Shown: positions 1-64,000 of the stretch, piece by piece
Position numbering within the stretch: position 1 is the first letter of the stretch
Layout of the letters: each line of letters opens with the position of its first letter
Source of the DNA: a bacterium
GTDB lineage: Bacteria; SZUA-182; DTGQ01
Length of the DNA stretch: 64,000 nucleotides
Direction: 5' to 3'
Assembly: GCA_040752695.1 (NCBI GenBank)
Contig: JBFMGO010000004.1
Span: forward strand, 13,904-77,903
Program-made: the position numbers and the translations under genes
Notes under the pieces: model-generated
Told to the model about the DNA's origin: nothing
Databases searched by the model: none
The model's input: only the letters and a program-made list of their open reading frames with translations

Positions 1-1051
1 GTTCCCTTTTCGCTCTTTCGGCCTCCTCTTCTCCTTCCTTGATTTCTTTCATCGTCAGTCGAAGGTCTTCAATGCTCAATCCAGCCTCTTGCTCAGCGCG
101 CTTGACTTTCCGGTAGATAGTGCTCAAAATTCTCTCGTAATGGACGAGATCTTCCTCTGAAGTGGAAAAAGAAGCATCCATGCGCTGCTTGCCGCGCTGT
201 TTGATTATCCTGCGCAGGTCCAGATAGCTTATCCCGATTTCCTTCTCAACCATTTGCATCTCTTTGACGGCATGGTCGATCTGATCCAGAAACAGCCTGA
301 TCTTTTCGACAATTTTGGTAATCTGACGCGAATCCATGGGAATCATTCTGATGAGCTTGACAATCTGTGCCTGTTTTTTCAAAATCAGGTTGCCGATTCT
401 TTTTCGCTGAACAGCGTCCACGTCCCTTTTGCCGGATTCCAGATGAAGGGCATGGATATCCGTCTCAAGCTTTTCAATGGACTCAACCATCTTGATAAAG
501 TTGCCGGTCGCCTCGGCCTCGGCGTCTTCAAAGTGCAGGCCATCCTCGCTCTCAACAGACTGAAGATCTTTGACCGTGGTTCGCCCCTCTATCAGCCGGT
601 TCTTCAAGTCTATGATCTCCCGGTAGGCGATGGGGGTTTTGGTAATGGCCTTGAGCATCTTCTGCTTGCCCTGCTCTATCCTTTTGGCGATCCGAACCTC
701 ATCGTCTCGCGTAAGCAGGGGGACCGTTCCCATCTCTCTCAGGTATAACCGTACCGGATCGTCCGTTCTGCCAACGTACGTCCCTGAGACTTCCTCTTCC
801 AGTTCAGTGAGTCCTAAATCACTGAGCTTTTCTTCGGATTCGAGCTTTTCTTCGGCATACTTGTTTTTTTCTGTCTCATCAATAATGTTAATATCCATTT
901 CATTAAACATAATAAATATATCATCAATTTCTCCCGATGATACCACATCATCGGGAAGAAAGTCATTTACTTCTTCATAGGTTAGATAACCCTTTTCCTT
1001 GCCAATGGAAATCAGCTGTTTAACCTGATCCACCTTTACTTCGTTAGACAT
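1..1051 (-). CDS. rpoD: RNA polymerase sigma-70 factor RpoD, N-terminal ~350 aa; the 3' end runs off the window edge
   Basis: Own minus-strand translation from ATG 1051..1049 gives MSNEVKVDQVKQLISIGKEKGYLTYEEVNDFLP..., then DDPVRLYLREMGTVPLLTRDDEVRIAKRIE (sigma-70 region 1.2 signature). The frame stays open to position 1. It lies downstream of rpsU-dnaG as in the classical operon. It is absent from the ORF track because it is open at the edge. Confidence 0.9.
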   Translation of the reverse strand, partial: MSNEVKVDQVKQLISIGKEKGYLTYEEVNDFLPDDVVSSGEIDDIFIMFNEMDINIIDETEKNKYAEEKLESEEKLSDLGLTELEEEVSGTYVGRTDDPVRLYLREMGTVPLLTRDDEVRIAKRIEQGKQKMLKAITKTPIAYREIIDLKNRLIEGRTTVKDLQSVESEDGLHFEDAEAEATGNFIKMVESIEKLETDIHALHLESGKRDVDAVQRKRIGNLILKKQAQIVKLIRMIPMDSRQITKIVEKIRLFLDQIDHAVKEMQMVEKEIGISYLDLRRIIKQRGKQRMDASFSTSEEDLVHYERILSTIYRKVKRAEQEAGLSIEDLRLTMKEIKEGEEEAERAKRE

Positions 1052-1147
1052 TTTTTCTCCTTTCTTCTAGCCCATTATATAATCAAATACATAAAATGGC
1101 AAGAAAAATAGTTTATATCCCTTTGAAAGATAATCTATAATGAGCGA

Positions 1148-2998
1148 TTAGCTTATCATAATTTTTTTCTTTATTTCTGAATATTCTTTAAGCAACACAT
1201 TGATCTGTGGATCATTATGTGGCTTTGACTTGATTTCATCATGCAAATACTGCAATTTTTTTATTAAATCACGGCTTTTTATCTTTGCTACACAATCGTG
1301 GAATTCTTTGCTGATATCCCCATGGTCTACTTCCTCAAAGAGAAAACCGGATATTACTCCTTTTAACTTTTCGTCTTTTAGTGCGAATATCAATTCTTCT
1401 GGTCTGATTCGCCCTCTTTCCCGCCAAAGGGAAAACACCTCTTTGGCGATCTGCTTCATCGGTTCAGATTGGAAGTCATTGTCCAGGATCGATTTCTCTA
1501 TCACGTCCTCCATAGGTACGTCACCGCGGCAGATGAGGCCCAGAAGCATCCGTTCCGCGACCTGGGTTGCATCGAGCACTGATACGCTTTCCTTTTTGCC
1601 CTGTACACCTTTTGGCATGGGTGCGCCCTGTGCTCTTTGACGGATACCCGGCATCGGCTGCCGTGATTCTTGAACCTTGTGGTGCAACTCGTCTAAGATT
1701 ATTTCCTCGCGAATATCGAGAAGCTTTGCAACTTGCTGTACATATTCCATTCGAACCAAAGTGTCGAAAACTTTGGATAAAATTGCCAAAATTTCTCTCG
1801 TTGCCCTTACTTTTCCCTCAACGGTCGAAATACCATTTCGTTGAATAGCTTGGTTAATGAGGAATTCAACGGCTGGGGTGCCTTGGTCAATTCGTTTATT
1901 CAATTCTAAAGGACCATACTGCCTGATAAAGCTATCAGGATCATGCCCGCCCGGAAGCATGACGATCCGAACATCGACGCCTTGCTTTTCAAAAATGTCG
2001 AGTCCGCGCAGCATTGCTGAGATTCCTGCCTGGTCGCCATCATAGATAAAGACTGCTTTCTTGGTATAGCGTTCAAGAAGTTTTACCTGCCCCAGGGTTA
2101 AAGAAGTTCCAAGAGTAGCAATTGCATTTTTTATGCCTGCCTGATACAGGGAGAGAAAATCCATGTATCCCTCAACAACGATGGCGTACCCGCTGGTGCG
2201 AATAAACTGCCTGGCCTGATAGAGGCCGTACAGGCTGTTACTCTTGCTGTAAACCAGTGTCTCGGATGAATTCAGATATTTCGGTCCGAAGGATTCATCT
2301 GCTATCTTTCGTCCTCCCAGGGCGATAATCCGACCATCCTGATTGTATATGGGAAAGATAATGCGCCCCCGAAACCGGTCATACCCCTCATCCTGCCCTT
2401 GGTGTTGGCCTTGGTGCTGTCCCTGCCGAAGGGAGGCAAGGCCGGCATCCTGAGCTTCTTTAAGGGAAATATTTTTTTTCCGTAAAAAGTGAAGCAAATT
2501 TTTCCCCGAATCACTGCTCCATCCTAAACAGAATTCCGTCACGGTTTCATGATTCACCCTTCTGGATTCCAGGTACCTTTGGGCACTTTTGCCGGTTGCT
2601 GACTTCATGAGCAGGTCATGATAGTAGCGGGCAGCCAGCTCATTCACCTGCATGATCGCTTCTTTTTCTTTTCTCTTATGGTCTTGGGGGACCATGCCGT
2701 TCTCGTCGGGAAGCTGTATGCCTTTGCGCTGAGCTAAGAATTCGACTGCCTCCACAAAAGAACAGTTTTCAAACTTCATGAGAAATGTTATGATATCCCC
2801 GCCGGCACCGCAGCCAAAGCAATAAAAGAGCTGCTTCTGCGGGCTTACGGTAAAAGAGGGGGTCTTCTCGGAATGGAAGGGGCAAAGGCCTTTAAGCCTT
2901 TCTCCTGCTTTCGTGAGGGAAACAAATTCTGATATCACCTCCACGATATCGAAGCCCTGCACAACCTGATCTATCGTTTCCTTCGGAAGATGCTTCAA
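1148..2998 (-). CDS. dnaG: DNA primase
   Basis: 616-aa ORF with CHC2 zinc finger CPFHSEKTPSFTVSPQKQLFYCFGCGAGGD and TOPRIM motifs VVEGYMDFLSL and YDGDQAG. The start is TTG at 2998 with AGAGGA 6 nt upstream. Confidence 0.95.
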   Translation of the reverse strand: MKHLPKETIDQVVQGFDIVEVISEFVSLTKAGERLKGLCPFHSEKTPSFTVSPQKQLFYCFGCGAGGDIITFLMKFENCSFVEAVEFLAQRKGIQLPDENGMVPQDHKRKEKEAIMQVNELAARYYHDLLMKSATGKSAQRYLESRRVNHETVTEFCLGWSSDSGKNLLHFLRKKNISLKEAQDAGLASLRQGQHQGQHQGQDEGYDRFRGRIIFPIYNQDGRIIALGGRKIADESFGPKYLNSSETLVYSKSNSLYGLYQARQFIRTSGYAIVVEGYMDFLSLYQAGIKNAIATLGTSLTLGQVKLLERYTKKAVFIYDGDQAGISAMLRGLDIFEKQGVDVRIVMLPGGHDPDSFIRQYGPLELNKRIDQGTPAVEFLINQAIQRNGISTVEGKVRATREILAILSKVFDTLVRMEYVQQVAKLLDIREEIILDELHHKVQESRQPMPGIRQRAQGAPMPKGVQGKKESVSVLDATQVAERMLLGLICRGDVPMEDVIEKSILDNDFQSEPMKQIAKEVFSLWRERGRIRPEELIFALKDEKLKGVISGFLFEEVDHGDISKEFHDCVAKIKSRDLIKKLQYLHDEIKSKPHNDPQINVLLKEYSEIKKKIMIS

Positions 2999-3012
2999 AC
3001 AAAGTCCTCTTT

Positions 3013-3040
3013 ACAATACATTCTCAACAATACATTCTCA
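3013..3040. repeat. Perfect 14-bp tandem direct repeat (ACAATACATTCTCA x2) directly upstream of the dnaG ribosome-binding site
   Basis: Read directly: 3013-3026 and 3027-3040 are identical. On the minus strand the repeat ends 2 nt before the AGAGGA of dnaG. Confidence 0.9.
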
Positions 3041-3540
3041 TGATTGTTATATATTATATTATGGAAAATACCCGGCTCAACATTGATGCTTCTCGCTCAA
3101 CAGGTTTTTGAGCGATTCTTTATCTCTTATATCAAGCTCCATGTATGTATACCAAGCTTCATATACAAATAAATCATATTCGGATAAATGCCTGGGTAGA
3201 CGCTGGGAGAGAATTAGCAGGCAGGTGAGAATCTTCTTTTGAGCAAGATACTCTCTGGCTCTCTTCAGGATATTTCAGTCCACAAGGCTTTGACAAGAAC
3301 CCGGCTTAATGTCAAAAGTACAGCTTAGAATTCGTTTATACTAAGCTTTCTTTGCCCTCATTGGTTTAGATTCTCTTCTTTTGGAAACTTAAAAGTTAAA
3401 AAGTCATAGTAGGCATTACTCTCGGTATCACTCAGTGAATATAAGAATGGATACGCGATATGCCCTAAGAAATTTTTCTCCTTCAAGAAGGAAAAACAAT
3501 AGCCTAAAAATCATGTAAGACACTTTTTGGCAATTTATTG

Positions 3541-3575
3541 AAAAAAAAAGATTCGGGATGTAAACATCCCGAATC
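3541..3575 (-). terminator. Rho-independent terminator after rpsU
   Basis: 11-bp perfect stem GATTCGGGATG / CATCCCGAATC (3550-3560 / 3565-3575) with a 4-nt loop. On the minus strand it is followed by a run of 9 T (3541-3549). It lies 31 nt downstream of the rpsU stop. Confidence 0.85.
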
Positions 3576-3605
3576 ATACTTGCCAAATTTCAGCTACCAT
3601 GAAAA

Positions 3606-3791
3606 TTACACCTTTTTCTTTTGCGCTTTTTTCCGAGCAGCGATAGCTTTTCTTTTTCTCCTGGCGCTGGGCTTCTCGTAGTGTTCCCTTCGCCGAAACT
3701 CAGTCAGAACTCCTGACTTTTCACATTGCTTCTTGAATCTACGCAAAGCACTTTCAAAGGATTCGTCTTCCCTTATCTTTACAACTGGCAA
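3606..3791 (-). CDS. rpsU: 30S ribosomal protein S21
   Basis: 61-aa [51 protein letters not shown], a typical S21 sequence. It is upstream of dnaG-rpoD. Confidence 0.95.
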
Positions 3792-3862
3792 TCATTTTCC
3801 CTCCCTCCGAACATATATTTATATCTCATCTACATGATATTTTACACTCGCCTAAAATAGAT

Positions 3863-3891
3863 AGTATAGCTACAATTATAAAAGTTGTCAA
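3863..3891 (-). promoter_or_regulatory. Putative sigma-70 promoter for rpsU (TTGACA-N17-TATACT on the minus strand)
   Basis: Minus strand reads cTTGACAacttttataattgtagcTATACT, about 70 nt upstream of the rpsU start. Confidence 0.5.
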
Positions 3892-4116
3892 GTACAAATT
3901 CAATGTGTCTGATGTACCAACAGTCTTTGATTGAAACCATCCGTATCATTCAAGGGGAGAAACCACACGAATACAGCGCTGTACCCGTTATGCTGTCATG
4001 TGAAGTCGAGTATCCGTCTTTTTATTCATCTACCTGTTATTATTCGTCCACTCTCTATATACTTATTAGTCGGCTTCTTGGCATCGTTTAATCGAACAAA
4101 TCGACAGTCCGGGATA

Positions 4117-4145
4117 TTGACAATCAAAAAGCCGTATGGTTTAAT
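4117..4145 (+). promoter_or_regulatory. Putative sigma-70 promoter for the apgM-like/lysC unit (TTGACA-N17-TTTAAT)
   Basis: TTGACA at 4117-4122, a 17-nt spacer, and TTTAAT at 4140-4145, about 70 nt upstream of the 4218 start. Confidence 0.45.
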
Positions 4146-4217
4146 GGACCTCTCAAAATGAAAGATTCTGACAATGACCATCGGGGCAAGGGTCTTGAGA
4201 GCGGATGGAGCTAAAAA

Positions 4218-5456
4218 ATGGTAAAGGTTGCCAAGAAGACTGACCAGACCAAGTATATTATCCTGCTGGGAGATGGGATGAGCGATTATCCTATCCCCAA
4301 GCTCAAAAACCAGACTGTCCTGGAATATGCCCATACTCCGAACATGGATTTTATCGCTCAGCACGGGATACTGGGACAGGTAAAAACAGTTCCGGACTCT
4401 TTCAGCCCGGGAAGTGATGTGGCCAATCTTTCCGTTCTGGGCTATGATCCCCGTCTCTACTATACCGGCCGGGCTCCGCTGGAGGCGGCCAGCATCGGGG
4501 TGAGCCTGGCGCCCCTGGATGTGGCTTTTCGCTGCAATTTCGTTACCCTCGAAGGGGGAAAAATGAAGGATTTCAGTGCCGGCCATATTTCTACGGATGA
4601 AGCCCGATCTCTTATTCAGGAATTGGATAGGCGGCTGGGGTCATCAGAATTCCAATTTTTTTGCGGCACCAGCTACAGGCATCTTCTCGTCTGGCGGGAA
4701 GGCTTAGAGCGGATGCTCTTAACGCCCCCCCATGACATTTCCGATCAGTCCATTGAGGCCCATCTCCCTCAAGGGGAGGGATCAGATCGGCTTTTGGACT
4801 TGATGTCCCGCTCGCAGGACCTTTTGAAAGACCATCCGGTCAACCGTCAGCGGGCTGCCAAAGGATTGCCTGAGGCCAATTCCATATGGCTGTGGGGCCA
4901 GGGTCGCGCGCCTCAAATGCCCACATTCTTTGAAAAATATGAAAAAAGCGGCGCTATCATCTCCGCGGTCGATCTTCTCAAGGGGATTGGCCGATATCTG
5001 GGACTTGAGATCATTTCGGTGCCAGGAGCCACCGGCTACCTTGACACCAATTATGCAGGCAAGGCTGATTATGCCCTGGAATCCCTGCTGGAGCACGATC
5101 TGGTCTATGTTCATGTTGAGGCTCCCGACGAAGCAGGGCACAATGGCGATTTGAAAGCCAAAATTCAGGCCATAGAGGATTTCGATCGGCTGATCGTAGG
5201 GAATGTTTTAAATAAAATTACTCAATTCTCCTCGTTTCGGGTCATGATCCTGCCGGATCACCCGACCCCTGTTTCCATTCGAACGCACACCAGCGATCCG
5301 GTTCCTATGGCGATTTTCCCTTCGAATGGAAAAGAAGGAGCCGATAAGACAACTAGGCGAAAAAGAAAATTTAATGAACATGATGCCCGCGCCGGGATAT
5401 CTTTCCCCGAGGGGCATACGTTGATGGATTTTTTCTTGCAGAGGAGCGAACCTTAA
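4218..5456 (+). CDS. Cofactor-independent phosphoglycerate mutase (ApgM) family metalloenzyme; likely the proposed non-orthologous homoserine kinase subgroup
   Basis: 412 aa with metal-site motifs LLGDGMSD and VHVEAPDEAGHNGD typical of archaeal-type iPGM. It ends 1 nt before lysC. Confidence 0.8.
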   Translation: MVKVAKKTDQTKYIILLGDGMSDYPIPKLKNQTVLEYAHTPNMDFIAQHGILGQVKTVPDSFSPGSDVANLSVLGYDPRLYYTGRAPLEAASIGVSLAPLDVAFRCNFVTLEGGKMKDFSAGHISTDEARSLIQELDRRLGSSEFQFFCGTSYRHLLVWREGLERMLLTPPHDISDQSIEAHLPQGEGSDRLLDLMSRSQDLLKDHPVNRQRAAKGLPEANSIWLWGQGRAPQMPTFFEKYEKSGAIISAVDLLKGIGRYLGLEIISVPGATGYLDTNYAGKADYALESLLEHDLVYVHVEAPDEAGHNGDLKAKIQAIEDFDRLIVGNVLNKITQFSSFRVMILPDHPTPVSIRTHTSDPVPMAIFPSNGKEGADKTTRRKRKFNEHDARAGISFPEGHTLMDFFLQRSEP

Positions 5457-5457
5457 A

Positions 5458-6690
5458 ATGAGGCTGGTAGTCCAGAAGTACGGCGGCACTTCAGTGGGAA
5501 GTATCGAAAGGATTCAGGCTGTAGCCAAAAGAGTGGTGGAAACCCGCAAGGAAGGCAATCTCGTGGTTGCGGTAGTATCAGCCATGAGTGGAGAAACGGA
5601 CCGTTTAATCAACCTGGCGCTTAAGGTCTCGGAATATCCCAGGGAGAGAGAACTGGACATGCTCATATCCACCGGAGAGCAAGTCTCCATGGCCTTATTG
5701 GCCATAGCTATTCATGAACTGGGATATGAAGCTAAATCCATGACAGGCCATCAGGCCAGAATTCTGACCAACCGGGACCATACCAAAGCCAAAATTCTTG
5801 CCATTGAGACTGAAAAGATATTCAAGGAACTGGAAGATGGGAAAATTGTCATTGTGGCCGGGTTTCAAGGCTGCGATGATCAAGGAGAAATCACCACCCT
5901 GGGCCGTGGAGGCTCTGATCTTTCAGCAGTTGCCCTGGCTGCCAGTCTGAAGGCGGATGTGTGTGAAATCTACACCGATGTGAGCGGAGTATTCACCGCT
6001 GATCCCAACATTGTCCCGGAGGCTGCCAAAATTCAAAAAATTTCCTATGATGAGATGCTGGAGCTGGCCGGTCTTGGAGCTAAAGTCCTGCAAACCAGAT
6101 CGGTGGAATATGCTAAAAGGTATGGGATTCCTGTACATGTACGGTCAAGCTTTAATAATGAAGAAGGAACCCTGGTCACAGGGGAGGACGTGGAAATGGA
6201 AAGCATTTTAGTCAGAGGTGTAACCTGTAGCAAAAATGAGGCTAAGATAACGATTAATGGAGTACCTGATAAGCCTGGGATTGCGGCTAAAATTTTTTCG
6301 GAAATCTCCAAGGCCAATATCATGGTGGATATGATTATTCAAAACGTCAGCGAGCAGGGGAAAACCGATATCTCCTTTACGGTTCCCAAGGTTGAAATCG
6401 GCAAGGCTGTTGAAACAATCAAAAAGATTTCAGTTGACCTGGGCATCCTGGATATTAAGAGTGATCCCAAGATCGCCAAGATTTCCGTGGTGGGGCTGGG
6501 TATGCGAAGCCATACCGGCGTTGCTTCGACCATGTTCAGTTCCCTAGCTGAGGTGGGCGTTAATATCCTGATGATTTCTACCTCCGAGATCGCCATATCC
6601 TGCGTTATAGACGATAAATTCAGCGAGTTGGGCGTGCGGGTCCTCCACGAGGCTTTCGGACTGAGCGAGCAGGGAGTAAAAACGAGCTAA
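5458..6690 (+). CDS. lysC: Aspartate kinase (monofunctional class, two C-terminal ACT domains)
   Basis: 410 aa with N-terminal VVQKYGGTSVGSIERI. Also AVVSAMSGETDRL and an ACT-like C-terminus (ITINGVPDKPGIAAKIF..., ISVVGLGMRSHTGVAS). Confidence 0.95.
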   Translation: MRLVVQKYGGTSVGSIERIQAVAKRVVETRKEGNLVVAVVSAMSGETDRLINLALKVSEYPRERELDMLISTGEQVSMALLAIAIHELGYEAKSMTGHQARILTNRDHTKAKILAIETEKIFKELEDGKIVIVAGFQGCDDQGEITTLGRGGSDLSAVALAASLKADVCEIYTDVSGVFTADPNIVPEAAKIQKISYDEMLELAGLGAKVLQTRSVEYAKRYGIPVHVRSSFNNEEGTLVTGEDVEMESILVRGVTCSKNEAKITINGVPDKPGIAAKIFSEISKANIMVDMIIQNVSEQGKTDISFTVPKVEIGKAVETIKKISVDLGILDIKSDPKIAKISVVGLGMRSHTGVASTMFSSLAEVGVNILMISTSEIAISCVIDDKFSELGVRVLHEAFGLSEQGVKTS

Positions 6691-6722
6691 ATGGTCTATT
6701 CAAAGCATGGAGGCGCTTTCCC

Positions 6723-6959
6723 ATGTTAGGTTTTGATCGGATTACTTTTGATCCCAATGTGATGGGCGGTCGGGCATGCATTCGAGGGATGCGCATTACG
6801 GTTTCCCTGATTGTCAATCTGATAGCCAGCGATATGAGCACAGAGGATATTCTTGAAGCCTATCCATACCTGGAACCGGACGATGTCCGTCAAGCGCTTA
6901 AATACGCTGCCTGGCTGGCCGAGGATACCATTCATCCTCTGGAGCCGATATCGACATGA
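6723..6959 (+). CDS. DUF433 (COG2442) small DNA-binding protein, putative antitoxin
   Basis: 78 aa with the DPNVMGGRACIRGMRITV...ILEAYPYLEPDDVRQALKYA pattern typical of DUF433. It has a 4-bp ATGA overlap with the next gene. Confidence 0.8.
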   Translation: MLGFDRITFDPNVMGGRACIRGMRITVSLIVNLIASDMSTEDILEAYPYLEPDDVRQALKYAAWLAEDTIHPLEPIST

Positions 6960-7321
6960 AATTTCTGGCAGATATGGGTATCTCGCCAAAGGCGGCTGTA
7001 TTTTTACAGATGCTTGGTTCTGATGCTGTGCACTTACACGACCAGGGGCTTGACAGACTGGCGGATTCAGCCATTTTAGCAAAGGCTCGAAATGAAGACC
7101 GGATCCTGCTCACCCATGATCTTGACTTTGGCGAATTGGTTGCTGCCAGTAGAGCTCAATTACCAAGTGTCGTAATCTTTCGCTTACGCAGCATGCGACC
7201 TGACCGGGTAAATCGATACCTTGAAATAATTATTTCCCAATACCGGCACGTGCTTGAGCAGGGCGCGATAATCAGTGTGAGCGAAGAGCAAATTCGGGTG
7301 CGTACTCTCCCCATAGGATAA
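6956..7321 (+). CDS. DUF5615 (COG4634) PIN-like protein, putative toxin partner of DUF433
   Basis: 121 aa beginning MKFLADMGISPK, with ...DSAILAKARNEDRILLTHDLDFGEL, a typical DUF5615/Mut7-C-like layout. It is translationally coupled to the DUF433 gene. Confidence 0.75.
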   Translation: MKFLADMGISPKAAVFLQMLGSDAVHLHDQGLDRLADSAILAKARNEDRILLTHDLDFGELVAASRAQLPSVVIFRLRSMRPDRVNRYLEIIISQYRHVLEQGAIISVSEEQIRVRTLPIG

Positions 7322-7327
7322 AAGTAT

Positions 7328-8941
7328 ATGGAAAATCAGGTACTAATCTACGACACTACCTTACGGGACGGCACTCAGGCCGAAGGGGTATCCCTGCAGG
7401 TAGAGGACAAGCTGCGGATTGCCCGAAAGCTGGACGAGCTTGGAATCCACTACATAGAAGGTGGATGGCCGGGCTCAAACCCGAAGGATATCCTGTTTTT
7501 TGAGGAAATCAAGAAGGTTCCCATCCGGCAGGCCAAAATCGCCGCCTTCGGCAGCACGTGCAATCCCCGGTATCCGGTGGAGAAAGATCCCAATCTGGCT
7601 GCTCTCATCAGGGCAGAGGCACCGGTTATAACCCTTTTCGGAAAGAGCTGGGACCTTCATGTCACCGATGCGCTCAATATCTCTTTGGAGCGTAACCTTG
7701 ATTTGATCGCTGAATCGATCAGTCATGTGAAAAAGTATGCGGATGAGGTTTTATTCGATGCGGAGCATTTTTTCGACGGATACAAAAACAATCCCGGATA
7801 TGCCTTAAAGGCCATTCAGGCAGCCCAGGAAGCGGGGGCTGACTGTATTGTCCTGTGTGACACCAACGGCGGCATGCTCCCCTTCGAAATCGGGCCAATC
7901 CTTTTAGCAGTAAAAAAATCGGTCACTACTCCTTTTGGAATACATGCTCATAACGATTCCGAGACCGCCGTAGCCAATAGCCTCATGGCTGTTCAGCTTG
8001 GGGTAAACCATGTCCAGGGAACCATCAACGGCATTGGTGAGCGGTGTGGGAATGCCAATCTGTGCTCGATCATTCCGGGCCTTCAATTGAAGCTTGGCAA
8101 AAAATGCATCCTTGACGGGCAGTTGAGAAACCTCTTCGAGGTTTCCCGCTTTGTCAATGAAATCGCCAACATCAGCCCCTGGTGGAATCAGCCGTATGTT
8201 GGGGACTCGGCTTTCGCGCATAAAGGGGGCATTCACGTCAGTGCCATCCGGAAAAACTCCATGACCTACGAGCATATCGATCCTGCTCTGGTGGGCAATC
8301 AACAAAGGGTTTTGGTGTCCGAGCTTTCCGGAAAGAGCAACCTGCTCTACAAGGCCAGGGAATTCAATGTCGATCTCAGCAAAGATACACCGGAAACCGC
8401 CACCATCCTGAAGAAGTTAAAGGAATTGGAAAACCTCGGCTTTCAGTTCGAAGCTGCCGAAGGTTCTCTGGAACTTTTAATGAAAAAGGCTCTTGGAACC
8501 CACAAGACTTTCTTTGACCTGGTAGGGTTCCGGGTGATTGTGGAAAAGCGGGACGGAGATATGATTCCCATTACCGAGGCCACCATCCGCGTCAAGGTCA
8601 ATGGCCAGATCAGGTACACGGCAGCCATGGGAGATGGTCCGGTCGATGCTCTCGATGCAGCTTTCCGGGAGGCAGTGACAGGGTTTTATCCCAGCCTGAA
8701 GGATGTCAAGCTGATTGATTACAAGGTACGGATTCTCAACAATCAAGAGGGTACGGCTGCCAAGACACGGGTATTGATCGAGTCGCAGGATGAGCACAAA
8801 AAATGGGGCACCGTCGGGGTATCGGAGAACATCATCGAAGCCAGTTGGCAGGCCCTGGTCGATAGTATTGAGTACAAATTACTGAAGGATGAGGAGACAG
8901 CCGAACGTGAAGATACTGCGGATGAAAAAACCCCTGCCTGA
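7328..8941 (+). CDS. cimA: (R)-citramalate synthase (LeuA-related, CimA type)
   Basis: 537 aa with [29 protein letters not shown] and [12 protein letters not shown], plus a C-terminal LeuA-dimer-like regulatory domain. A canonical leuA is present separately at 50134. Confidence 0.85.
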
Positions 8942-8974
8942 GCGCCTTAAAGAGGCGCCCCGGGTTCATGGTCT

Positions 8975-9880
8975 ATGAGCTTTTCTTTGGATATTAACGC
9001 ATATCTTGAAGAAAAAAAATTGCTTATCGAAGACTGGCTGGAAAAGGCCATCCCTTCTGAAAAATCTCTGCCTCCCGTTATTCATCAGGCCATGCGCTAC
9101 AGTCTCATGGCCAGAAGCAAAAGGATACGGCCTGTTTTGACCCTGGCCACGACCGAGTCGCTGGGAGGAAAGATCGAAAAGGCGCTCCCCTTTGCCTGCG
9201 CTCTGGAATTGATCCATACCTACTCGCTCATCCACGACGATCTGCCGGCTATGGATAATGACGATTTCCGGCGTGGAAAGCCGAGCAATCACAAGGCATT
9301 CGGAGAAGCCATGGCTATTTTGGCCGGAGATGCCCTCCTCACCCATGCCTTTTTCCTGATGAGCGCTCCCTATCCCTTCTCATCTTCCATATCGCCCTGG
9401 CTTGCCCTTGAGATTATCCAGGAAATAGCCAGAGCTGCCGGAACCGAAGGGATGATCGGCGGCCAGGTTATGGATATCCAACTCGAGGGGCAGTCCGCCG
9501 CTATCTCTCAAGTGGAGGACATGCACAACTGCAAGACCGGAGCCATGATTCTGGCAGCCGTCAGGGTGGGAGGCCTTTTGGCTGATGTCTCAGAGAAGCA
9601 ACTGGAAAGCCTTACCCTTTTCGGCCGCCATATCGGGCTTGCTTTTCAGATTGTCGATGATATTTTAAATGTTGAAGGTCAGCCGGAAATGCTGGGAAAG
9701 TCAGTGGGAAGCGACCAGTCGGCTAAAAAAGCCACCTTCCCGTCTGTATTGGGGCTGGAAGAGTCCAGGGCGTGTGCCCGGCAACACTACGATCTGGCCG
9801 CTCAGGCTTTGGAGATATTCGGTGAGCGGGCACATATCTTGCGCGAACTGGCCAGGTTTATTGTCTGCCGCGAATTTTGA
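8975..9880 (+). CDS. ispA: Polyprenyl (farnesyl/geranylgeranyl) diphosphate synthase
   Basis: 301 aa with a first aspartate-rich motif LIHDDLPAMDNDDFRRG and a second FQIVDDILN. It is immediately upstream of dxs. Confidence 0.9.
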   Translation: MSFSLDINAYLEEKKLLIEDWLEKAIPSEKSLPPVIHQAMRYSLMARSKRIRPVLTLATTESLGGKIEKALPFACALELIHTYSLIHDDLPAMDNDDFRRGKPSNHKAFGEAMAILAGDALLTHAFFLMSAPYPFSSSISPWLALEIIQEIARAAGTEGMIGGQVMDIQLEGQSAAISQVEDMHNCKTGAMILAAVRVGGLLADVSEKQLESLTLFGRHIGLAFQIVDDILNVEGQPEMLGKSVGSDQSAKKATFPSVLGLEESRACARQHYDLAAQALEIFGERAHILRELARFIVCREF

Positions 9881-9914
9881 AGAAGAATCAGAATCCAGGA
9901 GCAACAAGTCTATC

Positions 9915-11831
9915 ATGCCAGTGCTACCAAAAATCAATGGTCCGGAAGATGTGCGGTCGCTCGATAAAGGCGATCTTTATACCCTGGCCGGAGAGATCCG
10001 CCAATTAATCCTTGAAACCGTCTCCCGCAACGGCGGTCATCTGGCTGCCAGTCTGGGTGTGGTCGAGTTATCCATTGCTCTGCACCGGGCATTCCAATCT
10101 CCGGATGATAAAATCATCTGGGATGTGGGGCATCAGTGCTACGCTCACAAAATTCTGACCGGTCGCCGTGAATGTTTTCCTACGCTTCGCCAATATGGCG
10201 GGATAAGCGGATTTCCCAAGCGGGCCGAAAGCAGCCATGACGCCTTTGACACCGGCCACAGCAGCACCTCCATATCCGCTGCTCTGGGAATGTGCATCGC
10301 CAGGGACATAGCCGGAAAAAGCTACAAGGTCATTGCTGTCATTGGGGACGGGTCCCTGACCGGAGGGATGGCCTTCGAGGCACTCAACCATGCGGGTGAC
10401 CTGAAAAAAGACCTCCTTGTCATTTTAAATGATAATGAAATGTCCATTTCGCCGAATGTAGGAGCATTTTCCACCTACTTAAACCGCATCATCACAGGAC
10501 AACTCTACAACAGGATGAAGAGGGATATCGAAGTGATGCTCCGGTCTATTCCTCAGGTCGGATCACACATGGTAAAAATGGCCGGACGTCTGGACGAGGC
10601 AATCAAATCTTTGGTCGTACCCGGAATCATGTTCGAAGAACTGGGGTTTAAATACATCGGCCCTATCCCCGGTCACAACCTGAGCACCCTGATTGACACG
10701 CTCTGTGCTGTTAAAAAATTTAATAAACCCATTTTACTCCATATTGTGACTAAAAAAGGCAAGGGATACGCTCCAGCGGAACGAAAACCCTCAGCTTACC
10801 ACAGCGCGCCTCCTTTCGTGATAGAATCGGGAGCTTTCAATCTTCGCAAAAAAGGAGATATCCCCAGTTACACCAAAATTTTCTCCCAGGCTCTCATAAA
10901 GATTGCCCGAGACAACCCTAAAATCGTGGGTATTACTGCCGCCATGCCCGAGGGGACAGGACTTGACCGCTTCGCCCAGGTTTTTCCCAACCGGTTTTTC
11001 GATGTGGGGATCGCCGAGCAGCATGCCGTGACCCTGGCCGCGGGGATGGCCTGTCAGGGCCTTGTACCTGTCGTATCGATCTATTCCACCTTCCTGCAAA
11101 GAGCCTATGACCAGATTCTCCACGATGTCTGCCTGCAAAACCTGCCGGTCATCTTTGCCATTGACCGGGCCGGCCTGGTGGGAGAGGATGGCCCTACCCA
11201 TCAGGGGAATTTCGACCTGTCATATTTGCGTTCCATGCCCAATATCATCCTGATGGCACCCAAGGATGAGAATGAATTACAGCGCATGCTCTATACGGCT
11301 ACTTTGCAAAACTGCCCGGTTGCCATCCGGTATCCCCGCGGCAATGGGGTGGGTGTCGCGCTGGAGGCATCATTGCAATCAATCCCGATCGGAAGGGGAG
11401 AGGTACTGAACAGGGGAAAGGACATAACCCTTCTTGCTATCGGAAGCATGGTGAATGTTGCCTGTGCCGCTTCAACGCACCTGCTCGATCAGGGAATTTC
11501 CGCCCAGGTCATCAATGCCCGCTTTGTGAAGCCCCTTGATCGGGAACTGATCACTCAGGCAGCCCGGCAAACGGCGCGAATCCTGACCATCGAGGAAAAT
11601 GTATTACCGGGCGGGTTCGGCAGTGCCGTTATGGAACTGCTGGAGCAGGAAGATATATGGCCAATGCACCTTAAGCGCATCGGCATCCCTGATCACTATG
11701 CAGCCTCAGGGCCGAAGAACGTGCTTATGAAGGAATTAGGTCTGGATGTGACCGGAGTCACATCTACGGCCGCCCGACTTTGCGCATTAGAACAGATCAG
11801 CCATATAAGCCGATACCTGGCTAAAGGTTAG
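9915..11831 (+). CDS. dxs: 1-deoxy-D-xylulose-5-phosphate synthase
   Basis: Motifs GGHLAASLGVVELSIALH, the TPP motif GDGSLTGGMAFEALN and IAEQHAVTLAAG. The start is set at ATG 9915 (MPVLPKINGPEDV). The track ORF start at 9669 overlaps ispA and is unlikely. Confidence 0.93.
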   Translation: MPVLPKINGPEDVRSLDKGDLYTLAGEIRQLILETVSRNGGHLAASLGVVELSIALHRAFQSPDDKIIWDVGHQCYAHKILTGRRECFPTLRQYGGISGFPKRAESSHDAFDTGHSSTSISAALGMCIARDIAGKSYKVIAVIGDGSLTGGMAFEALNHAGDLKKDLLVILNDNEMSISPNVGAFSTYLNRIITGQLYNRMKRDIEVMLRSIPQVGSHMVKMAGRLDEAIKSLVVPGIMFEELGFKYIGPIPGHNLSTLIDTLCAVKKFNKPILLHIVTKKGKGYAPAERKPSAYHSAPPFVIESGAFNLRKKGDIPSYTKIFSQALIKIARDNPKIVGITAAMPEGTGLDRFAQVFPNRFFDVGIAEQHAVTLAAGMACQGLVPVVSIYSTFLQRAYDQILHDVCLQNLPVIFAIDRAGLVGEDGPTHQGNFDLSYLRSMPNIILMAPKDENELQRMLYTATLQNCPVAIRYPRGNGVGVALEASLQSIPIGRGEVLNRGKDITLLAIGSMVNVACAASTHLLDQGISAQVINARFVKPLDRELITQAARQTARILTIEENVLPGGFGSAVMELLEQEDIWPMHLKRIGIPDHYAASGPKNVLMKELGLDVTGVTSTAARLCALEQISHISRYLAKG

Positions 11832-11846
11832 CGTGAGAGCATCTCC

Positions 11847-13316
11847 ATGAACAGACGACCAGGCAAAGCATTTCTTTTCCTTGTTGTTTCCTTGCTCACC
11901 CTGGCAGGCGGATGCTCCTATCTTGGCCTTGTTCCCTACACCAGTCTCGTTCAGAAGAAAAAGCAGTTACTCGCAGGAGGAAATCTTAACAAGGCCGTCC
12001 AATCTCTCGAAAAAGAGGCTCATTCCGGCAGCAGTCAAGTCCTTAACCTCCTCGAACAGGGAATGGTCCGGCATGTTCAGGGTGATTACCAAGCCAGCCT
12101 TGAATCTTTCAAACAGGCTCTTTCCAAGATCAGAGACTACGAAGAACGGGCGGTCATCAGCGCCCGAAGCGTGGCCAGTCAAATGCTCACCCTTCCTTTG
12201 AACGATAATGCTATTCCCTATTACGGCTATCCTTTCGAAAGGATTTTAGTCAATACCTACCAGGCCATGAACTACCTCTTCCTGGGCAATCCCGAAGAGG
12301 CCAGAGTAGAGGTCCGGCAGGCAGATCTGCGGCAGACCAGGGAACTGGAGCGGCACAACAAACAAATCAGTGAATATCAGAAATGGGGAGGCAGTAAGGG
12401 AATCGATCTCGGGAGCTATTCTCAGGTGCAAAGGGTTCAAAAAGAAATGCACGATTTAAGCGGCAGATCAGCCTTGAGCTCCTTCCAAAACGCTTTCACC
12501 TACTATCTTTCAGGGATTATCTATGAGCTCAATGGTGAGGCTAACGATGCCTATATCGATTACAAGAAGGCCCACCAGTTGAGCCCCCGCTGTGCATCCA
12601 TTCAGGCAGATCTTTTACGTCTTTCTCAAAAGCTGGGATTCCGGGAAGAATACGCCGAATGGGCCAGCCGTTTTCAAGACCTGCCCCAGGGCGAATTAAC
12701 GCGCTCATCCGGCAGCGACAGCGGAGCAGAGATGATCCTTTTTTATGAAGCAGGATTTATCTCTCAGAAAGAACAGATCAAGATTACCCTTCCGATACAT
12801 AAGACGCTGTTCAGTATTGCCCTGCCGGTCTATACCAGTCAAAGCCTTCACACCGAGGATACCTTGCCGGTTGAGGTCCGCGATTTCGGCATTTCTCTTG
12901 GAACCACCAGCCAGGTCGTGAATCTTGACACATTGGCCATCAAATCCCTGGTAGAACAATTGCCGATTATCCTCACCCGCCAGATTGCCCGCGTCATCAG
13001 TAAGTCTGCCATCAGCAATCAGGCGCAGAAAAACACTGGAGATATTGGCTTTTTGGCCACAAGCCTTTATAATGTTATCAGCGAAAACGCCGACCTGAGA
13101 AACTGGCTGCTCCTGCCCAACAACATCCAGGTGCTTCGCGGCCAGGTACCTTCCGGGAATCATGAATTCGAATGGCGTTTGCAGAACCGCTTCGGTCAGG
13201 TGCTGATCATGCAAAAGACCCAGGTAAATTTGAAGGAGGGCGATACCCTTTTGGTAAACCTTCGATCTATAGAGGGCCGGCTGTTTAGCAACTATACGGT
13301 ACTTCATCGCAGGTAA
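11847..13316 (+). CDS. Large TPR-like lipoprotein of unknown function (possibly the COG3014-type partner of YcfL/LpoB)
   Basis: 489 aa with a lipobox LTLAGGC at residues 17-23. It has TPR-like helices (YQAMNYLFLGNPEEARVEVRQA; AFTYYLSGIIYELNGEANDAYIDYKKAHQLSP). The family name is from memory. Confidence 0.7.
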   Translation: MNRRPGKAFLFLVVSLLTLAGGCSYLGLVPYTSLVQKKKQLLAGGNLNKAVQSLEKEAHSGSSQVLNLLEQGMVRHVQGDYQASLESFKQALSKIRDYEERAVISARSVASQMLTLPLNDNAIPYYGYPFERILVNTYQAMNYLFLGNPEEARVEVRQADLRQTRELERHNKQISEYQKWGGSKGIDLGSYSQVQRVQKEMHDLSGRSALSSFQNAFTYYLSGIIYELNGEANDAYIDYKKAHQLSPRCASIQADLLRLSQKLGFREEYAEWASRFQDLPQGELTRSSGSDSGAEMILFYEAGFISQKEQIKITLPIHKTLFSIALPVYTSQSLHTEDTLPVEVRDFGISLGTTSQVVNLDTLAIKSLVEQLPIILTRQIARVISKSAISNQAQKNTGDIGFLATSLYNVISENADLRNWLLLPNNIQVLRGQVPSGNHEFEWRLQNRFGQVLIMQKTQVNLKEGDTLLVNLRSIEGRLFSNYTVLHRR

Positions 13317-13358
13317 TTAAGCGTTATATAACCAGATGCAAGATGAAGGAGGAAAAAG

Positions 13359-13589
13359 ATGAATCCACTCTTGCAGCGCATTTCCATTGACCCTAACACA
13401 TGCTTTGGCAAACCCCATATTCGTGGTACACGAATATGGGTCTCTTTACTCTTCGACTTTCTGGCCGATGGAATGAGTATCGGGGAGATCCTTCAAGAAT
13501 ATCCTCAACTGACTGAGGATGATATACGGGCCGCTATCGCCTATGGGGCCGAGATGCCCAGAGACCGTTATGTTGAAATTCCCATTTAG
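13359..13589 (+). CDS. DUF433 small protein, second copy with no DUF5615 partner
   Basis: 76 aa with DPNTCFGKPHIRGTRIWV...ILQEYPQLTEDDIRAAIAYG. There is a strong GAAGGAGG SD upstream. It is a paralog of the 6723 gene, roughly 40% identical by eye. Confidence 0.8.
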   Translation: MNPLLQRISIDPNTCFGKPHIRGTRIWVSLLFDFLADGMSIGEILQEYPQLTEDDIRAAIAYGAEMPRDRYVEIPI

Positions 13590-13660
13590 GATTCATCAGT
13601 CAGAAATGGATAATGAGAATAGCTGTTAAAAGGATACACATAAAAAAAGGAGGACACAGT

Positions 13661-14080
13661 ATGTTTAAAAAATTATTGCTTTTAGCTGCTGCCTGCTGCA
13701 TCCTTGTTTCTTCCTGTGCTCCCGTTACCAGCAGTAATGTCGGAGGAGGACAGGCGCTGCCGCAAGGGGGAGGGGATTATGCCTTCAGCAATTTTGTCCT
13801 GATCAATAACAAAGCCCTCTTGCGGGACTTGCAGATTACGGACATACGGCAAAAGATGGTCAATGACCTGATGCAGGTGCAGGTGCAGGTCCTGAATAAA
13901 ACCAGCAGGACTTTTTCCATCCAGTACTCTTTCAGTTGGTTTGATGCCTCCGGGTTTCAGGTTGTAGGTGTAGGTGAGCACTGGATACCTGCGGTAATGA
14001 ATGGAAACGAAGTCAAAAGTCTGAACGGGGTAGCGCCGACTCCCGAAGCCACTCAGTTCAAGATTCAAATTCGAAAGTAA
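13661..14080 (+). CDS. ycfL: YcfL-like (DUF1425) periplasmic lipoprotein
   Basis: The start is set at ATG 13661 after AAAGGAGG. It has a signal peptide with lipobox LVSSC and the YSFSWFDASGFQV motif characteristic of YcfL. It lies directly upstream of lpoB, as in E. coli. Confidence 0.75.
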   Translation: MFKKLLLLAAACCILVSSCAPVTSSNVGGGQALPQGGGDYAFSNFVLINNKALLRDLQITDIRQKMVNDLMQVQVQVLNKTSRTFSIQYSFSWFDASGFQVVGVGEHWIPAVMNGNEVKSLNGVAPTPEATQFKIQIRK

Positions 14081-14122
14081 AAAAACACCTTTTGGAATCG
14101 CACTCGAAAGGAGGAGTATGCT

Positions 14123-14722
14123 ATGATTCGCAATGTGAGATTTTTTCTGAGCGTTATAGTCACAGCCCTGCTTGGTCTTGCACTGTTTGGATGTCCCACC
14201 ACTGTCCAGTACGGAGATCCTGGAGCAGTGGATACCATGACGCTTGATTTTGGTTCCACCGACCTCCAGACCATCGCCGAAAAGATGGTCCAGTCTCTTT
14301 TAGTCAGTCCGGTGCTCGGTGATAAACGGCCAGTGCTCTTTGTCAGCCAGGTCAAGAACAAGACTGCCGAGCACATCGACACCAAATCGATTACGGACTC
14401 GATCAGCACGGCACTTTTGAAATCCGGAAAAGTCCGCTTTACCGCTGCCAGCGAAATCAATAAGGACTTGCTGGAGCAACTGGAATACCAGCAGAATGCC
14501 GGTCTGGTGAATCCCGCAACGCAAAAGCAATTCGGCAAACAGATTGGTGCGGACTACATGCTCTATGGCGAGATCACTTCCATCAATAAATCGGCAGGCA
14601 GAAAAAAGGACGTCTACTACAAAATCACCCTCAAATTAGCCGATATCGAAAGCGGCATCATTGAGTGGGCGGACGAGAAGGAAATCCGGAAAGGGTCTCA
14701 GAAAGCCTTTCTTGGGATGTAA
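14123..14722 (+). CDS. lpoB: LpoB/YcfM family lipoprotein (penicillin-binding protein activator LpoB-like)
   Basis: 199 aa with lipobox LALFGC. Conserved stretches are VLFVSQVKNKTAEHIDTKSITDSISTALLKSGK and ADYMLYGEITSI...YYKITLKLADIESG, typical of COG3417/LpoB. Confidence 0.8.
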   Translation: MIRNVRFFLSVIVTALLGLALFGCPTTVQYGDPGAVDTMTLDFGSTDLQTIAEKMVQSLLVSPVLGDKRPVLFVSQVKNKTAEHIDTKSITDSISTALLKSGKVRFTAASEINKDLLEQLEYQQNAGLVNPATQKQFGKQIGADYMLYGEITSINKSAGRKKDVYYKITLKLADIESGIIEWADEKEIRKGSQKAFLGM

Positions 14723-14784
14723 GGAAATGCAAGGAAATGTAAAGAAAGGAAGTTACCGGTTAAAGAGAGAAAGGAGAAATAGAT

Positions 14785-15453
14785 ATGGTTCAGAAAGCAA
14801 AAAAACCAGCCATGAATCGGCTCGGTTTGCGGCTGATAGGAATCCTGGCTCTTGGTATGGTTCTGATCATCCCAAAAGCGGTATCGGCCCAGGACGATAA
14901 TGCGGGATTCGGTCTGCACCTTAGTTGGACGCAGTACACGGAAATTTCCGGGAACCGGAATGATGTGAAGGTTTCTCAACAGATTGCTCAGATAGCCTAC
15001 CGGGACCCGCAGGCTTTCCGGCTTTCCTTTGGCCTTGGGCTGGAGGAAATCGACGATCTTCCGGAGTACGGGGGTGAGATCGACGACGCCCTCTGCTTTC
15101 AAGCGACAGGAGCCTTTTACCTTGCCCCGAACCTGGAGTTTGGCATCCCGGCCGATCTTTCCCTAACTGCCGAGTATAGCCGGGCCCGACACGATGCAGG
15201 TGATGATAAACTGACCCATCAGCGCATCATCGCAACAGCCACTATGGAGTGGGATTTCCCTCCAGCCACACCTTATATCCGCGTCGGAGCACTCTATGCA
15301 TCGCTGGATTCTCCCGATAAAGATGAAGATAACACCTCGGCTCTTTTCATCGGCGGAGTCCGCTTCTCTCTGGCCCAGAGGCTTTCTCTGGGGGCTGAGT
15401 TCAATATCAGCCAGGATATCGGCTTTGGCGCTCTTTTAGGCTACTCTTTTTAA
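14785..15453 (+). CDS. Small outer-membrane beta-barrel protein
   Basis: 222 aa with signal peptide ...IPKAVSA/QDD. It has alternating hydrophobic beta-strand patterning and a C-terminal aromatic signature ...FGALLGYSF. Confidence 0.65.
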   Translation: MVQKAKKPAMNRLGLRLIGILALGMVLIIPKAVSAQDDNAGFGLHLSWTQYTEISGNRNDVKVSQQIAQIAYRDPQAFRLSFGLGLEEIDDLPEYGGEIDDALCFQATGAFYLAPNLEFGIPADLSLTAEYSRARHDAGDDKLTHQRIIATATMEWDFPPATPYIRVGALYASLDSPDKDEDNTSALFIGGVRFSLAQRLSLGAEFNISQDIGFGALLGYSF

Positions 15454-15494
15454 AAGGTGAGTTGTGTTTTTCAGAGTGCGGTGTATCAGATGAA

Positions 15495-16721
15495 CTACTC
15501 TCCATGACCAAAGGGCCGGTGGGGCCCCTTCTTGTCACGGCCATCCTCGCCGGAAGCAACAATGGCAATCTTGGTACCTACTGGCCCGAAGATCTCATTA
15601 AACGTTACCGAAGCCAAGACCAGGGCTGTAATCAAAGGTGCAATCTGAGGACACTGTTCTCCGATGACCATGACCAGGGCTATGGCTACACCGGCCTGGG
15701 GCAGCATGGCCAGTCCCAGATATTTCTTCACCGATTCCGAAGCGTGACTCAGCCTTCCTCCCAAATAGGTTCCCAGCACCTTGCCGGCTCCCCGCGCCAG
15801 GATAAAGGCCATAGCAGCAGCCCAGTTTCTAAGGAGAATAGATACATTCAGCGTTGCTCCGGCCAGAGTAAAAAAACAGATCAGAATCGGTAACTCTATG
15901 TCTTCCATCAAAATGGAAATATGAGGTCTTGAGCTGAAATTCGTCAGGATATAACCATAGCTCATATTTAAAAGGAGGCTGGAAAGCCCGAATATTTCTC
16001 CCATCTCTCCAGCTAAAAAAGCAAAACCCAGTAATACCACCACAACTTCATGCTTTTCCTTGACCTTTCGCAGCAAAAAAATGACCAGAAATCCCACCAC
16101 TATCCCGCAGGCCATGGAACCGCCAATCTCCCAGAGCGGTTTTTTTAAAATCTTGATCCAGGAAAAGTCATGGGCAGCTCCGTTGAGTAAGATTCCGGAA
16201 ACTGCCAGGGCAATGCCAAATAAAATAACACATACGGCGTCATCAAGTGCTACGATAGCCATCAGGGTATCGGTAAGGGGGCCGTGGGCTTTATACTCGT
16301 GGATCACGGCCACTGTGGCCGCAGGCGCAGTTGCCGAGCCAATGGCACCCAAAAGGAGGGCGGTATGGAGTGGTACATGCAAAAGCCATCGCATGACCAG
16401 AGTGACGATGAAAAATGCTCCGGCTACCTGTGTGAGAGTAATAATGATTACGGATTTTCCTAATCGCCGCAGTTTCCTGTTATTTAAATCCGAACCAATG
16501 ATAAGCGCAACCATGCTCAAACCAAGGACTTCGATGAATCTCAGATGATGAACCATCGGCCTGCGGATGATGCTCATCCCGGATCCCAGCAGGATACCGC
16601 AAAGAACATAGCCGGTTATGGCGGGAAGCTTTAAAAGGCGAATCGCTTTTCCGGCACCGAACCCTCCGAGAAGCAAAAGGCCAAGGATGATGATCTGATT
16701 TTCTCTCAAAAGGGTTACCAT
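15495..16721 (-). CDS. Cation:proton antiporter (CPA1/CPA2 Na+/H+ exchanger family), no KTN domain
   Basis: 408 aa, polytopic with about 11-12 hydrophobic helices. The N-terminus LPAITGYVLCGILLGS is typical of Kef/NapA-type exchangers. Confidence 0.8.
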   Translation of the reverse strand: MVTLLRENQIIILGLLLLGGFGAGKAIRLLKLPAITGYVLCGILLGSGMSIIRRPMVHHLRFIEVLGLSMVALIIGSDLNNRKLRRLGKSVIIITLTQVAGAFFIVTLVMRWLLHVPLHTALLLGAIGSATAPAATVAVIHEYKAHGPLTDTLMAIVALDDAVCVILFGIALAVSGILLNGAAHDFSWIKILKKPLWEIGGSMACGIVVGFLVIFLLRKVKEKHEVVVVLLGFAFLAGEMGEIFGLSSLLLNMSYGYILTNFSSRPHISILMEDIELPILICFFTLAGATLNVSILLRNWAAAMAFILARGAGKVLGTYLGGRLSHASESVKKYLGLAMLPQAGVAIALVMVIGEQCPQIAPLITALVLASVTFNEIFGPVGTKIAIVASGEDGRDKKGPHRPFGHGE

Positions 16722-16811
16722 CGTTCTTTCATGTGGCCTTCAAAAGCCTGTATAAAGCCTCATAGTGCAGAATCAGACACAGCAGTCCCGTCACCGGCTT
16801 CAGGGTAATCT

Positions 16812-18011
16812 TCATCCTTTTGACTCCTCCTGCAACCTGCGAAGGATGCTCGAAGCGACGGGAGGGCAGCCGGGAATATAGACCCCCCTCTCCTTATGCC
16901 TGGCCGTACAGTTACCGATAAGGACTATTCCTGGTGGCGGATCATGAAGGTCTTTACCGATTCCCAGAATCAATTTTCCATCATGGAATAAAGATGGCGG
17001 AACCTGAGGCAGGAATCTCCGCAGAAAGAGCAGGGTTGTGGATAAGCAGGCGCTGCATGAATTGCAGTCATGAACGACGACATTGGGGTATTGAATGGAA
17101 ATTTTTTTTGGTGGTGGAGAAAAAGGTTGCCGGAAATCGAGATATGCATCCGGCACGATGTGCATTTTTTTGAGCTCGATCTCACCTATTCCCCGCTCGG
17201 CTGCCATTCTCAGGTGAGGAATCGAGCCAGCCTCAAAGCCCATCAGGCAGGCGGCAACGGCATCGGCGGCCAGACAATCCCGGCTGGCCACTATCAGCCC
17301 TACGCTCTTCGCGTTTCCCTCGCTGGGCCCCAATCCCTCAAGACCGACGGTTCCATCGATCAGAGCCAGGTCGGGCCGCAGGACTTCGGCTAAATCAGCA
17401 ATAGCCACATCCAGTGCCCTGCCCTGACCCTCTGGAAGGGCAGGATACTCCAACTGGTGTAAACGGACTTTTTCCCTCCGCCAGAGAGTTCCTTTCATGT
17501 TTTTGATGCTCAGGCTGACACCGGTGTGCATATGGGTTTTCATTACCGGAATGGAAACCAGATAATCAACTTCCCGAACGGCTGCGCAAACGCGAAGTTT
17601 TCTCAACACCTTCCCCTGCGGGACGGGTAAGGTAAAGGGTGGCCGGTCATCAAGATCGACCAGAGAAACTCCTCTCTGCCGGGCGATTTCAGCCATTTCC
17701 GCTTTTTCCAGTGCTTCCAGAGCCTTTACACCTAAAATGGGACTTTCGCCCAGGAGTATTTCGGCAGGGTTGAACTGCTGGAAAAAATCAATGGCAGCGG
17801 CTATGACCACTGGATGGGTGGTCACGCCCGATCTGGCTGGCACCAGCCGTCCGGCATTCGGTTTGAGCAAAATCCTTTTCCCCTGTAACGGGGGCAGGTG
17901 CAGGGTCTTAAGAGCACTAAAGACATTCTCATAGGGATCATCCCCTCTGGTTACTGCAACCAGGGGAGGAAGAGCATTCTCTTCTGAAGTTGGTGGAGAT
18001 TTTTTTTCCAT
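16812..18011 (-). CDS. DUF362 domain protein with a C-terminal Cys-rich extension
   Basis: 399 aa with GKRILLKPNAGRLV and PVMKTHMHTGVSLSIKNMKG, typical of DUF362. The C-terminus carries HDCNSCSACLS and GNCTARH...IPGCPP. Confidence 0.7.
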   Translation of the reverse strand: MEKKSPPTSEENALPPLVAVTRGDDPYENVFSALKTLHLPPLQGKRILLKPNAGRLVPARSGVTTHPVVIAAAIDFFQQFNPAEILLGESPILGVKALEALEKAEMAEIARQRGVSLVDLDDRPPFTLPVPQGKVLRKLRVCAAVREVDYLVSIPVMKTHMHTGVSLSIKNMKGTLWRREKVRLHQLEYPALPEGQGRALDVAIADLAEVLRPDLALIDGTVGLEGLGPSEGNAKSVGLIVASRDCLAADAVAACLMGFEAGSIPHLRMAAERGIGEIELKKMHIVPDAYLDFRQPFSPPPKKISIQYPNVVVHDCNSCSACLSTTLLFLRRFLPQVPPSLFHDGKLILGIGKDLHDPPPGIVLIGNCTARHKERGVYIPGCPPVASSILRRLQEESKG

Positions 18012-18033
18012 CTTACCTTCTTTTTTAAGGGAC

Positions 18034-18846
18034 TCAGCACATCTTGGGATAGGAGCCGAGGATTTTCAGAAAAGCCGCTTTCCCTTCGATCTTTTGCAAG
18101 GCTTCGGCTACTTTGGAATCTGTTCGATGTCCTTCAAAATCGATATAAAAAATGTAATCTCCAAGTTTTCCGGATGGACGAGACTCAATTTTTGTCAGGT
18201 TGATGTTCCGTACCCTGAACTCCTCCAGCATTTCACACAGGATTCCAGGCCGATCAGCGACCGGATAAACCACCAGGCTGGTTTTATCTCTTCCGGTTCT
18301 CTCTCTAGTATCTTCTTCGGCAATAACGGCAAAGCGGGTTACATTAAATTTGCTGTCCTGAATGTTTTTTTCCAGTAAGGTAAGGTGATATATCTGAGCA
18401 GCGATAGCCGGCACAATGGCAGCGTACTCGGGACTGGTCTGCTCAAGAAGCATTTCAGCAGACCTTGCATTGCTGCTGGTCTCGATAATTTCCGCTCCGG
18501 CGAGCCTGGTGCGCAAAAAGGTCTTGCATTGCGCATGGGTTTGGGGATGGGCATAGATCACCTTAATTCCATCGAGCCCTCCTCGACCTGCCAGATTATG
18601 TTTGATTGGAAGCACAGTTTCTGCTTTCATGTACAGGCTAAAATGGAGAAAGGCGTCCAGTGTAAAACCTACAGAGCCCGTGATCGAGTTCTCGATGGGG
18701 ACCATGCCCAGTTCCCCTTCTCCTGCGGCAGTTCCCTCGAAGACATCCCATACCGTATGTTTGAATATAATTTCTGCCTGTTCCAGATATCCGATCACTG
18801 CCTCATGACTGAACGTGCCCTTTGGTCCAAGGGTAATAATTCGCAT
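18034..18846 (-). CDS. pheA: Prephenate dehydratase (monofunctional, with ACT domain)
   Basis: 270 aa with MRIITLGPKGTFSHEA, VPIENSITGSV and ACT region TSLVVYPVADRPGILCEMLEEF...NLTKIESRP. Confidence 0.9.
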   Translation of the reverse strand: MRIITLGPKGTFSHEAVIGYLEQAEIIFKHTVWDVFEGTAAGEGELGMVPIENSITGSVGFTLDAFLHFSLYMKAETVLPIKHNLAGRGGLDGIKVIYAHPQTHAQCKTFLRTRLAGAEIIETSSNARSAEMLLEQTSPEYAAIVPAIAAQIYHLTLLEKNIQDSKFNVTRFAVIAEEDTRERTGRDKTSLVVYPVADRPGILCEMLEEFRVRNINLTKIESRPSGKLGDYIFYIDFEGHRTDSKVAEALQKIEGKAAFLKILGSYPKMC

Positions 18847-19124
18847 TCTCTCTTCCTCCTTTATCCAAATGACTCCCTTGTTTGTTCCCCTTTGAGCATC
18901 ATATCATAACGAGCAGGTTTTTATCACCCTTCACCCTATTGTAATAGAGATTATCTTTTCGAGTCAAATAAAATGATATTTCATGCATCCAACAAAAGCT
19001 CTCACGATCTAAAGCCGGATCTTTTTCTTTCCGAAACAGAAAAAGAGAGTAACCAACGCATTTGACCGCTCGTCTAATAGGTTGAAACTGGTTAGGCAAC
19101 GAGCTCTTTCAAGGAGATAAGACC

Positions 19125-19247
19125 ATGAACATTATCATAGAAACGATATTGCTGGGGTTTTTGGGTGGATGGCTGATCATTGCCATTCCTGTGCCGATAA
19201 TCACGGGTATCATTCTCGACTATCAAATGGCGCACAGCCACACCTAG
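19125..19247 (+). CDS. Candidate small membrane protein (40 aa), below the ORF-track threshold
   Basis: AAGGAG lies 8 nt upstream of ATG 19125. Translation is MNIIIETILLGFLGGWLIIAIPVPIITGIILDYQMAHSHT, stop TAG 19245-19247, with one clear transmembrane segment. It is convergent with pstB. Confidence 0.4.
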   Translation: MNIIIETILLGFLGGWLIIAIPVPIITGIILDYQMAHSHT

Positions 19248-19282
19248 AGAAGGAAAGTTTCATCGCTTTTCAAGGCAGTTAC

Positions 19283-20152
19283 TCATCCAAACCGGCCGGT
19301 TATATAATCCTCTGTCTGTTTATTGGATGGATTGGTAAAAATTTGTGTGGTAGGCCCGAACTCCACGACATTTCCTTCATAGAAGAAAGCCGTGAAATCA
19401 GACACACGGGCCGCCTGTTGCATATTGTGAGTAACGATAACGATCGTGTACATCGATTTTATTGATTCAATCAGTTCTTCAATTTTTGCCGTGGCCACGG
19501 GATCTATGGCGGAGGTAGGCTCGTCCATGAGAAGCACCTCCGGCTCGATGGCGATGGCCCTGGCAATGCACAGCCGCTGCTGCTGGCCGCCCGAAAGTGC
19601 AGTTCCTGGCCGGTGCAGCTTATCTTTGACCTCATCCCACAGGGCTGCACGCTTCATGGCTATTTCCACGTGCTCAGCCAGTTCACTCCTGGTGAGCTTG
19701 TAGTGCAGTCTGAGTCCATAAGCGACATTTTCAAAAATACTCATCGGGAACGGGGTCGGTTTTTGAAAGATCATGCCAACCTTTCTGCGCAGCTCTATTA
19801 CATCCACTGATGGAGAGAGGATATTCACTCCATCCAGAAGGACCTCTCCTGTAGCTTTCTGCTCGCGATAGAGCTCAAATATGCGGTTATAAACCCTGAT
19901 GTGAGTTGACTTTCCACATCCTGAAGGGCCGATGATCGCTGTAACATTGCCTGGAGCGACATCCAGGTTATTGTTGGTGAGGGCCTGATGATTACCGTAA
20001 AAGAAGTTAAGGCCGCGGGTCGATATTTTGGGTTGAACTGCAACCGGGGATATATGCTGGCCGTGGTTATTGTCTGAATTCACCCTGTCAGGGAGCCTGA
20101 AATACTGCTGCCGGCCCTGATGCTCCGGTGTTTCATTTAAACACGCATTCAC
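19283..20152 (-). CDS. pstB: Phosphate ABC transporter ATP-binding protein
   Basis: Walker [10 protein letters not shown], signature LSGGQQQRL, Walker [13 protein letters not shown] and the PstB-typical RGLNFFYG. The start is set at GTG 20152 (AGGAGG 7 nt upstream, GTGA overlap with the pstA stop). The track start at 20248 would lie inside pstA. The start is uncertain. Confidence 0.9.
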
Positions 20153-21033
20153 TTTTTTGCCTCCTTGATAATAAAACGGGCAACCACAGTCAAAGCCAAA
20201 ACGGCAACCATAATCAGAAGGGAGGCTCCCCAGGCAGTCTCCTGCCATGAACGATAGGGGGACATGGCATAGTTAAATATGGTTACGGTAAGGTTAGCAG
20301 TGGGCTGACTTAAGGATTTAGGCCAATAAGGACTATTCAATGATGTAAACAAAAGAGGCGCAGTTTCCCCGCTCACCCTCGCTATAGCCAGGAGAACACC
20401 AGTGATCATGCCTGTTTTGGCCGCCCGAAACACTACTCCCAGTGTAGCCTTCCAGCGGGGAGCGCCAAGGGCGAGTGCGGATTCACGCAAGGAGTTTGGA
20501 ACCAACCTAAGCATATCCTCTGTGGTTCTGGCTACGATAGGCAGCATGATTATAGCCAGTGAGACTGCTCCAGCATACCCTGAAAATTGTTGCCATGGAA
20601 GAACCAAAAGTGTGTAAACGAAAAGCCCTACAATAATCGATGGTATGCCCATCATGACATTGCTGGTAAAGCGTACCATCGAGCCAAGGGAGGTTCTCTT
20701 CCCGAATTCAGCCAGGTAAACACCTGACAAAAGACCGATGGGGACTCCTGCCAGAGTGGCTAAGAGGGTAATCATGGAGGTCCCCAAGATGGCATTGGCC
20801 ACTCCTCCCCCCTTGATGCCTGGTGGAGTAGGCAGTTGGGTGAAAAAGGACCAGTTTAATGAGGCAGAGCCTCTCTTGATGACTTCATAGAGTATCCAGG
20901 CTAAAATGGTTATCCCCAAGAGCGCTGCCAGACTTGATATGACCTTGACACCGATATCCACACTTTTACGGGGCGCGGCGGAGCGAACGATCACAGGCCA
21001 CCTCCCTGTCCCTGACCTATTCTCTTCAGCCAC
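20149..21033 (-). CDS. pstA: Phosphate ABC transporter permease PstA
   Basis: 294 aa with 6 TM helices and an EAA-type loop [17 protein letters not shown]. It lies between pstC and pstB. The start is possibly a little downstream, since it overlaps the pstC end by 43 nt. Confidence 0.9.
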
Positions 21034-21986
21034 AGTTGGGCCAGAACCTGGATAAGAAAGGTAATAACGAGCAGCACCAGACCTAGCAACATCAGAGAGC
21101 TCAGATAGATGGGTTCGGATGCTTCGGCGAACTCGTTAGCCAGGGTTGAGGCTATACTGTTGCCTGCCGAAAACAAAGAGGCTGAAATGGTGTGGTTATT
21201 GCCGATAACGAAAGTGACGGCCATGGTTTCGCCGATAGCACGGCCCAGGCCTAAAAATACGGCACCCAGAAGACCGCGCAGGCCGTAACTGACCGTTACC
21301 TTTTGGGTAACCTCAAAGGTTGTTGATCCGAGGCCATAGGCTGATTCTTTCACTACCGCCGGCACCATCTTAAAAACATCCCTGCTCACGGCACTAATGA
21401 ACGGAATGATCATCAGTGCCAGGATGATTCCCGCTGTGAGCATTCCTATTCCCATCGGCGGCCCTTGAAAAAGAGGCAAGAATCCCAGTGTCTTATTTAT
21501 AACCGGCTGAACATGATCGGCCATGAAAGGTGCGAAGACAAACAGTCCCCACATACCAAAAATGATACTGGGAATGGCGGCCAGAAGCTCAATGGCATAC
21601 CCTACGATCCGTCCTAAGGCAGGGGGAGCCAGTTCCACCAGGAACAGGGCAATTACAAGACTTAACGGTATCGCCAGAATCAGTGCGATAACGGTAGAAA
21701 CCAGCGTGCCGTAGATGCTGCTTGCTGCCCCGAATTCCTTGGAGACCGGATTCCATACCTGCGATATCAAAAACCTGAACCCGAATTTTTGCATGGCCAG
21801 ATGAGAGTGGCTCACCAGTTGCCAAAAGAGACCTGCCATGAGCAGGAGCATTATAAAAGCGCACAAGGCTGTCAGCCAATGGAAGAATGTGTCTCCTTTC
21901 TTCTGGCCATTTTGTTGATGGATCGATTTCGCTGTCGTGTTCAGTTTCTGCATAATGCAATTATGGGCAAGAGAGCGAAAGAGCAC
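20991..21986 (-). CDS. pstC: Phosphate ABC transporter permease PstC
   Basis: 331 aa, polytopic, with EAA-like VKESAYGLGSTTFEV. It is downstream of pstS. The start is uncertain: GTG 21986 or ATG 21953. Confidence 0.88.
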   Translation of the reverse strand: MLFRSLAHNCIMQKLNTTAKSIHQQNGQKKGDTFFHWLTALCAFIMLLLMAGLFWQLVSHSHLAMQKFGFRFLISQVWNPVSKEFGAASSIYGTLVSTVIALILAIPLSLVIALFLVELAPPALGRIVGYAIELLAAIPSIIFGMWGLFVFAPFMADHVQPVINKTLGFLPLFQGPPMGIGMLTAGIILALMIIPFISAVSRDVFKMVPAVVKESAYGLGSTTFEVTQKVTVSYGLRGLLGAVFLGLGRAIGETMAVTFVIGNNHTISASLFSAGNSIASTLANEFAEASEPIYLSSLMLLGLVLLVITFLIQVLAQLWLKRIGQGQGGGL

Positions 21987-22073
21987 TCCTGCCCGATTCT
22001 TCTAATCACTCTTTGTACTCATTATCTTCAATGCGCGGGCTTTCGTACCACACCCGTGCGGGCTTTCTTGACC

Positions 22074-23150
22074 TTATGGCCAGACCGACTTGTCACCGGC
22101 CTTTATTTCCCTGCTCCAGGCATCTTCTACCAGTTTAACCACATTCTGCGGCATCGGCACATACTGAAGGTCCTTAGCCTCTTTCACCCCGTTCTGGTAG
22201 CACCAGTCAAAAAACTTGAGCATAGCTTTAGCTTTCTTCGCATCCTTCTGCTCCCGATAGAGGAGAATAAAAGATGCTCCGGTAATCGGCCAACTGCTCT
22301 CACCGGACTGATCGGTTAACACAAGATAAAATCCTGGCGCGTGCTCCCAGTCTGCATTGGCAGCAGCCGCCTGAAAGGTATCGATGGTAGGTTCAACGAA
22401 TTTACCAGCCCTGTTCTTAAGCAGCACATGAGACATACTGTTCTCCAGTGCATAAGCAAACTCGACATACCCGATAGATCCATCTATGCGCTGTACATAG
22501 GCAGCAACACCTTCGTTCCCTTTGCCACCCACACCAACAGGCCAGGACACAGCCTTGTCTGTACCTACCTTCTCATGCCACTCGGCAGAGACTTTGTCCA
22601 GGTAGTTGGTAAAAATCCAGGTGGTCCCCGAACCGTCAGCCCTATGTACCACGGTTATGGCCTTATCGGGGAGTTTGAGATCAGGATTGGCCTTTTTGAC
22701 GGCCTGATCATTCCAGTTGGTTATCTTCCCCAGGAAAATATCACTCAAAAGCTGTGGTGTGAGCCGAAGATTTCCTGCCTTGACTCCTTTGATATTAACA
22801 ACCGGCACGACACCGCCCATGACCATGGGAAATTGGAGCAGACCGCTCTCGTCAAGCTCTTCTTTCCTCATCGGTGCATCTGAAGCTCCAAAGTCGACGG
22901 TCCTGGCTTTGATCTGAGCAATACCGCCCCCGGAACCAATGGATTGATAATTAAGCTGAATGTCGCTTACTTTCCCATATTTGTGAGCCCACTGGGAGTA
23001 AACAGGATAAGGGAATGAAGCTCCTGCGCCATTTATATCCAGAGCATCGACTCGAGGCACTCCCCCGAACACCGAAAGAATTGCTGCCGCGAGTAATCCC
23101 CAAAAGCAAAACTTCATGCTTATTTTGTTGACTCTTTTGAATAATTTCAT
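22074..23150 (-). CDS. pstS: Phosphate-binding protein PstS
   Basis: Signal peptide followed by INGAGASFPYPVYSQWA and VVHRADGSGTT, typical of PstS. The start is set at the second ATG (23150), 9 nt after AAGGAG; the track start is 23159. Confidence 0.92.
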   Translation of the reverse strand: MKLFKRVNKISMKFCFWGLLAAAILSVFGGVPRVDALDINGAGASFPYPVYSQWAHKYGKVSDIQLNYQSIGSGGGIAQIKARTVDFGASDAPMRKEELDESGLLQFPMVMGGVVPVVNIKGVKAGNLRLTPQLLSDIFLGKITNWNDQAVKKANPDLKLPDKAITVVHRADGSGTTWIFTNYLDKVSAEWHEKVGTDKAVSWPVGVGGKGNEGVAAYVQRIDGSIGYVEFAYALENSMSHVLLKNRAGKFVEPTIDTFQAAAANADWEHAPGFYLVLTDQSGESSWPITGASFILLYREQKDAKKAKAMLKFFDWCYQNGVKEAKDLQYVPMPQNVVKLVEDAWSREIKAGDKSVWP

Positions 23151-23208
23151 TCCTTCCATCTCCTTTCTTTCCGTACCTTTTACTTATCACTTATTTTTAC
23201 ACTTCAAT

Positions 23209-23226
23209 TGTTAGTATTTTGTTAGA
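23209..23226 (-). promoter_or_regulatory. Pho-box-like element: 7-bp direct repeat CTAACAA with a 4-bp AT spacer (11-bp period) upstream of pstS
   Basis: Minus strand reads CTAACAA-AATA-CTAACAA, then 8 nt, then TAAAAAT (a possible -10). It lies 60-77 nt upstream of the pstS ATG. The 7-4-7 architecture matches the E. coli PhoB box, but the sequence differs from CTGTCAT. Confidence 0.35.
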
Positions 23227-23348
23227 ACATACTTAGAATTCCGTCAAGGCGCTTCATGGACAAAGAGATATTTTCCAGCGCTTTCGTTTACTAAGATGAT
23301 TGTAGTATGTATTGGTTAACTGAATATTAAATTTTTATGAGAATTGTG

Positions 23349-25136
23349 TTAGGAACTGGTATTTTTTATTGGCAGGCAGATGGAGAAGGTGCTTCCCTGT
23401 CCCGGGGTACTCTCAACCAGTATCCGTCCCCCATGGGCATGAACGATATGTTTGACGATGGCCAGCCCGAGTCCTGTTCCTCCGAGCTTGCGGCTCCGGG
23501 CTTTATCCACCCGGTAAAAGCGTTCGAATATGCGTTGAAGATGATCCTGCGGAATGCCGCATCCCCAATCGCGAACCTTGATGACCGTCTCTTCGGCTAT
23601 TCTGGCAGCTTCGATCTTGATGGTGCTGCCAGAGCCGCTATACTTTATGGCATTATCGATGAGGTTTACTACGGCCTGTTCGAGAAGCGGTGGATTGATC
23701 ATTGCCTTAAGGTCCTGATCGCAGGCCAGATCGATCCGTATCCCTTTCTCATCAGCCTTGCTGGTACAAACCAAAATAGCTGAATCAAGGGCATCCTTGA
23801 TTCGCCCCTCTTCGAGAGCGATCTGTTCTCTTTCCGCTTCCTGCTCGATCCGGGAAAGACTCAGGAGGTCATCGATGATGGCGTTCAGACGATCAGCGTG
23901 CCGGGCAATGATATCGAGGAATTTCATTCTGTCATCGGGGCTGTTTACCGCTCCATCCCTCAAGGTCTCCACAAATCCCTTGATTGAAGTGATGGGGGTC
24001 TTCAATTCATGAGAAACATTGGCGACGAAGTCGCGTCGGATATTTTCGAGCACCTTTAAACGGGTGATATTGTTCAGGACGATAAGAGCTCCGATATGTG
24101 AGCCCTGTAAATCTCTCAAAATCGTGCCATGCGCCTGCAAGAACCGTTCGGTGCCGTTGTAAAGAACGATATCACCCTCGACCGGCTCCTGACTCGAAAG
24201 GGTTTTGGTTACCAGATGCTGTAAGTCGGTATTTCTGATAACCTCCTGAATGCTTCGACCCTGGGCCGAGGAGGCTTTAACCTTAAAAAGGTGGGCAGCC
24301 GCCTGATTGAACCGGATGATACGCTCATTCATATCAACCACAAGAACAGCCTCATCCATACTTGAAAGCACGGTTTCAAGCTCATTTTTTTGCTGGGTGA
24401 TGGTGCACAGCCGCTCATTGAGCCGGGCGGCCATACGGTTCATGGTTTCAGCCAGGGACCCAAGCTCTTCGGTCCTGGACATAGGCAGCCGGTAGTCGAG
24501 GTTGCCTGAAGCAAAATGATGTGCACCCTCTTCCATTTCCTCAAGGGGCACATCGATAGGACGGGAGATGATCAGGCTGATAATAATTGCAATCAGGGCA
24601 AAAAGCAGGCCGCCAAAAGCAATCTTCAGATAAATCGGTTCAAGGATCTGGCCGATTGAGGCCAGCGGTACAGATACCCGGATGACTCCCTCAATCTTTC
24701 TCTGTCCCTCGACCGGAACCGCCACATAAATCATTTCCTTTTTCGACTCGAAGCTATAGCCGGTAAAGACACCTACCCCGCCGCTCAGGGCCTTTTGAAA
24801 TTCAGGGTAACTTGCATGATTCCCCATACGGGATGGGTCCTGCACGGAATCTGCGATTACTTCACCGGAGGGCGAGATGACCGTAATGCGGGTTGATATC
24901 CGGGGGCCGACATCCTTACACAGTGCATCTATCTGGCTTGCGCTCTTCGACAGACGTTTTTCCAAAACCAGTCTCTCGATCAAAAGGGCCCGGGCCTCAA
25001 GATCGAAAGACGCCTGATCAAGGTGAAACTGCCTGAGCGATTTTGAGGCATGCCACACCACAACCGCTAAAGAAAGCAGGGCGATAAAGAGATAGGAAGG
25101 ATAGATCCTCCAAAACAGCTTTTTCCTCTTTTGCAT
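23349..25136 (-). CDS. phoR: Phosphate-regulon-type sensor histidine kinase (two TM helices flanking an extracytoplasmic domain, HAMP, PAS, HisKA, HATPase)
   Basis: 595 aa with H-box SHELKTPITSIKG, N-box LIDNAIKY and G-boxes RDWGCGI and GGTGLGLAIVKH. It is directly downstream of the OmpR-family regulator and upstream of pstS. Confidence 0.85.
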   Translation of the reverse strand: MQKRKKLFWRIYPSYLFIALLSLAVVVWHASKSLRQFHLDQASFDLEARALLIERLVLEKRLSKSASQIDALCKDVGPRISTRITVISPSGEVIADSVQDPSRMGNHASYPEFQKALSGGVGVFTGYSFESKKEMIYVAVPVEGQRKIEGVIRVSVPLASIGQILEPIYLKIAFGGLLFALIAIIISLIISRPIDVPLEEMEEGAHHFASGNLDYRLPMSRTEELGSLAETMNRMAARLNERLCTITQQKNELETVLSSMDEAVLVVDMNERIIRFNQAAAHLFKVKASSAQGRSIQEVIRNTDLQHLVTKTLSSQEPVEGDIVLYNGTERFLQAHGTILRDLQGSHIGALIVLNNITRLKVLENIRRDFVANVSHELKTPITSIKGFVETLRDGAVNSPDDRMKFLDIIARHADRLNAIIDDLLSLSRIEQEAEREQIALEEGRIKDALDSAILVCTSKADEKGIRIDLACDQDLKAMINPPLLEQAVVNLIDNAIKYSGSGSTIKIEAARIAEETVIKVRDWGCGIPQDHLQRIFERFYRVDKARSRKLGGTGLGLAIVKHIVHAHGGRILVESTPGQGSTFSICLPIKNTSS

Positions 25137-25142
25137 AAACTT

Positions 25143-25829
25143 CTATTCCCTGATCCTGTATCCCACTCCCCGTACCGTCTCGATGAATTCACCTGCCTTG
25201 CCCAGTTTCTTTCGCAGCCCGACAATTTGAACATCGACCGATCGGTCTGTCACTGCATAGCCGTCACCCTTAACTGCATTGATAATCTGGTTGCGGGTAA
25301 AAACCCATCCTGGCCTTCGAATCAGAAGGTATAACAAATCGAACTCCGTAGCCGTAAGCTCCACTGGCTCACCATTTACCAGTACCTGGTGGCGGGCGGG
25401 ATACACTACCAGATTGTGAATGGCGAAAGTCAGAGGGTCTTTTCCTTCGGCACTCTTGCGCTTTCTCAGCGCTGCCCTGACCCTGGCCACCAGAACCCGG
25501 GGGCTGAAAGGTTTCACGACATAATCATCGGCACCGAGTTCAAGCCCGGTTACTATGTCAGCATCCTCGCCCTTGGCCGTGAGCATGATAATCGGAACAT
25601 GCGAAGTCCTGATATCGTTCTTTAAAATTTTGCAAACCTCAAGACCGTCCGTGCCGGGAAGCATAAGATCGAGCACAATAAGATCCGGCTGGTCTGCCCT
25701 GGCCTTAACCAGAGCCACTTCACCGGAGGTGACTCCCTCTACGGAATATCCCTCTTTAACCAGATTGTACCTTATCAATTCCAGGATATCTTCCTCATCA
25801 TCAATGATTAAAACTTTCTGTTTGGACAT
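25143..25829 (-). CDS. phoB: OmpR/PhoB-family response regulator
   Basis: 228 aa with receiver motifs VLIIDDEEDI, DLIVLDLMLPG and LTAKG. The winged-helix C-terminus is LTATEFDLLYLL...VDVQIVGLRKKL...TVRGVGYRI. Confidence 0.88.
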   Translation of the reverse strand: MSKQKVLIIDDEEDILELIRYNLVKEGYSVEGVTSGEVALVKARADQPDLIVLDLMLPGTDGLEVCKILKNDIRTSHVPIIMLTAKGEDADIVTGLELGADDYVVKPFSPRVLVARVRAALRKRKSAEGKDPLTFAIHNLVVYPARHQVLVNGEPVELTATEFDLLYLLIRRPGWVFTRNQIINAVKGDGYAVTDRSVDVQIVGLRKKLGKAGEFIETVRGVGYRIRE

Positions 25830-25834
25830 TATTG

Positions 25835-25880
25835 GTTTTCCTAATTATAATATTATTGTTTTTCCTATTATAATATCATT
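25835..25880. repeat. Imperfect 23-bp tandem direct repeat with an ATTATAAT palindromic core, abutting the phoB start in the phoB/znuA divergent spacer
   Basis: GTTTTCCTAATTATAATATTATT (25835-25857) and GTTTTTCCTATTATAATATCATT (25858-25880). The second copy contains the perfect palindrome TATTATAATA. On the minus strand each copy reads ...TATAAT(T)AGGAAAA(A)C. Confidence 0.8.
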
Positions 25881-26138
25881 ATTCAAATCTATCCGGACAG
25901 ACTCTTTACAAGGAGGCACTTGCCTTATTATAAAGGTTATACTTCCCTTTTGAAAGCCTAAAAAGTCTCTCGCTGAGTAAAAAACGCCATACCCTGTGCA
26001 AGGTTCTTTGCTGACATGGCAGTAAATTTCGCTTCCATTGAATTTATGAGTGAAAAACTCTTTAAAGCATGCTAAGATAATATGGTAATAAGTGCTTTCT
26101 CCAGGAATGAAACTGATAAAACGATCGAGAGGGAACAA

Positions 26139-27164
26139 ATGCTATTGGTAATGCTGAGTCAAAAAGAAAAAATTAAAATCACGGCCCCGACCATAGCTAC
26201 AGCGATCCTGGCCATCGTCTTTTTCAGGCTGATGTCCCCATCAGCCTGCCTGGCCCAAAAAAAACTCAATGTCGTGACCAGTCTTTTTCCGCTCCAGGAA
26301 ATGGCCCGTGCCGTTGGCGGTGACCGCACCAGGGTCGATCTTCTCCTGCCGGAAGGCGCAGAACCTCATGCCTGGGAGCCCAAACCCAGTGATATCGTCA
26401 CGCTGACCAGGGCCGATGTCTTCATTTATCTGGGTGCAGGCATGGAACCCTGGGCAGAGAGTATCCTTAAGGGGATCAATCGTCCCTCCTTGAGAGTATT
26501 CAAGGCCAGCCAGGGACTGCCGGCGATCGATGGCACTAAGGAGCATGATCGCTACGACCACGATCACCATGATGATCATAATGGTGAGCATGATCATCAT
26601 AGTCACGATCATCATGGCAGCCATGACCACCAGATGGACCCTCACTTTTGGCTTGATTTCTCCTATGATCAGATCATGGTTTCGGCTATAGCCGGAGTCT
26701 TTTCTGAACTGGACCCTGCCGGCGCACAATTCTACATGCAAAATGCCTCACGGTATCAAAAAAAACTGGCAGAGCTCGATAAAAAATACCAGCAAGGGTT
26801 AAAAGACTGTCAGAGCCGAAAGATCTTTTTGGGCGGACACTCTGCTTTCTCCTATCTGGCCAGACGCTACCACCTCGATCAGATCACCCTTTACGGAATC
26901 AGTCCCGATGCCGAGCCGAGCCCCAGGAGATTAGCTCAAATCGTGGATCTGGCTAAGAAGCAAAAGGTCAAAGCCATCTTTTTCGAAGAACTGATCAGTG
27001 ACCGGCTGGCAAACGTTCTGGCTAAAGAGGCGGGCGCTGTTACCCTCATGCTCAATCCGGGCGCCAACGTAACCAAAGAGCTCGTAAGTTCCGGGGTTAC
27101 CTTTCTTTCTCTGATGGAAAAGAACCTGGAAACCCTGCGGAAAGGTCTCGTTTGTAGTGAGTGA
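26139..27164 (+). CDS. znuA: Zinc ABC transporter substrate-binding protein with a His-rich loop
   Basis: Cluster A-I SBP motifs (LNVVTSLFPLQEMARAVGG, EPHAWEP) and the loop HDRYDHDHHDDHNGEHDHHSHDHHGSHDH. The start is set at ATG 26139; the track start is 26082. Confidence 0.88.
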   Translation: MLLVMLSQKEKIKITAPTIATAILAIVFFRLMSPSACLAQKKLNVVTSLFPLQEMARAVGGDRTRVDLLLPEGAEPHAWEPKPSDIVTLTRADVFIYLGAGMEPWAESILKGINRPSLRVFKASQGLPAIDGTKEHDRYDHDHHDDHNGEHDHHSHDHHGSHDHQMDPHFWLDFSYDQIMVSAIAGVFSELDPAGAQFYMQNASRYQKKLAELDKKYQQGLKDCQSRKIFLGGHSAFSYLARRYHLDQITLYGISPDAEPSPRRLAQIVDLAKKQKVKAIFFEELISDRLANVLAKEAGAVTLMLNPGANVTKELVSSGVTFLSLMEKNLETLRKGLVCSE

Positions 27165-27912
27165 TCATCAGTCACTGATTTCGGTACAGAATGTCAACTT
27201 CACCTATGGCTCCACGGTCGTTTTGTCTGACATCACGATAGAGATCACCGAGGGAGACTTTCTGGCCATCATTGGCCCCAATGGTTCTGGGAAAACAACC
27301 CTGCTCAAACTCATCCTTGGCCTTCTGCGGCCTACATCAGGACGTGTCCAGCTTTTCGGGCAGGATATCGAACGGTTTTCCTATTGGAAAAAATTGGGCT
27401 ATGTGCCCCAAAAAGCCACTCATATCGATCCCTTCTTTCCTGTTTCCACTCAGGAGGTGGTAGCCATGGGCCTTTTATCGAGCAAAAAATTTCCCCGTTT
27501 CATTACCTCTTCCGATAGAAAGGTCATCGATAAGGCGCTGGAACTGGTGGATATGGAAAAATTCAAGTCAACCAGAATCGGTGAACTCTCAGGAGGTCAG
27601 CAGCAGCGGATCTTTATTGCCAGGGCCATCGTCAATAAGCCCGATGTTCTCTTCCTCGATGAGCCAACAACGGGTGTGGATGCAGCTACCCAGTCCCGCT
27701 TTTACGATATGCTCGATGTCTTGAACAGAATTCAGAATATTACTATTGTCCTGGTGACTCACGACATCGGTGTAGTCAGTAAATACGTAACCAAGGTCGC
27801 ATGTTTGAATCAAAAGCTCATCTTTCATGGCAATCATGAGGAGTTTTGCCAGTCCTCGATTGTTGAGCATTTCTTACGCGGCGAGCAGCACCTGATCTGT
27901 CACCGCCACTAG
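27157..27912 (+). CDS. znuC: Zinc/manganese ABC transporter ATP-binding protein
   Basis: Walker A GPNGSGKTT, signature [14 protein letters not shown] and Walker B VLFLDEPTTGVD. The GTG start overlaps the znuA stop. Confidence 0.9.
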   Translation: MSDHQSLISVQNVNFTYGSTVVLSDITIEITEGDFLAIIGPNGSGKTTLLKLILGLLRPTSGRVQLFGQDIERFSYWKKLGYVPQKATHIDPFFPVSTQEVVAMGLLSSKKFPRFITSSDRKVIDKALELVDMEKFKSTRIGELSGGQQQRIFIARAIVNKPDVLFLDEPTTGVDAATQSRFYDMLDVLNRIQNITIVLVTHDIGVVSKYVTKVACLNQKLIFHGNHEEFCQSSIVEHFLRGEQHLICHRH

Positions 27913-27928
27913 ATGAAGGGGAAATCTT

Positions 27929-28741
27929 TTGCTGTCGTTTCTCTCGTATGGCTTTATGCAGCGGGCGCTGGTAGTGGGGCTGTTTATTTCGGCGGTCTGT
28001 GCTATCCTTGGGGTTTTTCTTATCCTGAGGCGGGATGCCATGATCGGACACGGGTTGGCACACATGACCTTCGCAGGTGTGGCGCTGGGCTTGTTTCTCC
28101 ATGTCTGGCCAATGACTACAGCTCTGGCAGTAGCCGTTCTCTCCGCACTGGGAATCATCAAGCTGAGAGAGAAAGCGGGAGTTTATGAAGATACGGCCAT
28201 CGGCATTTTCAGCAGTATCGGTATGGCCTCGGGGATAGTCCTGGTAAGTATGGCCAGGAGCTTTAACGTGAGCCTGATGAGTTACCTTTTCGGGAACATT
28301 CTGGCTATCTCTCCCGCCGAGTTGTGGGTTTCCGTGGCACTTACGGGAATAGTGCTTTTTATCGTCATTCTTTTCTATCAGGATCTCTTGTTCATTACTT
28401 TTGATTCCGAATCCGCCAAATCAAGTGGAATCAAAGTCAGCCAGCTCGAAATGATTCTGGCCGTATTGACTGCAATAACGGCAGTACTGGGAATGAAAGT
28501 GGTTGGATTACTGCTCGTGGCAGCCCTTTTGGTAATCCCTTCGGCTGCAGGTTTACAGATAGCGGGGAATTTCCATGAGGCTATGGTACTGGCTGTCCTG
28601 ATAGCCGTCTTTTCCGTAACCTTTGGCCTTGTAACTGCCTTTTACTGGGATCTGCCGGCATCAGGAGCGATTATTCTCTTTGCTTCTCTTTTTTTCATCA
28701 GCGCCCTGGCTGTTCGCATCGTGAAGACCGGTTTTGCTTAA
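27929..28741 (+). CDS. znuB: Zinc/manganese ABC transporter permease (ABC-3 family)
   Basis: 270 aa with 8-9 TM helices. The N-terminus FMQRALVVGLFISAVCAILGVFLILRR is typical of ZnuB/MntB. The start is TTG. Confidence 0.88.
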   Translation: MLSFLSYGFMQRALVVGLFISAVCAILGVFLILRRDAMIGHGLAHMTFAGVALGLFLHVWPMTTALAVAVLSALGIIKLREKAGVYEDTAIGIFSSIGMASGIVLVSMARSFNVSLMSYLFGNILAISPAELWVSVALTGIVLFIVILFYQDLLFITFDSESAKSSGIKVSQLEMILAVLTAITAVLGMKVVGLLLVAALLVIPSAAGLQIAGNFHEAMVLAVLIAVFSVTFGLVTAFYWDLPASGAIILFASLFFISALAVRIVKTGFA

Positions 28742-28774
28742 AACCCGGCATAACCCTTGAAAACAGAGGAAAGT

Positions 28775-29473
28775 ATGGTTTTTGGAACAAACATCCTTGA
28801 TATCGTCGTTGTCGTCACTCTTCTCTTTTTTACCATTCACAGTTTCTTTAAAGGAACTATCCACGAAATCTTTTCTCTTCTCGCTCTGGTGCTGGGGCTC
28901 TTCCTGGCCCAGCGGTTTTACCATCAGACAGCTCAGGCTTTCGAGAAAATAGGGGGCAATTCCAAGGCTGGCATTTTTGTAGCCTTTATCCTTCTCTTTT
29001 TCGTTGTCTACCTGATCGTTATTCTTCTTGGAAAGCTCTTGAAAAAAATTATCAAAACCGCTCAGTTAAGCTGGATGGACCACCTGGGGGGAGCATTTAT
29101 CGGTATGATCAAAGGGATACTTCTGCTCTGTATGCTTGTAGCAGTCCTGGTCATGGTTCTCCCTTCTGAAAGTCAATTGATTCGAACTTCGCGGCTTGCT
29201 CCGCTTCTCTACCAGACGAGCTCTGTGCTTTTGCAAGCCGTTCCTCCGGCTATCAAGAAAAAATTCCGTGAAAAGATCGAGGAGCTTGAAACCTTGCGAA
29301 AAAGAAGGCCCGCACCCCACAAGGCTCCCCAAAGGCATACCCCTGGGAAGAGAGGAACGCCTTCCATAGAATTTTCTTTTGATACATTATCTTTTCTCAC
29401 TCCTGTCAGTTCTGTCACTTCCGTCATTTCCCTCACTAAAAAGCCTTTGCTGCTGAGGGCTTCGAACCCGTGA
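28775..29473 (+). CDS. cvpA: CvpA (colicin V production) family membrane protein with a long basic C-terminal tail
   Basis: N-terminus NILDIVVVVTLLFFTIHSFFKGTIHEIFSLLALVLGLFLAQRF and 4 TM helices. The start is set at ATG 28775 after GAGGAAAG; the track start is TTG 28757. The 3' end overlaps rnhB convergently. Confidence 0.75.
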   Translation: MVFGTNILDIVVVVTLLFFTIHSFFKGTIHEIFSLLALVLGLFLAQRFYHQTAQAFEKIGGNSKAGIFVAFILLFFVVYLIVILLGKLLKKIIKTAQLSWMDHLGGAFIGMIKGILLLCMLVAVLVMVLPSESQLIRTSRLAPLLYQTSSVLLQAVPPAIKKKFREKIEELETLRKRRPAPHKAPQRHTPGKRGTPSIEFSFDTLSFLTPVSSVTSVISLTKKPLLLRASNP

Positions 29474-30076
29474 TATAGTAGACCATTTGGTGCGGATAAT
29501 TGGGGGAAGCGGCTTATGCGCTGCAAGGCACTGCCGGGCAAAATGAATGGTCTTAGGGTCCGATGGATACCCTGATCCAAAATCGCCATACATCTTTCGC
29601 AAAGCATGGATCTCACGGTCCCTCACTACCTTGGCCACGATAGAGGCTGCCGCAACTACTGCATAGTTCTGATCAGCCTTGTTCTCTCCCCTGATTTCAA
29701 TATGCTCTTTACCAACCAGCCACCTGACCGCCTGGCAATATTTCTGAATTCCTCCTCCTCTGGCCGGGACATCCAGGTAGATACAATCAGGGTCGAGCAG
29801 GTTGATCAGTTCAGCGGATTTTTTCTTACTCAAGACATTCAGATTTTCCTGATCTATCTCCTGCGGGCAAACCAGTATCACCTGCACTGAAAGAGCTGTT
29901 TTATGGATCAACTCGTACAGATATTCACGCTTTGAAGGCGTGAGCCATTTGGAATCTTTTACCCCGATCGACCAAAGTTCCTCCTCCCTTCTCTTTTCTA
30001 TCATCACTCCACAAAGAGCCATCGGTCCAATCAGACATCCCCTCCCTGCCTCATCAATGCCGGCAATGAGATGCAT
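29387..30076 (-). CDS. rnhB: Ribonuclease HII
   Basis: 229 aa with the catalytic N-terminus IAGIDEAGRGCLIGPM, plus DSKWLTPSKRE and ASIVAKVVRD. Confidence 0.92.
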   Translation of the reverse strand: MHLIAGIDEAGRGCLIGPMALCGVMIEKRREEELWSIGVKDSKWLTPSKREYLYELIHKTALSVQVILVCPQEIDQENLNVLSKKKSAELINLLDPDCIYLDVPARGGGIQKYCQAVRWLVGKEHIEIRGENKADQNYAVVAAASIVAKVVRDREIHALRKMYGDFGSGYPSDPKTIHFARQCLAAHKPLPPIIRTKWSTISRVRSPQQQRLFSEGNDGSDRTDRSEKR

Positions 30077-30369
30077 GGTTTATTATCCTCATACATTTAA
30101 AGTACGTCTTGGGATTGAGAAAATACACAATCCCTTTGCTCCTCAGTCTGGTGAATAACCTGGAGATAGATGTGATCTTATCGTATATCTTACCTGATCT
30201 TTTGAACATTAACAATGGATAAAAGGATAATGTGGTCAACTGCTGCAATCCAAAGCATCGGATAAGAGTGTAAAACATATCCTTCTTCACCCCCTGCCGT
30301 CTTTCAATCGATTACTATAAAAAATATATTTCTTCTAAAAATTATATATATATTTTTATCTATATTTAT

Positions 30370-30399
30370 TTGACAAATTGAATATCAATATTTTATAAT
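30370..30399 (+). promoter_or_regulatory. Near-consensus sigma-70 promoter (TTGACA-N18-TATAAT), copy A of a module repeated at 35371
   Basis: TTGACAAATTGAATATCAATATTTTATAATT: 28 of 31 positions are identical to 35371-35401. It is embedded in a ~100-bp A/T-only tract, about 270 nt upstream of the 30670 start. Confidence 0.6.
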
Positions 30400-30669
30400 T
30401 AAATATAGTTATATATATTTAAAATTAAACGATTCTTACTGCTTTATTGAAAGAGGATATCTATATTCTAACCAATAAATACTATGATTATGAACAAATT
30501 AATTTTAAAATTTTTTTTGAAAATTTATCGTTTTTTATGCTCTTACCAAATAAGAGCCGGCGAGAATTTTATAGAGTTAAAAAATGCACGAATGAATAAG
30601 AAGATCTTTCGTATGGCTTGTGTGTAGCTTATTTTTTTATAAACTTTAATTGTAAAAAGGAGTAATCCC

Positions 30670-31740
30670 ATGAAAAAGTTATTCTTCTCCGCTTTGCGTT
30701 TAATTTTTGGAATAGTTTTAGTTTTTGGAATAGTTTCAGTATGTGGAGTATCAATATCCTATGCTGAATTGAATGGATTTTGCCTAGAAGACAATTCAGG
30801 GCAGTTGAATGTAGGAAGTACTCAAGGGAAAATGGGGCAGGAGGTTCAGATTCCTGTGACTGTTCAAAGGATACCCAACGGAATCTCTTCATTTCGTTTT
30901 AAAATTATTTATGATTCATCTGTCCTGGAATATTCAGGCTTTGAGCAGGGAGATTTAGTAACCTCTCTGGATCAGCTTAACGTCTTTGCTGTCAGTACTG
31001 ACAGGCTCCAGATTGAAGGGACAGGAACGGACATTTCACAGGGAGCAACAGGGAATCTGGTGGTATTGAAATTTATCGTCATTGGTGGAAATATATCTGA
31101 AAATAACGGATGTTATCCATTACAACTGGAAAACCTGCTGGGTGATACAACTGATTTATCCACAACAGGAGGGTGCTTCTGTATCAGTCCCTGTAATGGA
31201 GATCTTAATAGCGACGGGGAAATTACCCCATCCGATGCTCTTATTGTCTTTGTGTGTCAGGTTGGATCCAGACCTTGTTCTGATTGTACTGACATAGACC
31301 GGGATGGTATCGTTACGCTCAAGGACGCACTTTGTATCTTCCAAAAGTATCTGGGGCAGCCTTCCTGTTTGGATCGGAGTTCTCCTGAAAATGAAATACC
31401 TCTATGGCTGACCGAACTCATCGATGAATTAAAAAACTCACCGGTCGCGAATCCACCAGCTCAAATAATTCAATACGAATATCTTAATACTACCGTTTAC
31501 TACTTACCTCCGAAGTGTTGCGATATCCCAAGTAATTTATATGGCATCAATGGAAATATCATCTGTCATCCTGATGGAGGATTTACCGGCAGAGGGGATG
31601 GAGGATGTCCAGATTTTTTTACAGAATCAAAGAATGGGATTACCATATGGAAAGATGAAAGAAATTATCCTGTATCGAATAATCCTCAGGTACCCTCTTT
31701 TCGGGGATTTCCTTTGAATCGCACTATGAGGACCCCATAG
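30670..31740 (+). CDS. Secreted cohesin-plus-dockerin protein with a C-terminal 4-Cys domain of unknown function
   Basis: 356 aa with a signal peptide. Cohesin-like: GQEVQIPVTVQRIPNGISSFRFKIIYDSSVLEY...GNLVVLKFIV. Two dockerin EF-hand-like repeats: NGDLNSDGEITPSDALIVF and DIDRDGIVTLKDALCIF. C-terminus: PVANPPAQIIQYEYLNTTVYYLPPKCCDIPSNLYGINGNIICHPDGGFTGRGDGGCPDF. AAAAGGAG lies upstream of the ATG. Confidence 0.8.
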   Translation: MKKLFFSALRLIFGIVLVFGIVSVCGVSISYAELNGFCLEDNSGQLNVGSTQGKMGQEVQIPVTVQRIPNGISSFRFKIIYDSSVLEYSGFEQGDLVTSLDQLNVFAVSTDRLQIEGTGTDISQGATGNLVVLKFIVIGGNISENNGCYPLQLENLLGDTTDLSTTGGCFCISPCNGDLNSDGEITPSDALIVFVCQVGSRPCSDCTDIDRDGIVTLKDALCIFQKYLGQPSCLDRSSPENEIPLWLTELIDELKNSPVANPPAQIIQYEYLNTTVYYLPPKCCDIPSNLYGINGNIICHPDGGFTGRGDGGCPDFFTESKNGITIWKDERNYPVSNNPQVPSFRGFPLNRTMRTP

Positions 31741-31846
31741 TTTCAATAAAGCACCTGATTCCTGATCATTTCAGCGATCCGTCCTGTTTTACGGAAAGGG
31801 GGTGCAAAAAAGATCGCGGTCTTTTGAGAATTCTTTTTACAGGGTA

Positions 31847-31877
31847 GTAACTAATTGAATATAGGCTTATTTTATCA
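31847..31877 (+). promoter_or_regulatory. Degenerate third copy of the island promoter box (core AATTGAATAT conserved) upstream of the protease gene
   Basis: GTAACTAATTGAATATAGGCTTATTTTATCAG against TTGACAAATTGAATATCAATATTTTATAATT. The 10-bp core is identical but the -35/-10 hexamers are poor. Confidence 0.25.
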
Positions 31878-31997
31878 GTCAGTCTTCCCTTTTTCTCATG
31901 ATTATCAATCTTGTCAGCGTCTATGCTGGAAATCTTATCTGGAAATCTACGGAATACTTTTCAAAATAAATTATTATGTATATCAGGAGGCTAAAAA

Positions 31998-34900
31998 ATG
32001 AAAAAATTAGAAATATCCAGGATTATCTGTATAATAATAGTAATATTATTTGCTTTACTCGATAGTGCGACTGCAATGGGTGGAGAATATTCAAATTCAA
32101 CTTTAAAAAGCATCTATGTTCGCAACCTTACACAGGAATATAGTGGATCGGATGTAGCTCCGCAAACAATAAGGGCTTTTGAGAATTTAATGGAGGAAAA
32201 AGGATTAGAATTTACCATCGAAGGAGAAAAAATAACAGGATTCGATATAAGGCAAATTTCCGGTGTAGATGAGACAGGTCAAAAACATATTCGTATGGGT
32301 CAGACATATAGAGGGTTGCCCGTTATCGGCGGGGAACTGATTGCCCATATCAAAAACCACAATGTCATTCACCAGGTTAACGGTAAATATCTCCCACTCC
32401 TTACTATCTGTGTAGAACCTTCTATCGATGCAGATACTGCACTACAAACTGGGCTTGATGAGTTGCACGGAAGGCCCAGCCTGCGTATTACCAAAGCCCC
32501 CTCTCTTGTAATCTTTGAATCCCGGTTAGCGTATCATTTTGTAATTTCGCATGAGGGTTCACAACCGGGACAATGGTGGTACTATGTCGATGCTCATACT
32601 GGTGAGCTTATTCTTCGCTACAACAATATCCAGCGCTGTGAACCATCTAGAAACGGTTCTCATACTGCTTTGGCTGGCAGTCGCCTTACAGGAGAGGGTG
32701 GCGATACGATAACGATAACTGGTTGGCGTGATAACAGCGGCGATTTTTATCTCGCCAACTTCAACGAGAAATGGGGTATTTTTGATGAAGACACCGACTG
32801 CTGGGTAAATAATGCAATATCGAATTGGGGCACATCGGATAGAGCGGCAGTCTCCGCTGCCGAAAACTTTGCGATGACTCAGAACTGGGTCACGAATGTA
32901 TTGGGAAGAAACAGTTTTGATAATGCCGGCACTATTGCGATGGCCATAATTCATCATGAAACAAATTGGTCCAATGCTATGTGGAATGGTCAATATTTTT
33001 ACTTTGGGGATGGAAATGGTGGAACATGCGGTCCCCTTACATCTCTGGATATTGTCGCTCACGAATACGGCCATGCTATAACCCAGTATACATCAAATCT
33101 CAGGTACTATGGTGAGTCAGGAGCGCTTAATGAATCCTATTCTGATATCTTAAGTGCAGCAGTAGAATTTGCCAGCCAACCAGATGGAAGAGGCAGTTAT
33201 CCAGACAGGATCGCCGGCTATTCTGATTGGCTTGAAGGCGAAGATGCTTTGTATGGTGGTATGAGAGATTTTCGAGACCCTCAGCGGTTTGGTCAGCCAT
33301 CATATTATGAAGGCGTTCATTGGCATGATGTTAATAACAGTTATGATAATGGCGGGGTCCACATCAACAGCGGAGTTCAGAATTTTGCATTCTACCTGCT
33401 TGCCGAAGGCGGGAGAGGAGTGAATGAAGGGCGTCAGTATGACATCAGGGGAATTGGGATTGACGATGCAGTTCGAGTTGCCATGCGTGCCAATATGGTA
33501 TACTTGACACACTTCGATGAGTATGCTGATGCACGAGAAGCCTGGCTCTCCGCGGCAACTGATCTCGGTCTTCCTGCTGCAACGATAAATGCTGTCTGGG
33601 ATGCCGTTGGTATTGGTGGTTTGAATACCTATTATCGGGATAATGACAGGGACGGATATGGAAACCCTTCAGATTCGGTCACAGCCAGTTCATGCCCTTT
33701 GGGATATGTTGAAAATAATACCGATTGTAACGACAGTGATCCTGCCGTTAATCCCGGCGCTTCTGAGATACCCTGTAATGGAAAAGACGATGATTGTGCA
33801 GGGGGCGATCTTTGCGAAGGAGGATGTAAAGATTCTATCTCTTTGGGTGAGAATAAAAATGGTTCATGGAAAGCCGATTGTTCTTCGAAGCACAGATCTG
33901 GCAGATATGCCTTCTATTATACCTTTACTTTAACCACAGATACTTCAGTGCGGATTGATTTAGAATCAAGTGTGGATACCTATCTTTATTTATTAAGCGG
34001 TAGCGAAAATGGTGGAATCGTAGCTCAAGATGATGACGGAGGAGAGAACTACAATTCGCGCATTACCATATCATTATCTGCCGGGACCTATGCAATCGAA
34101 GCCACTACTTTCTCAAGTAAAAGGACGGGTAATTTTACGCTGTCTTTCAATAATGATTGCGGCCCTGAAGTTTGCGATGGCCTTGACAATGATTGTGATG
34201 GCCAGATAGATGAGGGAGTGAAGAATACGTATTATCGAGATTCCGATAGTGACGGCTATGGATGTCCTGACAAGAGAATAGAGGCTTGCTCTGCTCCTTC
34301 CGGCTATGTTGCGAATTCTACCGACTGTAACGACAGTGATCCTGCCGTTAATCCCGGCGCTTCCGAAGTATGTGGTAATGAAACAGATGAGAATTGTGAC
34401 GGTATTAAGGCTGGTTGTGATAATATATCAAAATGTGTTTCTTTTATCTCTTTGGATGTGAGGCAAAAAGGTTCGTGGACGAGCCAATGCCCATCGAAAC
34501 ATAGAGCTGGCAGGTATGCTTCCTATTACACCTTTACTTTAGACACTAATACTTCCGTGCAGATTGATTTGGAATCAAGTGTGGATACCTATCTCTATTT
34601 ATTAAGCGGCAATGCTGGTAATGGTACAGTACTCAAATATGACGATGACGGAGGAGATAACTACAATTCGCGCATTATAACGACACTATCTGCCGGGACC
34701 TATACAATCGAAGCCACCACCTACTGTTCTGAAAAGACAGGCAATTTTACCTTATCTGTTCAGAGTGTGGATAATGGATCACAAGAGATTTCAACCGCTA
34801 ATACTTCAACTTATATTGGTGATGGCTGGTGGGACTGGACTGTCTTCATCGCAGCCCCCACGCAAGTACTCAACCAGATAGATTGCGTGGAATATACACT

Positions 34901-35066
34901 TCATCCGAGTTTTGATCCTCCTCAAGTTTCGGTATGCAACATCGGAGATCCAAGTTATCCCTTTGGTCTCAACGCCAATGGATGGGGAACCTTTTTGATT
35001 TACATTGAAATTACTTTCAAGGACGGGAGCTCTTGTAATTTGGAACATATGCTTGTCTTTGAATAG
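31998..35066 (+). CDS. Secreted thermolysin-family (M4) zinc metalloprotease: propeptide, catalytic domain, 2 x (Cys-rich MopE-like motif + PPC domain), C-terminal YEATS-like domain
   Basis: 1022 aa with a signal peptide. FTP/PepSY-like propeptide (MGQTYRGLPVIGGEL; WWYYVDAHTGELI). Zinc site HEYGH at nt 33060-33074 with GALNESYSD, and GGVHINSG. Cys-rich motifs YYRDxDxDGYG...CNDSDPAVNPGASE and CDGLDNDCDGQIDEG. PPC-like YYTFTL...VDTYLYLLSG...LSAGTYxIEATT...GNFTLS occurs twice. C-terminus: WWDWTVFI...VEYTLHPSFDPP...NGWGTFLIYIEITFKDG. Confidence 0.9.
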   Translation: MKKLEISRIICIIIVILFALLDSATAMGGEYSNSTLKSIYVRNLTQEYSGSDVAPQTIRAFENLMEEKGLEFTIEGEKITGFDIRQISGVDETGQKHIRMGQTYRGLPVIGGELIAHIKNHNVIHQVNGKYLPLLTICVEPSIDADTALQTGLDELHGRPSLRITKAPSLVIFESRLAYHFVISHEGSQPGQWWYYVDAHTGELILRYNNIQRCEPSRNGSHTALAGSRLTGEGGDTITITGWRDNSGDFYLANFNEKWGIFDEDTDCWVNNAISNWGTSDRAAVSAAENFAMTQNWVTNVLGRNSFDNAGTIAMAIIHHETNWSNAMWNGQYFYFGDGNGGTCGPLTSLDIVAHEYGHAITQYTSNLRYYGESGALNESYSDILSAAVEFASQPDGRGSYPDRIAGYSDWLEGEDALYGGMRDFRDPQRFGQPSYYEGVHWHDVNNSYDNGGVHINSGVQNFAFYLLAEGGRGVNEGRQYDIRGIGIDDAVRVAMRANMVYLTHFDEYADAREAWLSAATDLGLPAATINAVWDAVGIGGLNTYYRDNDRDGYGNPSDSVTASSCPLGYVENNTDCNDSDPAVNPGASEIPCNGKDDDCAGGDLCEGGCKDSISLGENKNGSWKADCSSKHRSGRYAFYYTFTLTTDTSVRIDLESSVDTYLYLLSGSENGGIVAQDDDGGENYNSRITISLSAGTYAIEATTFSSKRTGNFTLSFNNDCGPEVCDGLDNDCDGQIDEGVKNTYYRDSDSDGYGCPDKRIEACSAPSGYVANSTDCNDSDPAVNPGASEVCGNETDENCDGIKAGCDNISKCVSFISLDVRQKGSWTSQCPSKHRAGRYASYYTFTLDTNTSVQIDLESSVDTYLYLLSGNAGNGTVLKYDDDGGDNYNSRIITTLSAGTYTIEATTYCSEKTGNFTLSVQSVDNGSQEISTANTSTYIGDGWWDWTVFIAAPTQVLNQIDCVEYTLHPSFDPPQVSVCNIGDPSYPFGLNANGWGTFLIYIEITFKDGSSCNLEHMLVFE
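33624..34770 (+). repeat. In-frame tandem duplication (~600-bp unit, two copies) inside the protease gene
   Basis: 33721-33766 against 34321-34366: 44/46 nt identical at an exact 600-bp offset. The PPC core GAATCAAGTGTGGATACCTATCT recurs at 33963 and 34572 (609-bp offset, so small indels). The protein units are about 200 aa each. Confidence 0.9.
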
Positions 35067-35185
35067 ACCTAAACGGAAACACTTGAAGGTGTGTGTCATG
35101 TCATTTCGATAAGTACCATATTTGTATGACAGGCAGAAAAAAAGGCCATGGATTTACTATCCCATCAATTCTCCCATGAATATCA

Positions 35186-35219
35186 GGGGTCACAGATTAG
35201 ACTGTGACCCCTTTTTTTT
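35186..35219 (+). terminator. Rho-independent terminator after the protease gene
   Basis: 10-bp perfect stem GGGGTCACAG / CTGTGACCCC with a 6-nt loop, followed by 8 T (35212-35219), 120 nt after the stop. Confidence 0.85.
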
Positions 35220-35370
35220 ATGGAGATGACTTTGTGGGCGACTTTTTTTACACTCAGCCTGATAAGACATTCATTCGAGATGTTCTTTTCCGACGAGAAG
35301 AACAGAGGGTTTTCATGGATCAGACAATAGATCAATTATATATGTTTATTTAAAAATTTTTGCTATATAC

Positions 35371-35400
35371 TTGACAAATAGAATATCAATATATTATTAT
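35371..35400 (+). promoter_or_regulatory. Near-consensus sigma-70 promoter (TTGACA-N18-TATTAT), copy B of the island promoter module
   Basis: TTGACAAATAGAATATCAATATATTATTATT is 28/31 identical to 30370-30400. Flanking A/T tracts are similar, and it lies about 165 nt upstream of ATG 35567. Confidence 0.6.
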
Positions 35401-35566
35401 TTATATATATATTTATGTATAAATATTTTATAGATACAGACGAGAGCTCGATCGGTAAGCGGTATAAATTATACACCTTGCATGAATGACCTCTTTTCCA
35501 TTCAAGCTGAAGTCGGTACTCAGACAAAAACCCGTTTTAACCCTCAACGTGGGAAAAGGAGGACTC

Positions 35567-38026
35567 ATGCAATGTAAAAAGAGGATTGTAAAAGTACAAG
35601 GGCGTTTTATTGGAGGTATTAGTTTTACTAGAGGTATTAAGATAGTAATTCTCTTGATCATCCTTGGTCTTACCGCAAGAGCCGGGGCTGATGGAACAAA
35701 AAAGACTTCTCCACCGCCTTCGCCTTCATCGGACACGAAAAAGATGCTTGAGCAATTCTGGCTGGATGCCTATGGTAAGACATCGCCAGGCCCGGCATCC
35801 GAACCGGCCGTATCGTCCACGCGACCTACACCAGCAGCACCAGGTACGCAAGCCACGCATGCCACTCCAGCCATGCCTGGCATGCCTGCCGCACCACCCA
35901 TGCCAGATGGAAACAAGACAAAAACATCACCATCCCCGAAGCCGGGCAACCCGCTGATTCAATTACCCCCAAATGAACCTTTTGCCACCCTGAACAGGGA
36001 ACTTTTGGCTAAGGCCAAACCAGACGAGTGCTTTAACGGCATAGGAAATCCCTACCCTACCGGGCCCCCCTGCTCTGAAGGAAAACCCAAGGTGAACCAG
36101 GCTTATGTCTGGGGGCTGGCCAAGGTTGGCAGTAATATCTGGATTGGAACCGCTCCCAATGTACACTGCCTGGCCATTGGAGCCTATGGCCCTGCCGCCA
36201 TGGACCCTACGATCCCACTGAATCCTCTTGAGACTGACTCATGGGTTTGCGAATTTGGCAGTTCTCAGTACTCTCAAAACTATCCCTTTGTACCGCCTTC
36301 TGCCGGGGACTGGAGGCCACCTCATATCTATGTCTACAATACGGCACAAAAGACCTTGACCGAGAAAACACCCATAAGAGATCCAGCTTTTCTGCTTATG
36401 ACCGGCATCCGATCGGCTGGCAGCATCGGCGATCTGGTCATTATGGCTGGGCCTGGCACGGCAGGACCCAGTAACCAGGGAAGCATTACCCTCAGTGCTT
36501 TCCTTTCGGATTCGGGCACCTATCTGGGATCGAAAACTCTTTTCACCTATACCAATATCCGCAAGTGGCTGGTGGTAAACGATGTCCTTTACACAGCCGT
36601 ACGAAATGTCAGCGGTTCATCCAAGGGCAGTGTGCTGCGATGGACTGGCGAGTTGACCTACCTGCCATCGGGAAAGCCCGACTTGAACGCGCTCTTCAGA
36701 TTTTCGATTGTCGGGAACCTGTCAGATGGAGAGGGTGCCGAACTTGCCGAACACGAAGGCCGCATCTTTGTGACCACCTGGCCGGGCAACATGCTCGAGG
36801 GGGAGGAGATAACCACGGCCGGCCTCTATATGAGCCCGCCCATTCCAGCACAGGGGCTGACCAGCGATGATGCGGATAGCTGGACCAAGGTCTGGCAGGC
36901 GCAAGATTATGAACCTGACTTTGTGACGGCAGCCACCTATGGAGGCGGTGCCCTGGCCTCCTTTGACGGTTATCTCTACTGGGGGACCATGCATGTACCC
37001 TTCACCTCGGCGCTTGCGCATTTCATCATGTATGGAATGCCTGATAATGAAAGGGATATCCTGGCTGCGGTTTTGGGGACGTATCGCCCCATCAGCATTT
37101 TCAGAGGCCGGAATTTTGACTCAAGAAAGCCAGATTTGCAACTCGTTTACGGCATGCCCTGCCTGCCGGTATACATGCCACCAGGCCACTGGGAGATCCT
37201 GCCAAATAAAATGGGCGATCCACTCTGGGGCCTTTCCGGATTCGGTAATTTCTTCAATAATTATACCTGGACCATGTCGGTTTATCGGCATCAGCTTTTT
37301 ATCGGTACCATGGATTGGAGCTACTTTGTAGGAGAACAAATGAGCGCATTTCTCGATCTTACGATCGGCTCTATCCCTGATGAATTGCTCAATCTTCCTG
37401 AAAACTTCTATGGGGCAGATCTTTTCCGCATTCAATCCTCATATATTCCTGCCGTACCCGAATCTGTGGCCGGAGTTGGTAACTATACCAGCTACGGCAT
37501 CCGCACCATGCTGTCTGACGAAGCTCTTTACCTTGGCATGGCTAATCCGATGAACCTGCTCACGGATATGGATGATGACCTGCCGGAAGGAGGGTGGGAA
37601 TTGATCAGACTGAATAATGAGCTTCAGGTACCCATAGATATTATGCCGGGAACATGCCCGAACAGGCTCTCCGTGCTGAGTAGAAAACTTTTGGCTATTG
37701 CTCTTTCAGGCACACCTGATTTCGATGTAAGCCAGGTTGATACAGGCACGTTTATGCTTGGGAAAGATGCCACAGGGGCGAAGGTCACCCCTGTTCGCAG
37801 CATGTTCAGGGACGCAACTACACCCTTTGGAGAAGAACCATGCAGTTGTCATACCCTCGCCGGCGATAGGATTACAGATATTGTACTCTTTTTCGATCCA
37901 CAGGAAGTTATCATGACACTCGGATTAGGGATTGAGGATGACATACTTCTCACCCTGACCGGCAGGCTGAAGAAAGAGTACGGCGGCAAGGGAATTAAAG
38001 GACAGGACTGCCTGTCGATCGAATGA
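35567..38026 (+). CDS. Secreted/anchored 819-aa protein of unknown family: signal anchor, Pro/Ala/Thr-rich linker, putative beta-propeller, C-terminal beta-sandwich-like module
   Basis: The start is set at ATG 35567 (AAGGAGG 4 nt upstream); the track start is 35486. Hydrophobic segment IKIVILLIILGLTARAGA. Linker: PPPSPSS...PTPAAPGTQATHATPAMPGMPAAPPMP...SPSPKPGNP. A recurrent hydrophobic-x-aromatic-x-G-T motif appears in NIWIGT, VLYTAV, RIFVTT, YLYWGT, QLFIGT and ALYLGM. C-terminus: DIMPGTCPNRLSVLSRKLLAIALSGTPDFDVSQVD. Confidence 0.8.
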   Translation: MQCKKRIVKVQGRFIGGISFTRGIKIVILLIILGLTARAGADGTKKTSPPPSPSSDTKKMLEQFWLDAYGKTSPGPASEPAVSSTRPTPAAPGTQATHATPAMPGMPAAPPMPDGNKTKTSPSPKPGNPLIQLPPNEPFATLNRELLAKAKPDECFNGIGNPYPTGPPCSEGKPKVNQAYVWGLAKVGSNIWIGTAPNVHCLAIGAYGPAAMDPTIPLNPLETDSWVCEFGSSQYSQNYPFVPPSAGDWRPPHIYVYNTAQKTLTEKTPIRDPAFLLMTGIRSAGSIGDLVIMAGPGTAGPSNQGSITLSAFLSDSGTYLGSKTLFTYTNIRKWLVVNDVLYTAVRNVSGSSKGSVLRWTGELTYLPSGKPDLNALFRFSIVGNLSDGEGAELAEHEGRIFVTTWPGNMLEGEEITTAGLYMSPPIPAQGLTSDDADSWTKVWQAQDYEPDFVTAATYGGGALASFDGYLYWGTMHVPFTSALAHFIMYGMPDNERDILAAVLGTYRPISIFRGRNFDSRKPDLQLVYGMPCLPVYMPPGHWEILPNKMGDPLWGLSGFGNFFNNYTWTMSVYRHQLFIGTMDWSYFVGEQMSAFLDLTIGSIPDELLNLPENFYGADLFRIQSSYIPAVPESVAGVGNYTSYGIRTMLSDEALYLGMANPMNLLTDMDDDLPEGGWELIRLNNELQVPIDIMPGTCPNRLSVLSRKLLAIALSGTPDFDVSQVDTGTFMLGKDATGAKVTPVRSMFRDATTPFGEEPCSCHTLAGDRITDIVLFFDPQEVIMTLGLGIEDDILLTLTGRLKKEYGGKGIKGQDCLSIE

Positions 38027-38265
38027 GCAAGGTCATTTTTTATTGTATGACAGTGCCATTGAAAGACTTTTGCGTTGTCCCACGGATGGACCTGCCCCTC
38101 TTCAGGGAGGCCGGGCGGAAATAGGAAACAGGGTCACTATTTCCCATCTCCCTTTCAAGGGGCAGGATTCTTGAATATTCTATCGTCCGTGGTTAAAGTG
38201 GTCTTTTGCGGCACCGATCCAGCACGTGCTTATATCACTCCATTCCTTATAGCAGCCATAACTGC

Positions 38266-38327
38266 CTGGTCAGTTAGCGCCATATTTTGACGGAACCCAC
38301 ATGACTTGGCCGGTTCTAACTGACCAG
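38266..38327. repeat. 12-bp perfect inverted repeat (CTGGTCAGTTAG ... CTAACTGACCAG) with a 38-nt loop in a long non-coding spacer
   Basis: Arms at 38266-38277 and 38316-38327, read directly. No ORF with an SD spans it. Confidence 0.8.
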
Positions 38328-38707
38328 ACACGCTATGGCCTTTTAATCCTTTATCTCTATTTCAGTTATCCTTATTCGATATTAAAAGTATCGCTTCCGC
38401 CCATTCCAAAAAATATAAAACAAAAAAGAAAATACCCCTTAATTGGAAAACCAGAAAACTCATAGCATCCGGGCTGTTTATTTTTTCGAGTATTTATTGG
38501 AAATTGTATATTCATTATTTTATCTTTATTATACACTAAAACAAGTCAAGATGAAAGTAAAAATTTTATAAATATGGATTTTGTGTAATGCTCAAGTGAG
38601 CGATAACCAGAAGGATTTATTCCGTTTTGACCATGAAGATACTTCATGAGGATAGGAAGGGATGAAAAGATAAAAAAATGGAAAAGCGCGAAAGTGCGGG
38701 ATGGGAA

Positions 38708-38738
38708 ACGGCAAAAGGCGGGACAAGGGTATCCCGCC
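38708..38738 (-). terminator. Probable rho-independent terminator after nfnAB
   Basis: Minus strand reads GGCGGGA-tacccttg-TCCCGCC followed by TTTTGCCGTTT, about 80 nt downstream of the 38818 stop. Confidence 0.5.
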
Positions 38739-38817
38739 CGGTAAAAAAAGGCATAGGAAGAAACCTTCCGGTAAATCTGTTGAATAAGGCCAATGCATTG
38801 AAAGCAGAGCCAAGTAT

Positions 38818-41100
38818 TTACTGGCTCTTATTCTGCCCTTGCTCTTTGTTCAATAGATAGGCGTGGATGGCCTGGGCTGCCTTCTTGCCTGCGCCCATGG
38901 CTTTGATCACTGTGGCTGCGCCGGTTACAATATCGCCACCTGCGTAAATACCCGGCAAGTTTGTGGCCCCGGTCAATTCATCAGCGATAATGTTTCTTTT
39001 TTTATTCAAGGCAAGGTCCGTCATCGTGGAAGTGAGAAGGAGATTTGGTCCCTGGCCGATAGCCACGACAACAGCCTGAACATCAAGAATATATTCCGAA
39101 CCTGGAACAGGGACCGGCCTTCTTCGTCCGGACTGGTCCTCACCGGCCAGTTCCGTCCTTATGCACTCTATCCCTTTCACCCAGCCATTCCCATTGTCCA
39201 GAATACGGGTCGGATTGGAGAGAAGCCAAAACTCGATGCCTTCCTCTTTGGCATTTTCCACTTCTTCCCACCGGGCAGGAAGCTCCTTCATTGATCTTCG
39301 ATAGATAACGTACACTTTTTCCGCCCCAAGCCTCAAGGCAACCCGGGCTGAATCCATGGCCACATTTCCGCCTCCGATTACGGCAACCTCCGCCCCGATT
39401 CGGATTGGCGTGTCATAGTCAGGAAAAAGATATGCCTTCATCAGATTGGCTCTGGTCAGAAATTCATTGGCCGTGTAGACACCGTTAAGATTTTCACCAG
39501 GAATATTCATAAAAGAGGGGAGACCCGCTCCGGTGCCGATAAACACCGCATCGAATCCCTCCTGCCTGAGCTGATCAACCGTGATCAGCTTTCCTACGAC
39601 ATGGTTGGTCTTGACCTCAACACCCAATTCCCGGATGTAGTCGATTTCCCGCTGAACGATTGCCTTCGGGAGCCGGAACTCCGGAATCCCATAGATTAAA
39701 ACACCGCCTGCCTTATGAAGTGCCTCGAAGACCGTGACCTCATGGCCCATCCTGGCCAATTCGGAGGCGGCGGTTAACCCGGCGGGCCCTGAACCGATTA
39801 CAGCCACTTTTTTCCCGGTGCGGGGAATTGAATCATGATGCGCAAGCAGATTGCCCTGACAGTACTCGTAATCAGCCACGAACCGCTCCAGCCTTCCAAT
39901 GGCTATGGGCTGTCCTTTTTTGTTCAAGGTACACCGTGCTTCGCACTGGGACTCCTGAGGACAAACCCGGCCGCATATAGCCGGGAGGCTGTTTTTCTCC
40001 TTAATTTTCCTGATAGCGCCCGCGAAATCCTCCTTTTTGATAAGGCGAATGAAGGATGGAATATCAATATCCACCGGGCACCCCTCTACGCAGGGCTTAT
40101 TTTTACATTCCAGACAGCGAGATGCCTCCATGAGTGCCTGCTCCCTTTTGTAGCCCAAAGCAACGGGTTCAAAGTTCCGGATCCGCACTGCCGGATTCTG
40201 CATGGGCATGGGAACACGGGTCTTTGGCCTGTCCTCCTGATTGGCAGATTCTGCCCTCGCCTCCTTTTCCTGGCACTTGCAGGTGTAGTTCCACAGCGCC
40301 CGGTCTTCTTCACGTCGATACATGGAATGCCGTTTTAATAACTCATCAAAGTCCACCTTATGCCCATCGAATTCCGGCCCTTCCACGCAGGCGAAAAGAG
40401 TTCTGTTATCAACACTTACCCGGCAGGCACCACACATACCGGTAGCATCGACCATGATGGAATTTAAGCTTACGACGGTAGGAATATTCGCTCTCTTTGT
40501 CGCTTTGGCCACTTCCCGCATCATCACTACAGGGCCGATAGCCACCACAAGGTCGATCTTTTCCTTCCTGTCAATTAATTCCGCCAATAAATCAGTCACA
40601 AAGCCTTTGGTTCCATGGGAGCCGTCATCGGTGGCCACCATGAGACGATCAGAAATTGCCCTCATCTCATCTTCAAGAATCAGGGTATCCTTGTTCCTGG
40701 CACCGATAATGGAAATGACCCTGTTCCCGATTTCCTTCATGGCTTTGGCGATCGGCAGAACAGGAGCCACACCAACGCCGCCGCCAACGCAGACCACTGT
40801 GCCGGTTTTATAAATATGGGTAGGTTTCCCTAAGGGGCCTACCAGATCCATGATGGTGTCTCCCTGGCGGAGCAGGGCCAGTTTCCTGGTGGAAGCGCCT
40901 ACGATCTGAAAGATAACCGTGATCGTTCCCCGCTGCTCATCACGGTCCGCTATGGTCAGAGGGATCCTTTCTCCATATTCGTCCACCTTGATTACGACAA
41001 AATTCCCTGGTCGTGCGGATCTGGCCAATAGTGGATATTCGATTTCCAAAAGAATGATTGAGGAGGTCAGCATCCTCCTGGTAACGATTCTATAGCTCAT
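38818..41100 (-). CDS. Single-polypeptide NfnA-NfnB fusion (ferredoxin-NADP reductase-like subunit fused to a GltD-like FAD/Fe-S subunit)
   Basis: 760 aa. The N-terminal ~280 aa are PyrK/SudB-like (FVVIKVDEYGERIPLTIAD, VCVGGGVGVAP, 2Fe-2S MCGACRV). The C-terminal part is GltD/SudA-like (CLECKNKPCVEGCPV, CGRVCPQESQCEARC, VAVIGSGPAGLTAA, VAVIGGGNVAMDSA). Confidence 0.85.
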   Translation of the reverse strand: MSYRIVTRRMLTSSIILLEIEYPLLARSARPGNFVVIKVDEYGERIPLTIADRDEQRGTITVIFQIVGASTRKLALLRQGDTIMDLVGPLGKPTHIYKTGTVVCVGGGVGVAPVLPIAKAMKEIGNRVISIIGARNKDTLILEDEMRAISDRLMVATDDGSHGTKGFVTDLLAELIDRKEKIDLVVAIGPVVMMREVAKATKRANIPTVVSLNSIMVDATGMCGACRVSVDNRTLFACVEGPEFDGHKVDFDELLKRHSMYRREEDRALWNYTCKCQEKEARAESANQEDRPKTRVPMPMQNPAVRIRNFEPVALGYKREQALMEASRCLECKNKPCVEGCPVDIDIPSFIRLIKKEDFAGAIRKIKEKNSLPAICGRVCPQESQCEARCTLNKKGQPIAIGRLERFVADYEYCQGNLLAHHDSIPRTGKKVAVIGSGPAGLTAASELARMGHEVTVFEALHKAGGVLIYGIPEFRLPKAIVQREIDYIRELGVEVKTNHVVGKLITVDQLRQEGFDAVFIGTGAGLPSFMNIPGENLNGVYTANEFLTRANLMKAYLFPDYDTPIRIGAEVAVIGGGNVAMDSARVALRLGAEKVYVIYRRSMKELPARWEEVENAKEEGIEFWLLSNPTRILDNGNGWVKGIECIRTELAGEDQSGRRRPVPVPGSEYILDVQAVVVAIGQGPNLLLTSTMTDLALNKKRNIIADELTGATNLPGIYAGGDIVTGAATVIKAMGAGKKAAQAIHAYLLNKEQGQNKSQ

Positions 41101-41253
41101 TCCTCTTCCTTTTCAGGTCAATTTGAATGGAGCAACACAATTTTTGCAGAATTGCCGTTGCCTGGAGAAACAATAAACCCCTCATGGTCGATGCTTTCAC
41201 TCAAGACCATGAGGGGCCAACCATCATGCTTTAGCTCTTTATCGGCCAAAAAC

Positions 41254-43170
41254 TTACGAAACTTGATTGTAGTCGACGATAATGTTGTTCTCTTTCTTTA
41301 CTCTTTCAATCCATGCCTGGAAGAGCTGCTGTTCTTTATTGTAAAGAATCTGATCGCGTATCTTACTCTCTTCCTCTGCGAATTTCTTAAGATCCACTCC
41401 GACCCGCTTTCGCAAGACCGAAAGACAATATCCATGGCCGATCTTCAGGGCAGGAGTGATACCTCCCTCTGAAAGGCCGAAAAGAGCAGTGGCTAATTCC
41501 TGGCTTGAGCCTAATCCCTTAATGAATCCGTAGTGTGAAATTTCGCCGGTATCGGTTACCGTCACTTGATATTCCTGAGCGAGAGAGGCCAGATCAGCTT
41601 TCGTATCCTGTAATTTGCTGCGCATTTCTTCGGCCAATACCCTGGCCTTTTCCTCGGCTTTTTCTTTTTTCAGGTCCTGGATCACTTTTTCCCTGACCCT
41701 ATCCAGCTCAGGAACCCTGGGTGGAATCTCTTCGGCCAGGCGTAAGATATAAAATCCCTCATTTGCCCGAATCGGAGTGCTTGCATCATCTTTCTTGAGT
41801 TTGAAAGCAGCTTTGACAAATTCTTCGGATTTCCCGACATTGGGAATGGTTTTGGCATCTTCGGCCAGTTCGGTATCCCCGATCGCATATCCCTCTTTTA
41901 CGGCTGTCTCTTCCAGTTGTCCTGTTTTGTAGAAATCGCGGACCATATTATAGGCTACACTTTCGGCTGCTTCCCAGGATTTTTCAATGAGAAGTTGATC
42001 TACGATTTGCTGCCTCACTTCCTCAAGCGGTTTGGTTCGGGCTTCCTGGATGTCCTCCACCTTGATGATATGGTAGCCGAACGGCGTTTCGACGAGTTCA
42101 CTGATTGCACCTTTTTCCAGAGCGAAAGCTGCCTTTTCGAAATTCGGAGTCATGCGGCCCTTTCCAAAGAATCCTAGATCACCACCCTTGGATGCGCTGC
42201 CGGGGTCTTGTGAAAACTCGGTGGCCAGCTTGGCGAAATCCTCCCCGCCTCTGATTCTTTGCAGCAGGTCTTGAGCCTTCTTTTTGGCCTCCTCTTTCTT
42301 GGCATCGTCAGCCGCTGGATCGGTTTTCACGAGAATGTGCCTGGCATGGACCTGCTTGGGGATCTGATACTGTGTCTCGTGGCCATTGTAGTATCTTTTT
42401 ACTGCATCGTCGCCAACCGTCAGCGATTCTTTCACTTTCTGACGATCCACATAGATGAACCTCACCTTGCGTTGTGCGGGGAGCTTATAGTTTTCTTTAT
42501 TTTTCTCGAAATAGGCATTGGTTTCATCATCGGAAACTGCAACCTGAGAAAGGTATGAAGCCGGAGTAAAGAGCACATAATCTGCCTGCACTTTTTCATT
42601 CTGCTGAGAGTAAGTATCAAAAACCTCCTCGTTCGATACCTTGATGCCGGCCCTGATTCTCTCCTGCAGCCGATCGATGAAAAGACTCCTTTTTATTTGA
42701 TTCTCGAAGGAAGCAGGGTCGGTATGCATTCCGTATTCTAAAACCTGAGCATATACCCGTCCGTCAAAATGTCCGTTCTGCTGAAAGGCCGGCATGCTCT
42801 GGATCTTATCCAGAACATCCTTATCGCTGACCTTGATTCCCTGCAAGATAGCCTGATGAACCAGGATTTGACGATTGACGAGATTATCGAGAGCAGCTTT
42901 TTTGAGCTGCATTCTCTCAGCCATCTCCGGTGACCAATTGTTTTTGAACTGGTTCTGATAATATTCATAGAGTTGGCGATATTCGGTAGAGTATTCGAGG
43001 TGAGTAATATCTTTGCCGAAGACCGAAGCGATGACTCTCCCTTTGTCCTGGTGCTTCTCATCTCCTACTCCCCAGACAAGGAAGATGGTACCGATGAAAG
43101 CCAGGACGATGAGCGAAATAATTGCCTTTACTAAAAATGATTTTACATTTTTTCGCATGAGATTAAGCAT
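41254..43170 (-). CDS. ppiD: Periplasmic chaperone / peptidyl-prolyl isomerase PpiD
   Basis: 638 aa with an N-terminal membrane anchor KAIISLIVLAFIGTIFLVW, a SurA-N-like region, and parvulin domain HARHILVK...GGDLGFFGKGRMTPNFEKAAF...FGYHIIKV. Confidence 0.88.
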   Translation of the reverse strand: MLNLMRKNVKSFLVKAIISLIVLAFIGTIFLVWGVGDEKHQDKGRVIASVFGKDITHLEYSTEYRQLYEYYQNQFKNNWSPEMAERMQLKKAALDNLVNRQILVHQAILQGIKVSDKDVLDKIQSMPAFQQNGHFDGRVYAQVLEYGMHTDPASFENQIKRSLFIDRLQERIRAGIKVSNEEVFDTYSQQNEKVQADYVLFTPASYLSQVAVSDDETNAYFEKNKENYKLPAQRKVRFIYVDRQKVKESLTVGDDAVKRYYNGHETQYQIPKQVHARHILVKTDPAADDAKKEEAKKKAQDLLQRIRGGEDFAKLATEFSQDPGSASKGGDLGFFGKGRMTPNFEKAAFALEKGAISELVETPFGYHIIKVEDIQEARTKPLEEVRQQIVDQLLIEKSWEAAESVAYNMVRDFYKTGQLEETAVKEGYAIGDTELAEDAKTIPNVGKSEEFVKAAFKLKKDDASTPIRANEGFYILRLAEEIPPRVPELDRVREKVIQDLKKEKAEEKARVLAEEMRSKLQDTKADLASLAQEYQVTVTDTGEISHYGFIKGLGSSQELATALFGLSEGGITPALKIGHGYCLSVLRKRVGVDLKKFAEEESKIRDQILYNKEQQLFQAWIERVKKENNIIVDYNQVS

Positions 43171-43562
43171 TAACCCTTTCTCCTTCTAATGAGATCTGAG
43201 ATGGCGAGTGACTTTTTCCAAAAAATTAAATAAATTAATTATATCCCATATCCTACATATTTTCAAGAGGCATTCTTTTCTCTTGCGTCGGTGAGGTGTT
43301 TTTGTTAGAATGAGAAAAATTTTTGATAGCCCAAAACAATGACTTAGTAACGATTTTCAAATCAAAACTTTTTTTATCCTGAAGTAGCCATTTCTCAAAT
43401 GGGCAGAAATTTTTTCGAAAAGATGGTTTAAGTACCTATTTTATCACACCTTGATTCATCATGAGAATTCCCACAGTTTAAGTTTTTCTCAGGCAGCGCA
43501 TCTGGCGACTTGGGAGAGAATGTGAAATGTTCAGCCTTTGGTGGTAAATGGAGCCTTATTAA

Positions 43563-44600
<1,038 letters not shown>

Positions 44601-44673
44601 CTGTTGTTCAAATTGACGAAGATCATATTGCTCCGGAGCGTGAACGCCCGGGAAAGAGAGAATTTTACGGGTT

Positions 44674-45498
44674 ATGGATTTAAATCTGGATAAGCATCGC
44701 TCCCTCTCTCTCTTGATTTTTTTTCTTCTCATCTCATTTTTTCTTATCAGTTTTCAGGGATTTCAGGGGAAGAGAACCAACTCTTTGCTTCGATCAACCA
44801 TTACCCTGTTTTCTTCTATTCACAAGCTGTCCGTATCCGTTGTCAAGGGTGTCAAGTATATCTGGACTGACTACATAGCGCTGGTAGGCGTCCGACAGGA
44901 AAATAAAGAGCTCAAACGCCAGATTGAATATCTGAAACATCTCAACAATCAATACATCGAGGCTGTTCAGGCCAACAAGCGGTTACGAAAATTACTCGAC
45001 TTTCGCAAAGAGATTGAAGATCCTACCTGTTCTGCACAAATTATCGGCAAGGATTCGACCAACTGGTGCAAGAGCATTTTACTCGATAAGGGCAGCATGG
45101 ACGGCGTAGCTGTCAATATGCCCGTTGTCACTTATAGTGGAATTGTCGGAAGGGTTCAGGAAGTAACCAACCATACCGCCAAGGTCTTGTTGATTAATGA
45201 CATCAACAGCAGTGTGGCGGTCTTGATCCAGAGAAATCGTGCCGAGGGGATCGTTGCCGGAAGCGGAAAGGACTATTGCATCATCAAATATATCGGTAAG
45301 GACTTGGATATCAAGCGAGGGGACCGGGCCATCACCTCCGGTATAGGCGGGGTGTTTCCGAAGGGATTAGTCGTTGGTGTCGTAAGCAAGGTTAAAAAAA
45401 ACAACTATGATCTCTTCCAATACGTTGAAGTTATTCCAGAGCTCAAAATCTCAAGGCTTGAAGAGGTTTTCATCATCAAGAAGACCCCTCAATTCTAG
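44674..45498 (+). CDS. mreC: Rod shape-determining protein MreC
   Basis: 274 aa with a TM anchor and coiled coil (ENKELKRQIEYLK). Beta-barrel domains carry GIVGRVQEV...AKVLLINDINSSVAV and ITSGIGGVFPKGLVVG. Confidence 0.92.
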   Translation: MDLNLDKHRSLSLLIFFLLISFFLISFQGFQGKRTNSLLRSTITLFSSIHKLSVSVVKGVKYIWTDYIALVGVRQENKELKRQIEYLKHLNNQYIEAVQANKRLRKLLDFRKEIEDPTCSAQIIGKDSTNWCKSILLDKGSMDGVAVNMPVVTYSGIVGRVQEVTNHTAKVLLINDINSSVAVLIQRNRAEGIVAGSGKDYCIIKYIGKDLDIKRGDRAITSGIGGVFPKGLVVGVVSKVKKNNYDLFQYVEVIPELKISRLEEVFIIKKTPQF

Positions 45499-45599
45499 CT
45501 TTTTCCTCGTCACTGGGCAAGATTGGGGGGAAATATGTTTTGCCCTGCATAAGGGCGCTTTCAAAAGACTATAGATCTTTCAAAAAACCATAGAAGATT

Positions 45600-46118
45600 A
45601 TGACACTGAAAAATTTTCTGTTTTTTTTCTTACTGATCCTTGCTTCCGTATTTTTCCAGAGTACTTCCTTCGACATTCTGGTCATTTCCGGAGTCAAACC
45701 GGATCTTGTCCTCATTGTCGTTTGTTACATAAGCCTGCGCTGGGAGGAAGAAGTCGGCACCTGCCTGGGATTTTTGCTGGGTTTTCTTCAGGATGTACTT
45801 TCGGTCGGCATCCTCGGACTGAATGCCCTGACCAAGACCCTTTTTGGATTTATGTGCAAAAAGGCCGAGAGAAGGCTCAATACCAAAAATCCTATTGTCC
45901 AGATGCTCTTGATTTTTATCTTCTCCCTGCTGGAAGGCACATTTTTCCTCTTCATTTTGCAGGTCTTTCACCTGCACCGAGGTATCCACGAAACGATTCT
46001 GGAATTAGTTCTTCCGGAGGCTTTTTACAACATGCTGCTGACTCCTGTCCTTTTCTGGACGATAAACCAACTGCACAGAAAGTGGATTTTCGAAAATGAC
46101 CGAACTCATGCAGGATAA
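45600..46118 (+). CDS. mreD: Rod shape-determining protein MreD
   Basis: 172 aa, a 5-TM small membrane protein in the mreB-mreC-mreD-mrdA order. It overlaps the mrdA start by 23 nt. Confidence 0.8.
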   Translation: MTLKNFLFFFLLILASVFFQSTSFDILVISGVKPDLVLIVVCYISLRWEEEVGTCLGFLLGFLQDVLSVGILGLNALTKTLFGFMCKKAERRLNTKNPIVQMLLIFIFSLLEGTFFLFILQVFHLHRGIHETILELVLPEAFYNMLLTPVLFWTINQLHRKWIFENDRTHAG

Positions 46119-47934
46119 AAACGATCCACTCTACCGGCGGATCATTTTGGTAACGGGATTTATCCTGATGGCCTTTTTCTGTATCACTATCCGTATTCTC
46201 TTCATGCAGATCATTGAGGGGGAGAAGTATCGAACGCTCTCTCAGAACAACCGGATTCGCCTGGTTCGGATTACCTCTCCCCGTGGTATTATCTATGACC
46301 GGAACCGGCGTATCTTAAGTGCCACCCGTCCCTCATACCAGGCTACGATCGTTCTGGAAGATACGGAGGATCTTGATTCGGAAATCGACTTTTTGAGTAA
46401 GATCCTGAAAGTACCTGCCACCAAGCTGCATGAGAAAATCAAGTCTTCTCCCCGACGGGGGCCATATAAGGAAATCATTCTCAAAAAAGATCTGACCTTC
46501 CTGGAGGTAGCCGCCCTAGAGGAGTTTAAACTGAACCTTCCTGGTGTGAATGTTGACGTAGGTACTGTTCGAAGCTATCCAGAAGGGGCTTTGGCCGGTC
46601 ACGTTCTGGGGTATGTAGGGGAGATCTCCGAGCGGCAATTGCACCAGGAAATGTATAAAGATGTTCATGCCGGGGATCAAATCGGCCAGTTCGGCCTGGA
46701 AAGGGTATGCAACAGGTTCCTGATCGGTCTTGATGGAGGCAAACAGATCGAAGTGGATGCCTGGGGGAGAGAAATGCAGGTTTTGGGATACGAAACCCCA
46801 CGGGCCGGAGATAATCTGGTTTTGACCGTTGATCTTGAGCTGCAAAAATTCATTGAGGAGCTTTTGGGGGGAAAGGCCGGAGCTATTGTCGTCATGGATA
46901 CCCGAAACGGAGAGGTCCTGGCTATGGTCAGCCATCCTTCTTTCAATCCCAATTCTTTTGCTTCGGGAATCAGTCAGAAGGAATGGTCCGAGCTCATCCA
47001 TAATTCCCAGTACCCTCTGCAGAACAGGGCCATTCAAAGCCATTATCCGCCCGGCTCTGTTTTCAAGATCATTGTGGCCATTGCCGGCCTTGAAACAGGG
47101 GCACTGAATGAGTCGACCACCTTTTACTGCGGCGGGCAGGTAAGTATTGGCCGCTGGACATGGAAGTGCTGGAAAAAAGGCGGCCATGGACGGCTCTCCC
47201 TGCATCAGGCAATCGTCCACTCCTGCAATGTCTTCTTTTACCAGGCAGGGGCCAAGATCGGTGCCGAGGCTATTGCCCATTATGCCCAGCTCTTCGGCCT
47301 CGGACAGCCAACGGGCATTCTTCTTGAAAACGAAGAATCCGGCTTCATCCCTACACCTGCCTGGAAGCAAAAGGCACTGAGAACCAAATGGTATCCAGGG
47401 GATACCCTGTCCATGTCCATTGGCCAGGGCTATATCTCGGTTACACCCTTGCAGGCGGTCAACTTCATAACCGCTGTAGCAAACGGGGGAACCCTGTACT
47501 GCCCCAAGCTGGTGCGGTCTGTTTTAAATTCCCAGGGGGAACCGATTCAGGAGCTTCCGTCTCAGGTCATTCGACAGATGAATATTTCTCCCAAGACTCT
47601 GGAAATTGTGCAGCGGGGAATGTTTGGAGTGGTGAACGAATATGGTACCGCCGCCAGGGCTATGATTCCCGATATTAAAGTAGCAGGAAAAACCGGGACC
47701 GCTCAGATGGTCAGCTTAAGGGACCAGGGGGAGAAGGAAGACCTGCCGGAAGAGCTCAAAGACCATGCCTGGTTCTGCGGTTACGCTCCTTTCGAGAACC
47801 CCGAGATTGCCCTGGCCGTCTTTGTCGAACATGGGGGCAAGGGAGGCGCAACCTGTGCTCCCATTGCCAAGGAAATCTTTCTTAAGTACTTTCAGCTCAA
47901 ACAGGAAAGGTTGGAGGCGAAAGGAAATGTTTGA
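46096..47934 (+). CDS. mrdA: Penicillin-binding protein 2 (elongasome transpeptidase)
   Basis: 612 aa with a TM anchor and a PBP dimerisation domain. Transpeptidase motifs are SVFK (SxxK), SCN (SxN) and KTGT. Confidence 0.95.
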   Translation: MTELMQDKNDPLYRRIILVTGFILMAFFCITIRILFMQIIEGEKYRTLSQNNRIRLVRITSPRGIIYDRNRRILSATRPSYQATIVLEDTEDLDSEIDFLSKILKVPATKLHEKIKSSPRRGPYKEIILKKDLTFLEVAALEEFKLNLPGVNVDVGTVRSYPEGALAGHVLGYVGEISERQLHQEMYKDVHAGDQIGQFGLERVCNRFLIGLDGGKQIEVDAWGREMQVLGYETPRAGDNLVLTVDLELQKFIEELLGGKAGAIVVMDTRNGEVLAMVSHPSFNPNSFASGISQKEWSELIHNSQYPLQNRAIQSHYPPGSVFKIIVAIAGLETGALNESTTFYCGGQVSIGRWTWKCWKKGGHGRLSLHQAIVHSCNVFFYQAGAKIGAEAIAHYAQLFGLGQPTGILLENEESGFIPTPAWKQKALRTKWYPGDTLSMSIGQGYISVTPLQAVNFITAVANGGTLYCPKLVRSVLNSQGEPIQELPSQVIRQMNISPKTLEIVQRGMFGVVNEYGTAARAMIPDIKVAGKTGTAQMVSLRDQGEKEDLPEELKDHAWFCGYAPFENPEIALAVFVEHGGKGGATCAPIAKEIFLKYFQLKQERLEAKGNV

Positions 47935-49024
47935 CCGCAGATTGCTGACGAACTTCGACTGGTCTTTACTGGGGGCAGTTTTTCTGCTGATACTGTGCGG
48001 CATCATTTTGATTTACAGTGCTACCCATAGTTCTCCCAGTGCCATGAGCAGGAATCTTTTCCGACGACAAACCTACTGGGCTATGATAGCTACTTTCTGC
48101 CTCCTTTTGACCATCAGTGTCGATTACCATCAGATCATCCGCTATGGTTCTTTTTTTTATATCATTGACAACATCCTTCTGATCTACCTTCTGGCCGGAG
48201 GAGGGGGAGGCAAGGCCGGAGTCAATCGCTGGATCAGCTTTATGGGCGTCTCCGTACAGCCCTCTGAGTTCAGCAAAGTTATCATGGTCCTGATCCTGGC
48301 CGGCTACCTTTCCCGGCGCTATAAAGAAGACATCCGGATGCGGGAAATGGCCACTCTTCTTATCCTGCTCAGCATTCCCCTCGTCCTGGTAGTGAAACAG
48401 CCGGATTTGGGGTCCGCTCTGATGCTTTTGCCTATTTTTCTGATAATGATTCTGGTGGCCGAAGTGCCTCTGAGATGGCTGCTCTTTTTGGGTGCAGGAG
48501 GCTTATCCGCCCTGCCGATCGCCTGGCGGCACCTCAAACCCTACCAGATCAACCGCATACTCAGCTTCGCCAAGCCCAACCTTGACCCTCTCGGCATCGG
48601 CTACCAGGTGCTGCAATCTAAAATTGCCGTTGGATCAGGAGGAGGCTTCGGCAGAGGGTTTTTAGCCGGAACCCAGAGCCAGCTCAGGTTCATCCCTCAG
48701 CATCATACCGATTTTATTTTTTCCGTTCTGGCCGAAGAGTGGGGTTTTGTCGGCTGCATCGTGGTCATCGGTCTCTTTCTGTTCATCATCCTTAAAGGCA
48801 TCGATTTCGCCCTTCATGCCAAAGACCGGCTGGGCACAATCATGGCCATGGGAATTGTCAGCATATTCTCCTTCCATGTGATCACCAATGTCAGCATGGT
48901 CATCGGTCTTATGCCGGTCACCGGGATACCTCTTCCTTTCATAAGCTATGGGGGAACATCTCTTTTGACCAACATGATAGCCATCGGCCTTTTACTCAAT
49001 ATCCGCATGCGCAGGTTCAGTTAA
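47927..49024 (+). CDS. rodA: Peptidoglycan glycosyltransferase RodA (SEDS family)
   Basis: The start is set at ATG 47927 (MFDRRLLTNFDWSLLG), overlapping the mrdA stop. Also QPSEFSKV, KQPDLGSA, and HTDFIFSVLAEEWGF typical of SEDS proteins. The track start at 47765 lies inside mrdA. Confidence 0.93.
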   Translation: MFDRRLLTNFDWSLLGAVFLLILCGIILIYSATHSSPSAMSRNLFRRQTYWAMIATFCLLLTISVDYHQIIRYGSFFYIIDNILLIYLLAGGGGGKAGVNRWISFMGVSVQPSEFSKVIMVLILAGYLSRRYKEDIRMREMATLLILLSIPLVLVVKQPDLGSALMLLPIFLIMILVAEVPLRWLLFLGAGGLSALPIAWRHLKPYQINRILSFAKPNLDPLGIGYQVLQSKIAVGSGGGFGRGFLAGTQSQLRFIPQHHTDFIFSVLAEEWGFVGCIVVIGLFLFIILKGIDFALHAKDRLGTIMAMGIVSIFSFHVITNVSMVIGLMPVTGIPLPFISYGGTSLLTNMIAIGLLLNIRMRRFS

Positions 49025-49147
49025 AAGATACGTGATTTTTAGAATTTTTGCCACTATTATTCCGGCTAAACCATCCGATATACTTCAAAAGGGAGTCATC
49101 ACCCTTGTTCTTTGAATATCAAAAGGAACGTTTTTCAAGGTATTCTC

Positions 49148-49176
49148 TTGCATTTTCAGCACAACGACACTATAAT
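49148..49176 (+). promoter_or_regulatory. Putative sigma-70 promoter for pssA-leu-asd (TTGCAT-N17-TATAAT)
   Basis: TTGCAT at 49148-49153, a 17-nt spacer, and TATAAT at 49171-49176. This predicts a ~180-nt leader before pssA. Confidence 0.5.
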
Positions 49177-49363
49177 AAAATTCAAACCTCAAGTGGTGTT
49201 CGGATTACTCTTACTGCCTTTGGCCCCCAAAAGGCTATGAGATTAAAGGAGAAAGTGACGCGGGGCGATGCGGGATATCTGCCTTGAACCCGACATGATG
49301 AGGTAAACACGTCACCTTTTTCTTCACTGCACCAAAGGTGAGGAAAACAGGAAGGAGTTCCAT

Positions 49364-50137
49364 ATGAAAAAAGGTATCTACATACTTCCCAACTTATTTA
49401 CTCTAGCAAATATGCTTTGTGGATTTTATTCGATCATCTCCACCATCGATGGCCGGTTTCATCATGCTGCTGTGGCCATTTTTGTGGCCGCCCTCTTCGA
49501 CGGACTGGATGGGAGAATTGCAAGGCTTACCGGGACATGCAGCCGTTTTGGTGTAGAATTCGATTCTCTCGCGGATTTACTTTCCTTTGGCATGGCTCCT
49601 GCCCTTCTCATCTACCTGTGGGCACTCCATCCGTATCAGAGGATCGGCTGGCTGGCCGCTTTTCTGTTCGTTATCTGCGGGGCCTTGCGCCTGGCTCGTT
49701 TTAATGTACAGGTGTACTCTCCCGAGAGTAAAAACCATTTCACCGGACTGCCGATCCCGGCGGCTGCCAGTACCATAGCATCATTTGTCCTTTTGCATCA
49801 GTTTCTCTTTGGCGATGAGGGAAGTAAACCGATCTTCATTGCCGGGCTGGCGTACCTTCTGGCCTTCCTGATGGTGAGCAATATTAAATATCGCAACTTC
49901 AAGCAATTGAAACTACGAGAGCGAAAGCCGTTCAACCTTCTCGTGCTTATGTCCTTAGTGCTCCTTGTCATTCTAGCTCAGCCTCAGATCATGGTCTTTA
50001 TCCTAATCTCCGGGTATGTTCTTTCTGGTTTAGTGGAAAAAATCTTTCTTCACAAGTTTGAGGGCACGTATGAGATCTCCCCGGAAAAGAGGAAGCGTTT
50101 TGTCAGCCTGTCCCACTTTCATGGAAGGAGAAAATGA
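49364..50137 (+). CDS. pssA: CDP-diacylglycerol--serine O-phosphatidyltransferase
   Basis: 257 aa with the CDP-alcohol phosphotransferase motif DGLDGRIARLTGTCSRFGVEFDSLADLLSFG. There is an ATGA overlap with leuA. Confidence 0.92.
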   Translation: MKKGIYILPNLFTLANMLCGFYSIISTIDGRFHHAAVAIFVAALFDGLDGRIARLTGTCSRFGVEFDSLADLLSFGMAPALLIYLWALHPYQRIGWLAAFLFVICGALRLARFNVQVYSPESKNHFTGLPIPAAASTIASFVLLHQFLFGDEGSKPIFIAGLAYLLAFLMVSNIKYRNFKQLKLRERKPFNLLVLMSLVLLVILAQPQIMVFILISGYVLSGLVEKIFLHKFEGTYEISPEKRKRFVSLSHFHGRRK

Positions 50138-51693
50138 TGAACCAGGTTATAATCTTCGATACTACCTTGCGAGATGGAGAGCAATCCCCGGGGGCCAGTC
50201 TTAATCAAGATGAAAAGCTTATGGTGGCCGAACAACTGGCCAGACTAAAGGTTGACGTAATCGAGGCCGGCTTTCCCATTTCCTCCGAGGGTGATTTTCT
50301 GGCGGTCAGGGAAATTGCCAAAAAAATTTCAGGGCCAACCATAGCTGCGCTTGCCCGTGCTACTCAGAAAGACATCGATCGTGCCTTCGAGGCGATTCAG
50401 CATTCGGAAAAACCGCGCATTCACCTGTTCCTGGCCACATCTGATATCCATTTGAAATATAAGCTTAAAAAGAGTAGAGAAGAAGTTTTACACCTGGCCA
50501 TAGAGTCGATCCGGTACGCAAAAAAATATCTTCCCGACGTGGAGTTTTCCGCAGAGGACGCCTTCCGGTCAGACCGGGATTTTCTGTGTCAGGTCGTCAC
50601 AGAAGCCATTAAAGCTGGTGCCGCCACCGTCAATATTCCCGATACGGTCGGCTATGCCATCCCTTCTGAGTTTGGAGCACTGATCGGTTACCTGTTCGAA
50701 CACGTCCCGAACATCAATGAGGCATGCATCAGCGTCCATTGCCATAACGACCTTGGTATGGCGGTAGCCAACTCTCTGGCTGCTGTCCAACATGGTGCAC
50801 GGCAGGTCGAATGCACCATCAACGGGCTGGGAGAGCGAGCCGGAAATGCTGCTCTTGAAGAGGTGGTCATGGCGCTTTCGACCCGCAGGCCCCTGTTTGG
50901 CGTCACTTGCGGAATCAAGACCGACGAGATCATGAAGTCAAGCCGTCTGGTCAGTCACCTTACCGGCCTGGTCGTTCAGCGGAACAAAGCCATTGTCGGA
51001 GAAAATGCCTTTGCCCACGAATCTGGGATTCACCAGGATGGCTTTTTGAAGGAAAAATCCACCTACGAGATCATGACTCCGGAATCGGTCGGCCTGAAAG
51101 AAAGCAAACTGGTTTTAGGAAAGCATTCTGGAAGACATGCCTTTACCGAGAAGCTGAAGGATATGGGCTATAACCTTACTCCCGAAGAAATCGAAAAAAC
51201 CTTCATCAAGTTCAAGGACCTGGCTGATAAGAAAAAAGATATTTTCGATGAGGACCTGCGGCTCATCATGGAGGAAGGAATCCACCAGATCCCGGAAACC
51301 TTTACTCTTGAATACATTCAAATCAGCAGCGGGGACAAAACGATTCCTACATCCACGGTTGGCTTGCGGCGGGCAGATGGTGAGGTTTTTCTGGAGGCAT
51401 CCTACGGAGACGGTCCTGTTGATGCCACCTATAAATGTATCGATCAAATCACCGGTATGTCAGGAAAGCTTTTAAGCTATTCGATCCAATCCGCTACGGT
51501 AGGTAAGGATGCCCTGGGAAATGTACATATTCAGGTCCGGTTTGACGGTCAGGTCATTACCGGACGAAGTTCCTCATCGGATATTATCATTGCCAGTGCC
51601 AATGCTTACCTGAACGCTATCAATAAGGTCCTGTATATGAATAAAAATGTGCAAAAGGAAGAAAAACAAAAAGGTGAAGCTGTATGCCAATGA
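50134..51693 (+). CDS. leuA: 2-isopropylmalate synthase
   Basis: 519 aa with [32 protein letters not shown] and a C-terminal LeuA allosteric domain. Confidence 0.95.
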
Positions 51694-52952
51694 CCATTAC
51701 TGAAAAGATCCTGGCAGCCCATACCGGCAAAGACCAGGTTAAAGCGGGTGAATTTATCGAGGCCCACGTAGATATCGCCCTGGGAAACGATGTCACTGCA
51801 CCGATAGCCATTCGCGAATTCGAATCCTTTGGAGCCAGGGAGGTATTTGACCGGAACCGACTGGTCCTGGTCCCCGATCACTACGCTCCCAATAAAGATA
51901 TCAAATCCGCTGAACAATGTAAAGTTATGCGTGAATTTGCACGCAAACATCAGATTACCAACTACTTTGAAGTCGGACAGATGGGAGTGGAACACGCTCT
52001 TTTACCTGAAAAGGGACTGACCCTTCCCGGAGACCTGATCATCGGAGCTGATTCTCATACCTGCACTTATGGAGCACTGGGAGCTTTTTCTACCGGGGTG
52101 GGCAGTACGGATCTGGCCGCAGTGATGATCAGCGGCAAAATCTGGCTCAAGGTTCCCGAATCGATCAGGATTGCCTTTGAAGGACCTTTAAACCCATGGG
52201 TATCAGGAAAAGACCTCATCCTCTATACTATCGGGAGGATCACCGTTGATGGAGCGCTCTACATGTCCATGGAATTTACCGGCTCCACCATATCCGGTCT
52301 CGATATGGACAGCAGGCTCAGCATCTGCAATATGGCTATCGAAGCTGGTGCCAAAAACGGAATCATCGCTCCGGATGAGACCACGCTGCTTTATGTCAAA
52401 GAAAGGGCAAAACGTACCTTTTCCACTCAAAAGAGCGATCCTGACGCCCATTACCATAAGACATATCAATTTCGCTCAGAGGACATCCAGCCTCAGGTTG
52501 CACTTCCGCCGCTGCCCGAAAACAGCCGCTCTGTTGATGAAATCGGGGATATTCCCATCGACCAGGTGGTGATCGGCTCCTGCACCAATGGACGGATATC
52601 AGACCTTCGCCAGGCTGCCACGATTCTAAAGGGCAACAAGGTGAGCAATACGGTGCGGCTGATTATCATTCCTGCAACCCAGAGTATCTATCGACAGGCC
52701 ATGGACGAAGGGCTCTTTCACATTTTTCTGGAAGCCGGGGCAGCTATCAGCACACCCACCTGTGGCCCGTGCCTGGGAGGGTATATGGGTGTCCTGGCTG
52801 CTGGAGAACGTTCACTGGCTACCACCAACCGGAATTTTATCGGCAGAATGGGACACCTTCAAAGTGAGGTCTACCTTTCAAATCCAGCCGTAGCCGCTGC
52901 CTCAGCCATCACCGGGAAAATCAGCCATCCCAGAGAAGTTATCTCTGATTAA
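51684..52952 (+). CDS. leuC: 3-isopropylmalate dehydratase large subunit (type 2 / archaeal-like)
   Basis: 422 aa, aconitase family, with GADSHTCTYGALG, GSCTNGR and the CGPCLG Fe-S ligand motifs. Confidence 0.93.
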   Translation: MPMTITEKILAAHTGKDQVKAGEFIEAHVDIALGNDVTAPIAIREFESFGAREVFDRNRLVLVPDHYAPNKDIKSAEQCKVMREFARKHQITNYFEVGQMGVEHALLPEKGLTLPGDLIIGADSHTCTYGALGAFSTGVGSTDLAAVMISGKIWLKVPESIRIAFEGPLNPWVSGKDLILYTIGRITVDGALYMSMEFTGSTISGLDMDSRLSICNMAIEAGAKNGIIAPDETTLLYVKERAKRTFSTQKSDPDAHYHKTYQFRSEDIQPQVALPPLPENSRSVDEIGDIPIDQVVIGSCTNGRISDLRQAATILKGNKVSNTVRLIIIPATQSIYRQAMDEGLFHIFLEAGAAISTPTCGPCLGGYMGVLAAGERSLATTNRNFIGRMGHLQSEVYLSNPAVAAASAITGKISHPREVISD

Positions 52953-53023
52953 TCGAAGAGCTTTTGCATACATATGGCAGTCGCGAAGCTTATAAATCAA
53001 AAGAAACACAGAAAGTGAGAATT

Positions 53024-53518
53024 ATGAAAGCAATCGTTGGCAAGGCATGGAAATATCAGGATAATATTAATACTGATGAGATCATTCCAGCTAAATATCT
53101 GAATACTTCCGACCCGAAAGAACTGGCCCGGTATTGCATGGCGGGTATCGATGAAGGGTTTGTTCTTAAGGTTTCCCCAGGAGACCTGATTGTAGCCGGA
53201 GAAAATTTCGGCTGTGGATCATCCCGTGAGCATGCACCCTGGGCTATCAAAGAAGCGGGGGTTTCGTGTGTCATCGCTAAAACCTTTGCCCGGATTTTCT
53301 TCCGAAACGCTATCAATATCGGTTTGCCGATTATAGAATGCAAAGAGGCTGCCGAAGAAATACAGGAAGAGGATACTATCGAAGTTGATATTGACGCCGG
53401 GAAAATTATCAATCGCACCCAGCAAAAAGAATACACTATCATAGCCTACCCTGAATTTATGCAAAAGCTGATTACCGCAGGCGGACTGATGAATTACCTA
53501 AAGGCCAGCCATGGATAA
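53024..53518 (+). CDS. leuD: 3-isopropylmalate dehydratase small subunit
   Basis: The start is set at ATG 53024 (MKAIVGKAWKYQDNINTDEIIPAKYL). The aconitase swivel motif is GENFGCGSSREHA. Confidence 0.92.
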   Translation: MKAIVGKAWKYQDNINTDEIIPAKYLNTSDPKELARYCMAGIDEGFVLKVSPGDLIVAGENFGCGSSREHAPWAIKEAGVSCVIAKTFARIFFRNAINIGLPIIECKEAAEEIQEEDTIEVDIDAGKIINRTQQKEYTIIAYPEFMQKLITAGGLMNYLKASHG

Positions 53519-53629
53519 GTGACTATTTTTTGATGCATCCGCTTTATTGATTTTCTTAATCAGGTTAATCTACCAGGAATCTCTACTTAAAAAACATTTA
53601 ATTTCGTATGGAGGAACATTACAGGTATT

Positions 53630-54700
53630 ATGGCTAAATGGAAAATTGCAGTCATTCCGGGAGATGGAATTGGCCCGGAAGTGATTCGAGAAGGATTGAA
53701 AGTACTGGATTCACTCTCTAAAGTTACTGATTTTTCTTATGAAAAGGTAGAATACGACTTCAGTGGAGACCGTTACCTGGCGACCGGCAAGATTATTTCG
53801 GATTCGGACCTGTCTGAATTGCGTCAGATGGATGCTATTTATCTTGGAGCAGTAGGGCACCCTGGGGTTAAAACGGGTATAATGGAAAAAGAGGTTTTAC
53901 TGCGGCTTCGCTTCGAACTGGATCTCTACATCAATCTGCGTCCGGTAAAGCTCTATCCTGGCGTATGGACTCCTTTAAAAGACAAGGGGCCGAAGGAAAT
54001 CGACTTTGTCGTGGTCAGGGAAAACACCGAAGGACTGTATATTGGCGTGGGTGGATTCTTTAAAAAAGGGACTCCTGACGAAATAGCCACTCAGGAGTTG
54101 ATCAATACCCGAAAGGGTGTCGAGCGGTGTATCCGGTATGCATTTGAATATACCAAAGAAAGGAACATGAGAAAAAAACTGACCCTGTGCGATAAATCGA
54201 ATGTTCTGACCTATGCCCATGACCTGTGGCAGCGGACCTTCAAAGAGGTCGGGAGCGAATTTCCTGACATCGAGAAAGATCATGCTCATGTTGATGCCAC
54301 CTGCATGTGGATGGTAAAAAATCCTGAATGGTTTGATGTCATTGTAACCTGCAATATGTTTGGAGACATTATCACCGACCTTGGCGCTGCGATTCAAGGA
54401 GGAATGGGGATAGCAGCTTCCGGAAACATCAACCCGAAGGGTTTATCCATGTTCGAGCCTATTCATGGATCAGCCCCGAAGTACACGGGAAAGAATGTGA
54501 TCAACCCCCTGGCCACGATATCCGCGGGGCAGATGATGCTCGATCATCTGGGAGAAAAGCATGCCTCGAAACTGCTTGAAGATGCTATCGTATCTGCTCT
54601 GGCCAGTGGGAAGCTGAAAGATTTGTCTGCACACAGCGGAGTGAGCACATCCGAAGTTGGTGATATGATCGTCGATTACATCAATCAGGCTGCTTTATAA
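53630..54700 (+). CDS. leuB: 3-isopropylmalate dehydrogenase
   Basis: 356 aa with [31 protein letters not shown] and the HGSAP motif. Confidence 0.93.
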
Positions 54701-54731
54701 CATTGATCTATAAAAGTGCAAAGGATAATCT

Positions 54732-55787
54732 ATGGATGGAAAAAAAGAATTTGTCGTTGCCGTAGCCGGAGCTACCGGAGCAGTCGGCAGGGAAATGATC
54801 TCCACGCTGGAAGGGCGGTGTTTTCCGGTCAAGAAATTGGTCCCTTTGGCTTCCATACGATCAGCCGGTAGCCGGGTTACCTTCAACAATGAGGAAATCG
54901 TCGTCAGGGAATTAAAAGATGATTCATTTGAGGGTGTTGATGTTGCCCTCTTTTCCGCCGGTGCTTCGGTCAGCCGGGAGTTTGCTCCCAAGGCCGTCAA
55001 GTCCGGGGCTGTTGTTATCGATAACAGCAGCGCTTTCCGTATGGATGACGATGTACCTCTGGTGGTTCCGGAAGTGAATCCAGAGGCTATCTTTACCCAT
55101 AGGGGAATCATCGCCAATCCCAATTGCTCCACCATTCAGATGGTGGTGGCTTTAAAACCCATTCACGACCGGGCCAGAATTAAACGTATTGTCGTCAGTA
55201 CCTATCAGGCCGTTTCCGGCACCGGGAAGAAGGCTATGGACGAATTATTGCAGCAGACTCAGATGATCCTTAATTTTAAAAAAGACGACATCAAGCCTAA
55301 AGTATATCCTCATCAGATTGCCTTCAACTGTCTTCCCCATATCGATATTTTCCTGGAGAACAGTTATACCAAGGAAGAGATGAAAATGGTCAACGAAACC
55401 AGGAAAATTATGGGAGATCCTTCCATTATGTTGACCTCCACTACCGTGAGGGTTCCGGTCTTTATCGGACATTCCGAGGCTGTAAATGTCGAGACGCAAA
55501 CCAAGGTTACTGCTTCAGAATGCCGCGAATTGCTGAAAAAAGCTCCTGGAGTAATCGTGGTGGATGACCCCTCTCACAATCTTTATCCCCTCGCTATTGA
55601 AGCAGCGGGCAAGGATGAAGTCTTCGTCGGCAGAATCAGGGAGGATGAATCCATAGAGTGCGGGTTAAATATGTGGGTTGTGGCAGATAACCTCCGCAAA
55701 GGTGCGGCCTTGAATGCGGTACAGATTGCTGAGATCCTCGTCGGGCACAAGGTAATGAAGGCTGTTATCGATGTAGAGTATAAATAA
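54732..55787 (+). CDS. asd: Aspartate-semialdehyde dehydrogenase
   Basis: 351 aa with VAVAGATGAVGREM, active-site NPNCSTIQ, and YQAVSGTG. Confidence 0.95.
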   Translation: MDGKKEFVVAVAGATGAVGREMISTLEGRCFPVKKLVPLASIRSAGSRVTFNNEEIVVRELKDDSFEGVDVALFSAGASVSREFAPKAVKSGAVVIDNSSAFRMDDDVPLVVPEVNPEAIFTHRGIIANPNCSTIQMVVALKPIHDRARIKRIVVSTYQAVSGTGKKAMDELLQQTQMILNFKKDDIKPKVYPHQIAFNCLPHIDIFLENSYTKEEMKMVNETRKIMGDPSIMLTSTTVRVPVFIGHSEAVNVETQTKVTASECRELLKKAPGVIVVDDPSHNLYPLAIEAAGKDEVFVGRIREDESIECGLNMWVVADNLRKGAALNAVQIAEILVGHKVMKAVIDVEYK

Positions 55788-56017
55788 CCGGTCTTGGAAA
55801 CCTGAGAACTCAGGTGGCGGAACCGGTAAGACAAGGAGACACAAAGCAAAGGGATAGCGCATAAAGGACGGGGATTTTAAAACGGGATTGAGCCGAATTC
55901 CAGGGGGAAAAAAAACGAGGGGTTCCTCTCTTGTCGAATTTTCCGGACCATGCACGCCTCTTCCATAGATGGAGGGAGTTAAGGTCGATAAGAGAAAATG
56001 AGGAGGACTTATTGGCG

Positions 56018-56794
56018 ATGCCACAGGAAAAGGCGGGAAAAGCGCTTCTGATCTACCCCGATCTGTGCATTGCCTGCCGGTCGTGTCAGGTCGCCTGCAA
56101 GCAATGGAATAATCTGCCTGCTGAATCCACAACGAACTGCGGCTCCTATGAAAATCCTGCCGGGCTCTCATTCCATACCTATACCCGGATCCATTTCCAG
56201 GAGCGCAAAACTACCCGGGGGATTCAATGGCTTTTTCTCAAGCAACAATGCTATCACTGTACCGATGCTGCCTGTATGCTGGTATGCCCTTCGCCGGGAG
56301 CCATATCAAGAACCGACGAAGGGGCAGTAATCCTCAACCCTGACAAATGCATTGGCTGTAAGTACTGTGTGCAAATGTGCCCTTTTGGATCGATTCAGTT
56401 CGATCCTGTTACCCGTAAGGTCAGTAAGTGCCACCTGTGCCACGATCGAATCACCATGGGAGCGCAACCGGCCTGCTCGCTGGCATGCCCGACCGGCGCT
56501 GTTCGCTACGGCGACCGAAAAGCGCTCATCCAGCAGGCCAGGCTCTTGGGATATCAAACCATTTACGGTGAAAAGGAAGTCAAAGGATTGCACGTACTGT
56601 TCGCTCTGCATGCTCCTGCTCAGGATTATGGTTTACCTCCGAACCCCAGGGTACCGGTCGCTGTTTTTTGGTGGAAGCGCATCTTCAGGCCGCTTCTGGG
56701 AGGGGGGAGCGGAATCGCCCTTTTAGGGATTCTGGTCCATTTCTTCCAGCGCACCATACGAAGTCATGGGCAGCACGGAGACCCGGAGTCATGA
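56018..56794 (+). CDS. FdnH/HybA-like four-cluster 4Fe-4S electron-transfer subunit with a C-terminal membrane anchor
   Basis: The start is set at ATG 56018 after AGGAGG; the track start is 55931. Cys clusters: CIACRSCQVAC, CYHCTDAACMLVCP, CIGCKYCVQMCP and CHLC...CSLACP. C-terminal TM: IALLGILVHFF. Confidence 0.8.
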   Translation: MPQEKAGKALLIYPDLCIACRSCQVACKQWNNLPAESTTNCGSYENPAGLSFHTYTRIHFQERKTTRGIQWLFLKQQCYHCTDAACMLVCPSPGAISRTDEGAVILNPDKCIGCKYCVQMCPFGSIQFDPVTRKVSKCHLCHDRITMGAQPACSLACPTGAVRYGDRKALIQQARLLGYQTIYGEKEVKGLHVLFALHAPAQDYGLPPNPRVPVAVFWWKRIFRPLLGGGSGIALLGILVHFFQRTIRSHGQHGDPES

Positions 56795-57300
56795 GCAGAA
56801 GGGATTTCTCCTCTTCCCGAATTGAGAGGATCTCTCACTGGGCATTGATCAGCAGTCTTTTCATCCTTCTTTTTACCAATTGCGGTCTTTTATTTTCTTC
56901 TCTCTTGTTCATACGACACCTCTTCTGGTCCTCTCAAAATGCATCCACCATCCATCACGTGACCGGAATGTTCTTTTCCCTCTCCCTGCTTGTCAGTTTC
57001 TTTATTTGGATCAAAGATTGTATCCCCGATGGCGAAGACCTGGAATGGCTCAGGAGAGGAGGCCCTTTCAGTTGGGTCGCAGCACCTTTTGGCAGAGGAA
57101 AGTTTAACACGATCCAAAAACTTTACTTCTTTGGGACCATGCTTTTTGGGATCATGGCAGCATCAAGCGGCATTCTTCTTTGGAATCCATATCTTTTCAA
57201 ACGGGAATTGATCGCCTGGGGACATGTTTTCCATACCTTTTCTGCAACTTTTTTCACGGCCAGCGGGATTATCCATATCTACCTTCGGCATTTCAGGTAA
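56791..57300 (+). CDS. FdnI-like di-heme cytochrome b membrane subunit
   Basis: The start is set at ATG 56791 (ATGA overlap with the upstream gene). It has RIERISHWAL at the N-terminus, 4 TM helices, and conserved His residues (HHVTG, HVFHTF, HIY). Confidence 0.7.
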   Translation: MSRRDFSSSRIERISHWALISSLFILLFTNCGLLFSSLLFIRHLFWSSQNASTIHHVTGMFFSLSLLVSFFIWIKDCIPDGEDLEWLRRGGPFSWVAAPFGRGKFNTIQKLYFFGTMLFGIMAASSGILLWNPYLFKRELIAWGHVFHTFSATFFTASGIIHIYLRHFR

Positions 57301-57321
57301 CCTAAAAAAGGAAATGGCTTA

Positions 57322-57350
57322 TTGACCTGAGGATAATTAAATGATAATAT
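57322..57350 (+). promoter_or_regulatory. Putative sigma-70 promoter for trx-ccdA (TTGACC-N17-TAATAT)
   Basis: TTGACC at 57322-57327, a 17-nt spacer, and TAATAT at 57345-57350, 37 nt upstream of ATG 57387. Confidence 0.45.
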
Positions 57351-57386
57351 TAAAAAAATAACTGTGCTGGAGGGAAAAAAGATATC

Positions 57387-57713
57387 ATGAACGACATTAT
57401 GGCCGTTAGTCCAGAAGATCAATCATATATCCAACATGAGTGGGCGGTTCTCCTCTTCGAAAGCCCGTGGTGCGGCAGTTGCAAGGAGTTACTCCGTTCA
57501 ATGGAAAAACTCTCTCTGCCTGAGGGTGTCGATTGCTTTCTCGGTACGGTAGACATCAGCCAACATCAATCCATGGCCATTCAGTATAATGTAATGAGTC
57601 TTCCGACCGTAATCATTTTTCAAAAGGGAATCCCGCAGGAAAGATTTTCCGGAAAGCTGTCTGAAGAAAAGTTTTTCCAAAAAGTCAAAAGATGCATAGA
57701 GAATGTCACCTAA
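57387..57713 (+). CDS. Thioredoxin-fold protein (WCGSC active site)
   Basis: 108 aa with LLFESPWCGSCKEL and cis-Pro region MSLPTVIIF. It overlaps the ccdA start by 11 nt. Confidence 0.85.
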   Translation: MNDIMAVSPEDQSYIQHEWAVLLFESPWCGSCKELLRSMEKLSLPEGVDCFLGTVDISQHQSMAIQYNVMSLPTVIIFQKGIPQERFSGKLSEEKFFQKVKRCIENVT

Positions 57714-58413
57714 CTTATTTCAATTAGCTCAACAATATATTCAATCATCATCTTTCCTCGCTTATCCTGTTGTACTTCTTGGTGGAGTGGCGACTTCCTT
57801 CACTCCCTGTGTATATCCGGTTATCCCGATTATCGTGGGATATATCGGGGGCCAGGGAGACCGATCGAAGCTGAGCGGCCTTATCCTCTCCTCCTCTTAT
57901 GTGCTGGGCATGGCGCTGACCTATTCCTTCCTAGGCGCCTTTGCCGCTCTGACTGGCAAGTTTTTCGGTCAGATCCAGAATAATCCCATTGCTTATCTCA
58001 TTGTGGCCAATGTTATCATTTTTTTTGGTCTTTCCATGTTGGGGCTCTTTTCCCTGCCTGTTCCCTCTTTTCTTAATCGATCAGGATCAGTTACCCATCG
58101 GCGCGGAATTATCGGCGCTTTTTGGCTCGGCCTCGCTTCCGGGCTCATTACCGCACCATGCACCGTAGCTATCTTAGGTGCACTTTTAACCTTTATTGCT
58201 ACCAAACAAAATGTGATTTTCGGTGTCAGTCTTCTTTTCACCTATGCTCTAGGGATGGGCTTTTTGCTCATTCTGGCCGGAACCTTTACCGGATTTTTGA
58301 ATGCCCTTCCCAAATCCGGAATGTGGATGAAGCGGTTGCAGACCGTCTTCGGCCTCTTCATGATTGCTTTAGGCGAATACTACCTTATTCTGGCAGGAAG
58401 ACTCTGGATATAA
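57703..58413 (+). CDS. ccdA: Cytochrome c biogenesis thiol-reductant transporter CcdA (DsbD core family)
   Basis: 236 aa, 6 TM helices, with the two conserved Cys-Pro motifs SFTPCVYPVIPII and ITAPCTVAILG. Confidence 0.9.
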   Translation: MSPNLFQLAQQYIQSSSFLAYPVVLLGGVATSFTPCVYPVIPIIVGYIGGQGDRSKLSGLILSSSYVLGMALTYSFLGAFAALTGKFFGQIQNNPIAYLIVANVIIFFGLSMLGLFSLPVPSFLNRSGSVTHRRGIIGAFWLGLASGLITAPCTVAILGALLTFIATKQNVIFGVSLLFTYALGMGFLLILAGTFTGFLNALPKSGMWMKRLQTVFGLFMIALGEYYLILAGRLWI

Positions 58414-58514
58414 CGAAAGAAAATTACTGGGTATAAATCAATTTCTTGGATAAAATTTAAAGAGGGTTGAGGGCTCCTTGACTTTCCCCACAACTTCAGA
58501 AAGGAAAGAAATCA

Positions 58515-59087
58515 ATGAGAATGACGATATTACGAAAGATGACGATTTTTACGGCAATAGGATTTTTCTTAATGGTATCGAGCTGTAAAGCGCAAAAACA
58601 GGCTTCTGAGCAGGCTGGCGTCAATCAGAAAAATACAGCCGAGAAATCATCATCAAATGATGAGGCCAATAAGAAAGATCCCGCCGTGCCGGCACTGGAT
58701 TTTACCCTGCAGAGCATTCACGACCAAAAGGTCAGCTTAACTGATTTCCTCGGCAATAAAGTCATCCTGATTAACTTTTGGGCAACCTGGTGCCCATATT
58801 GCGTGGCCGAGATTCCCCATCTTAATAAAATTGAGAAGTCTCTGGCCGATCAGGTGAAATTTATCTCTATCGATATCGGAGAAAAACCTGAAAAGGTTTT
58901 GAATTTTGCCAAGAAAAAAGACGTTGCCTTCGATGTTTTACTCGATCAGCAAGGAGATGTGGCCAGAAGATATCGGGTCAAAGGTACTCCTACCAATATT
59001 GTTATCGATAAGAAAGGAAATATTGTCTATTATGGCTATGAGCTCAATAAGGCTGAGCAGGTGATCATGGGCTTATTGACCAAATAA
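58515..59087 (+). CDS. TlpA/ResA-type periplasmic thiol:disulfide oxidoreductase lipoprotein
   Basis: 190 aa with lipobox MVSSC, active site WATWCPYC, and cis-Pro KGTPTNIVID. Confidence 0.88.
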   Translation: MRMTILRKMTIFTAIGFFLMVSSCKAQKQASEQAGVNQKNTAEKSSSNDEANKKDPAVPALDFTLQSIHDQKVSLTDFLGNKVILINFWATWCPYCVAEIPHLNKIEKSLADQVKFISIDIGEKPEKVLNFAKKKDVAFDVLLDQQGDVARRYRVKGTPTNIVIDKKGNIVYYGYELNKAEQVIMGLLTK

Positions 59088-59092
59088 ATAAC

Positions 59093-59112
59093 GGGCCTTC
59101 TTCACAAGGCCC
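59093..59112. terminator. Shared hairpin between the convergent tlpA-like and coiled-coil genes (weak U-tracts)
   Basis: GGGCCTT-cttcac-AAGGCCC. The stop codon of the minus-strand gene lies in the loop. T-tracts are short on both strands. Confidence 0.4.
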
Positions 59113-59650
59113 CTTTCGGTGGGGGAAGCAGCTTTTCGATAAGTTTTTTTAAAAATGCGATCTCGTCTTTTTGGGTTTCCAAGGAGGTTTCCATGATCGT
59201 TTGCCTCCTTTGCATCTGCCATTGCATCCTGATTACGAACCCCAGCATTACCAGGGCTATCGTTACGAAAAGCCCGAACATCCAGGTGATGAGATCAAAC
59301 CGGCTGTTCATATCCGCACGCAAGTCATCGAACCGTTTGTCAACAGCATCAAATCGTTTATCCACTGCCTCAAATCGTTTATCCACTGCCTCAAACCGTT
59401 TATCAACTGCCTCAAACCGTTTATCAACTGCCTCAAACCGTTTATCAACAGCGTCGAATCGTCCAATCATCTCTGAACGAAGATCATCAATCCGGCCTTC
59501 CAGTCTTTTCTGCCCCTCTTCGAGCCGGGAAAGTCTTTCCACGATTTCTCTATCCGAAATGCGGGGAGCGACATCTACAGCAAATGCAGCCAAGGTATGA
59601 CAAAAGAACAGCAGCAGTAAAATAAAGGTATTAACGATAACTTTTTTCAT
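59102..59650 (-). CDS. Membrane coiled-coil protein with about 7 tandem heptads (RFEAVDK)
   Basis: 182 aa with signal-like N-terminus MKKVIVNTFILLLLFFCHTLAAFA. Then RFDAVDKRFEAVDKRFEAVDKRFEAVDKRFEAVDKRFDAVDKRFDD, TM segment LITWMFGLFVTIALVMLGFVI, and a short basic/coiled C-tail. Confidence 0.8.
   Translation of the reverse strand: MKKVIVNTFILLLLFFCHTLAAFAVDVAPRISDREIVERLSRLEEGQKRLEGRIDDLRSEMIGRFDAVDKRFEAVDKRFEAVDKRFEAVDKRFEAVDKRFDAVDKRFDDLRADMNSRFDLITWMFGLFVTIALVMLGFVIRMQWQMQRRQTIMETSLETQKDEIAFLKKLIEKLLPPPKGAL
59327..59473. repeat. 21-bp tandem repeat, about 7 copies, in frame within the coiled-coil gene
   Basis: Plus-strand units: atcgaaccgtttgtcaacagc, atcaaatcgtttatccactgc, ctcaaatcgtttatccactgc, ctcaaaccgtttatcaactgc (twice), ctcaaaccgtttatcaacagc and gtcgaatcgtccaatcatctc. 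The central copies are identical. Confidence 0.9.
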
Positions 59651-59734
59651 GCTTCCAACTTACCTCTCCGGGAGGTGGATTGTCAAGCCAAAAAAGCAAT
59701 TCATTGATAAGCAGATGCTCACGGGAAGGATTAA

Positions 59735-59764
59735 AGGGGCAGAATAAAATATCCTGCCCCTTTT
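59735..59764 (-). terminator. Hairpin terminator after the giant gene (A/T-flanked, potentially bidirectional)
   Basis: GGGGCAG (59735-59741) / CTGCCCC (59753-59759) with an 11-nt loop. It is flanked by AAA upstream and TTTTT downstream on the plus strand, about 100 nt after the 59863 stop. Confidence 0.6.
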
Positions 59765-59862
59765 TCTTGTTTACGAGGTAAGTAAATGTCGTGCTCTCAT
59801 TTGATACTATATATAAATCAATACACGCTTGATATCGACCTCTCCTGTGGCAGGGCAAGGTC

Positions 59863-62800
59863 CTAAGGAAATCTTTCCTCCTTGATTTCCACATAACCGA
59901 TGGTCTGACCGATCTGGACCTCTTCTCCCTGCAATACCTTAATGTCGATCAATTCTCCATCGCCTGGTGCTTTGAGTACGACATCTCCATGTTTTTCAAT
60001 TTCGATAAGGGCCAATGGTTCTCCTTTCTTAACCTCATCCCCTTCCATTTTGAACCATTCCCGGATAGTTCCCCTGCAATCTTTAATCCTCTCATCTTGC
60101 CACTGCCAGGAAAATCTACTCGTGCTTGCTTCCTCTTCATCCCATAGGGGAACGAAAAGACTTCCCTTGGCGCGAAGAAGCTCTTCAGGGGTGGGGACCC
60201 TGGAGGAGACCTTAGCCATAATCTGTACCAGACCCGGATCATACCCTGCCCGGTAGATACAGGAAGCTTCTCCGTTGTGGTCGGTTTCCAGAGTGGGATC
60301 ATACAATTGACCATTTCTCGAGGGATTCCCTTGCGAATCTTGCAGCTTGAGCTGAATCGTGGCCTGAGGGTTGCGATTATCATTGATATCTGAAACGGTA
60401 AATTTGATATGGGATAATTGTCCGCTGCCTGCATCGAGGATGGTGGAATCTGCTGTTATGATGAGCTTGGCCGGAGCATCACTCATCAGGGTAACAGATA
60501 TGATCCCATGAAGCGGTTGAGCCATATTTGGCTCTTCCACCCGGATGGCTGCGACATTAACGATTGCCGTAAGGACACGCTTTCCTGCCTCATAGTAAGT
60601 ATAGCCGCTTCCTGTTGCACCTGTGGTAATGGTTTGTGGACTCAAATGTCCTTCACCTTGTGTCAGCGAGAAGGTAACCCGATAGGGTTTGGTAACCGGT
60701 CTTTCGTACTTATCCAAAAGCCGAACCGTAATCCTTGACCGGCTGCGGCCATCTGCGGTTATTTTCTGGGGATCAGCCTCTAAAATCATATAAACGGCAT
60801 CGCCATCAGGAAGCGATAATAACTGCTTATTGTCCCACACTTTTTCCTTAAGTGTAATATTAAGACTGCTTTCGATGTAACTCGTTATATAGCCAACCCC
60901 GGCCAATCCGGTGTTCAAGTCTTTGGCAATGATCAAGGCAGTTTTAGCGGCATTACCGGCCGTATAGACGGCAGTGATTTGCCCGTAATTATCAGTGACA
61001 CTGTCAAAATCGATGGCAACTTTCCCATCCGGCTTCTGATTGTCGAAACCGCCGCCGCCGATTACATCCGTATATTCATCGGTCGTGGCCAGAGTCAGGG
61101 CCAGATGATGGTTGCTAACAGGGTTTTTATTAATATCCTCAACCCTGACGACGACCTTTGCATTTGCATTATCATCTGCATAGAGGTCTTTCGGATTCGT
61201 GGTTACCGTGATGATAAGACGGGTATCTATAGACAGGGCGGTCTCGCTGGCCTTACTGGACAGGTTTCCGGCCTGATCGGTCAAATATCCATAAACATTT
61301 ATTTTTTCCGCATCGTCTCCTGTTCGGATGGTGTAGGTTCCCTCGTATTCACCAGGTTTGGATTCGGTCATGGGAATCTTTTTCCCCTCAGGGCCGAGAC
61401 TGAAAAAGGCTATCTCCCCCGGATCTCCAATGAGGTGGACACACAACACATTTCCGGCCACCAGTTTTGATGTCAGTGTAGCTTCCTTGTGACCGGTGAA
61501 TTCTACCCTGGCGATTTTCGGGGGTTCCTTGTCATCCGAATGCACATTGATGCGCAAGGGTTTTTCTCCCTTGGCGAACCGCTCTTTTTTGGCCTGATCG
61601 AGCAATCTGGCAACCAGGTCGGCTCCCTTTTCCGTTGTCTGGTCTTGCGATTTGACCTGGTATTCTCCTCTATAAATCCCGGGCCTTACCTCATTCAGGG
61701 ATTGCCATTGAATAATTTCCCTGGAAGAAGATTCCCCGCCGATTTCCTTCAGGGAAAAGGATGCGTCGCAGCCGCGGTCACCCTCTACAACTACCCGAAT
61801 AATCCGGCCTGTTTTGACGGGGATACCTTCGGTATCATCTTTCACGGAGTAGATTGCCGGGGACTCATTTCTCTCCCCCAGGTCAATTTTGACCGCCTTA
61901 GAGACCTCCGACCTGTTCCCGGCCTCATCAACGGTCCGGGCTACATAATAATAGATGGCACCGGCATCGGCTTTTTCATCGATGAAGGTTGAAGTGCCTT
62001 TAGCGATAGTAATGGCGGGTTCTTGTGGGAAGCCGGGATCAAAAGCGGAGGTTGAGCGATAAATTTCTATAGAAGAATACGTTTTCGCATCGGGCGGGGT
62101 CCAGGTGATCTGCGGCCAGCCATAATTTATAGTACCGCTTATGACCTGTACTGGCGGAGGAGGATCGTTTTTAATTGTGATATTGCCGGCAGCCTTTTTC
62201 AGGGCTTTATTGCCCTGTGTATCCGCCAGATATCCTGTCACCTGTGCATTGTTCAGGTTCGTTCCGGCCGGGACTGAGAACTCCTGGTGATACACCCCAA
62301 GGCTTATTTCCTCCATGGGCTGATTTTCCGCCAACCCTTCGATGGTGAAAGTGGCTTTACATCCCGGCTCCCCCTTCATAATAAAGACGATTTTGTCGTC
62401 GGCCTTTTTTGCTTTCCCTTCGGTATCTTCCGTAATCGAGGCAATATACAGGCTCTGAGTGCGGCAGGCAACTTCGAGCGGGAATTTACTTTCAGTTCCC
62501 TTTTTATCAACACTCACAACAGAATACAGATACTGCCGGTTGATTTCGATCGAGTCATCGGTGAAGGAGGTTTCGATCAACAATTGGCTGGTCAACTTTT
62601 GAAAGCGGTTGTCCTGTATGGAATTACGCCGGTAGACATGATAGCCTGCAACCTCAGGATCGGAACTTTCCGGCCACTCTAATTTGACCACATCTACTTC
62701 AAAGGTGGCCTTCAAATCGGAAGGCTCGATGGGAATGCGGGTTACCGGGGTTGCACCCATCTCCTCGGAACGGGGACTTTCCATCCCATATTCGTCGACC

Positions 62801-63468
62801 GAAGAAATGACATAATAATAATTGAGGCCATTTTTTACCTTGAGATCTTCGAAGTAGGCACATTCAAGAGGAACATCGGTAATTTTTTGATAATCGCCTC
62901 CCCGACTGCGGCTTCGATACAGGTGGTATCCCCGGACCGAAGATTTGCCGCTGTCATCCCAGAACAGCTTGACCTTGCCGTCATCGCCGATGGCAGTGAA
63001 TTCGGCTGGTGGCATAATGCTCGGAGTAGCGAAAACCGGATCGGACGGGATACTTTCATTCCCGCTGAAGTCTACTGCTGTTACGCAGTAAAAATACGTC
63101 TGTCCATTCTTGAGGCCGGTATCTAAAAAGGTACATCCACAAACAGGGTCGTTATTAACCTTCTCATTCTGTTCTTCGCGCGTGATTCCGCGGTAAATGT
63201 TGTATCCGGCCAGATCCACCAGGGCAGTTCCATCCACATTTCGCGTCGGGGCGATCCAGGTGATCCTGACCTGGCCTTCCCCCCCTGTGGCCCGAATGGC
63301 CCAGGCAGGAGTGGAAAAGAGGGTGCCGATCAAAAGATCAACGATCAAAATGAATATCCCCAGCGTTTCCCGGCGAAGCCAAGGAGCAGATTTTGCCAAA
63401 AGCGGTTCATACGTTCCCTCTTTCCGACTCTCTTTCAGTTTCGCGTCATCCGATATCTTGATCAACAT
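59863..63468 (-). CDS. Giant envelope protein: N-terminal TM anchor, 4 FN3-like, 3 novel beta-sandwich and 3 Big_1/invasin-like Ig domains, C-terminal biotinyl/lipoyl-like barrel-sandwich domain
   Basis: The start is set at ATG 63468 (GAGGAG 9 nt upstream); the track TTG is at 63474. TM: LGIFILIVDLLIGTLFSTPAWA. FN3-like: VRITWIAP...YNIYRG...YFYCVTAVDFSGNES; KLFWDD...YHLYRS; KLEWPE...YHVYRR; ITWTPP...IEIYRS...YYYVARTVDEAGNRS. Big_1-like: ANAKVVVRVEDINKNPV; ITADGRSRSRITVRLLD. C-terminus: GTIREWFKMEGDEVKKGEPLALIEIEKHGDVVLKAPGDGELIDIKVLQGEEVQIGQTIGYVE. Confidence 0.85.
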   Translation of the reverse strand: MLIKISDDAKLKESRKEGTYEPLLAKSAPWLRRETLGIFILIVDLLIGTLFSTPAWAIRATGGEGQVRITWIAPTRNVDGTALVDLAGYNIYRGITREEQNEKVNNDPVCGCTFLDTGLKNGQTYFYCVTAVDFSGNESIPSDPVFATPSIMPPAEFTAIGDDGKVKLFWDDSGKSSVRGYHLYRSRSRGGDYQKITDVPLECAYFEDLKVKNGLNYYYVISSVDEYGMESPRSEEMGATPVTRIPIEPSDLKATFEVDVVKLEWPESSDPEVAGYHVYRRNSIQDNRFQKLTSQLLIETSFTDDSIEINRQYLYSVVSVDKKGTESKFPLEVACRTQSLYIASITEDTEGKAKKADDKIVFIMKGEPGCKATFTIEGLAENQPMEEISLGVYHQEFSVPAGTNLNNAQVTGYLADTQGNKALKKAAGNITIKNDPPPPVQVISGTINYGWPQITWTPPDAKTYSSIEIYRSTSAFDPGFPQEPAITIAKGTSTFIDEKADAGAIYYYVARTVDEAGNRSEVSKAVKIDLGERNESPAIYSVKDDTEGIPVKTGRIIRVVVEGDRGCDASFSLKEIGGESSSREIIQWQSLNEVRPGIYRGEYQVKSQDQTTEKGADLVARLLDQAKKERFAKGEKPLRINVHSDDKEPPKIARVEFTGHKEATLTSKLVAGNVLCVHLIGDPGEIAFFSLGPEGKKIPMTESKPGEYEGTYTIRTGDDAEKINVYGYLTDQAGNLSSKASETALSIDTRLIITVTTNPKDLYADDNANAKVVVRVEDINKNPVSNHHLALTLATTDEYTDVIGGGGFDNQKPDGKVAIDFDSVTDNYGQITAVYTAGNAAKTALIIAKDLNTGLAGVGYITSYIESSLNITLKEKVWDNKQLLSLPDGDAVYMILEADPQKITADGRSRSRITVRLLDKYERPVTKPYRVTFSLTQGEGHLSPQTITTGATGSGYTYYEAGKRVLTAIVNVAAIRVEEPNMAQPLHGIISVTLMSDAPAKLIITADSTILDAGSGQLSHIKFTVSDINDNRNPQATIQLKLQDSQGNPSRNGQLYDPTLETDHNGEASCIYRAGYDPGLVQIMAKVSSRVPTPEELLRAKGSLFVPLWDEEEASTSRFSWQWQDERIKDCRGTIREWFKMEGDEVKKGEPLALIEIEKHGDVVLKAPGDGELIDIKVLQGEEVQIGQTIGYVEIKEERFP

Positions 63469-63510
63469 GGTCAATCGCTCCTCATTATAATTATAATTCC
63501 GGCAGCTTGA

Positions 63511-64000
63511 TTATTTAGGTGGCTCTGGAGCCACGGTATCTTTTTTTATTTCTCCTTCTTCTCCTTTACGCAGTAAAAGAGGAGTAAATGGTAAATGGCA
63601 TGGAGTTGTATTACAGGTAATAGTGTCCCTGATCTGTGAATTATGCTCGTGAGTAATATCATGACAGCCACCTAAAGGATCATTGATAGAACAACTGGAG
63701 GCACCATTCACGGAAGCAAGAACAGTAGTCGCAGCCGCAGGTGTGCCCGGAGACTGATACCCACCTCCGCCCGGCAGAGGGCCGACTACAGCAGCATCAG
63801 CCAAAAGCCAGTCTTTCAATAGGTGACCTCTTTGGACACCGACGATACCCGTAACCGTACTTCCCACGAATGTTCCAAAAGTGGCGTGAGGATCATGACA
63901 ATACGTACACGATGCATTTTTTAAGTGGGTAGAATGCCCATTGAGAATACGATAGGGCTTGGTTCCGACTTTCGTAATATGACATCCGCCGCAGGCCCCT
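63511..64000 (-). CDS. Multiheme c-type cytochrome, C-terminal part (5' end beyond the window)
   Basis: Own minus-strand translation from the window edge: GACGGCHITKVGTKPYRILNGHSTHLKNASCTYCHDPHATFGTFVGSTV..., with two canonical CxxCH motifs (CGGCH, CTYCH) and no stop up to position 64000. Downstream are ...GGCHDITHEH and CNTTPCH. The stop is at 63511, 36 nt before the giant gene's upstream TTG at 63474 (42 nt before the called ATG 63468). Confidence 0.75.
   Translation of the reverse strand, partial: GACGGCHITKVGTKPYRILNGHSTHLKNASCTYCHDPHATFGTFVGSTVTGIVGVQRGHLLKDWLLADAAVVGPLPGGGGYQSPGTPAAATTVLASVNGASSCSINDPLGGCHDITHEHNSQIRDTITCNTTPCHLPFTPLLLRKGEEGEIKKDTVAPEPPK

Follow-up and report, generated by a model that had tools for sequence, protein, structure and literature searches.

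The locus described here raises the question of whether three neighbouring plus-strand genes, all encoding multidomain proteins with signal sequences, constitute a dedicated extracellular system, as had been proposed in an earlier, sequence-only reading of this DNA, or whether they came to lie side by side by separate routes.

Layout of the block between rnhB and nfnAB

In the window, i.e. the whole 64,000-nucleotide stretch of DNA that was analysed, the block is flanked on the left by rnhB (29387-30076, minus strand), which encodes RNase HII (Pfam RNase_HII, E 1.7e-41). On the right, it is followed by nfnAB (38818-41100, minus strand), coding for a fused NfnA/NfnB-like oxidoreductase (Pfam Fer4_20, Pyr_redox_2, DHODB_Fe-S_bind and NAD_binding_1), and then by the PpiD gene (41254-43170, minus strand). 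The identities previously assigned to these flanking genes were confirmed. Between rnhB and nfnAB, gene 1 (30670-31740), gene 2 (31998-35066) and gene 3 (35567-38026, 819 aa) are located on the plus strand. The N-terminal signal sequences attributed to the three products were found again by inspection, the AF2 models of genes 1 and 3 show N-terminal helices, and the three proteins are presumably secreted. For gene 3, a start at 35486 was rejected, as the ribosome-binding site, the orthologue alignment and a database protein of 819 aa (P0001) fix the start at 35567. No further sizeable ORF and no Rfam family was detected in the block and, in agreement with the earlier remark that mobility genes are absent, no integrase, transposase or tRNA was found.

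The spacers of the block had been described as almost pure A/T. This was an overstatement: their GC contents are 27%, 35%, 35% and 41%, and other long AT-rich spacers occur in the window. The leftmost one (30077-30341), which separates rnhB from the first copy of the promoter repeat described below, lies within DNA that is missing from relatives. Neither blastn nor tblastx matched it to any sequence of the window or of 68 related loci, and it did not align with the 79-bp spacer found between rnhB and the promoter in the related locus L003. The rightmost, non-coding spacer of 791 bp (38027-38817) contains no ORF of at least 80 aa, and neither homology nor a significant Rfam match was obtained for it; a terminator-like site of nfnAB is situated at its right end (minus strand, about 38700-38770).

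Domains of the three products and their closest known systems

The domain calls of the sequence-only reading proved to be correct; the analysis gave a cohesin, a dockerin and DUF6970 for gene 1, an M4 protease with two MopE+PPC units and a YEATS domain for gene 2, and a Pro-rich segment with a propeller for gene 3. In the gene 1 product, the signal peptide is followed by a Cys-rich cohesin-dockerin didomain (aa 36-235) and by DUF6970 (aa 253-329). The cohesin was recognized by Pfam (Cohesin, E 1.5e-11) and, when the AF2 model of gene 1 (pLDDT 82) was submitted to Foldseek, type I cohesins were matched with TM 0.73-0.75, PDB 2xdh being among the top structures. The dockerin comprises two Ca-binding F-hand repeats, DLNSDGEITPSD and DIDRDGIVTLKD; its Dockerin_1 score of 22.0 bits is just below the Pfam cut-off of 22.9, and the PDB dockerin 2y3n_B was matched with E 0.002. 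PDB sequence matches were obtained for both the cohesin and the dockerin.

Family alignment revealed that the didomain is a conserved Cys-rich unit of about 200 aa, with about 8 conserved Cys and the ending ...KYLGxPSCLD. It is N-terminal in gene 1, ahead of DUF6970, and C-terminal in other proteins, where it stands behind varied cargo (M4 and M36 proteases, ThuA, PQQ propeller, HYR and MopE proteins). Among these, M4 proteases that are 51-53% identical to the M4 domain of gene 2 bear a didomain of the gene-1 type at their C-termini. A paralogue of gene 1 in a relative occupies a separate locus, and neither an M4 gene nor gene 3 lies near it. Gene 1 contains a single cohesin, and no multi-cohesin scaffoldin or anchor domain was found at the locus. 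The didomain is likely to pair, cohesin to dockerin, with copies of itself or with other proteins of the organism that bear such a tag. On a wider and rather speculative view, to which we give a small chance, the didomain would be a self-assembly tag: as every tagged protein carries both halves of the pair, such proteins could link up, with no need of a scaffold, into extracellular assemblies in several uncultured lineages. Gene 1 would then be an adaptor carrying DUF6970 into these assemblies and might recruit the co-transcribed protease, which an extracellular YEATS domain, reading an acyl-amide mark, would direct to its target.

The closest counterparts of gene 1 are the non-cellulosomal cohesin/dockerin proteins, such as the cohesin of Archaeoglobus fulgidus (PDB 2xdh). 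Like them, gene 1 possesses one type-I-like cohesin and a canonical two-repeat Ca-binding dockerin, there is no hint that its host is cellulolytic, and no multi-cohesin scaffoldin accompanies it. The partner domains vary among the gene-1 relatives, in line with the description in PMC9012536, which summarises Peer et al. 2009. Gene 1 differs from them in that its cohesin and dockerin form one conserved unit of about 200 aa, rich in Cys. The same pairing modules are used in clostridial cellulosomes but, unlike these, the locus lacks a multi-cohesin scaffoldin, glycoside hydrolases and any CBM, SLH or sortase anchor, and the enzymes next to gene 1 carry no dockerin.

The gene 2 product combines a signal-like N-terminus and an FTP/PepSY propeptide (FTP, E 6e-10; PepSY, E 8.7e-4, below the PepSY cut-off) with an M4 catalytic part (aa 254-539), two MopE+PPC units and a C-terminal pYEATS domain (aa 945-1019). 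The catalytic part was matched by Peptidase_M4 (2e-22), M4_C (2.8e-33) and thermolysin in the PDB (5a3y, E 1.7e-45). The motifs HEYGH, NESYSD and GGVHINSG occur in the sequence, which has the HExxH signature, the catalytic His and, downstream of HExxH, the Glu zinc ligand. The tandem MopE+PPC units are visible as internal DNA repeats (33696-34145 versus 34296-34757). Gene 2 is likely to encode an extracellular zinc endopeptidase, whose PPC, MopE and YEATS modules would be expected to bind substrate or surface. The propeptide, the catalytic domains and the C-terminal PPC are shared with the MEROPS M4 pre-pro-proteases (thermolysin, vibriolysin/MCP-02, pseudolysin), whereas the tandem duplication of MopE+PPC and the terminal pYEATS set gene 2 apart from them. 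Its architecture is unique, no full-length homologue having been found; none of its 120 best homologues possesses a pYEATS domain, and Pfam detected neither cohesin nor dockerin in genes 2 and 3.

The C-terminal domain of gene 2 scored 69.6 bits with pYEATS (cut-off 26.9) and 50.5 bits with YEATS (cut-off 22), and aligned with AF9 and YEATS2 with E 4e-5. As regards the Ser-lined aromatic cage for acyl-lysine, the alignment places the H-x-S-F and G-W-G-x-F motifs of gene 2 on those of the two readers, YEATS2 having GWGEF where gene 2 has GWGTF; the counterpart of AF9 F28 is not unambiguously aligned. LHPSF of gene 2 matches L55-H56-E57-S58-F59 of AF9, and GWGTF matches G77-Y78-A79-G80-F81. By profile and alignment, the domain resembles pYEATS (PF20305) and the eukaryotic YEATS acyl-lysine readers (AF9, ENL, YEATS2); in contrast to these readers, it is borne by a predicted secreted protease and not by a chromatin or cytoplasmic protein.

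Gene 3 belongs to a widespread, uncharacterised family of predicted secreted proteins, comprising 971 clusters at 50% identity and retaining about 50-60% identity across phyla. In its AF2 model (pLDDT 82), the signal peptide and a short helix precede a disordered Pro-rich linker (aa 72-134), a conserved beta-propeller core (aa ~140-690) and a C-terminal beta-sandwich (aa 691-819). No Pfam or NCBIfam match was obtained, nor any PDB match by sequence or with a 30-sequence profile, and Foldseek returned generic propellers only (TM 0.2-0.55, identity 6-13%). The modelled succession of a multi-bladed propeller and a beta-sandwich recalls seven-bladed beta-propellers such as PL24/PL25 ulvan lyases, Kelch proteins and the integrin alpha head, which gave the best Foldseek matches; the resemblance is limited to the fold class. 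Dockerin_1 is present in a few members of the family (P0041, P0043 and P0062). Gene 3 probably acts independently, its product working on an extracellular polymer either enzymatically or by specific binding.

The promoter repeat and the transcription units

Genes 1 and 3 are preceded by two copies of the same promoter segment, both on the plus strand. The first, R1 (30342-30425), contains promoter P1, in which the -35 hexamer TTGACA (30370-30375) and the -10 hexamer TATAAT (30394-30399) are separated by 18 nt; the second, R2 (35346-35424), contains P3, with TTGACA at 35371-35376 and TATTAT at 35395-35400, which we regard as the ancestral gene-3 promoter. No other site in the region fits the sigma-70 consensus as well as P1 (12/12) and P3 (11/12). 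The segments 30370-30399 and 35371-35400 are identical at 27 of 30 bases; they are the only two matches in the 64 kb, and shuffled sequences gave none. Two of the three mismatches fall within the inter-hexamer spacer, which is mostly identical. The similarity extends over about 84 bp (30342-30425 versus 35346-35424), with a score of 72 against 36 for the best shuffle. The promoter module previously described for genes 1 and 3 is confirmed. In L003, L001 and L052, the gene-3 orthologue is likewise preceded by a promoter homologous to P3. By hand count, P1 and P3 match the orthologous L003 promoter at 23-24 of 30 positions (P1 at 23) and are thus nearer to each other, which is what a duplication in this lineage would produce.

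The degenerate copy of the module that had been seen upstream of gene 2 is at chance level, its local alignment score of 25-28 being equal to that of shuffled sequences. The 10-mer AATTGAATAT shared upstream of gene 2 occurs twice in the window where 0.47 occurrences are expected, and two occurrences were reached in 11 of 100 shuffles.

Downstream of P1, the AT-rich gene-1 leader (30400-30669, plus strand, about 265 nt) is unrelated to the gene-3 leader; it gave no structure signal (z = -0.41), no Rfam match and no homology elsewhere. The gene-3 leader (35401-35566, plus strand), downstream of P3, is kept in the orthologues, its sequence being aligned across four genomes, and no structural support was obtained for it (covariation term +0.31; z = -1.1). 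A scan of the spacer between genes 1 and 2 (31741-31997, plus strand) yielded neither a convincing promoter nor a convincing terminator, and a strong intrinsic terminator follows gene 2 (35185-35212, plus strand; 11-bp stem with 7 GC pairs, then T8). This suggests that genes 1 and 2 are co-transcribed as one unit ended by this terminator. As genes 1 and 3 lie behind homologous promoters, their co-regulation at initiation, which had been put forward earlier, is plausible: with the new unit behind a duplicate of the gene-3 promoter, transcription of both units probably starts with the same RNA polymerase and under the same regulators.

Composition, relatives and origin of the block

The earlier impression that genes 1 and 2 are lower in GC than the backbone was borne out by the GC3 profile. 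The values are 0.347 for gene 1 (z = -5.0) and 0.374 for gene 2 (z = -4.3), for a backbone of 0.542 ± 0.039 (43 genes), whereas gene 3 (0.540) equals the backbone. Genes 1 and 2 are therefore compositionally foreign. The orthologues of gene 3 match their own hosts in composition too.

The related loci compared were five or six in number, all from metagenomes, and among them genes 1 and 2 were present only in the genome of the window. L003 and L053 are collinear with the window (znuACB-cvpA-rnhB ... ppiD-mreBCD; rnhB 88% and mreB 98% identical), and the gene-3 orthologue stands alone between rnhB and an nfnB remnant. In L001 and L002, rnhB and gene 3 are adjacent. L054 represents an empty site, in which nfnAB (85% identical to the window copy) directly abuts rnhB across about 60 bp. 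The rnhB of the window is 87% identical to that of L054 and 77% to that of L001, and on its upstream side homology to the relatives ends at the ATG. What stands at this place in relatives is gene 3 alone or nothing, and not the three genes. The sequence-only reading had named a failure of the three genes to co-occur elsewhere as an outcome that would refute it, and this is what was observed: in the fetched flanks of 50 gene-3 homologues, a gene-1-like (cohesin-dockerin) or M4 gene was found at none, and no recurrent neighbour of the gene-3 family was found.

Its backbone-like GC3, together with orthologues that stand alone by rnhB in two related genomes, with the same promoter and leader, indicates that gene 3 is native and a long-term resident. 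The gene-3 orthologues are nevertheless equidistant (69-75%) whereas rnhB splits into 88% and 77%, so that gene 3 may be exchanged or fast-evolving and not strictly vertical. No close homologue of either gene 1 or gene 2 turned up among about 5.8 billion proteins, neither a donor nor a viral relative was identified for them, and the case for their acquisition is thus made from composition and from absence in relatives.

From these data, we consider it likely that genes 1 and 2 entered a variable site as an accessory insertion and stand behind a copy of the promoter of gene 3, the resident gene. The block would be a composite that lies, in this uncultured lineage, at a place upstream of rnhB that is prone to rearrangement. 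Gene 3 would have been there first, with its near-consensus sigma-70 promoter and conserved leader. Later, a lower-GC segment of about 5.3 kb (30077 to about 35345) would have arrived between rnhB and the gene-3 promoter, bringing one transcription unit made of gene 1, gene 2 and the strong terminator. This insert is bracketed by direct copies, of about 84 bp, of the gene-3 promoter segment, and the new unit would be driven by the duplicate, which presumably arose at the time of the insertion or later, through a recombination event at the promoter segment or through its copying. Such an event resembles hotspot insertion with promoter duplication or capture: a foreign segment missing from relatives, a variable site, direct repeats and a host-type promoter. 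Unlike in a typical case, no recombinase, tRNA or short target duplication was found in the block, and the sole flanking repeat is the 84-bp promoter segment, which far exceeds a normal target-site duplication.

We infer that the event was a gain. That genes 1 and 2 were ancestral, and were lost by the relatives through recombination between the promoter repeats with one promoter left, is unlikely. The direct repeats do bracket the segment exactly, and a deletion would recreate the L003 arrangement; but both genes are 4-5 SD below the backbone in GC3 while gene 3 is ameliorated in every host, they are missing from relatives in two rnhB clades, neither has a close homologue in the proteins searched, and the novel spacer 30077-30341 is not explained by simple repeat-mediated deletion. 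It is most improbable that P1 and P3 resemble each other by convergence or chance, as strong promoters in AT-rich DNA might. Both are near-consensus, AT-rich spacers yield many short chance matches, and TTGACAAA-type promoters stand behind an A/T tract at other secreted-protein genes in related metagenomes (L005). Against this, the inter-hexamer 18 nt, which are free of consensus constraint, are mostly identical, and both the 84-bp score and the number of matches in the window exceed anything seen in shuffles.

The proposal that the three genes form one co-regulated capture-and-proteolysis apparatus, assembled through the cohesin and dockerin of gene 1, appears decidedly unlikely. The common promoter module, the apparent secretion of all three products, the didomain on M4 proteases close to gene 2 and the Dockerin_1 of a few gene-3 relatives speak for it. 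It is contradicted by gene 3 standing alone in relatives, by the empty site of L054, by the 0 of 50 co-occurrence count, by a native gene 3 next to foreign genes 1 and 2, and by a single cohesin with no scaffoldin, anchor domain or cohesin/dockerin partner in genes 2 and 3. Genes 1 and 2 retain a weaker connection, as the didomain is fused to gene-2-like M4 proteases elsewhere; with the dockerins on some gene-3 relatives, some functional link between the families may exist. It is very unlikely that the whole 8.7 kb is what remains of a prophage or mobile genomic island that lost its mobility genes: the variable locus with its synteny breakpoint, the low GC of genes 1 and 2 and the unexplained 265- and 791-bp spacers would fit, but no integrase, transposase, tRNA, viral relative or PADLOC match was found, and gene 3 is compositionally native and syntenic.

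The claim of a new extracellular system does not stand, and an accessory protease operon in a variable spot belongs to ordinary genome dynamics. The locus would provide a clear natural case in which an acquired unit has come to stand behind the duplicated promoter of a neighbour, promoter duplication being a simple route by which foreign genes are wired into host regulation. The gene-3 family deserves to be formally defined and studied biochemically, and it is a testable idea that the didomain serves as a portable tag at the C-terminus of varied cargo, proteases included. A second testable idea, that of a YEATS domain with apparently preserved pocket motifs on a predicted secreted protease, touches the question of bacterial acyl-lysine readers, which was still listed as open in a 2021 review (PMC8556138).

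Composition and anatomy of the rnhB-nfnAB interval

Between rnhB (29387-30076, minus strand) on the left and a fused NfnA/NfnB-like oxidoreductase gene (nfnAB, 38818-41100, minus strand, a 760-aa ORF) on the right, three ORFs were found, all on the plus strand. Gene 1 (30670-31740) gave Pfam matches to Cohesin, near threshold to Dockerin_1, and to DUF6970. Gene 2 (31998-35066) matched FTP, PepSY, Peptidase_M4 and M4_C, followed by three MopE motifs, two PPC domains and a C-terminal pYEATS/YEATS domain. For gene 3 (35567-38026), neither Pfam nor NCBIfam returned a match. By inspection, the N-termini of all three products look like Sec signal peptides, and the AF2 models place a helix at that position. 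The sequence-only reading, which had described three plus-strand genes with signal-like N-termini, was largely right in what it observed.

It had also suspected a lower GC content in genes 1 and 2, and this was borne out. When 43 backbone genes of the window were used as reference (GC3 0.542 ± 0.039), GC3 was 0.347 for gene 1 and 0.374 for gene 2, but 0.540 for gene 3. Furthermore, the gene-3 orthologues fitted their own hosts, with a GC3 of 0.552 in L003 (one of the closest related loci) and 0.621 in the higher-GC L001. Thus, genes 1 and 2 are foreign in composition and gene 3 is not.

The 791-bp spacer from gene 3 to nfnAB (38027-38817) contains an inverted repeat (38091-38109/38148-38166). 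It held no ORF of at least 80 aa, no Rfam match and no homology among 68 related loci, and its counterpart in L003 measures only about 105 bp. The search for tRNAs found none in the window, and no Rfam family reached its gathering score there. In the flanks, the nfnAB ORF carries N-terminal NAD_binding_1 and DHODB Fe-S domains and C-terminal Fer4_20 and Pyr_redox_2 domains; the same fusion, of 761 aa, occurs in relatives L063-L065. On the other side, cvpA (28757-29473, plus strand) and rnhB are convergent and, as ORFs, share 87 bp at their 3' ends (29387-29473), an overlap also seen in L055 and L058.

Promoters and the gene-3 leader

The sequence TTGACAAATTGAATATCAATATTTTATAAT (30370-30399), ahead of gene 1, was repeated with 3 mismatches at 35371-35400, ahead of gene 3; no further copy was present in the 64 kb, and shuffled sequences gave none either. 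Upon extension by local alignment, the repeat covered 30342-30425 and 35346-35424 with a score of 72, as against a mean of 23 and a maximum of 36 for shuffles. The promoter module proposed to be common to genes 1 and 3 was thereby confirmed. The degenerate copy proposed ahead of gene 2 had to be rejected, since its alignment scored at shuffle level and its 10-mer match was not significant.

The two promoters, P1 ahead of gene 1 and P3 ahead of gene 3, were the best sigma-70 matches of the region (12/12 and 11/12, the hexamers lying 18 nt apart). A scan of the interval between genes 1 and 2 detected no terminator and no good promoter, and a strong terminator was located 3' of gene 2 (35185-35212). 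P1 and P3 agreed at 27 of 30 positions, whereas either of them agreed with the orthologous promoter of L003 at 23-24 of 30 (counted). This greater closeness fits a promoter duplication within the window's own lineage. For other cohesin-dockerin genes (L004, L005 and L062), the only shared promoter features were those of a generic AT-rich consensus.

Promoter and leader of gene 3 were kept in L003, L001 and L052. Alignment with the upstream regions of three orthologues placed the ATG at 35486 inside a conserved untranslated leader; the true start is the ATG at 35567, which is preceded by an AAGGAGG ribosome-binding site and agrees with the database protein P0001 (819 aa). The leader (35401-35566 in the window, 5512-5669 in L003, 925-1105 in L001 and 186-375 in L052) is conserved across the four genomes, e.g. 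TTTCCATTCAGGCTGCA...GTCCAGGAG...TTTTAACCCTC...AAGGAG. A riboswitch or other structured leader was considered and discarded, as Rfam gave no match at gathering score and nothing meaningful in the region at E<=1. The conservation concerned sequence only, and structure was supported neither by thermodynamics (z = -1.1; -0.41 for the gene-1 leader) nor by covariation. The gene-3 leader could serve in protein binding or in the control of translation.

The junction in related genomes and the origin of the arrangement

The closest relatives, L003/L053 (88% identity for rnhB, 77% for ppiD and 98% for MreB), are collinear with the window in the order znuACB-cvpA-rnhB-[gene-3 orthologue]-[nfnB remnant]-ppiD-mreBCD, and of nfnAB no more than the final ~164 codons are left next to gene 3 (L003 8205-8678, L053 4575-5063). 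In L001/L002 (GCA_040755755.1), rnhB adjoins gene 3 and different genes follow. An empty site was found in L054 (1-1200; rnhB 87% identical), where about 60 bp separate the nfnAB stop codon from the rnhB start. In a third group of relatives, genes for phosphodiesterase, APS kinase and ATP sulfurylase come after nfnAB, and in L056 and L063-L065 rnhB and nfnAB stand in differing contexts. The rnhB-nfnAB junction is a rearrangement hotspot. In the comparison of this junction among relatives, suggested by the sequence-only reading, the site was variable and genes 1 and 2 were not present in L003/L053. Between cvpA and rnhB, L003 also carries a DUF433/DUF5615 pair (4290-4660) that is missing from the window and looks like a toxin-antitoxin pair.

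Pairwise identities among the gene-3 orthologues of the window, L003, L001 and L052 were 69-75% and star-like, as compared with a split into an 87-90% clade and a 76-79% group for rnhB of the same genomes. On these identities, gene 3 may be fast-evolving or exchanged between lineages.

The data fit a resident gene 3 beside which about 5.3 kb were inserted later, with promoter duplication. The inserted segment (30077 to about 35345) would have carried the gene 1-gene 2 transcription unit, with copies of the gene-3 promoter on both sides. The main alternative, that the relatives lost genes 1 and 2 through recombination between the promoter repeats, is disfavoured: the composition of these two genes speaks against it, as do their absence from two rnhB clades and the novelty of the spacer next to rnhB. 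Upstream of rnhB, the window and L003/L054 are homologous only as far as the start codon. With the insertion as the preferred reading, the mode of promoter duplication cannot be read from the sequence, because the insertion is marked neither by a recombinase gene nor by a short target duplication, the search of the spacers for repeats or mobile-element remnants matched nothing in the window or in the 68 loci, and the putative rnhB remnant is at chance level. This remnant, suggested upstream of P3 by MAFFT as a decayed 5' part of rnhB, would imply a long rnhB-spacer-promoter duplication; its local alignment scores equalled those of shuffles. A phage origin or a defence role was rejected for lack of viral relatives of genes 1 and 2 and of PADLOC matches. 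The locus is best read as an accessory insertion next to a resident gene, with the promoter duplicated.

Protein families of the locus

The AF2 model of gene 1 (pLDDT 82) has a cohesin that superposes on type I cohesins with TM 0.73-0.75, including the non-cellulosomal cohesin of A. fulgidus. The cohesin-dockerin didomain (30775-31374, aa 36-235) comprises about 200 aa; in the family alignment, about 8 of its Cys are conserved and KYLGxPSCLD forms its end. In the other family members (P0122-P0131, P0138, P0154 and P0171), it lies at the C-terminal end behind unlike secreted cargo: HYR, ThuA, PQQ propeller, MopE, DUF4159, peptidase M36 and M4 proteases. From this distribution, the didomain appears to behave as a portable C-terminal tag. 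Gene 1 differs in that its didomain is N-terminal and followed by DUF6970, a domain whose protein contexts were uninformative. Cohesin and dockerin proteins that are non-cellulosomal and vary in their partners are already known (PMC9012536). In metagenome 3300056620, two didomain proteins were found on separate contigs.

By its sequence, gene 2 is predicted to be a catalytically intact thermolysin-type enzyme. The search found no full-length homologue; the M4 half shares 44-56% identity with many proteases, and a pYEATS domain occurred in 0 of the best 120 M4 homologues. A MopE+PPC module of about 600 bp is duplicated in tandem (33696-34145 and 34296-34757; 75-81% nucleotide and 63% protein identity). 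Its MopE part shares 62% identity with that of the gene-1 paralogue P0130 (L004 8697-8933), which suggests that modules may have been shuffled among these secreted proteins. The YEATS domain (34830-35054, aa 945-1019), here on a thermolysin-like protease predicted to be secreted, keeps the HxSF and GWGxF acyl-lysine pocket motifs when aligned to AF9 and YEATS2. Our literature search found no use of the term prokaryotic YEATS, and bacterial YEATS readers were still an open question in a 2021 review (PMC8556138).

A didomain of the gene-1 type stands at the C-terminus of two M4 proteases that share 51-53% identity with the M4 domain of gene 2; in the didomain region, their identity to gene 1 is 35-37% (E about 1e-26). 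This fusion, the sole evidence joining the two families, is a hint and no demonstration.

In the AF2 model of gene 3 (pLDDT 82), a signal or TM helix is followed by a disordered Pro-rich stretch, then by a multi-bladed propeller (35984-37636, aa ~140-690) and a C-terminal beta-sandwich. Foldseek retrieved only generic propellers (TM <= 0.55), and a 30-sequence profile found no match in the PDB. At 50% identity, the family of the core comprised 971 clusters at E<=1e-3 and 542 at E<=1e-30. Identity across Chloroflexota, Actinomycetota, Bacteroidota, Myxococcota, Verrucomicrobiota and other phyla is about 50-60%, with numerous positions at which Trp, Gly, Asp, Asn or Arg is invariant, and members often carry T9SS, FlgD-Ig, SdrD-B or dockerin tails.

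When GTDB species representatives were scanned, 46 gene-3 loci from many phyla were obtained, or 50 with four close relatives. As neighbours that could point to a function, only Actinoplanes-type lineage-specific synteny and generic histidine kinases came up, and no other neighbour recurred. P0130, from GCA_040755755.1, adjoins a NosD-like beta-helix gene near ftsZ, with neither gene 3 nor a protease nearby. Directly downstream of it lies a low-GC block of three genes (L004 9771-14485; GC3 0.41-0.46 against ~0.62 in its neighbours), two of them hypothetical and one for a KaiC/RecA-like double ATPase; this block, too, was probably acquired.

The proposal of one undescribed three-gene extracellular system did not hold: within the fetched flanks, 0 of the 50 gene-3 loci had an M4 protease or a cohesin-dockerin gene like gene 1, and relatives have gene 3 alone or an empty site. 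The novelty is one of individual protein families and architectures and not of a system. As judged from the models and alignments, the gene-3 core looks like a large, strongly conserved, predicted-secreted and undescribed beta-propeller family with no Pfam, NCBIfam or PDB relative, and this family is worth defining.

Follow-up and report, generated by a model that had tools for sequence, protein, structure and literature searches.

By profile and predicted fold, the C-terminal tail of a metalloprotease encoded in the 64,000-nucleotide stretch of bacterial DNA analysed here (the window; contig JBFMGO010000004.1) is a genuine YEATS domain, belonging to the prokaryotic type called pYEATS. As judged from its sequence, the host is a Sec-exported, pre-pro-thermolysin-like M4 zinc protease with intact catalytic motifs, its export being assigned by a crude heuristic and by eye. 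At the level of predicted domains, the combination of M4, PPC and pYEATS is a new part, found nowhere else in the databases searched. The whole may be read as an exported M4 protease, the tail of which would be a ligand-binding targeting module drawn from an exported pYEATS clade, and we lean slightly towards this reading.

The protease gene (31998-35066, forward strand, as all features reported below) encodes 1022 residues. A Shine-Dalgarno sequence, AGGAGG, can be read at 31985-31990, 7 nt upstream of the ATG at 31998, and a putative intrinsic terminator (35185-35220), featuring an 11-bp stem with 7 G-C pairs and a T-run, is located about 120 nt downstream of the stop codon. The predicted Sec signal peptide (residues 1-26, 31998-32075) includes an MKK start, a hydrophobic core and a cleavage site between SATA and MG. 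Its score is strongly positive (3.8) by the hydrophobicity heuristic, and the A-x-A cleavage motif was picked out by eye. The propeptide (32265-32612) is made by an FTP domain (residues 90-130; 39.2 bits in Pfam, above the cut-off) and a PepSY-like region (residues 143-205) which, at 20.0 bits, remains just under the cut-off of 24. The thermolysin-type catalytic domain (residues 254-539, 32757-33614) matches both Peptidase_M4 (PF01447, residues 254-363, E 2e-22) and Peptidase_M4_C (PF02868, residues 366-539, E 2.8e-33), and the zinc-site motifs are intact, HEYGH at residues 355-359 corresponding to HEXXH, and NESYSD at residues 378-383 providing the downstream Glu of NExxSD. Both M4 domains, the zinc motifs and the pre-pro layout of peptidase family M4 are thus present. 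Two modules follow, each formed by a Cys-rich, MopE-like region and a PPC domain. The first spans approximately residues 541-736 (33618-34205; Pfam Cu-binding_MopE and PPC), the second approximately residues 737-930 (34206-34787; MopE at 776-803, PPC at 843-906), and ends in the linker QSVDNGSQ. The two modules are 63% identical and represent an internal duplication (E 2e-74). In the whole protein, which is rich in cysteines, Pfam matches the MopE-like motif in three stretches and PPC in two. The association of signal peptide, thermolysin-type domain and PPC domains had been noticed in the sequence-only reading, and is sustained by the Pfam domains, the intact motifs and a leader positive by the heuristic. 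The signal peptide of the host places the pYEATS domain, by prediction, outside the cytoplasm.

The tail (residues 931-1022, 34788-35063) was delimited by Pfam, an AlphaFold2 (AF2) model, Foldseek and a family HMM as a seven-stranded Ig-like sandwich forming the true C-terminus of the protein. In Pfam it matches pYEATS (PF20305) at residues 945-1019 (E 2.1e-19, 69.6 bits; cut-off 26.9) and YEATS (PF03366) at residues 945-1021 (E 2e-13, 50.5 bits; cut-off 22). The tail alone retrieves by sequence search the PDB chains of AF9, YEATS2, ENL, Yaf9, GAS41 and Taf14. A profile built from the tail and its relatives matches 46 distinct PDB sequences, every one of which is a YEATS protein, including Yaf9 (3e-14) and GAS41 (1.4e-13). 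Similarity at the sequence level is thus far beyond chance, and the homology first proposed by eye is borne out by both curated profiles and by a profile search of the PDB which returned YEATS domains only. The structural comparison points the same way. The AF2 model of the tail has a pLDDT of 89.9 and seven strands, and its best 50 Foldseek matches in the PDB are all YEATS domains, with probability 1.00. For this predicted structure, query-normalised TM scores range from 0.59 to 0.71, the highest being obtained with YEATS2 (7eie). The family HMM aligns residues 933-1022 of the protease, and the first strand corresponds to ISTANTSTYI (approximately residues 932-941), so that the structural domain begins slightly N-terminal of the GDGWW sequence. 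The interval 34785-35066, to which the domain had been initially assigned, brackets it well.

Eukaryotic YEATS domains recognise histone lysines that carry acetyl or crotonyl groups. The serine-lined aromatic cage of these domains clamps the planar amide of N-epsilon-acyl-lysine. Five of the residues forming the cage have aligned counterparts in the tail, in two loops. The first, LHPSF (residues 968-972, 34899-34913), carries H969, S971 and F972, which correspond to AF9 H56, S58 and F59 in the alignment to AF9 and YEATS2. The second, GWGTF (residues 995-999, 34980-34994), carries W996 and F999, equivalent to AF9 Y78 and F81, and matches GWGEF in YEATS2. The five-residue correspondence with AF9 suggested by the sequence-only reading is confirmed by this alignment, the tail sequence and the numbering of all five residues agree with the ORF translation, and the same positions fall in the most conserved columns of the family. 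In a set of 146 proteins and 323 bacterial domains, near-invariant columns are few, and include those of the cage. In the first loop H is found in 288 domains, S or T in 302 and F in 296; in the second loop G, W, G and F are conserved in 295, 290, 304 and 310 domains, respectively. The cage residues are kept in stand-alone and tandem proteins as in members fused to peptidases, TIR domains and binding proteins, and conservation over such different architectures argues for a common binding function. The sixth cage residue of AF9, F28 (H43 in GAS41), has no clear counterpart in the tail, where the loop is shorter by about 6 residues, and the pocket may therefore differ from that of AF9.

The tail is a direct member of PF20305, and shares with the family the motifs WxWTV, VEYxLHP[ST]F and GWGxF, as well as the C-terminal location in multidomain proteins. 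It differs in carrying W944 where most members have R, and an extra unpaired cysteine, C1013. Compared to AF9/ENL, GAS41, YEATS2, Yaf9 and Taf14, the tail has the same predicted fold and the same cage loops (LH-x-S-F and G-W-G-x-F), but is limited to about 90 residues and seven strands, with neither the first strand nor the C-terminal helices; TM scores normalised to the target are just 0.46-0.65. While the eukaryotic domains are nuclear, the tail would be exported, probably disulfide-bonded, and has no histone target.

The clade to which the tail belongs appears to be mostly exported, as suggested by signal peptides or TM anchors, a cysteine pair, and proteins of the TIR-TM-pYEATS type. The two cysteines, C963 (34884-34886) and C980 (34935-34937), delimit the segment 34884-34937 and co-vary, since both occur in 207 of the 323 domains, one only in 6, and neither in 110. 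Domains with the pair tend to occur in proteins with export signals (odds ratio 9.4, with export called by the hydrophobicity heuristic), and C963 and C980 probably form a disulfide. By the same crude heuristic, an N-terminal hydrophobic leader is found in 74% of family proteins and in 26% of background ORFs. The closest relatives of the tail, at most 61% identical, are stand-alone or tandem proteins with signal peptides, and the start of the tail (QEISTANTS...) coincides with the mature start of the stand-alone ones. All the marks of the exported clade, that is the upstream signal peptide, the NTS-x-Y-x-G first strand and the C963/C980 pair, are found in the protein under study. In TIR fusions, a TM helix separates TIR and pYEATS in 4 of 5 cases. 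The idea of bacterial YEATS domains as mainly intracellular modules finds no support in the closest relatives of the tail, which are overwhelmingly exported according to the heuristic. A leaderless clade, taken to be intracellular and linked to conflict systems, would be recognised by the lack of both export signal and cysteine pair, and by a gene lying directly downstream of that of a conserved partner of about 227 aa. At some of these loci, STAND-NTPase-like or patatin-like genes were recognized by eye. The TIR-like look of the 227-aa partner was a by-eye impression, and has been dropped. PADLOC defence models matched neither the tail, nor its neighbours, nor the partner proteins of the family. 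Reading this copy of the domain as part of an intracellular conflict system was rejected, given the cysteine pair, the exported host and the lack of partner genes in the window.

The pYEATS family is large. Representative clusters number 3760 (E<=0.001), and some of them may be eukaryotic YEATS proteins. In 70 of the 77 multidomain members, pYEATS lies at the very C-terminus. Exported peptidases with a C-terminal pYEATS belong to families C14 (10 proteins), C1 (7 proteins) and M10 (1 protein), and M48 and MA-clan models are also matched, weakly, in pYEATS proteins. The C14 (caspase-like), C1 (papain-like) and M10 (matrixin-like) fusions share with the window protein the order signal peptide, peptidase, and at least one C-terminal pYEATS. 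The window protein differs in the clan of the peptidase, a thermolysin-type M4 enzyme with an FTP/PepSY propeptide, and in the two Cys-rich plus PPC modules set in between, and is the sole M4 example found. The M4 fusion is one more combination within a theme of exported proteases, and no new kind of system. In 21 genomes, an exported single or tandem pYEATS gene lies directly downstream of a gene encoding a conserved two-TM membrane protein of 170-229 aa. In 19 of these genomes the two genes are spaced by -3 to +9 nt, and the arrangement suggests that the two proteins are partners. Searches of Pfam, NCBIfam, PADLOC and PDB sequences assigned no identity to either of the conserved partners found in the family and, at variance with family loci carrying them, the window encodes no homolog of the two. 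The gene contexts of two stand-alone pYEATS genes were uninformative when taken singly.

The protease shares with secreted M4 enzymes of the thermolysin/vibriolysin type ending in PPC the signal peptide, the FTP/PepSY propeptide, the HEXXH...NExxSD motifs and the PPC domains. Relatives number 2076 at E<=1e-10, with catalytic regions at most 56% identical, and end in PPC, FG-GAP/VCBS, FN3, cohesin/dockerin, Calx-beta or other modules. The best 120 of these 2076 proteins do not include any with pYEATS. In turn, an M4 protease or PPC domains accompany pYEATS in none of the other family members found. No ortholog of the M4-PPC-pYEATS fusion was retrieved from a database of 5.8 billion protein clusters by a word-indexed search of limited sensitivity. 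A survey of 185,579 species genomes, the representatives of which do not include the species of the window, yielded 61 loci and no M4 fusion, and a scan of JGI metagenomes for orthologs of the fusion gave only a trivial match of 13 residues. The survey of domain architectures thus produced no second M4-PPC-YEATS fusion in the databases searched. The fusion is a singleton. A single sequence with this architecture in all the databases searched may raise the suspicion of an artefact, with two genes joined by chimeric assembly or by the loss of a stop codon. We regard this as extremely improbable. The ORF continues unbroken through the tail, and the 8-residue linker QSVDNGSQ is clean, with no relic of the signal peptide carried by the stand-alone relatives, which led us to reject both assembly and read-through artefacts. 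Moreover, the G+C content of the tail (43.3%) hardly departs from that of the gene as a whole (43.7%), and the terminator is found just after the stop codon.

According to the explanation that we favor, the cage of the tail (H969, S971, F972, G995-W996-G997 and F999) would hold an acyl-amide group displayed outside the cytoplasm. Candidate ligands are an acetamido group, or the acylated side chain of Lys or DAP, for instance in a peptidoglycan cross-link or in a surface protein. The protease, or its C-terminal fragment after processing, would thereby be retained on its substrate or at a cell surface. Given the conservation of the cage residues and the recurrent fusion to peptidases, a role of the tail in recognising acyl-lysine and in directing the protease to its target is plausible. 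Removal of PPC-type C-terminal extensions after secretion is frequent in M4 proteases, and pYEATS may not remain on the mature enzyme. This processing, along with the high variability of C-terminal modules among M4 relatives and the singleton status of the fusion, fits the view that the tail has no ligand of its own, and is an Ig-like module for folding, secretion or spacing, clipped together with PPC, whose conserved residues are structural. We deem this quite unlikely, because the best conserved columns are those loop residues from which the ligand cage is built in YEATS domains of solved structure, and their maintenance from stand-alone to TIR-fused members is hard to explain in structural terms. 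Stand-alone exported pYEATS proteins, in addition, have nothing to chaperone.

The nature of the ligand may be questioned as well. Outside bacterial cells, no amides are as abundant as N-acetyl sugars, and the conserved cage residues are those gripping a planar amide. The cage could bind the acetamido group of a sugar, such as GlcNAc or MurNAc in peptidoglycan, chitin or exopolysaccharide, and the tail would work as a CBM-like anchor to cell walls or detritus. Many glycan- or surface-binding modules occupy the same C-terminal place in M4 relatives, and some family members pair pYEATS with CarboxypepD_reg or with PEGA, a peptidoglycan-associating module (Kaur et al. 2020). A search for glycan-active enzymes near family members, however, found no conserved linkage, and solved YEATS pockets take a long aliphatic lysine chain. 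We know of no YEATS domain that binds sugars, and hold a sugar ligand to be unlikely. The pairing with the two-TM protein in 21 genomes suggests yet another role, in which the tail would be a protein-protein docking module for an envelope partner, and the protease would be held on the surface of the producer. This is very unlikely, since the two-TM partner has no homolog in the window, matches no recognisable family, and is missing from the peptidase fusions. The reading in which the tail targets the protease by binding an acyl-amide remains the one that we prefer.

No relevant paper discussing bacterial or prokaryotic YEATS domains, pYEATS or PF20305 was found in the literature, and the same holds true for YEATS domains in connection with secretion, and for data on acyl-lysine binding by bacterial YEATS domains. 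Traces are two only. Architecture tables from the Aravind lab, in the supplement to Kaur et al., eLife 2021 (PMC8195603), carry the labels "prokYEATS" and "YEATS" and already include a TM-separated nSTAND1+TM+prokYEATS arrangement, and a Baltic Sea survey has one "Metacaspase|YEATS" row in a 2016 table (PMC4933709). "Yeats" in Kaur et al. 2020 is the name of an author, and the supplement of that paper contains no match to the domain. The novelty initially attributed to the tail must accordingly be restricted. The M4, PPC and pYEATS combination is unmatched, but the family was already in Pfam and in published tables, and fusions of peptidases to YEATS were already on record in databases and in the 2016 table.

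A 2021 review of bacterial lysine acylation reported that no bacterial acyl-lysine reader domain was known, and posed the existence of bromodomains or YEATS domains in bacteria as a question (PMC8556138). Bacterial YEATS domains with a predicted intact cage are numerous, the clade nearest to the tail is mostly extracytoplasmic, and domains of this kind are repeatedly joined to exported proteases. It is possible, though rather doubtful, that exported pYEATS are a widespread, disulfide-stabilised, extracytoplasmic bacterial reader of acylated amines, which would see N-epsilon-acylated Lys or DAP, or a similar amide, on the cell envelope, as in peptidoglycan cross-links, or on acylated surface proteins, would aim exported proteases (M4 in the present case, C14, C1 and M10 in others), and would signal across the membrane in TIR-TM-pYEATS proteins. 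The repeated attachment to proteases may hint at a general way of targeting enzymes of this kind once secreted. As the domain is small (about 90 residues) and soluble, the question of acyl-lysine readers in bacteria lends itself to a direct test. If the proposal were true, that question would be answered, and the origin of a histone reader would be placed in envelope biology.

By sequence comparison and structure prediction, the C-terminal tail (aa 931-1022) of the M4 protease is really a YEATS domain, a member of the Pfam family of prokaryotic YEATS (pYEATS) domains and a structural homolog of the eukaryotic YEATS readers. Beside the Pfam assignment, four lines of evidence point this way, and bear out what the sequence-only reading had proposed by eye. 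The Pfam models of both the prokaryotic (PF20305, aa 945-1019, E 2.1e-19, 69.6 bits, curated cut-off 26.9) and the eukaryotic domain (PF03366, aa 945-1021, E 2e-13, 50.5 bits, cut-off 22) score above their cut-offs. Chains of AF9, YEATS2, ENL, Yaf9, GAS41 and Taf14 in PDB are matched by the tail alone, and a profile built from the tail and 24 relatives finds 46 different sequences in PDB, all of which (46/46) are YEATS proteins (E-values of 3e-14 for Yaf9, 1.4e-13 for GAS41, 2e-11 for YEATS2, about 2e-9 for AF9). An AlphaFold2 model, computed from the alignment with relatives, has seven strands and a short helix (mean pLDDT 89.9, pTM 0.77), and the top 50 Foldseek matches to it in PDB are, without exception, YEATS domains (probability 1.00, TM up to 0.71 for YEATS2 7eie). 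The bacterial domain has neither the first strand nor the helices at the C-terminus that its eukaryotic counterparts have.

The acyl-lysine pocket of the eukaryotic readers has been termed a 'serine-lined aromatic cage' (PMC8556138). In pairwise alignment the LHPSF segment of the tail corresponds to LHESF of AF9, which carries H56, S58 and F59, and GWGTF to GYAGF, which carries Y78 and F81; the latter segment also matches GWGEF of YEATS2, and the best AF9 match found by Foldseek is 6mim, a Y78W mutant. The AF9 numbering is, we take it, that of Li et al. 2014. The alignments agree with the cage correspondence drawn from the sequence; the final 92 residues are identical to those then read, and the numbers assigned to the bacterial residues (H969, S971, F972, W996 and F999) are correct. 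When 323 domain instances were aligned to the family HMM, the cage columns turned out to be nearly invariant: H969 is kept in 288, S/T971 in 302, F972 in 296, G995 in 295, W996 in 290, G997 in 304 and F999 in 310. In the bacterial family, the loop bearing a sixth AF9 cage residue, F28 (equivalent to GAS41 H43), is shortened by about six residues, and F28 has thus no clear counterpart. W944 (34827-34829), which directly precedes an invariant W-D-W, is a candidate for this role, though most members of the family have Arg there.

The 1022-aa protein is encoded by an ORF at 31998..35066 (+). Pfam identifies FTP (aa 90-130), a PepSY-like stretch slightly under cut-off (aa 143-205), Peptidase_M4 (aa 254-363), Peptidase_M4_C (aa 366-539), and then MopE-like Cys-rich motifs and two PPC domains. 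Both motifs of the zinc site, HEYGH (355-359) and NESYSD (378-383), are intact. A sequence and hydrophobicity heuristic finds n-, h- and c-regions as in a Sec signal peptide at the N-terminus, MKKLEISRIICIIIVILFALLDSATA|MG, in keeping with the extracytoplasmic placement suggested earlier. Internal comparison revealed that the Cys-rich and PPC modules are a tandem duplication (33618-34205 and 34206-34787, +; 63% identity over 180 aa, E 2e-74). An 8-residue linker free of any signal-peptide relic joins the tail to the protease. An AGGAGG box lies 7 nt 5' of the ATG and a strong intrinsic terminator about 120 nt past the stop codon, which indicates that the gene is self-contained and that its protein truly ends with the YEATS domain. 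A 97-aa antisense ORF (34806-35099, -) over the pYEATS-coding region is most likely spurious, since on the + strand the protein sequence is strongly conserved.

The neighbouring genes are those of an ordinary chromosome (histidine kinase, znuABC-like, CvpA, PpiD/SurA-like rotamase, MreB), and the best matches are with Desulfobacterota-type MAGs and their relatives. Identity of the PPC module to a Candidatus Magnetoglobus multicellularis protein is 60%, that of the pYEATS domain to NaphS2 and Desulfacyla 52%, and relatives of the M4 moiety are spread over many MAGs, including Desulfobacteria and Candidatus Electrothrix. Directly upstream of the protease lies a gene (30670-31740, +) for a protein of 356 aa that starts with a hydrophobic leader. 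Domain search assigns this protein a cohesin, a C-terminal DUF6970 and, weakly, a dockerin; it may be another component of an extracellular assembly. The product of the gene directly downstream (35486-38026, +), 846 aa long, has a hydrophobic segment at its N-terminus and a linker rich in Pro, Ala and Thr, and matches nothing in Pfam, NCBIfam or PADLOC; a near-consensus promoter-like site, TTGACA-18-TATTAT, is found 5' of the gene at 35371-35400.

The closest relatives of the tail (43-61% identity) are stand-alone proteins of 82-180 aa that match both YEATS models, and in nearly all a signal peptide or an N-terminal TM anchor comes first. The sequence at their mature ends (QEISASNTSRFLGQGRWEWTV...) can be aligned with QEISTANTSTYIGDGWWDWTV in the window, hence the tail resembles the mature part of a stand-alone pYEATS gene. 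The family is large: a HMMER scan of 1.84 billion representatives retrieved 3760 proteins at E<=0.001, the low scorers of which may include eukaryotic YEATS, and 1338 at E<=1e-10. A hydrophobic N-terminal leader was found in 74% of 239 family proteins against 26% of background ORFs (56% against 16% under a stricter rule). C963 and C980 co-vary almost perfectly (among the 323 instances both are present in 207, one only in 6, neither in 110), from which we infer a disulfide. At the protein level the pair is associated with export signals (odds ratio 9.4). These statistics take no account of kinship between the sequences. The tail has an additional cysteine, C1013 (35034-35036), where most members have Q, R or K. 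A TM helix is predicted between TIR and pYEATS in 4/5 TIR fusions of the exported clade (P0232, P0235, P0249 and P0291, with one helix each), which implies that TIR is cytoplasmic and pYEATS faces outward, possibly as a transmembrane sensor. The layout resembles 'nSTAND1+TM+prokYEATS', an architecture that Kaur et al. 2021 list in their supplement (PMC8195603).

The sequence-only reading placed prokaryotic YEATS-like domains mainly in intracellular conflict-system proteins. Two contexts stand out among 61 loci from species-representative genomes. One, of this intracellular conflict type, was found in 17/61 loci (L042, L045-L049, L051, L053, L054, L056-L063), where a leaderless, Cys-free pYEATS gene lies directly 3' of a conserved protein of about 227 aa (MRIFVAYGYNDRDKWI...) that matched nothing in Pfam, PADLOC or PDB, and NCBIfam only below threshold. 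Some of these loci also host, judged by eye, STAND NTPase-like and patatin-type lipase-like genes, and one (L060) is from a Methanothrix MAG, an archaeon. In 21/61 loci (L005, L009, L010, L014, L015, L018-L020, L022, L023, L026, L028, L030, L033, L034, L037-L039, L043, L050, L052; pYEATS match at about position 8001 in most) pYEATS genes of the exported kind, single or tandem, directly follow the gene for a membrane protein of 170-229 aa, with which they make up a conserved gene pair, the gap being -3 to +9 nt in 19/21. In this partner two TM helices are combined with a coiled coil and a beta-rich C-terminal part; it matched no known family. The family protein P0019 has an upstream gene of 179 aa, similar in size to the two-TM partner and with the same 4-nt overlap. 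The window tail carries the features of the exported clade, and the window contains neither partner gene nor a second pYEATS.

The fusion to an M4 protease is so far a singleton. A pYEATS is found in the window protein alone among the best 120 of 2076 M4 relatives; the others end in PPC, FG-GAP/VCBS, FN3, cohesin/dockerin, Calx-beta or other modules. Among the listed matches, out of 300, to the segment spanning PPC2 and pYEATS, either domain occurs, never both, the fusion is absent from the 61 loci, and a search of JGI metagenomes gave no ortholog. Fusion partners among 146 family representatives include Peptidase_C14 (10), Peptidase_C1 (7), TIR (5), CarboxypepD_reg (5), PEGA (3) and several WD40-type propellers. 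Individual architectures comprise a signal peptide with a matrixin-like M10 and three pYEATS, weak M48-like and MA-clan-like fusions, and periplasmic-binding-protein, ARPP-1 and FG-GAP/MORN fusions; in 70/77 multidomain members no other module lies C-terminal of pYEATS. Many relatives bear the JGI pipeline label 'transcription initiation factor IIF auxiliary subunit', presumably the COG name for the yeast YEATS protein Tfg3/Taf14; the homology has thus already been picked up by automated annotation. One 'Metacaspase|YEATS' was already present in a 2016 metagenome survey (PMC4933709). The claim of exceptional novelty is weakened accordingly, since sequence databases contain many exported pYEATS, some of them attached to proteases.

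That the M4-pYEATS fusion is an assembly artefact is unlikely, because the linker is clean, the G+C content uniform and the gene followed by a terminator. Two other alternatives still stand: the tail may be a ligand-free spacer or maturation module, clipped off along with the PPC domains, or may serve to dock onto a dedicated partner in the envelope. Homology, predicted fold, conservation of the cage across diverse architectures, the heuristic export signal, the intact protease and the recurrence of pYEATS at the C-terminus of exported peptidases from unrelated clans suggest to us that the tail is most likely a ligand-binding module using its conserved cage.

No discussion of the function or location of bacterial YEATS was found in the searchable literature, and acyl-lysine readers in bacteria are an open question according to a 2021 review (PMC8556138). 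A general bacterial extracytoplasmic reader of acyl-amines seems a rather doubtful extrapolation. As a ligand-binding module, the tail would grip with its cage a planar acyl-amide on an extracytoplasmic target. Ligands that we suggest as candidates are N-epsilon-acylated Lys or DAP, in peptidoglycan cross-links or acylated surface proteins, and the acetamido groups of GlcNAc or MurNAc. By such binding the protease would be kept on its substrate or on a cell surface.
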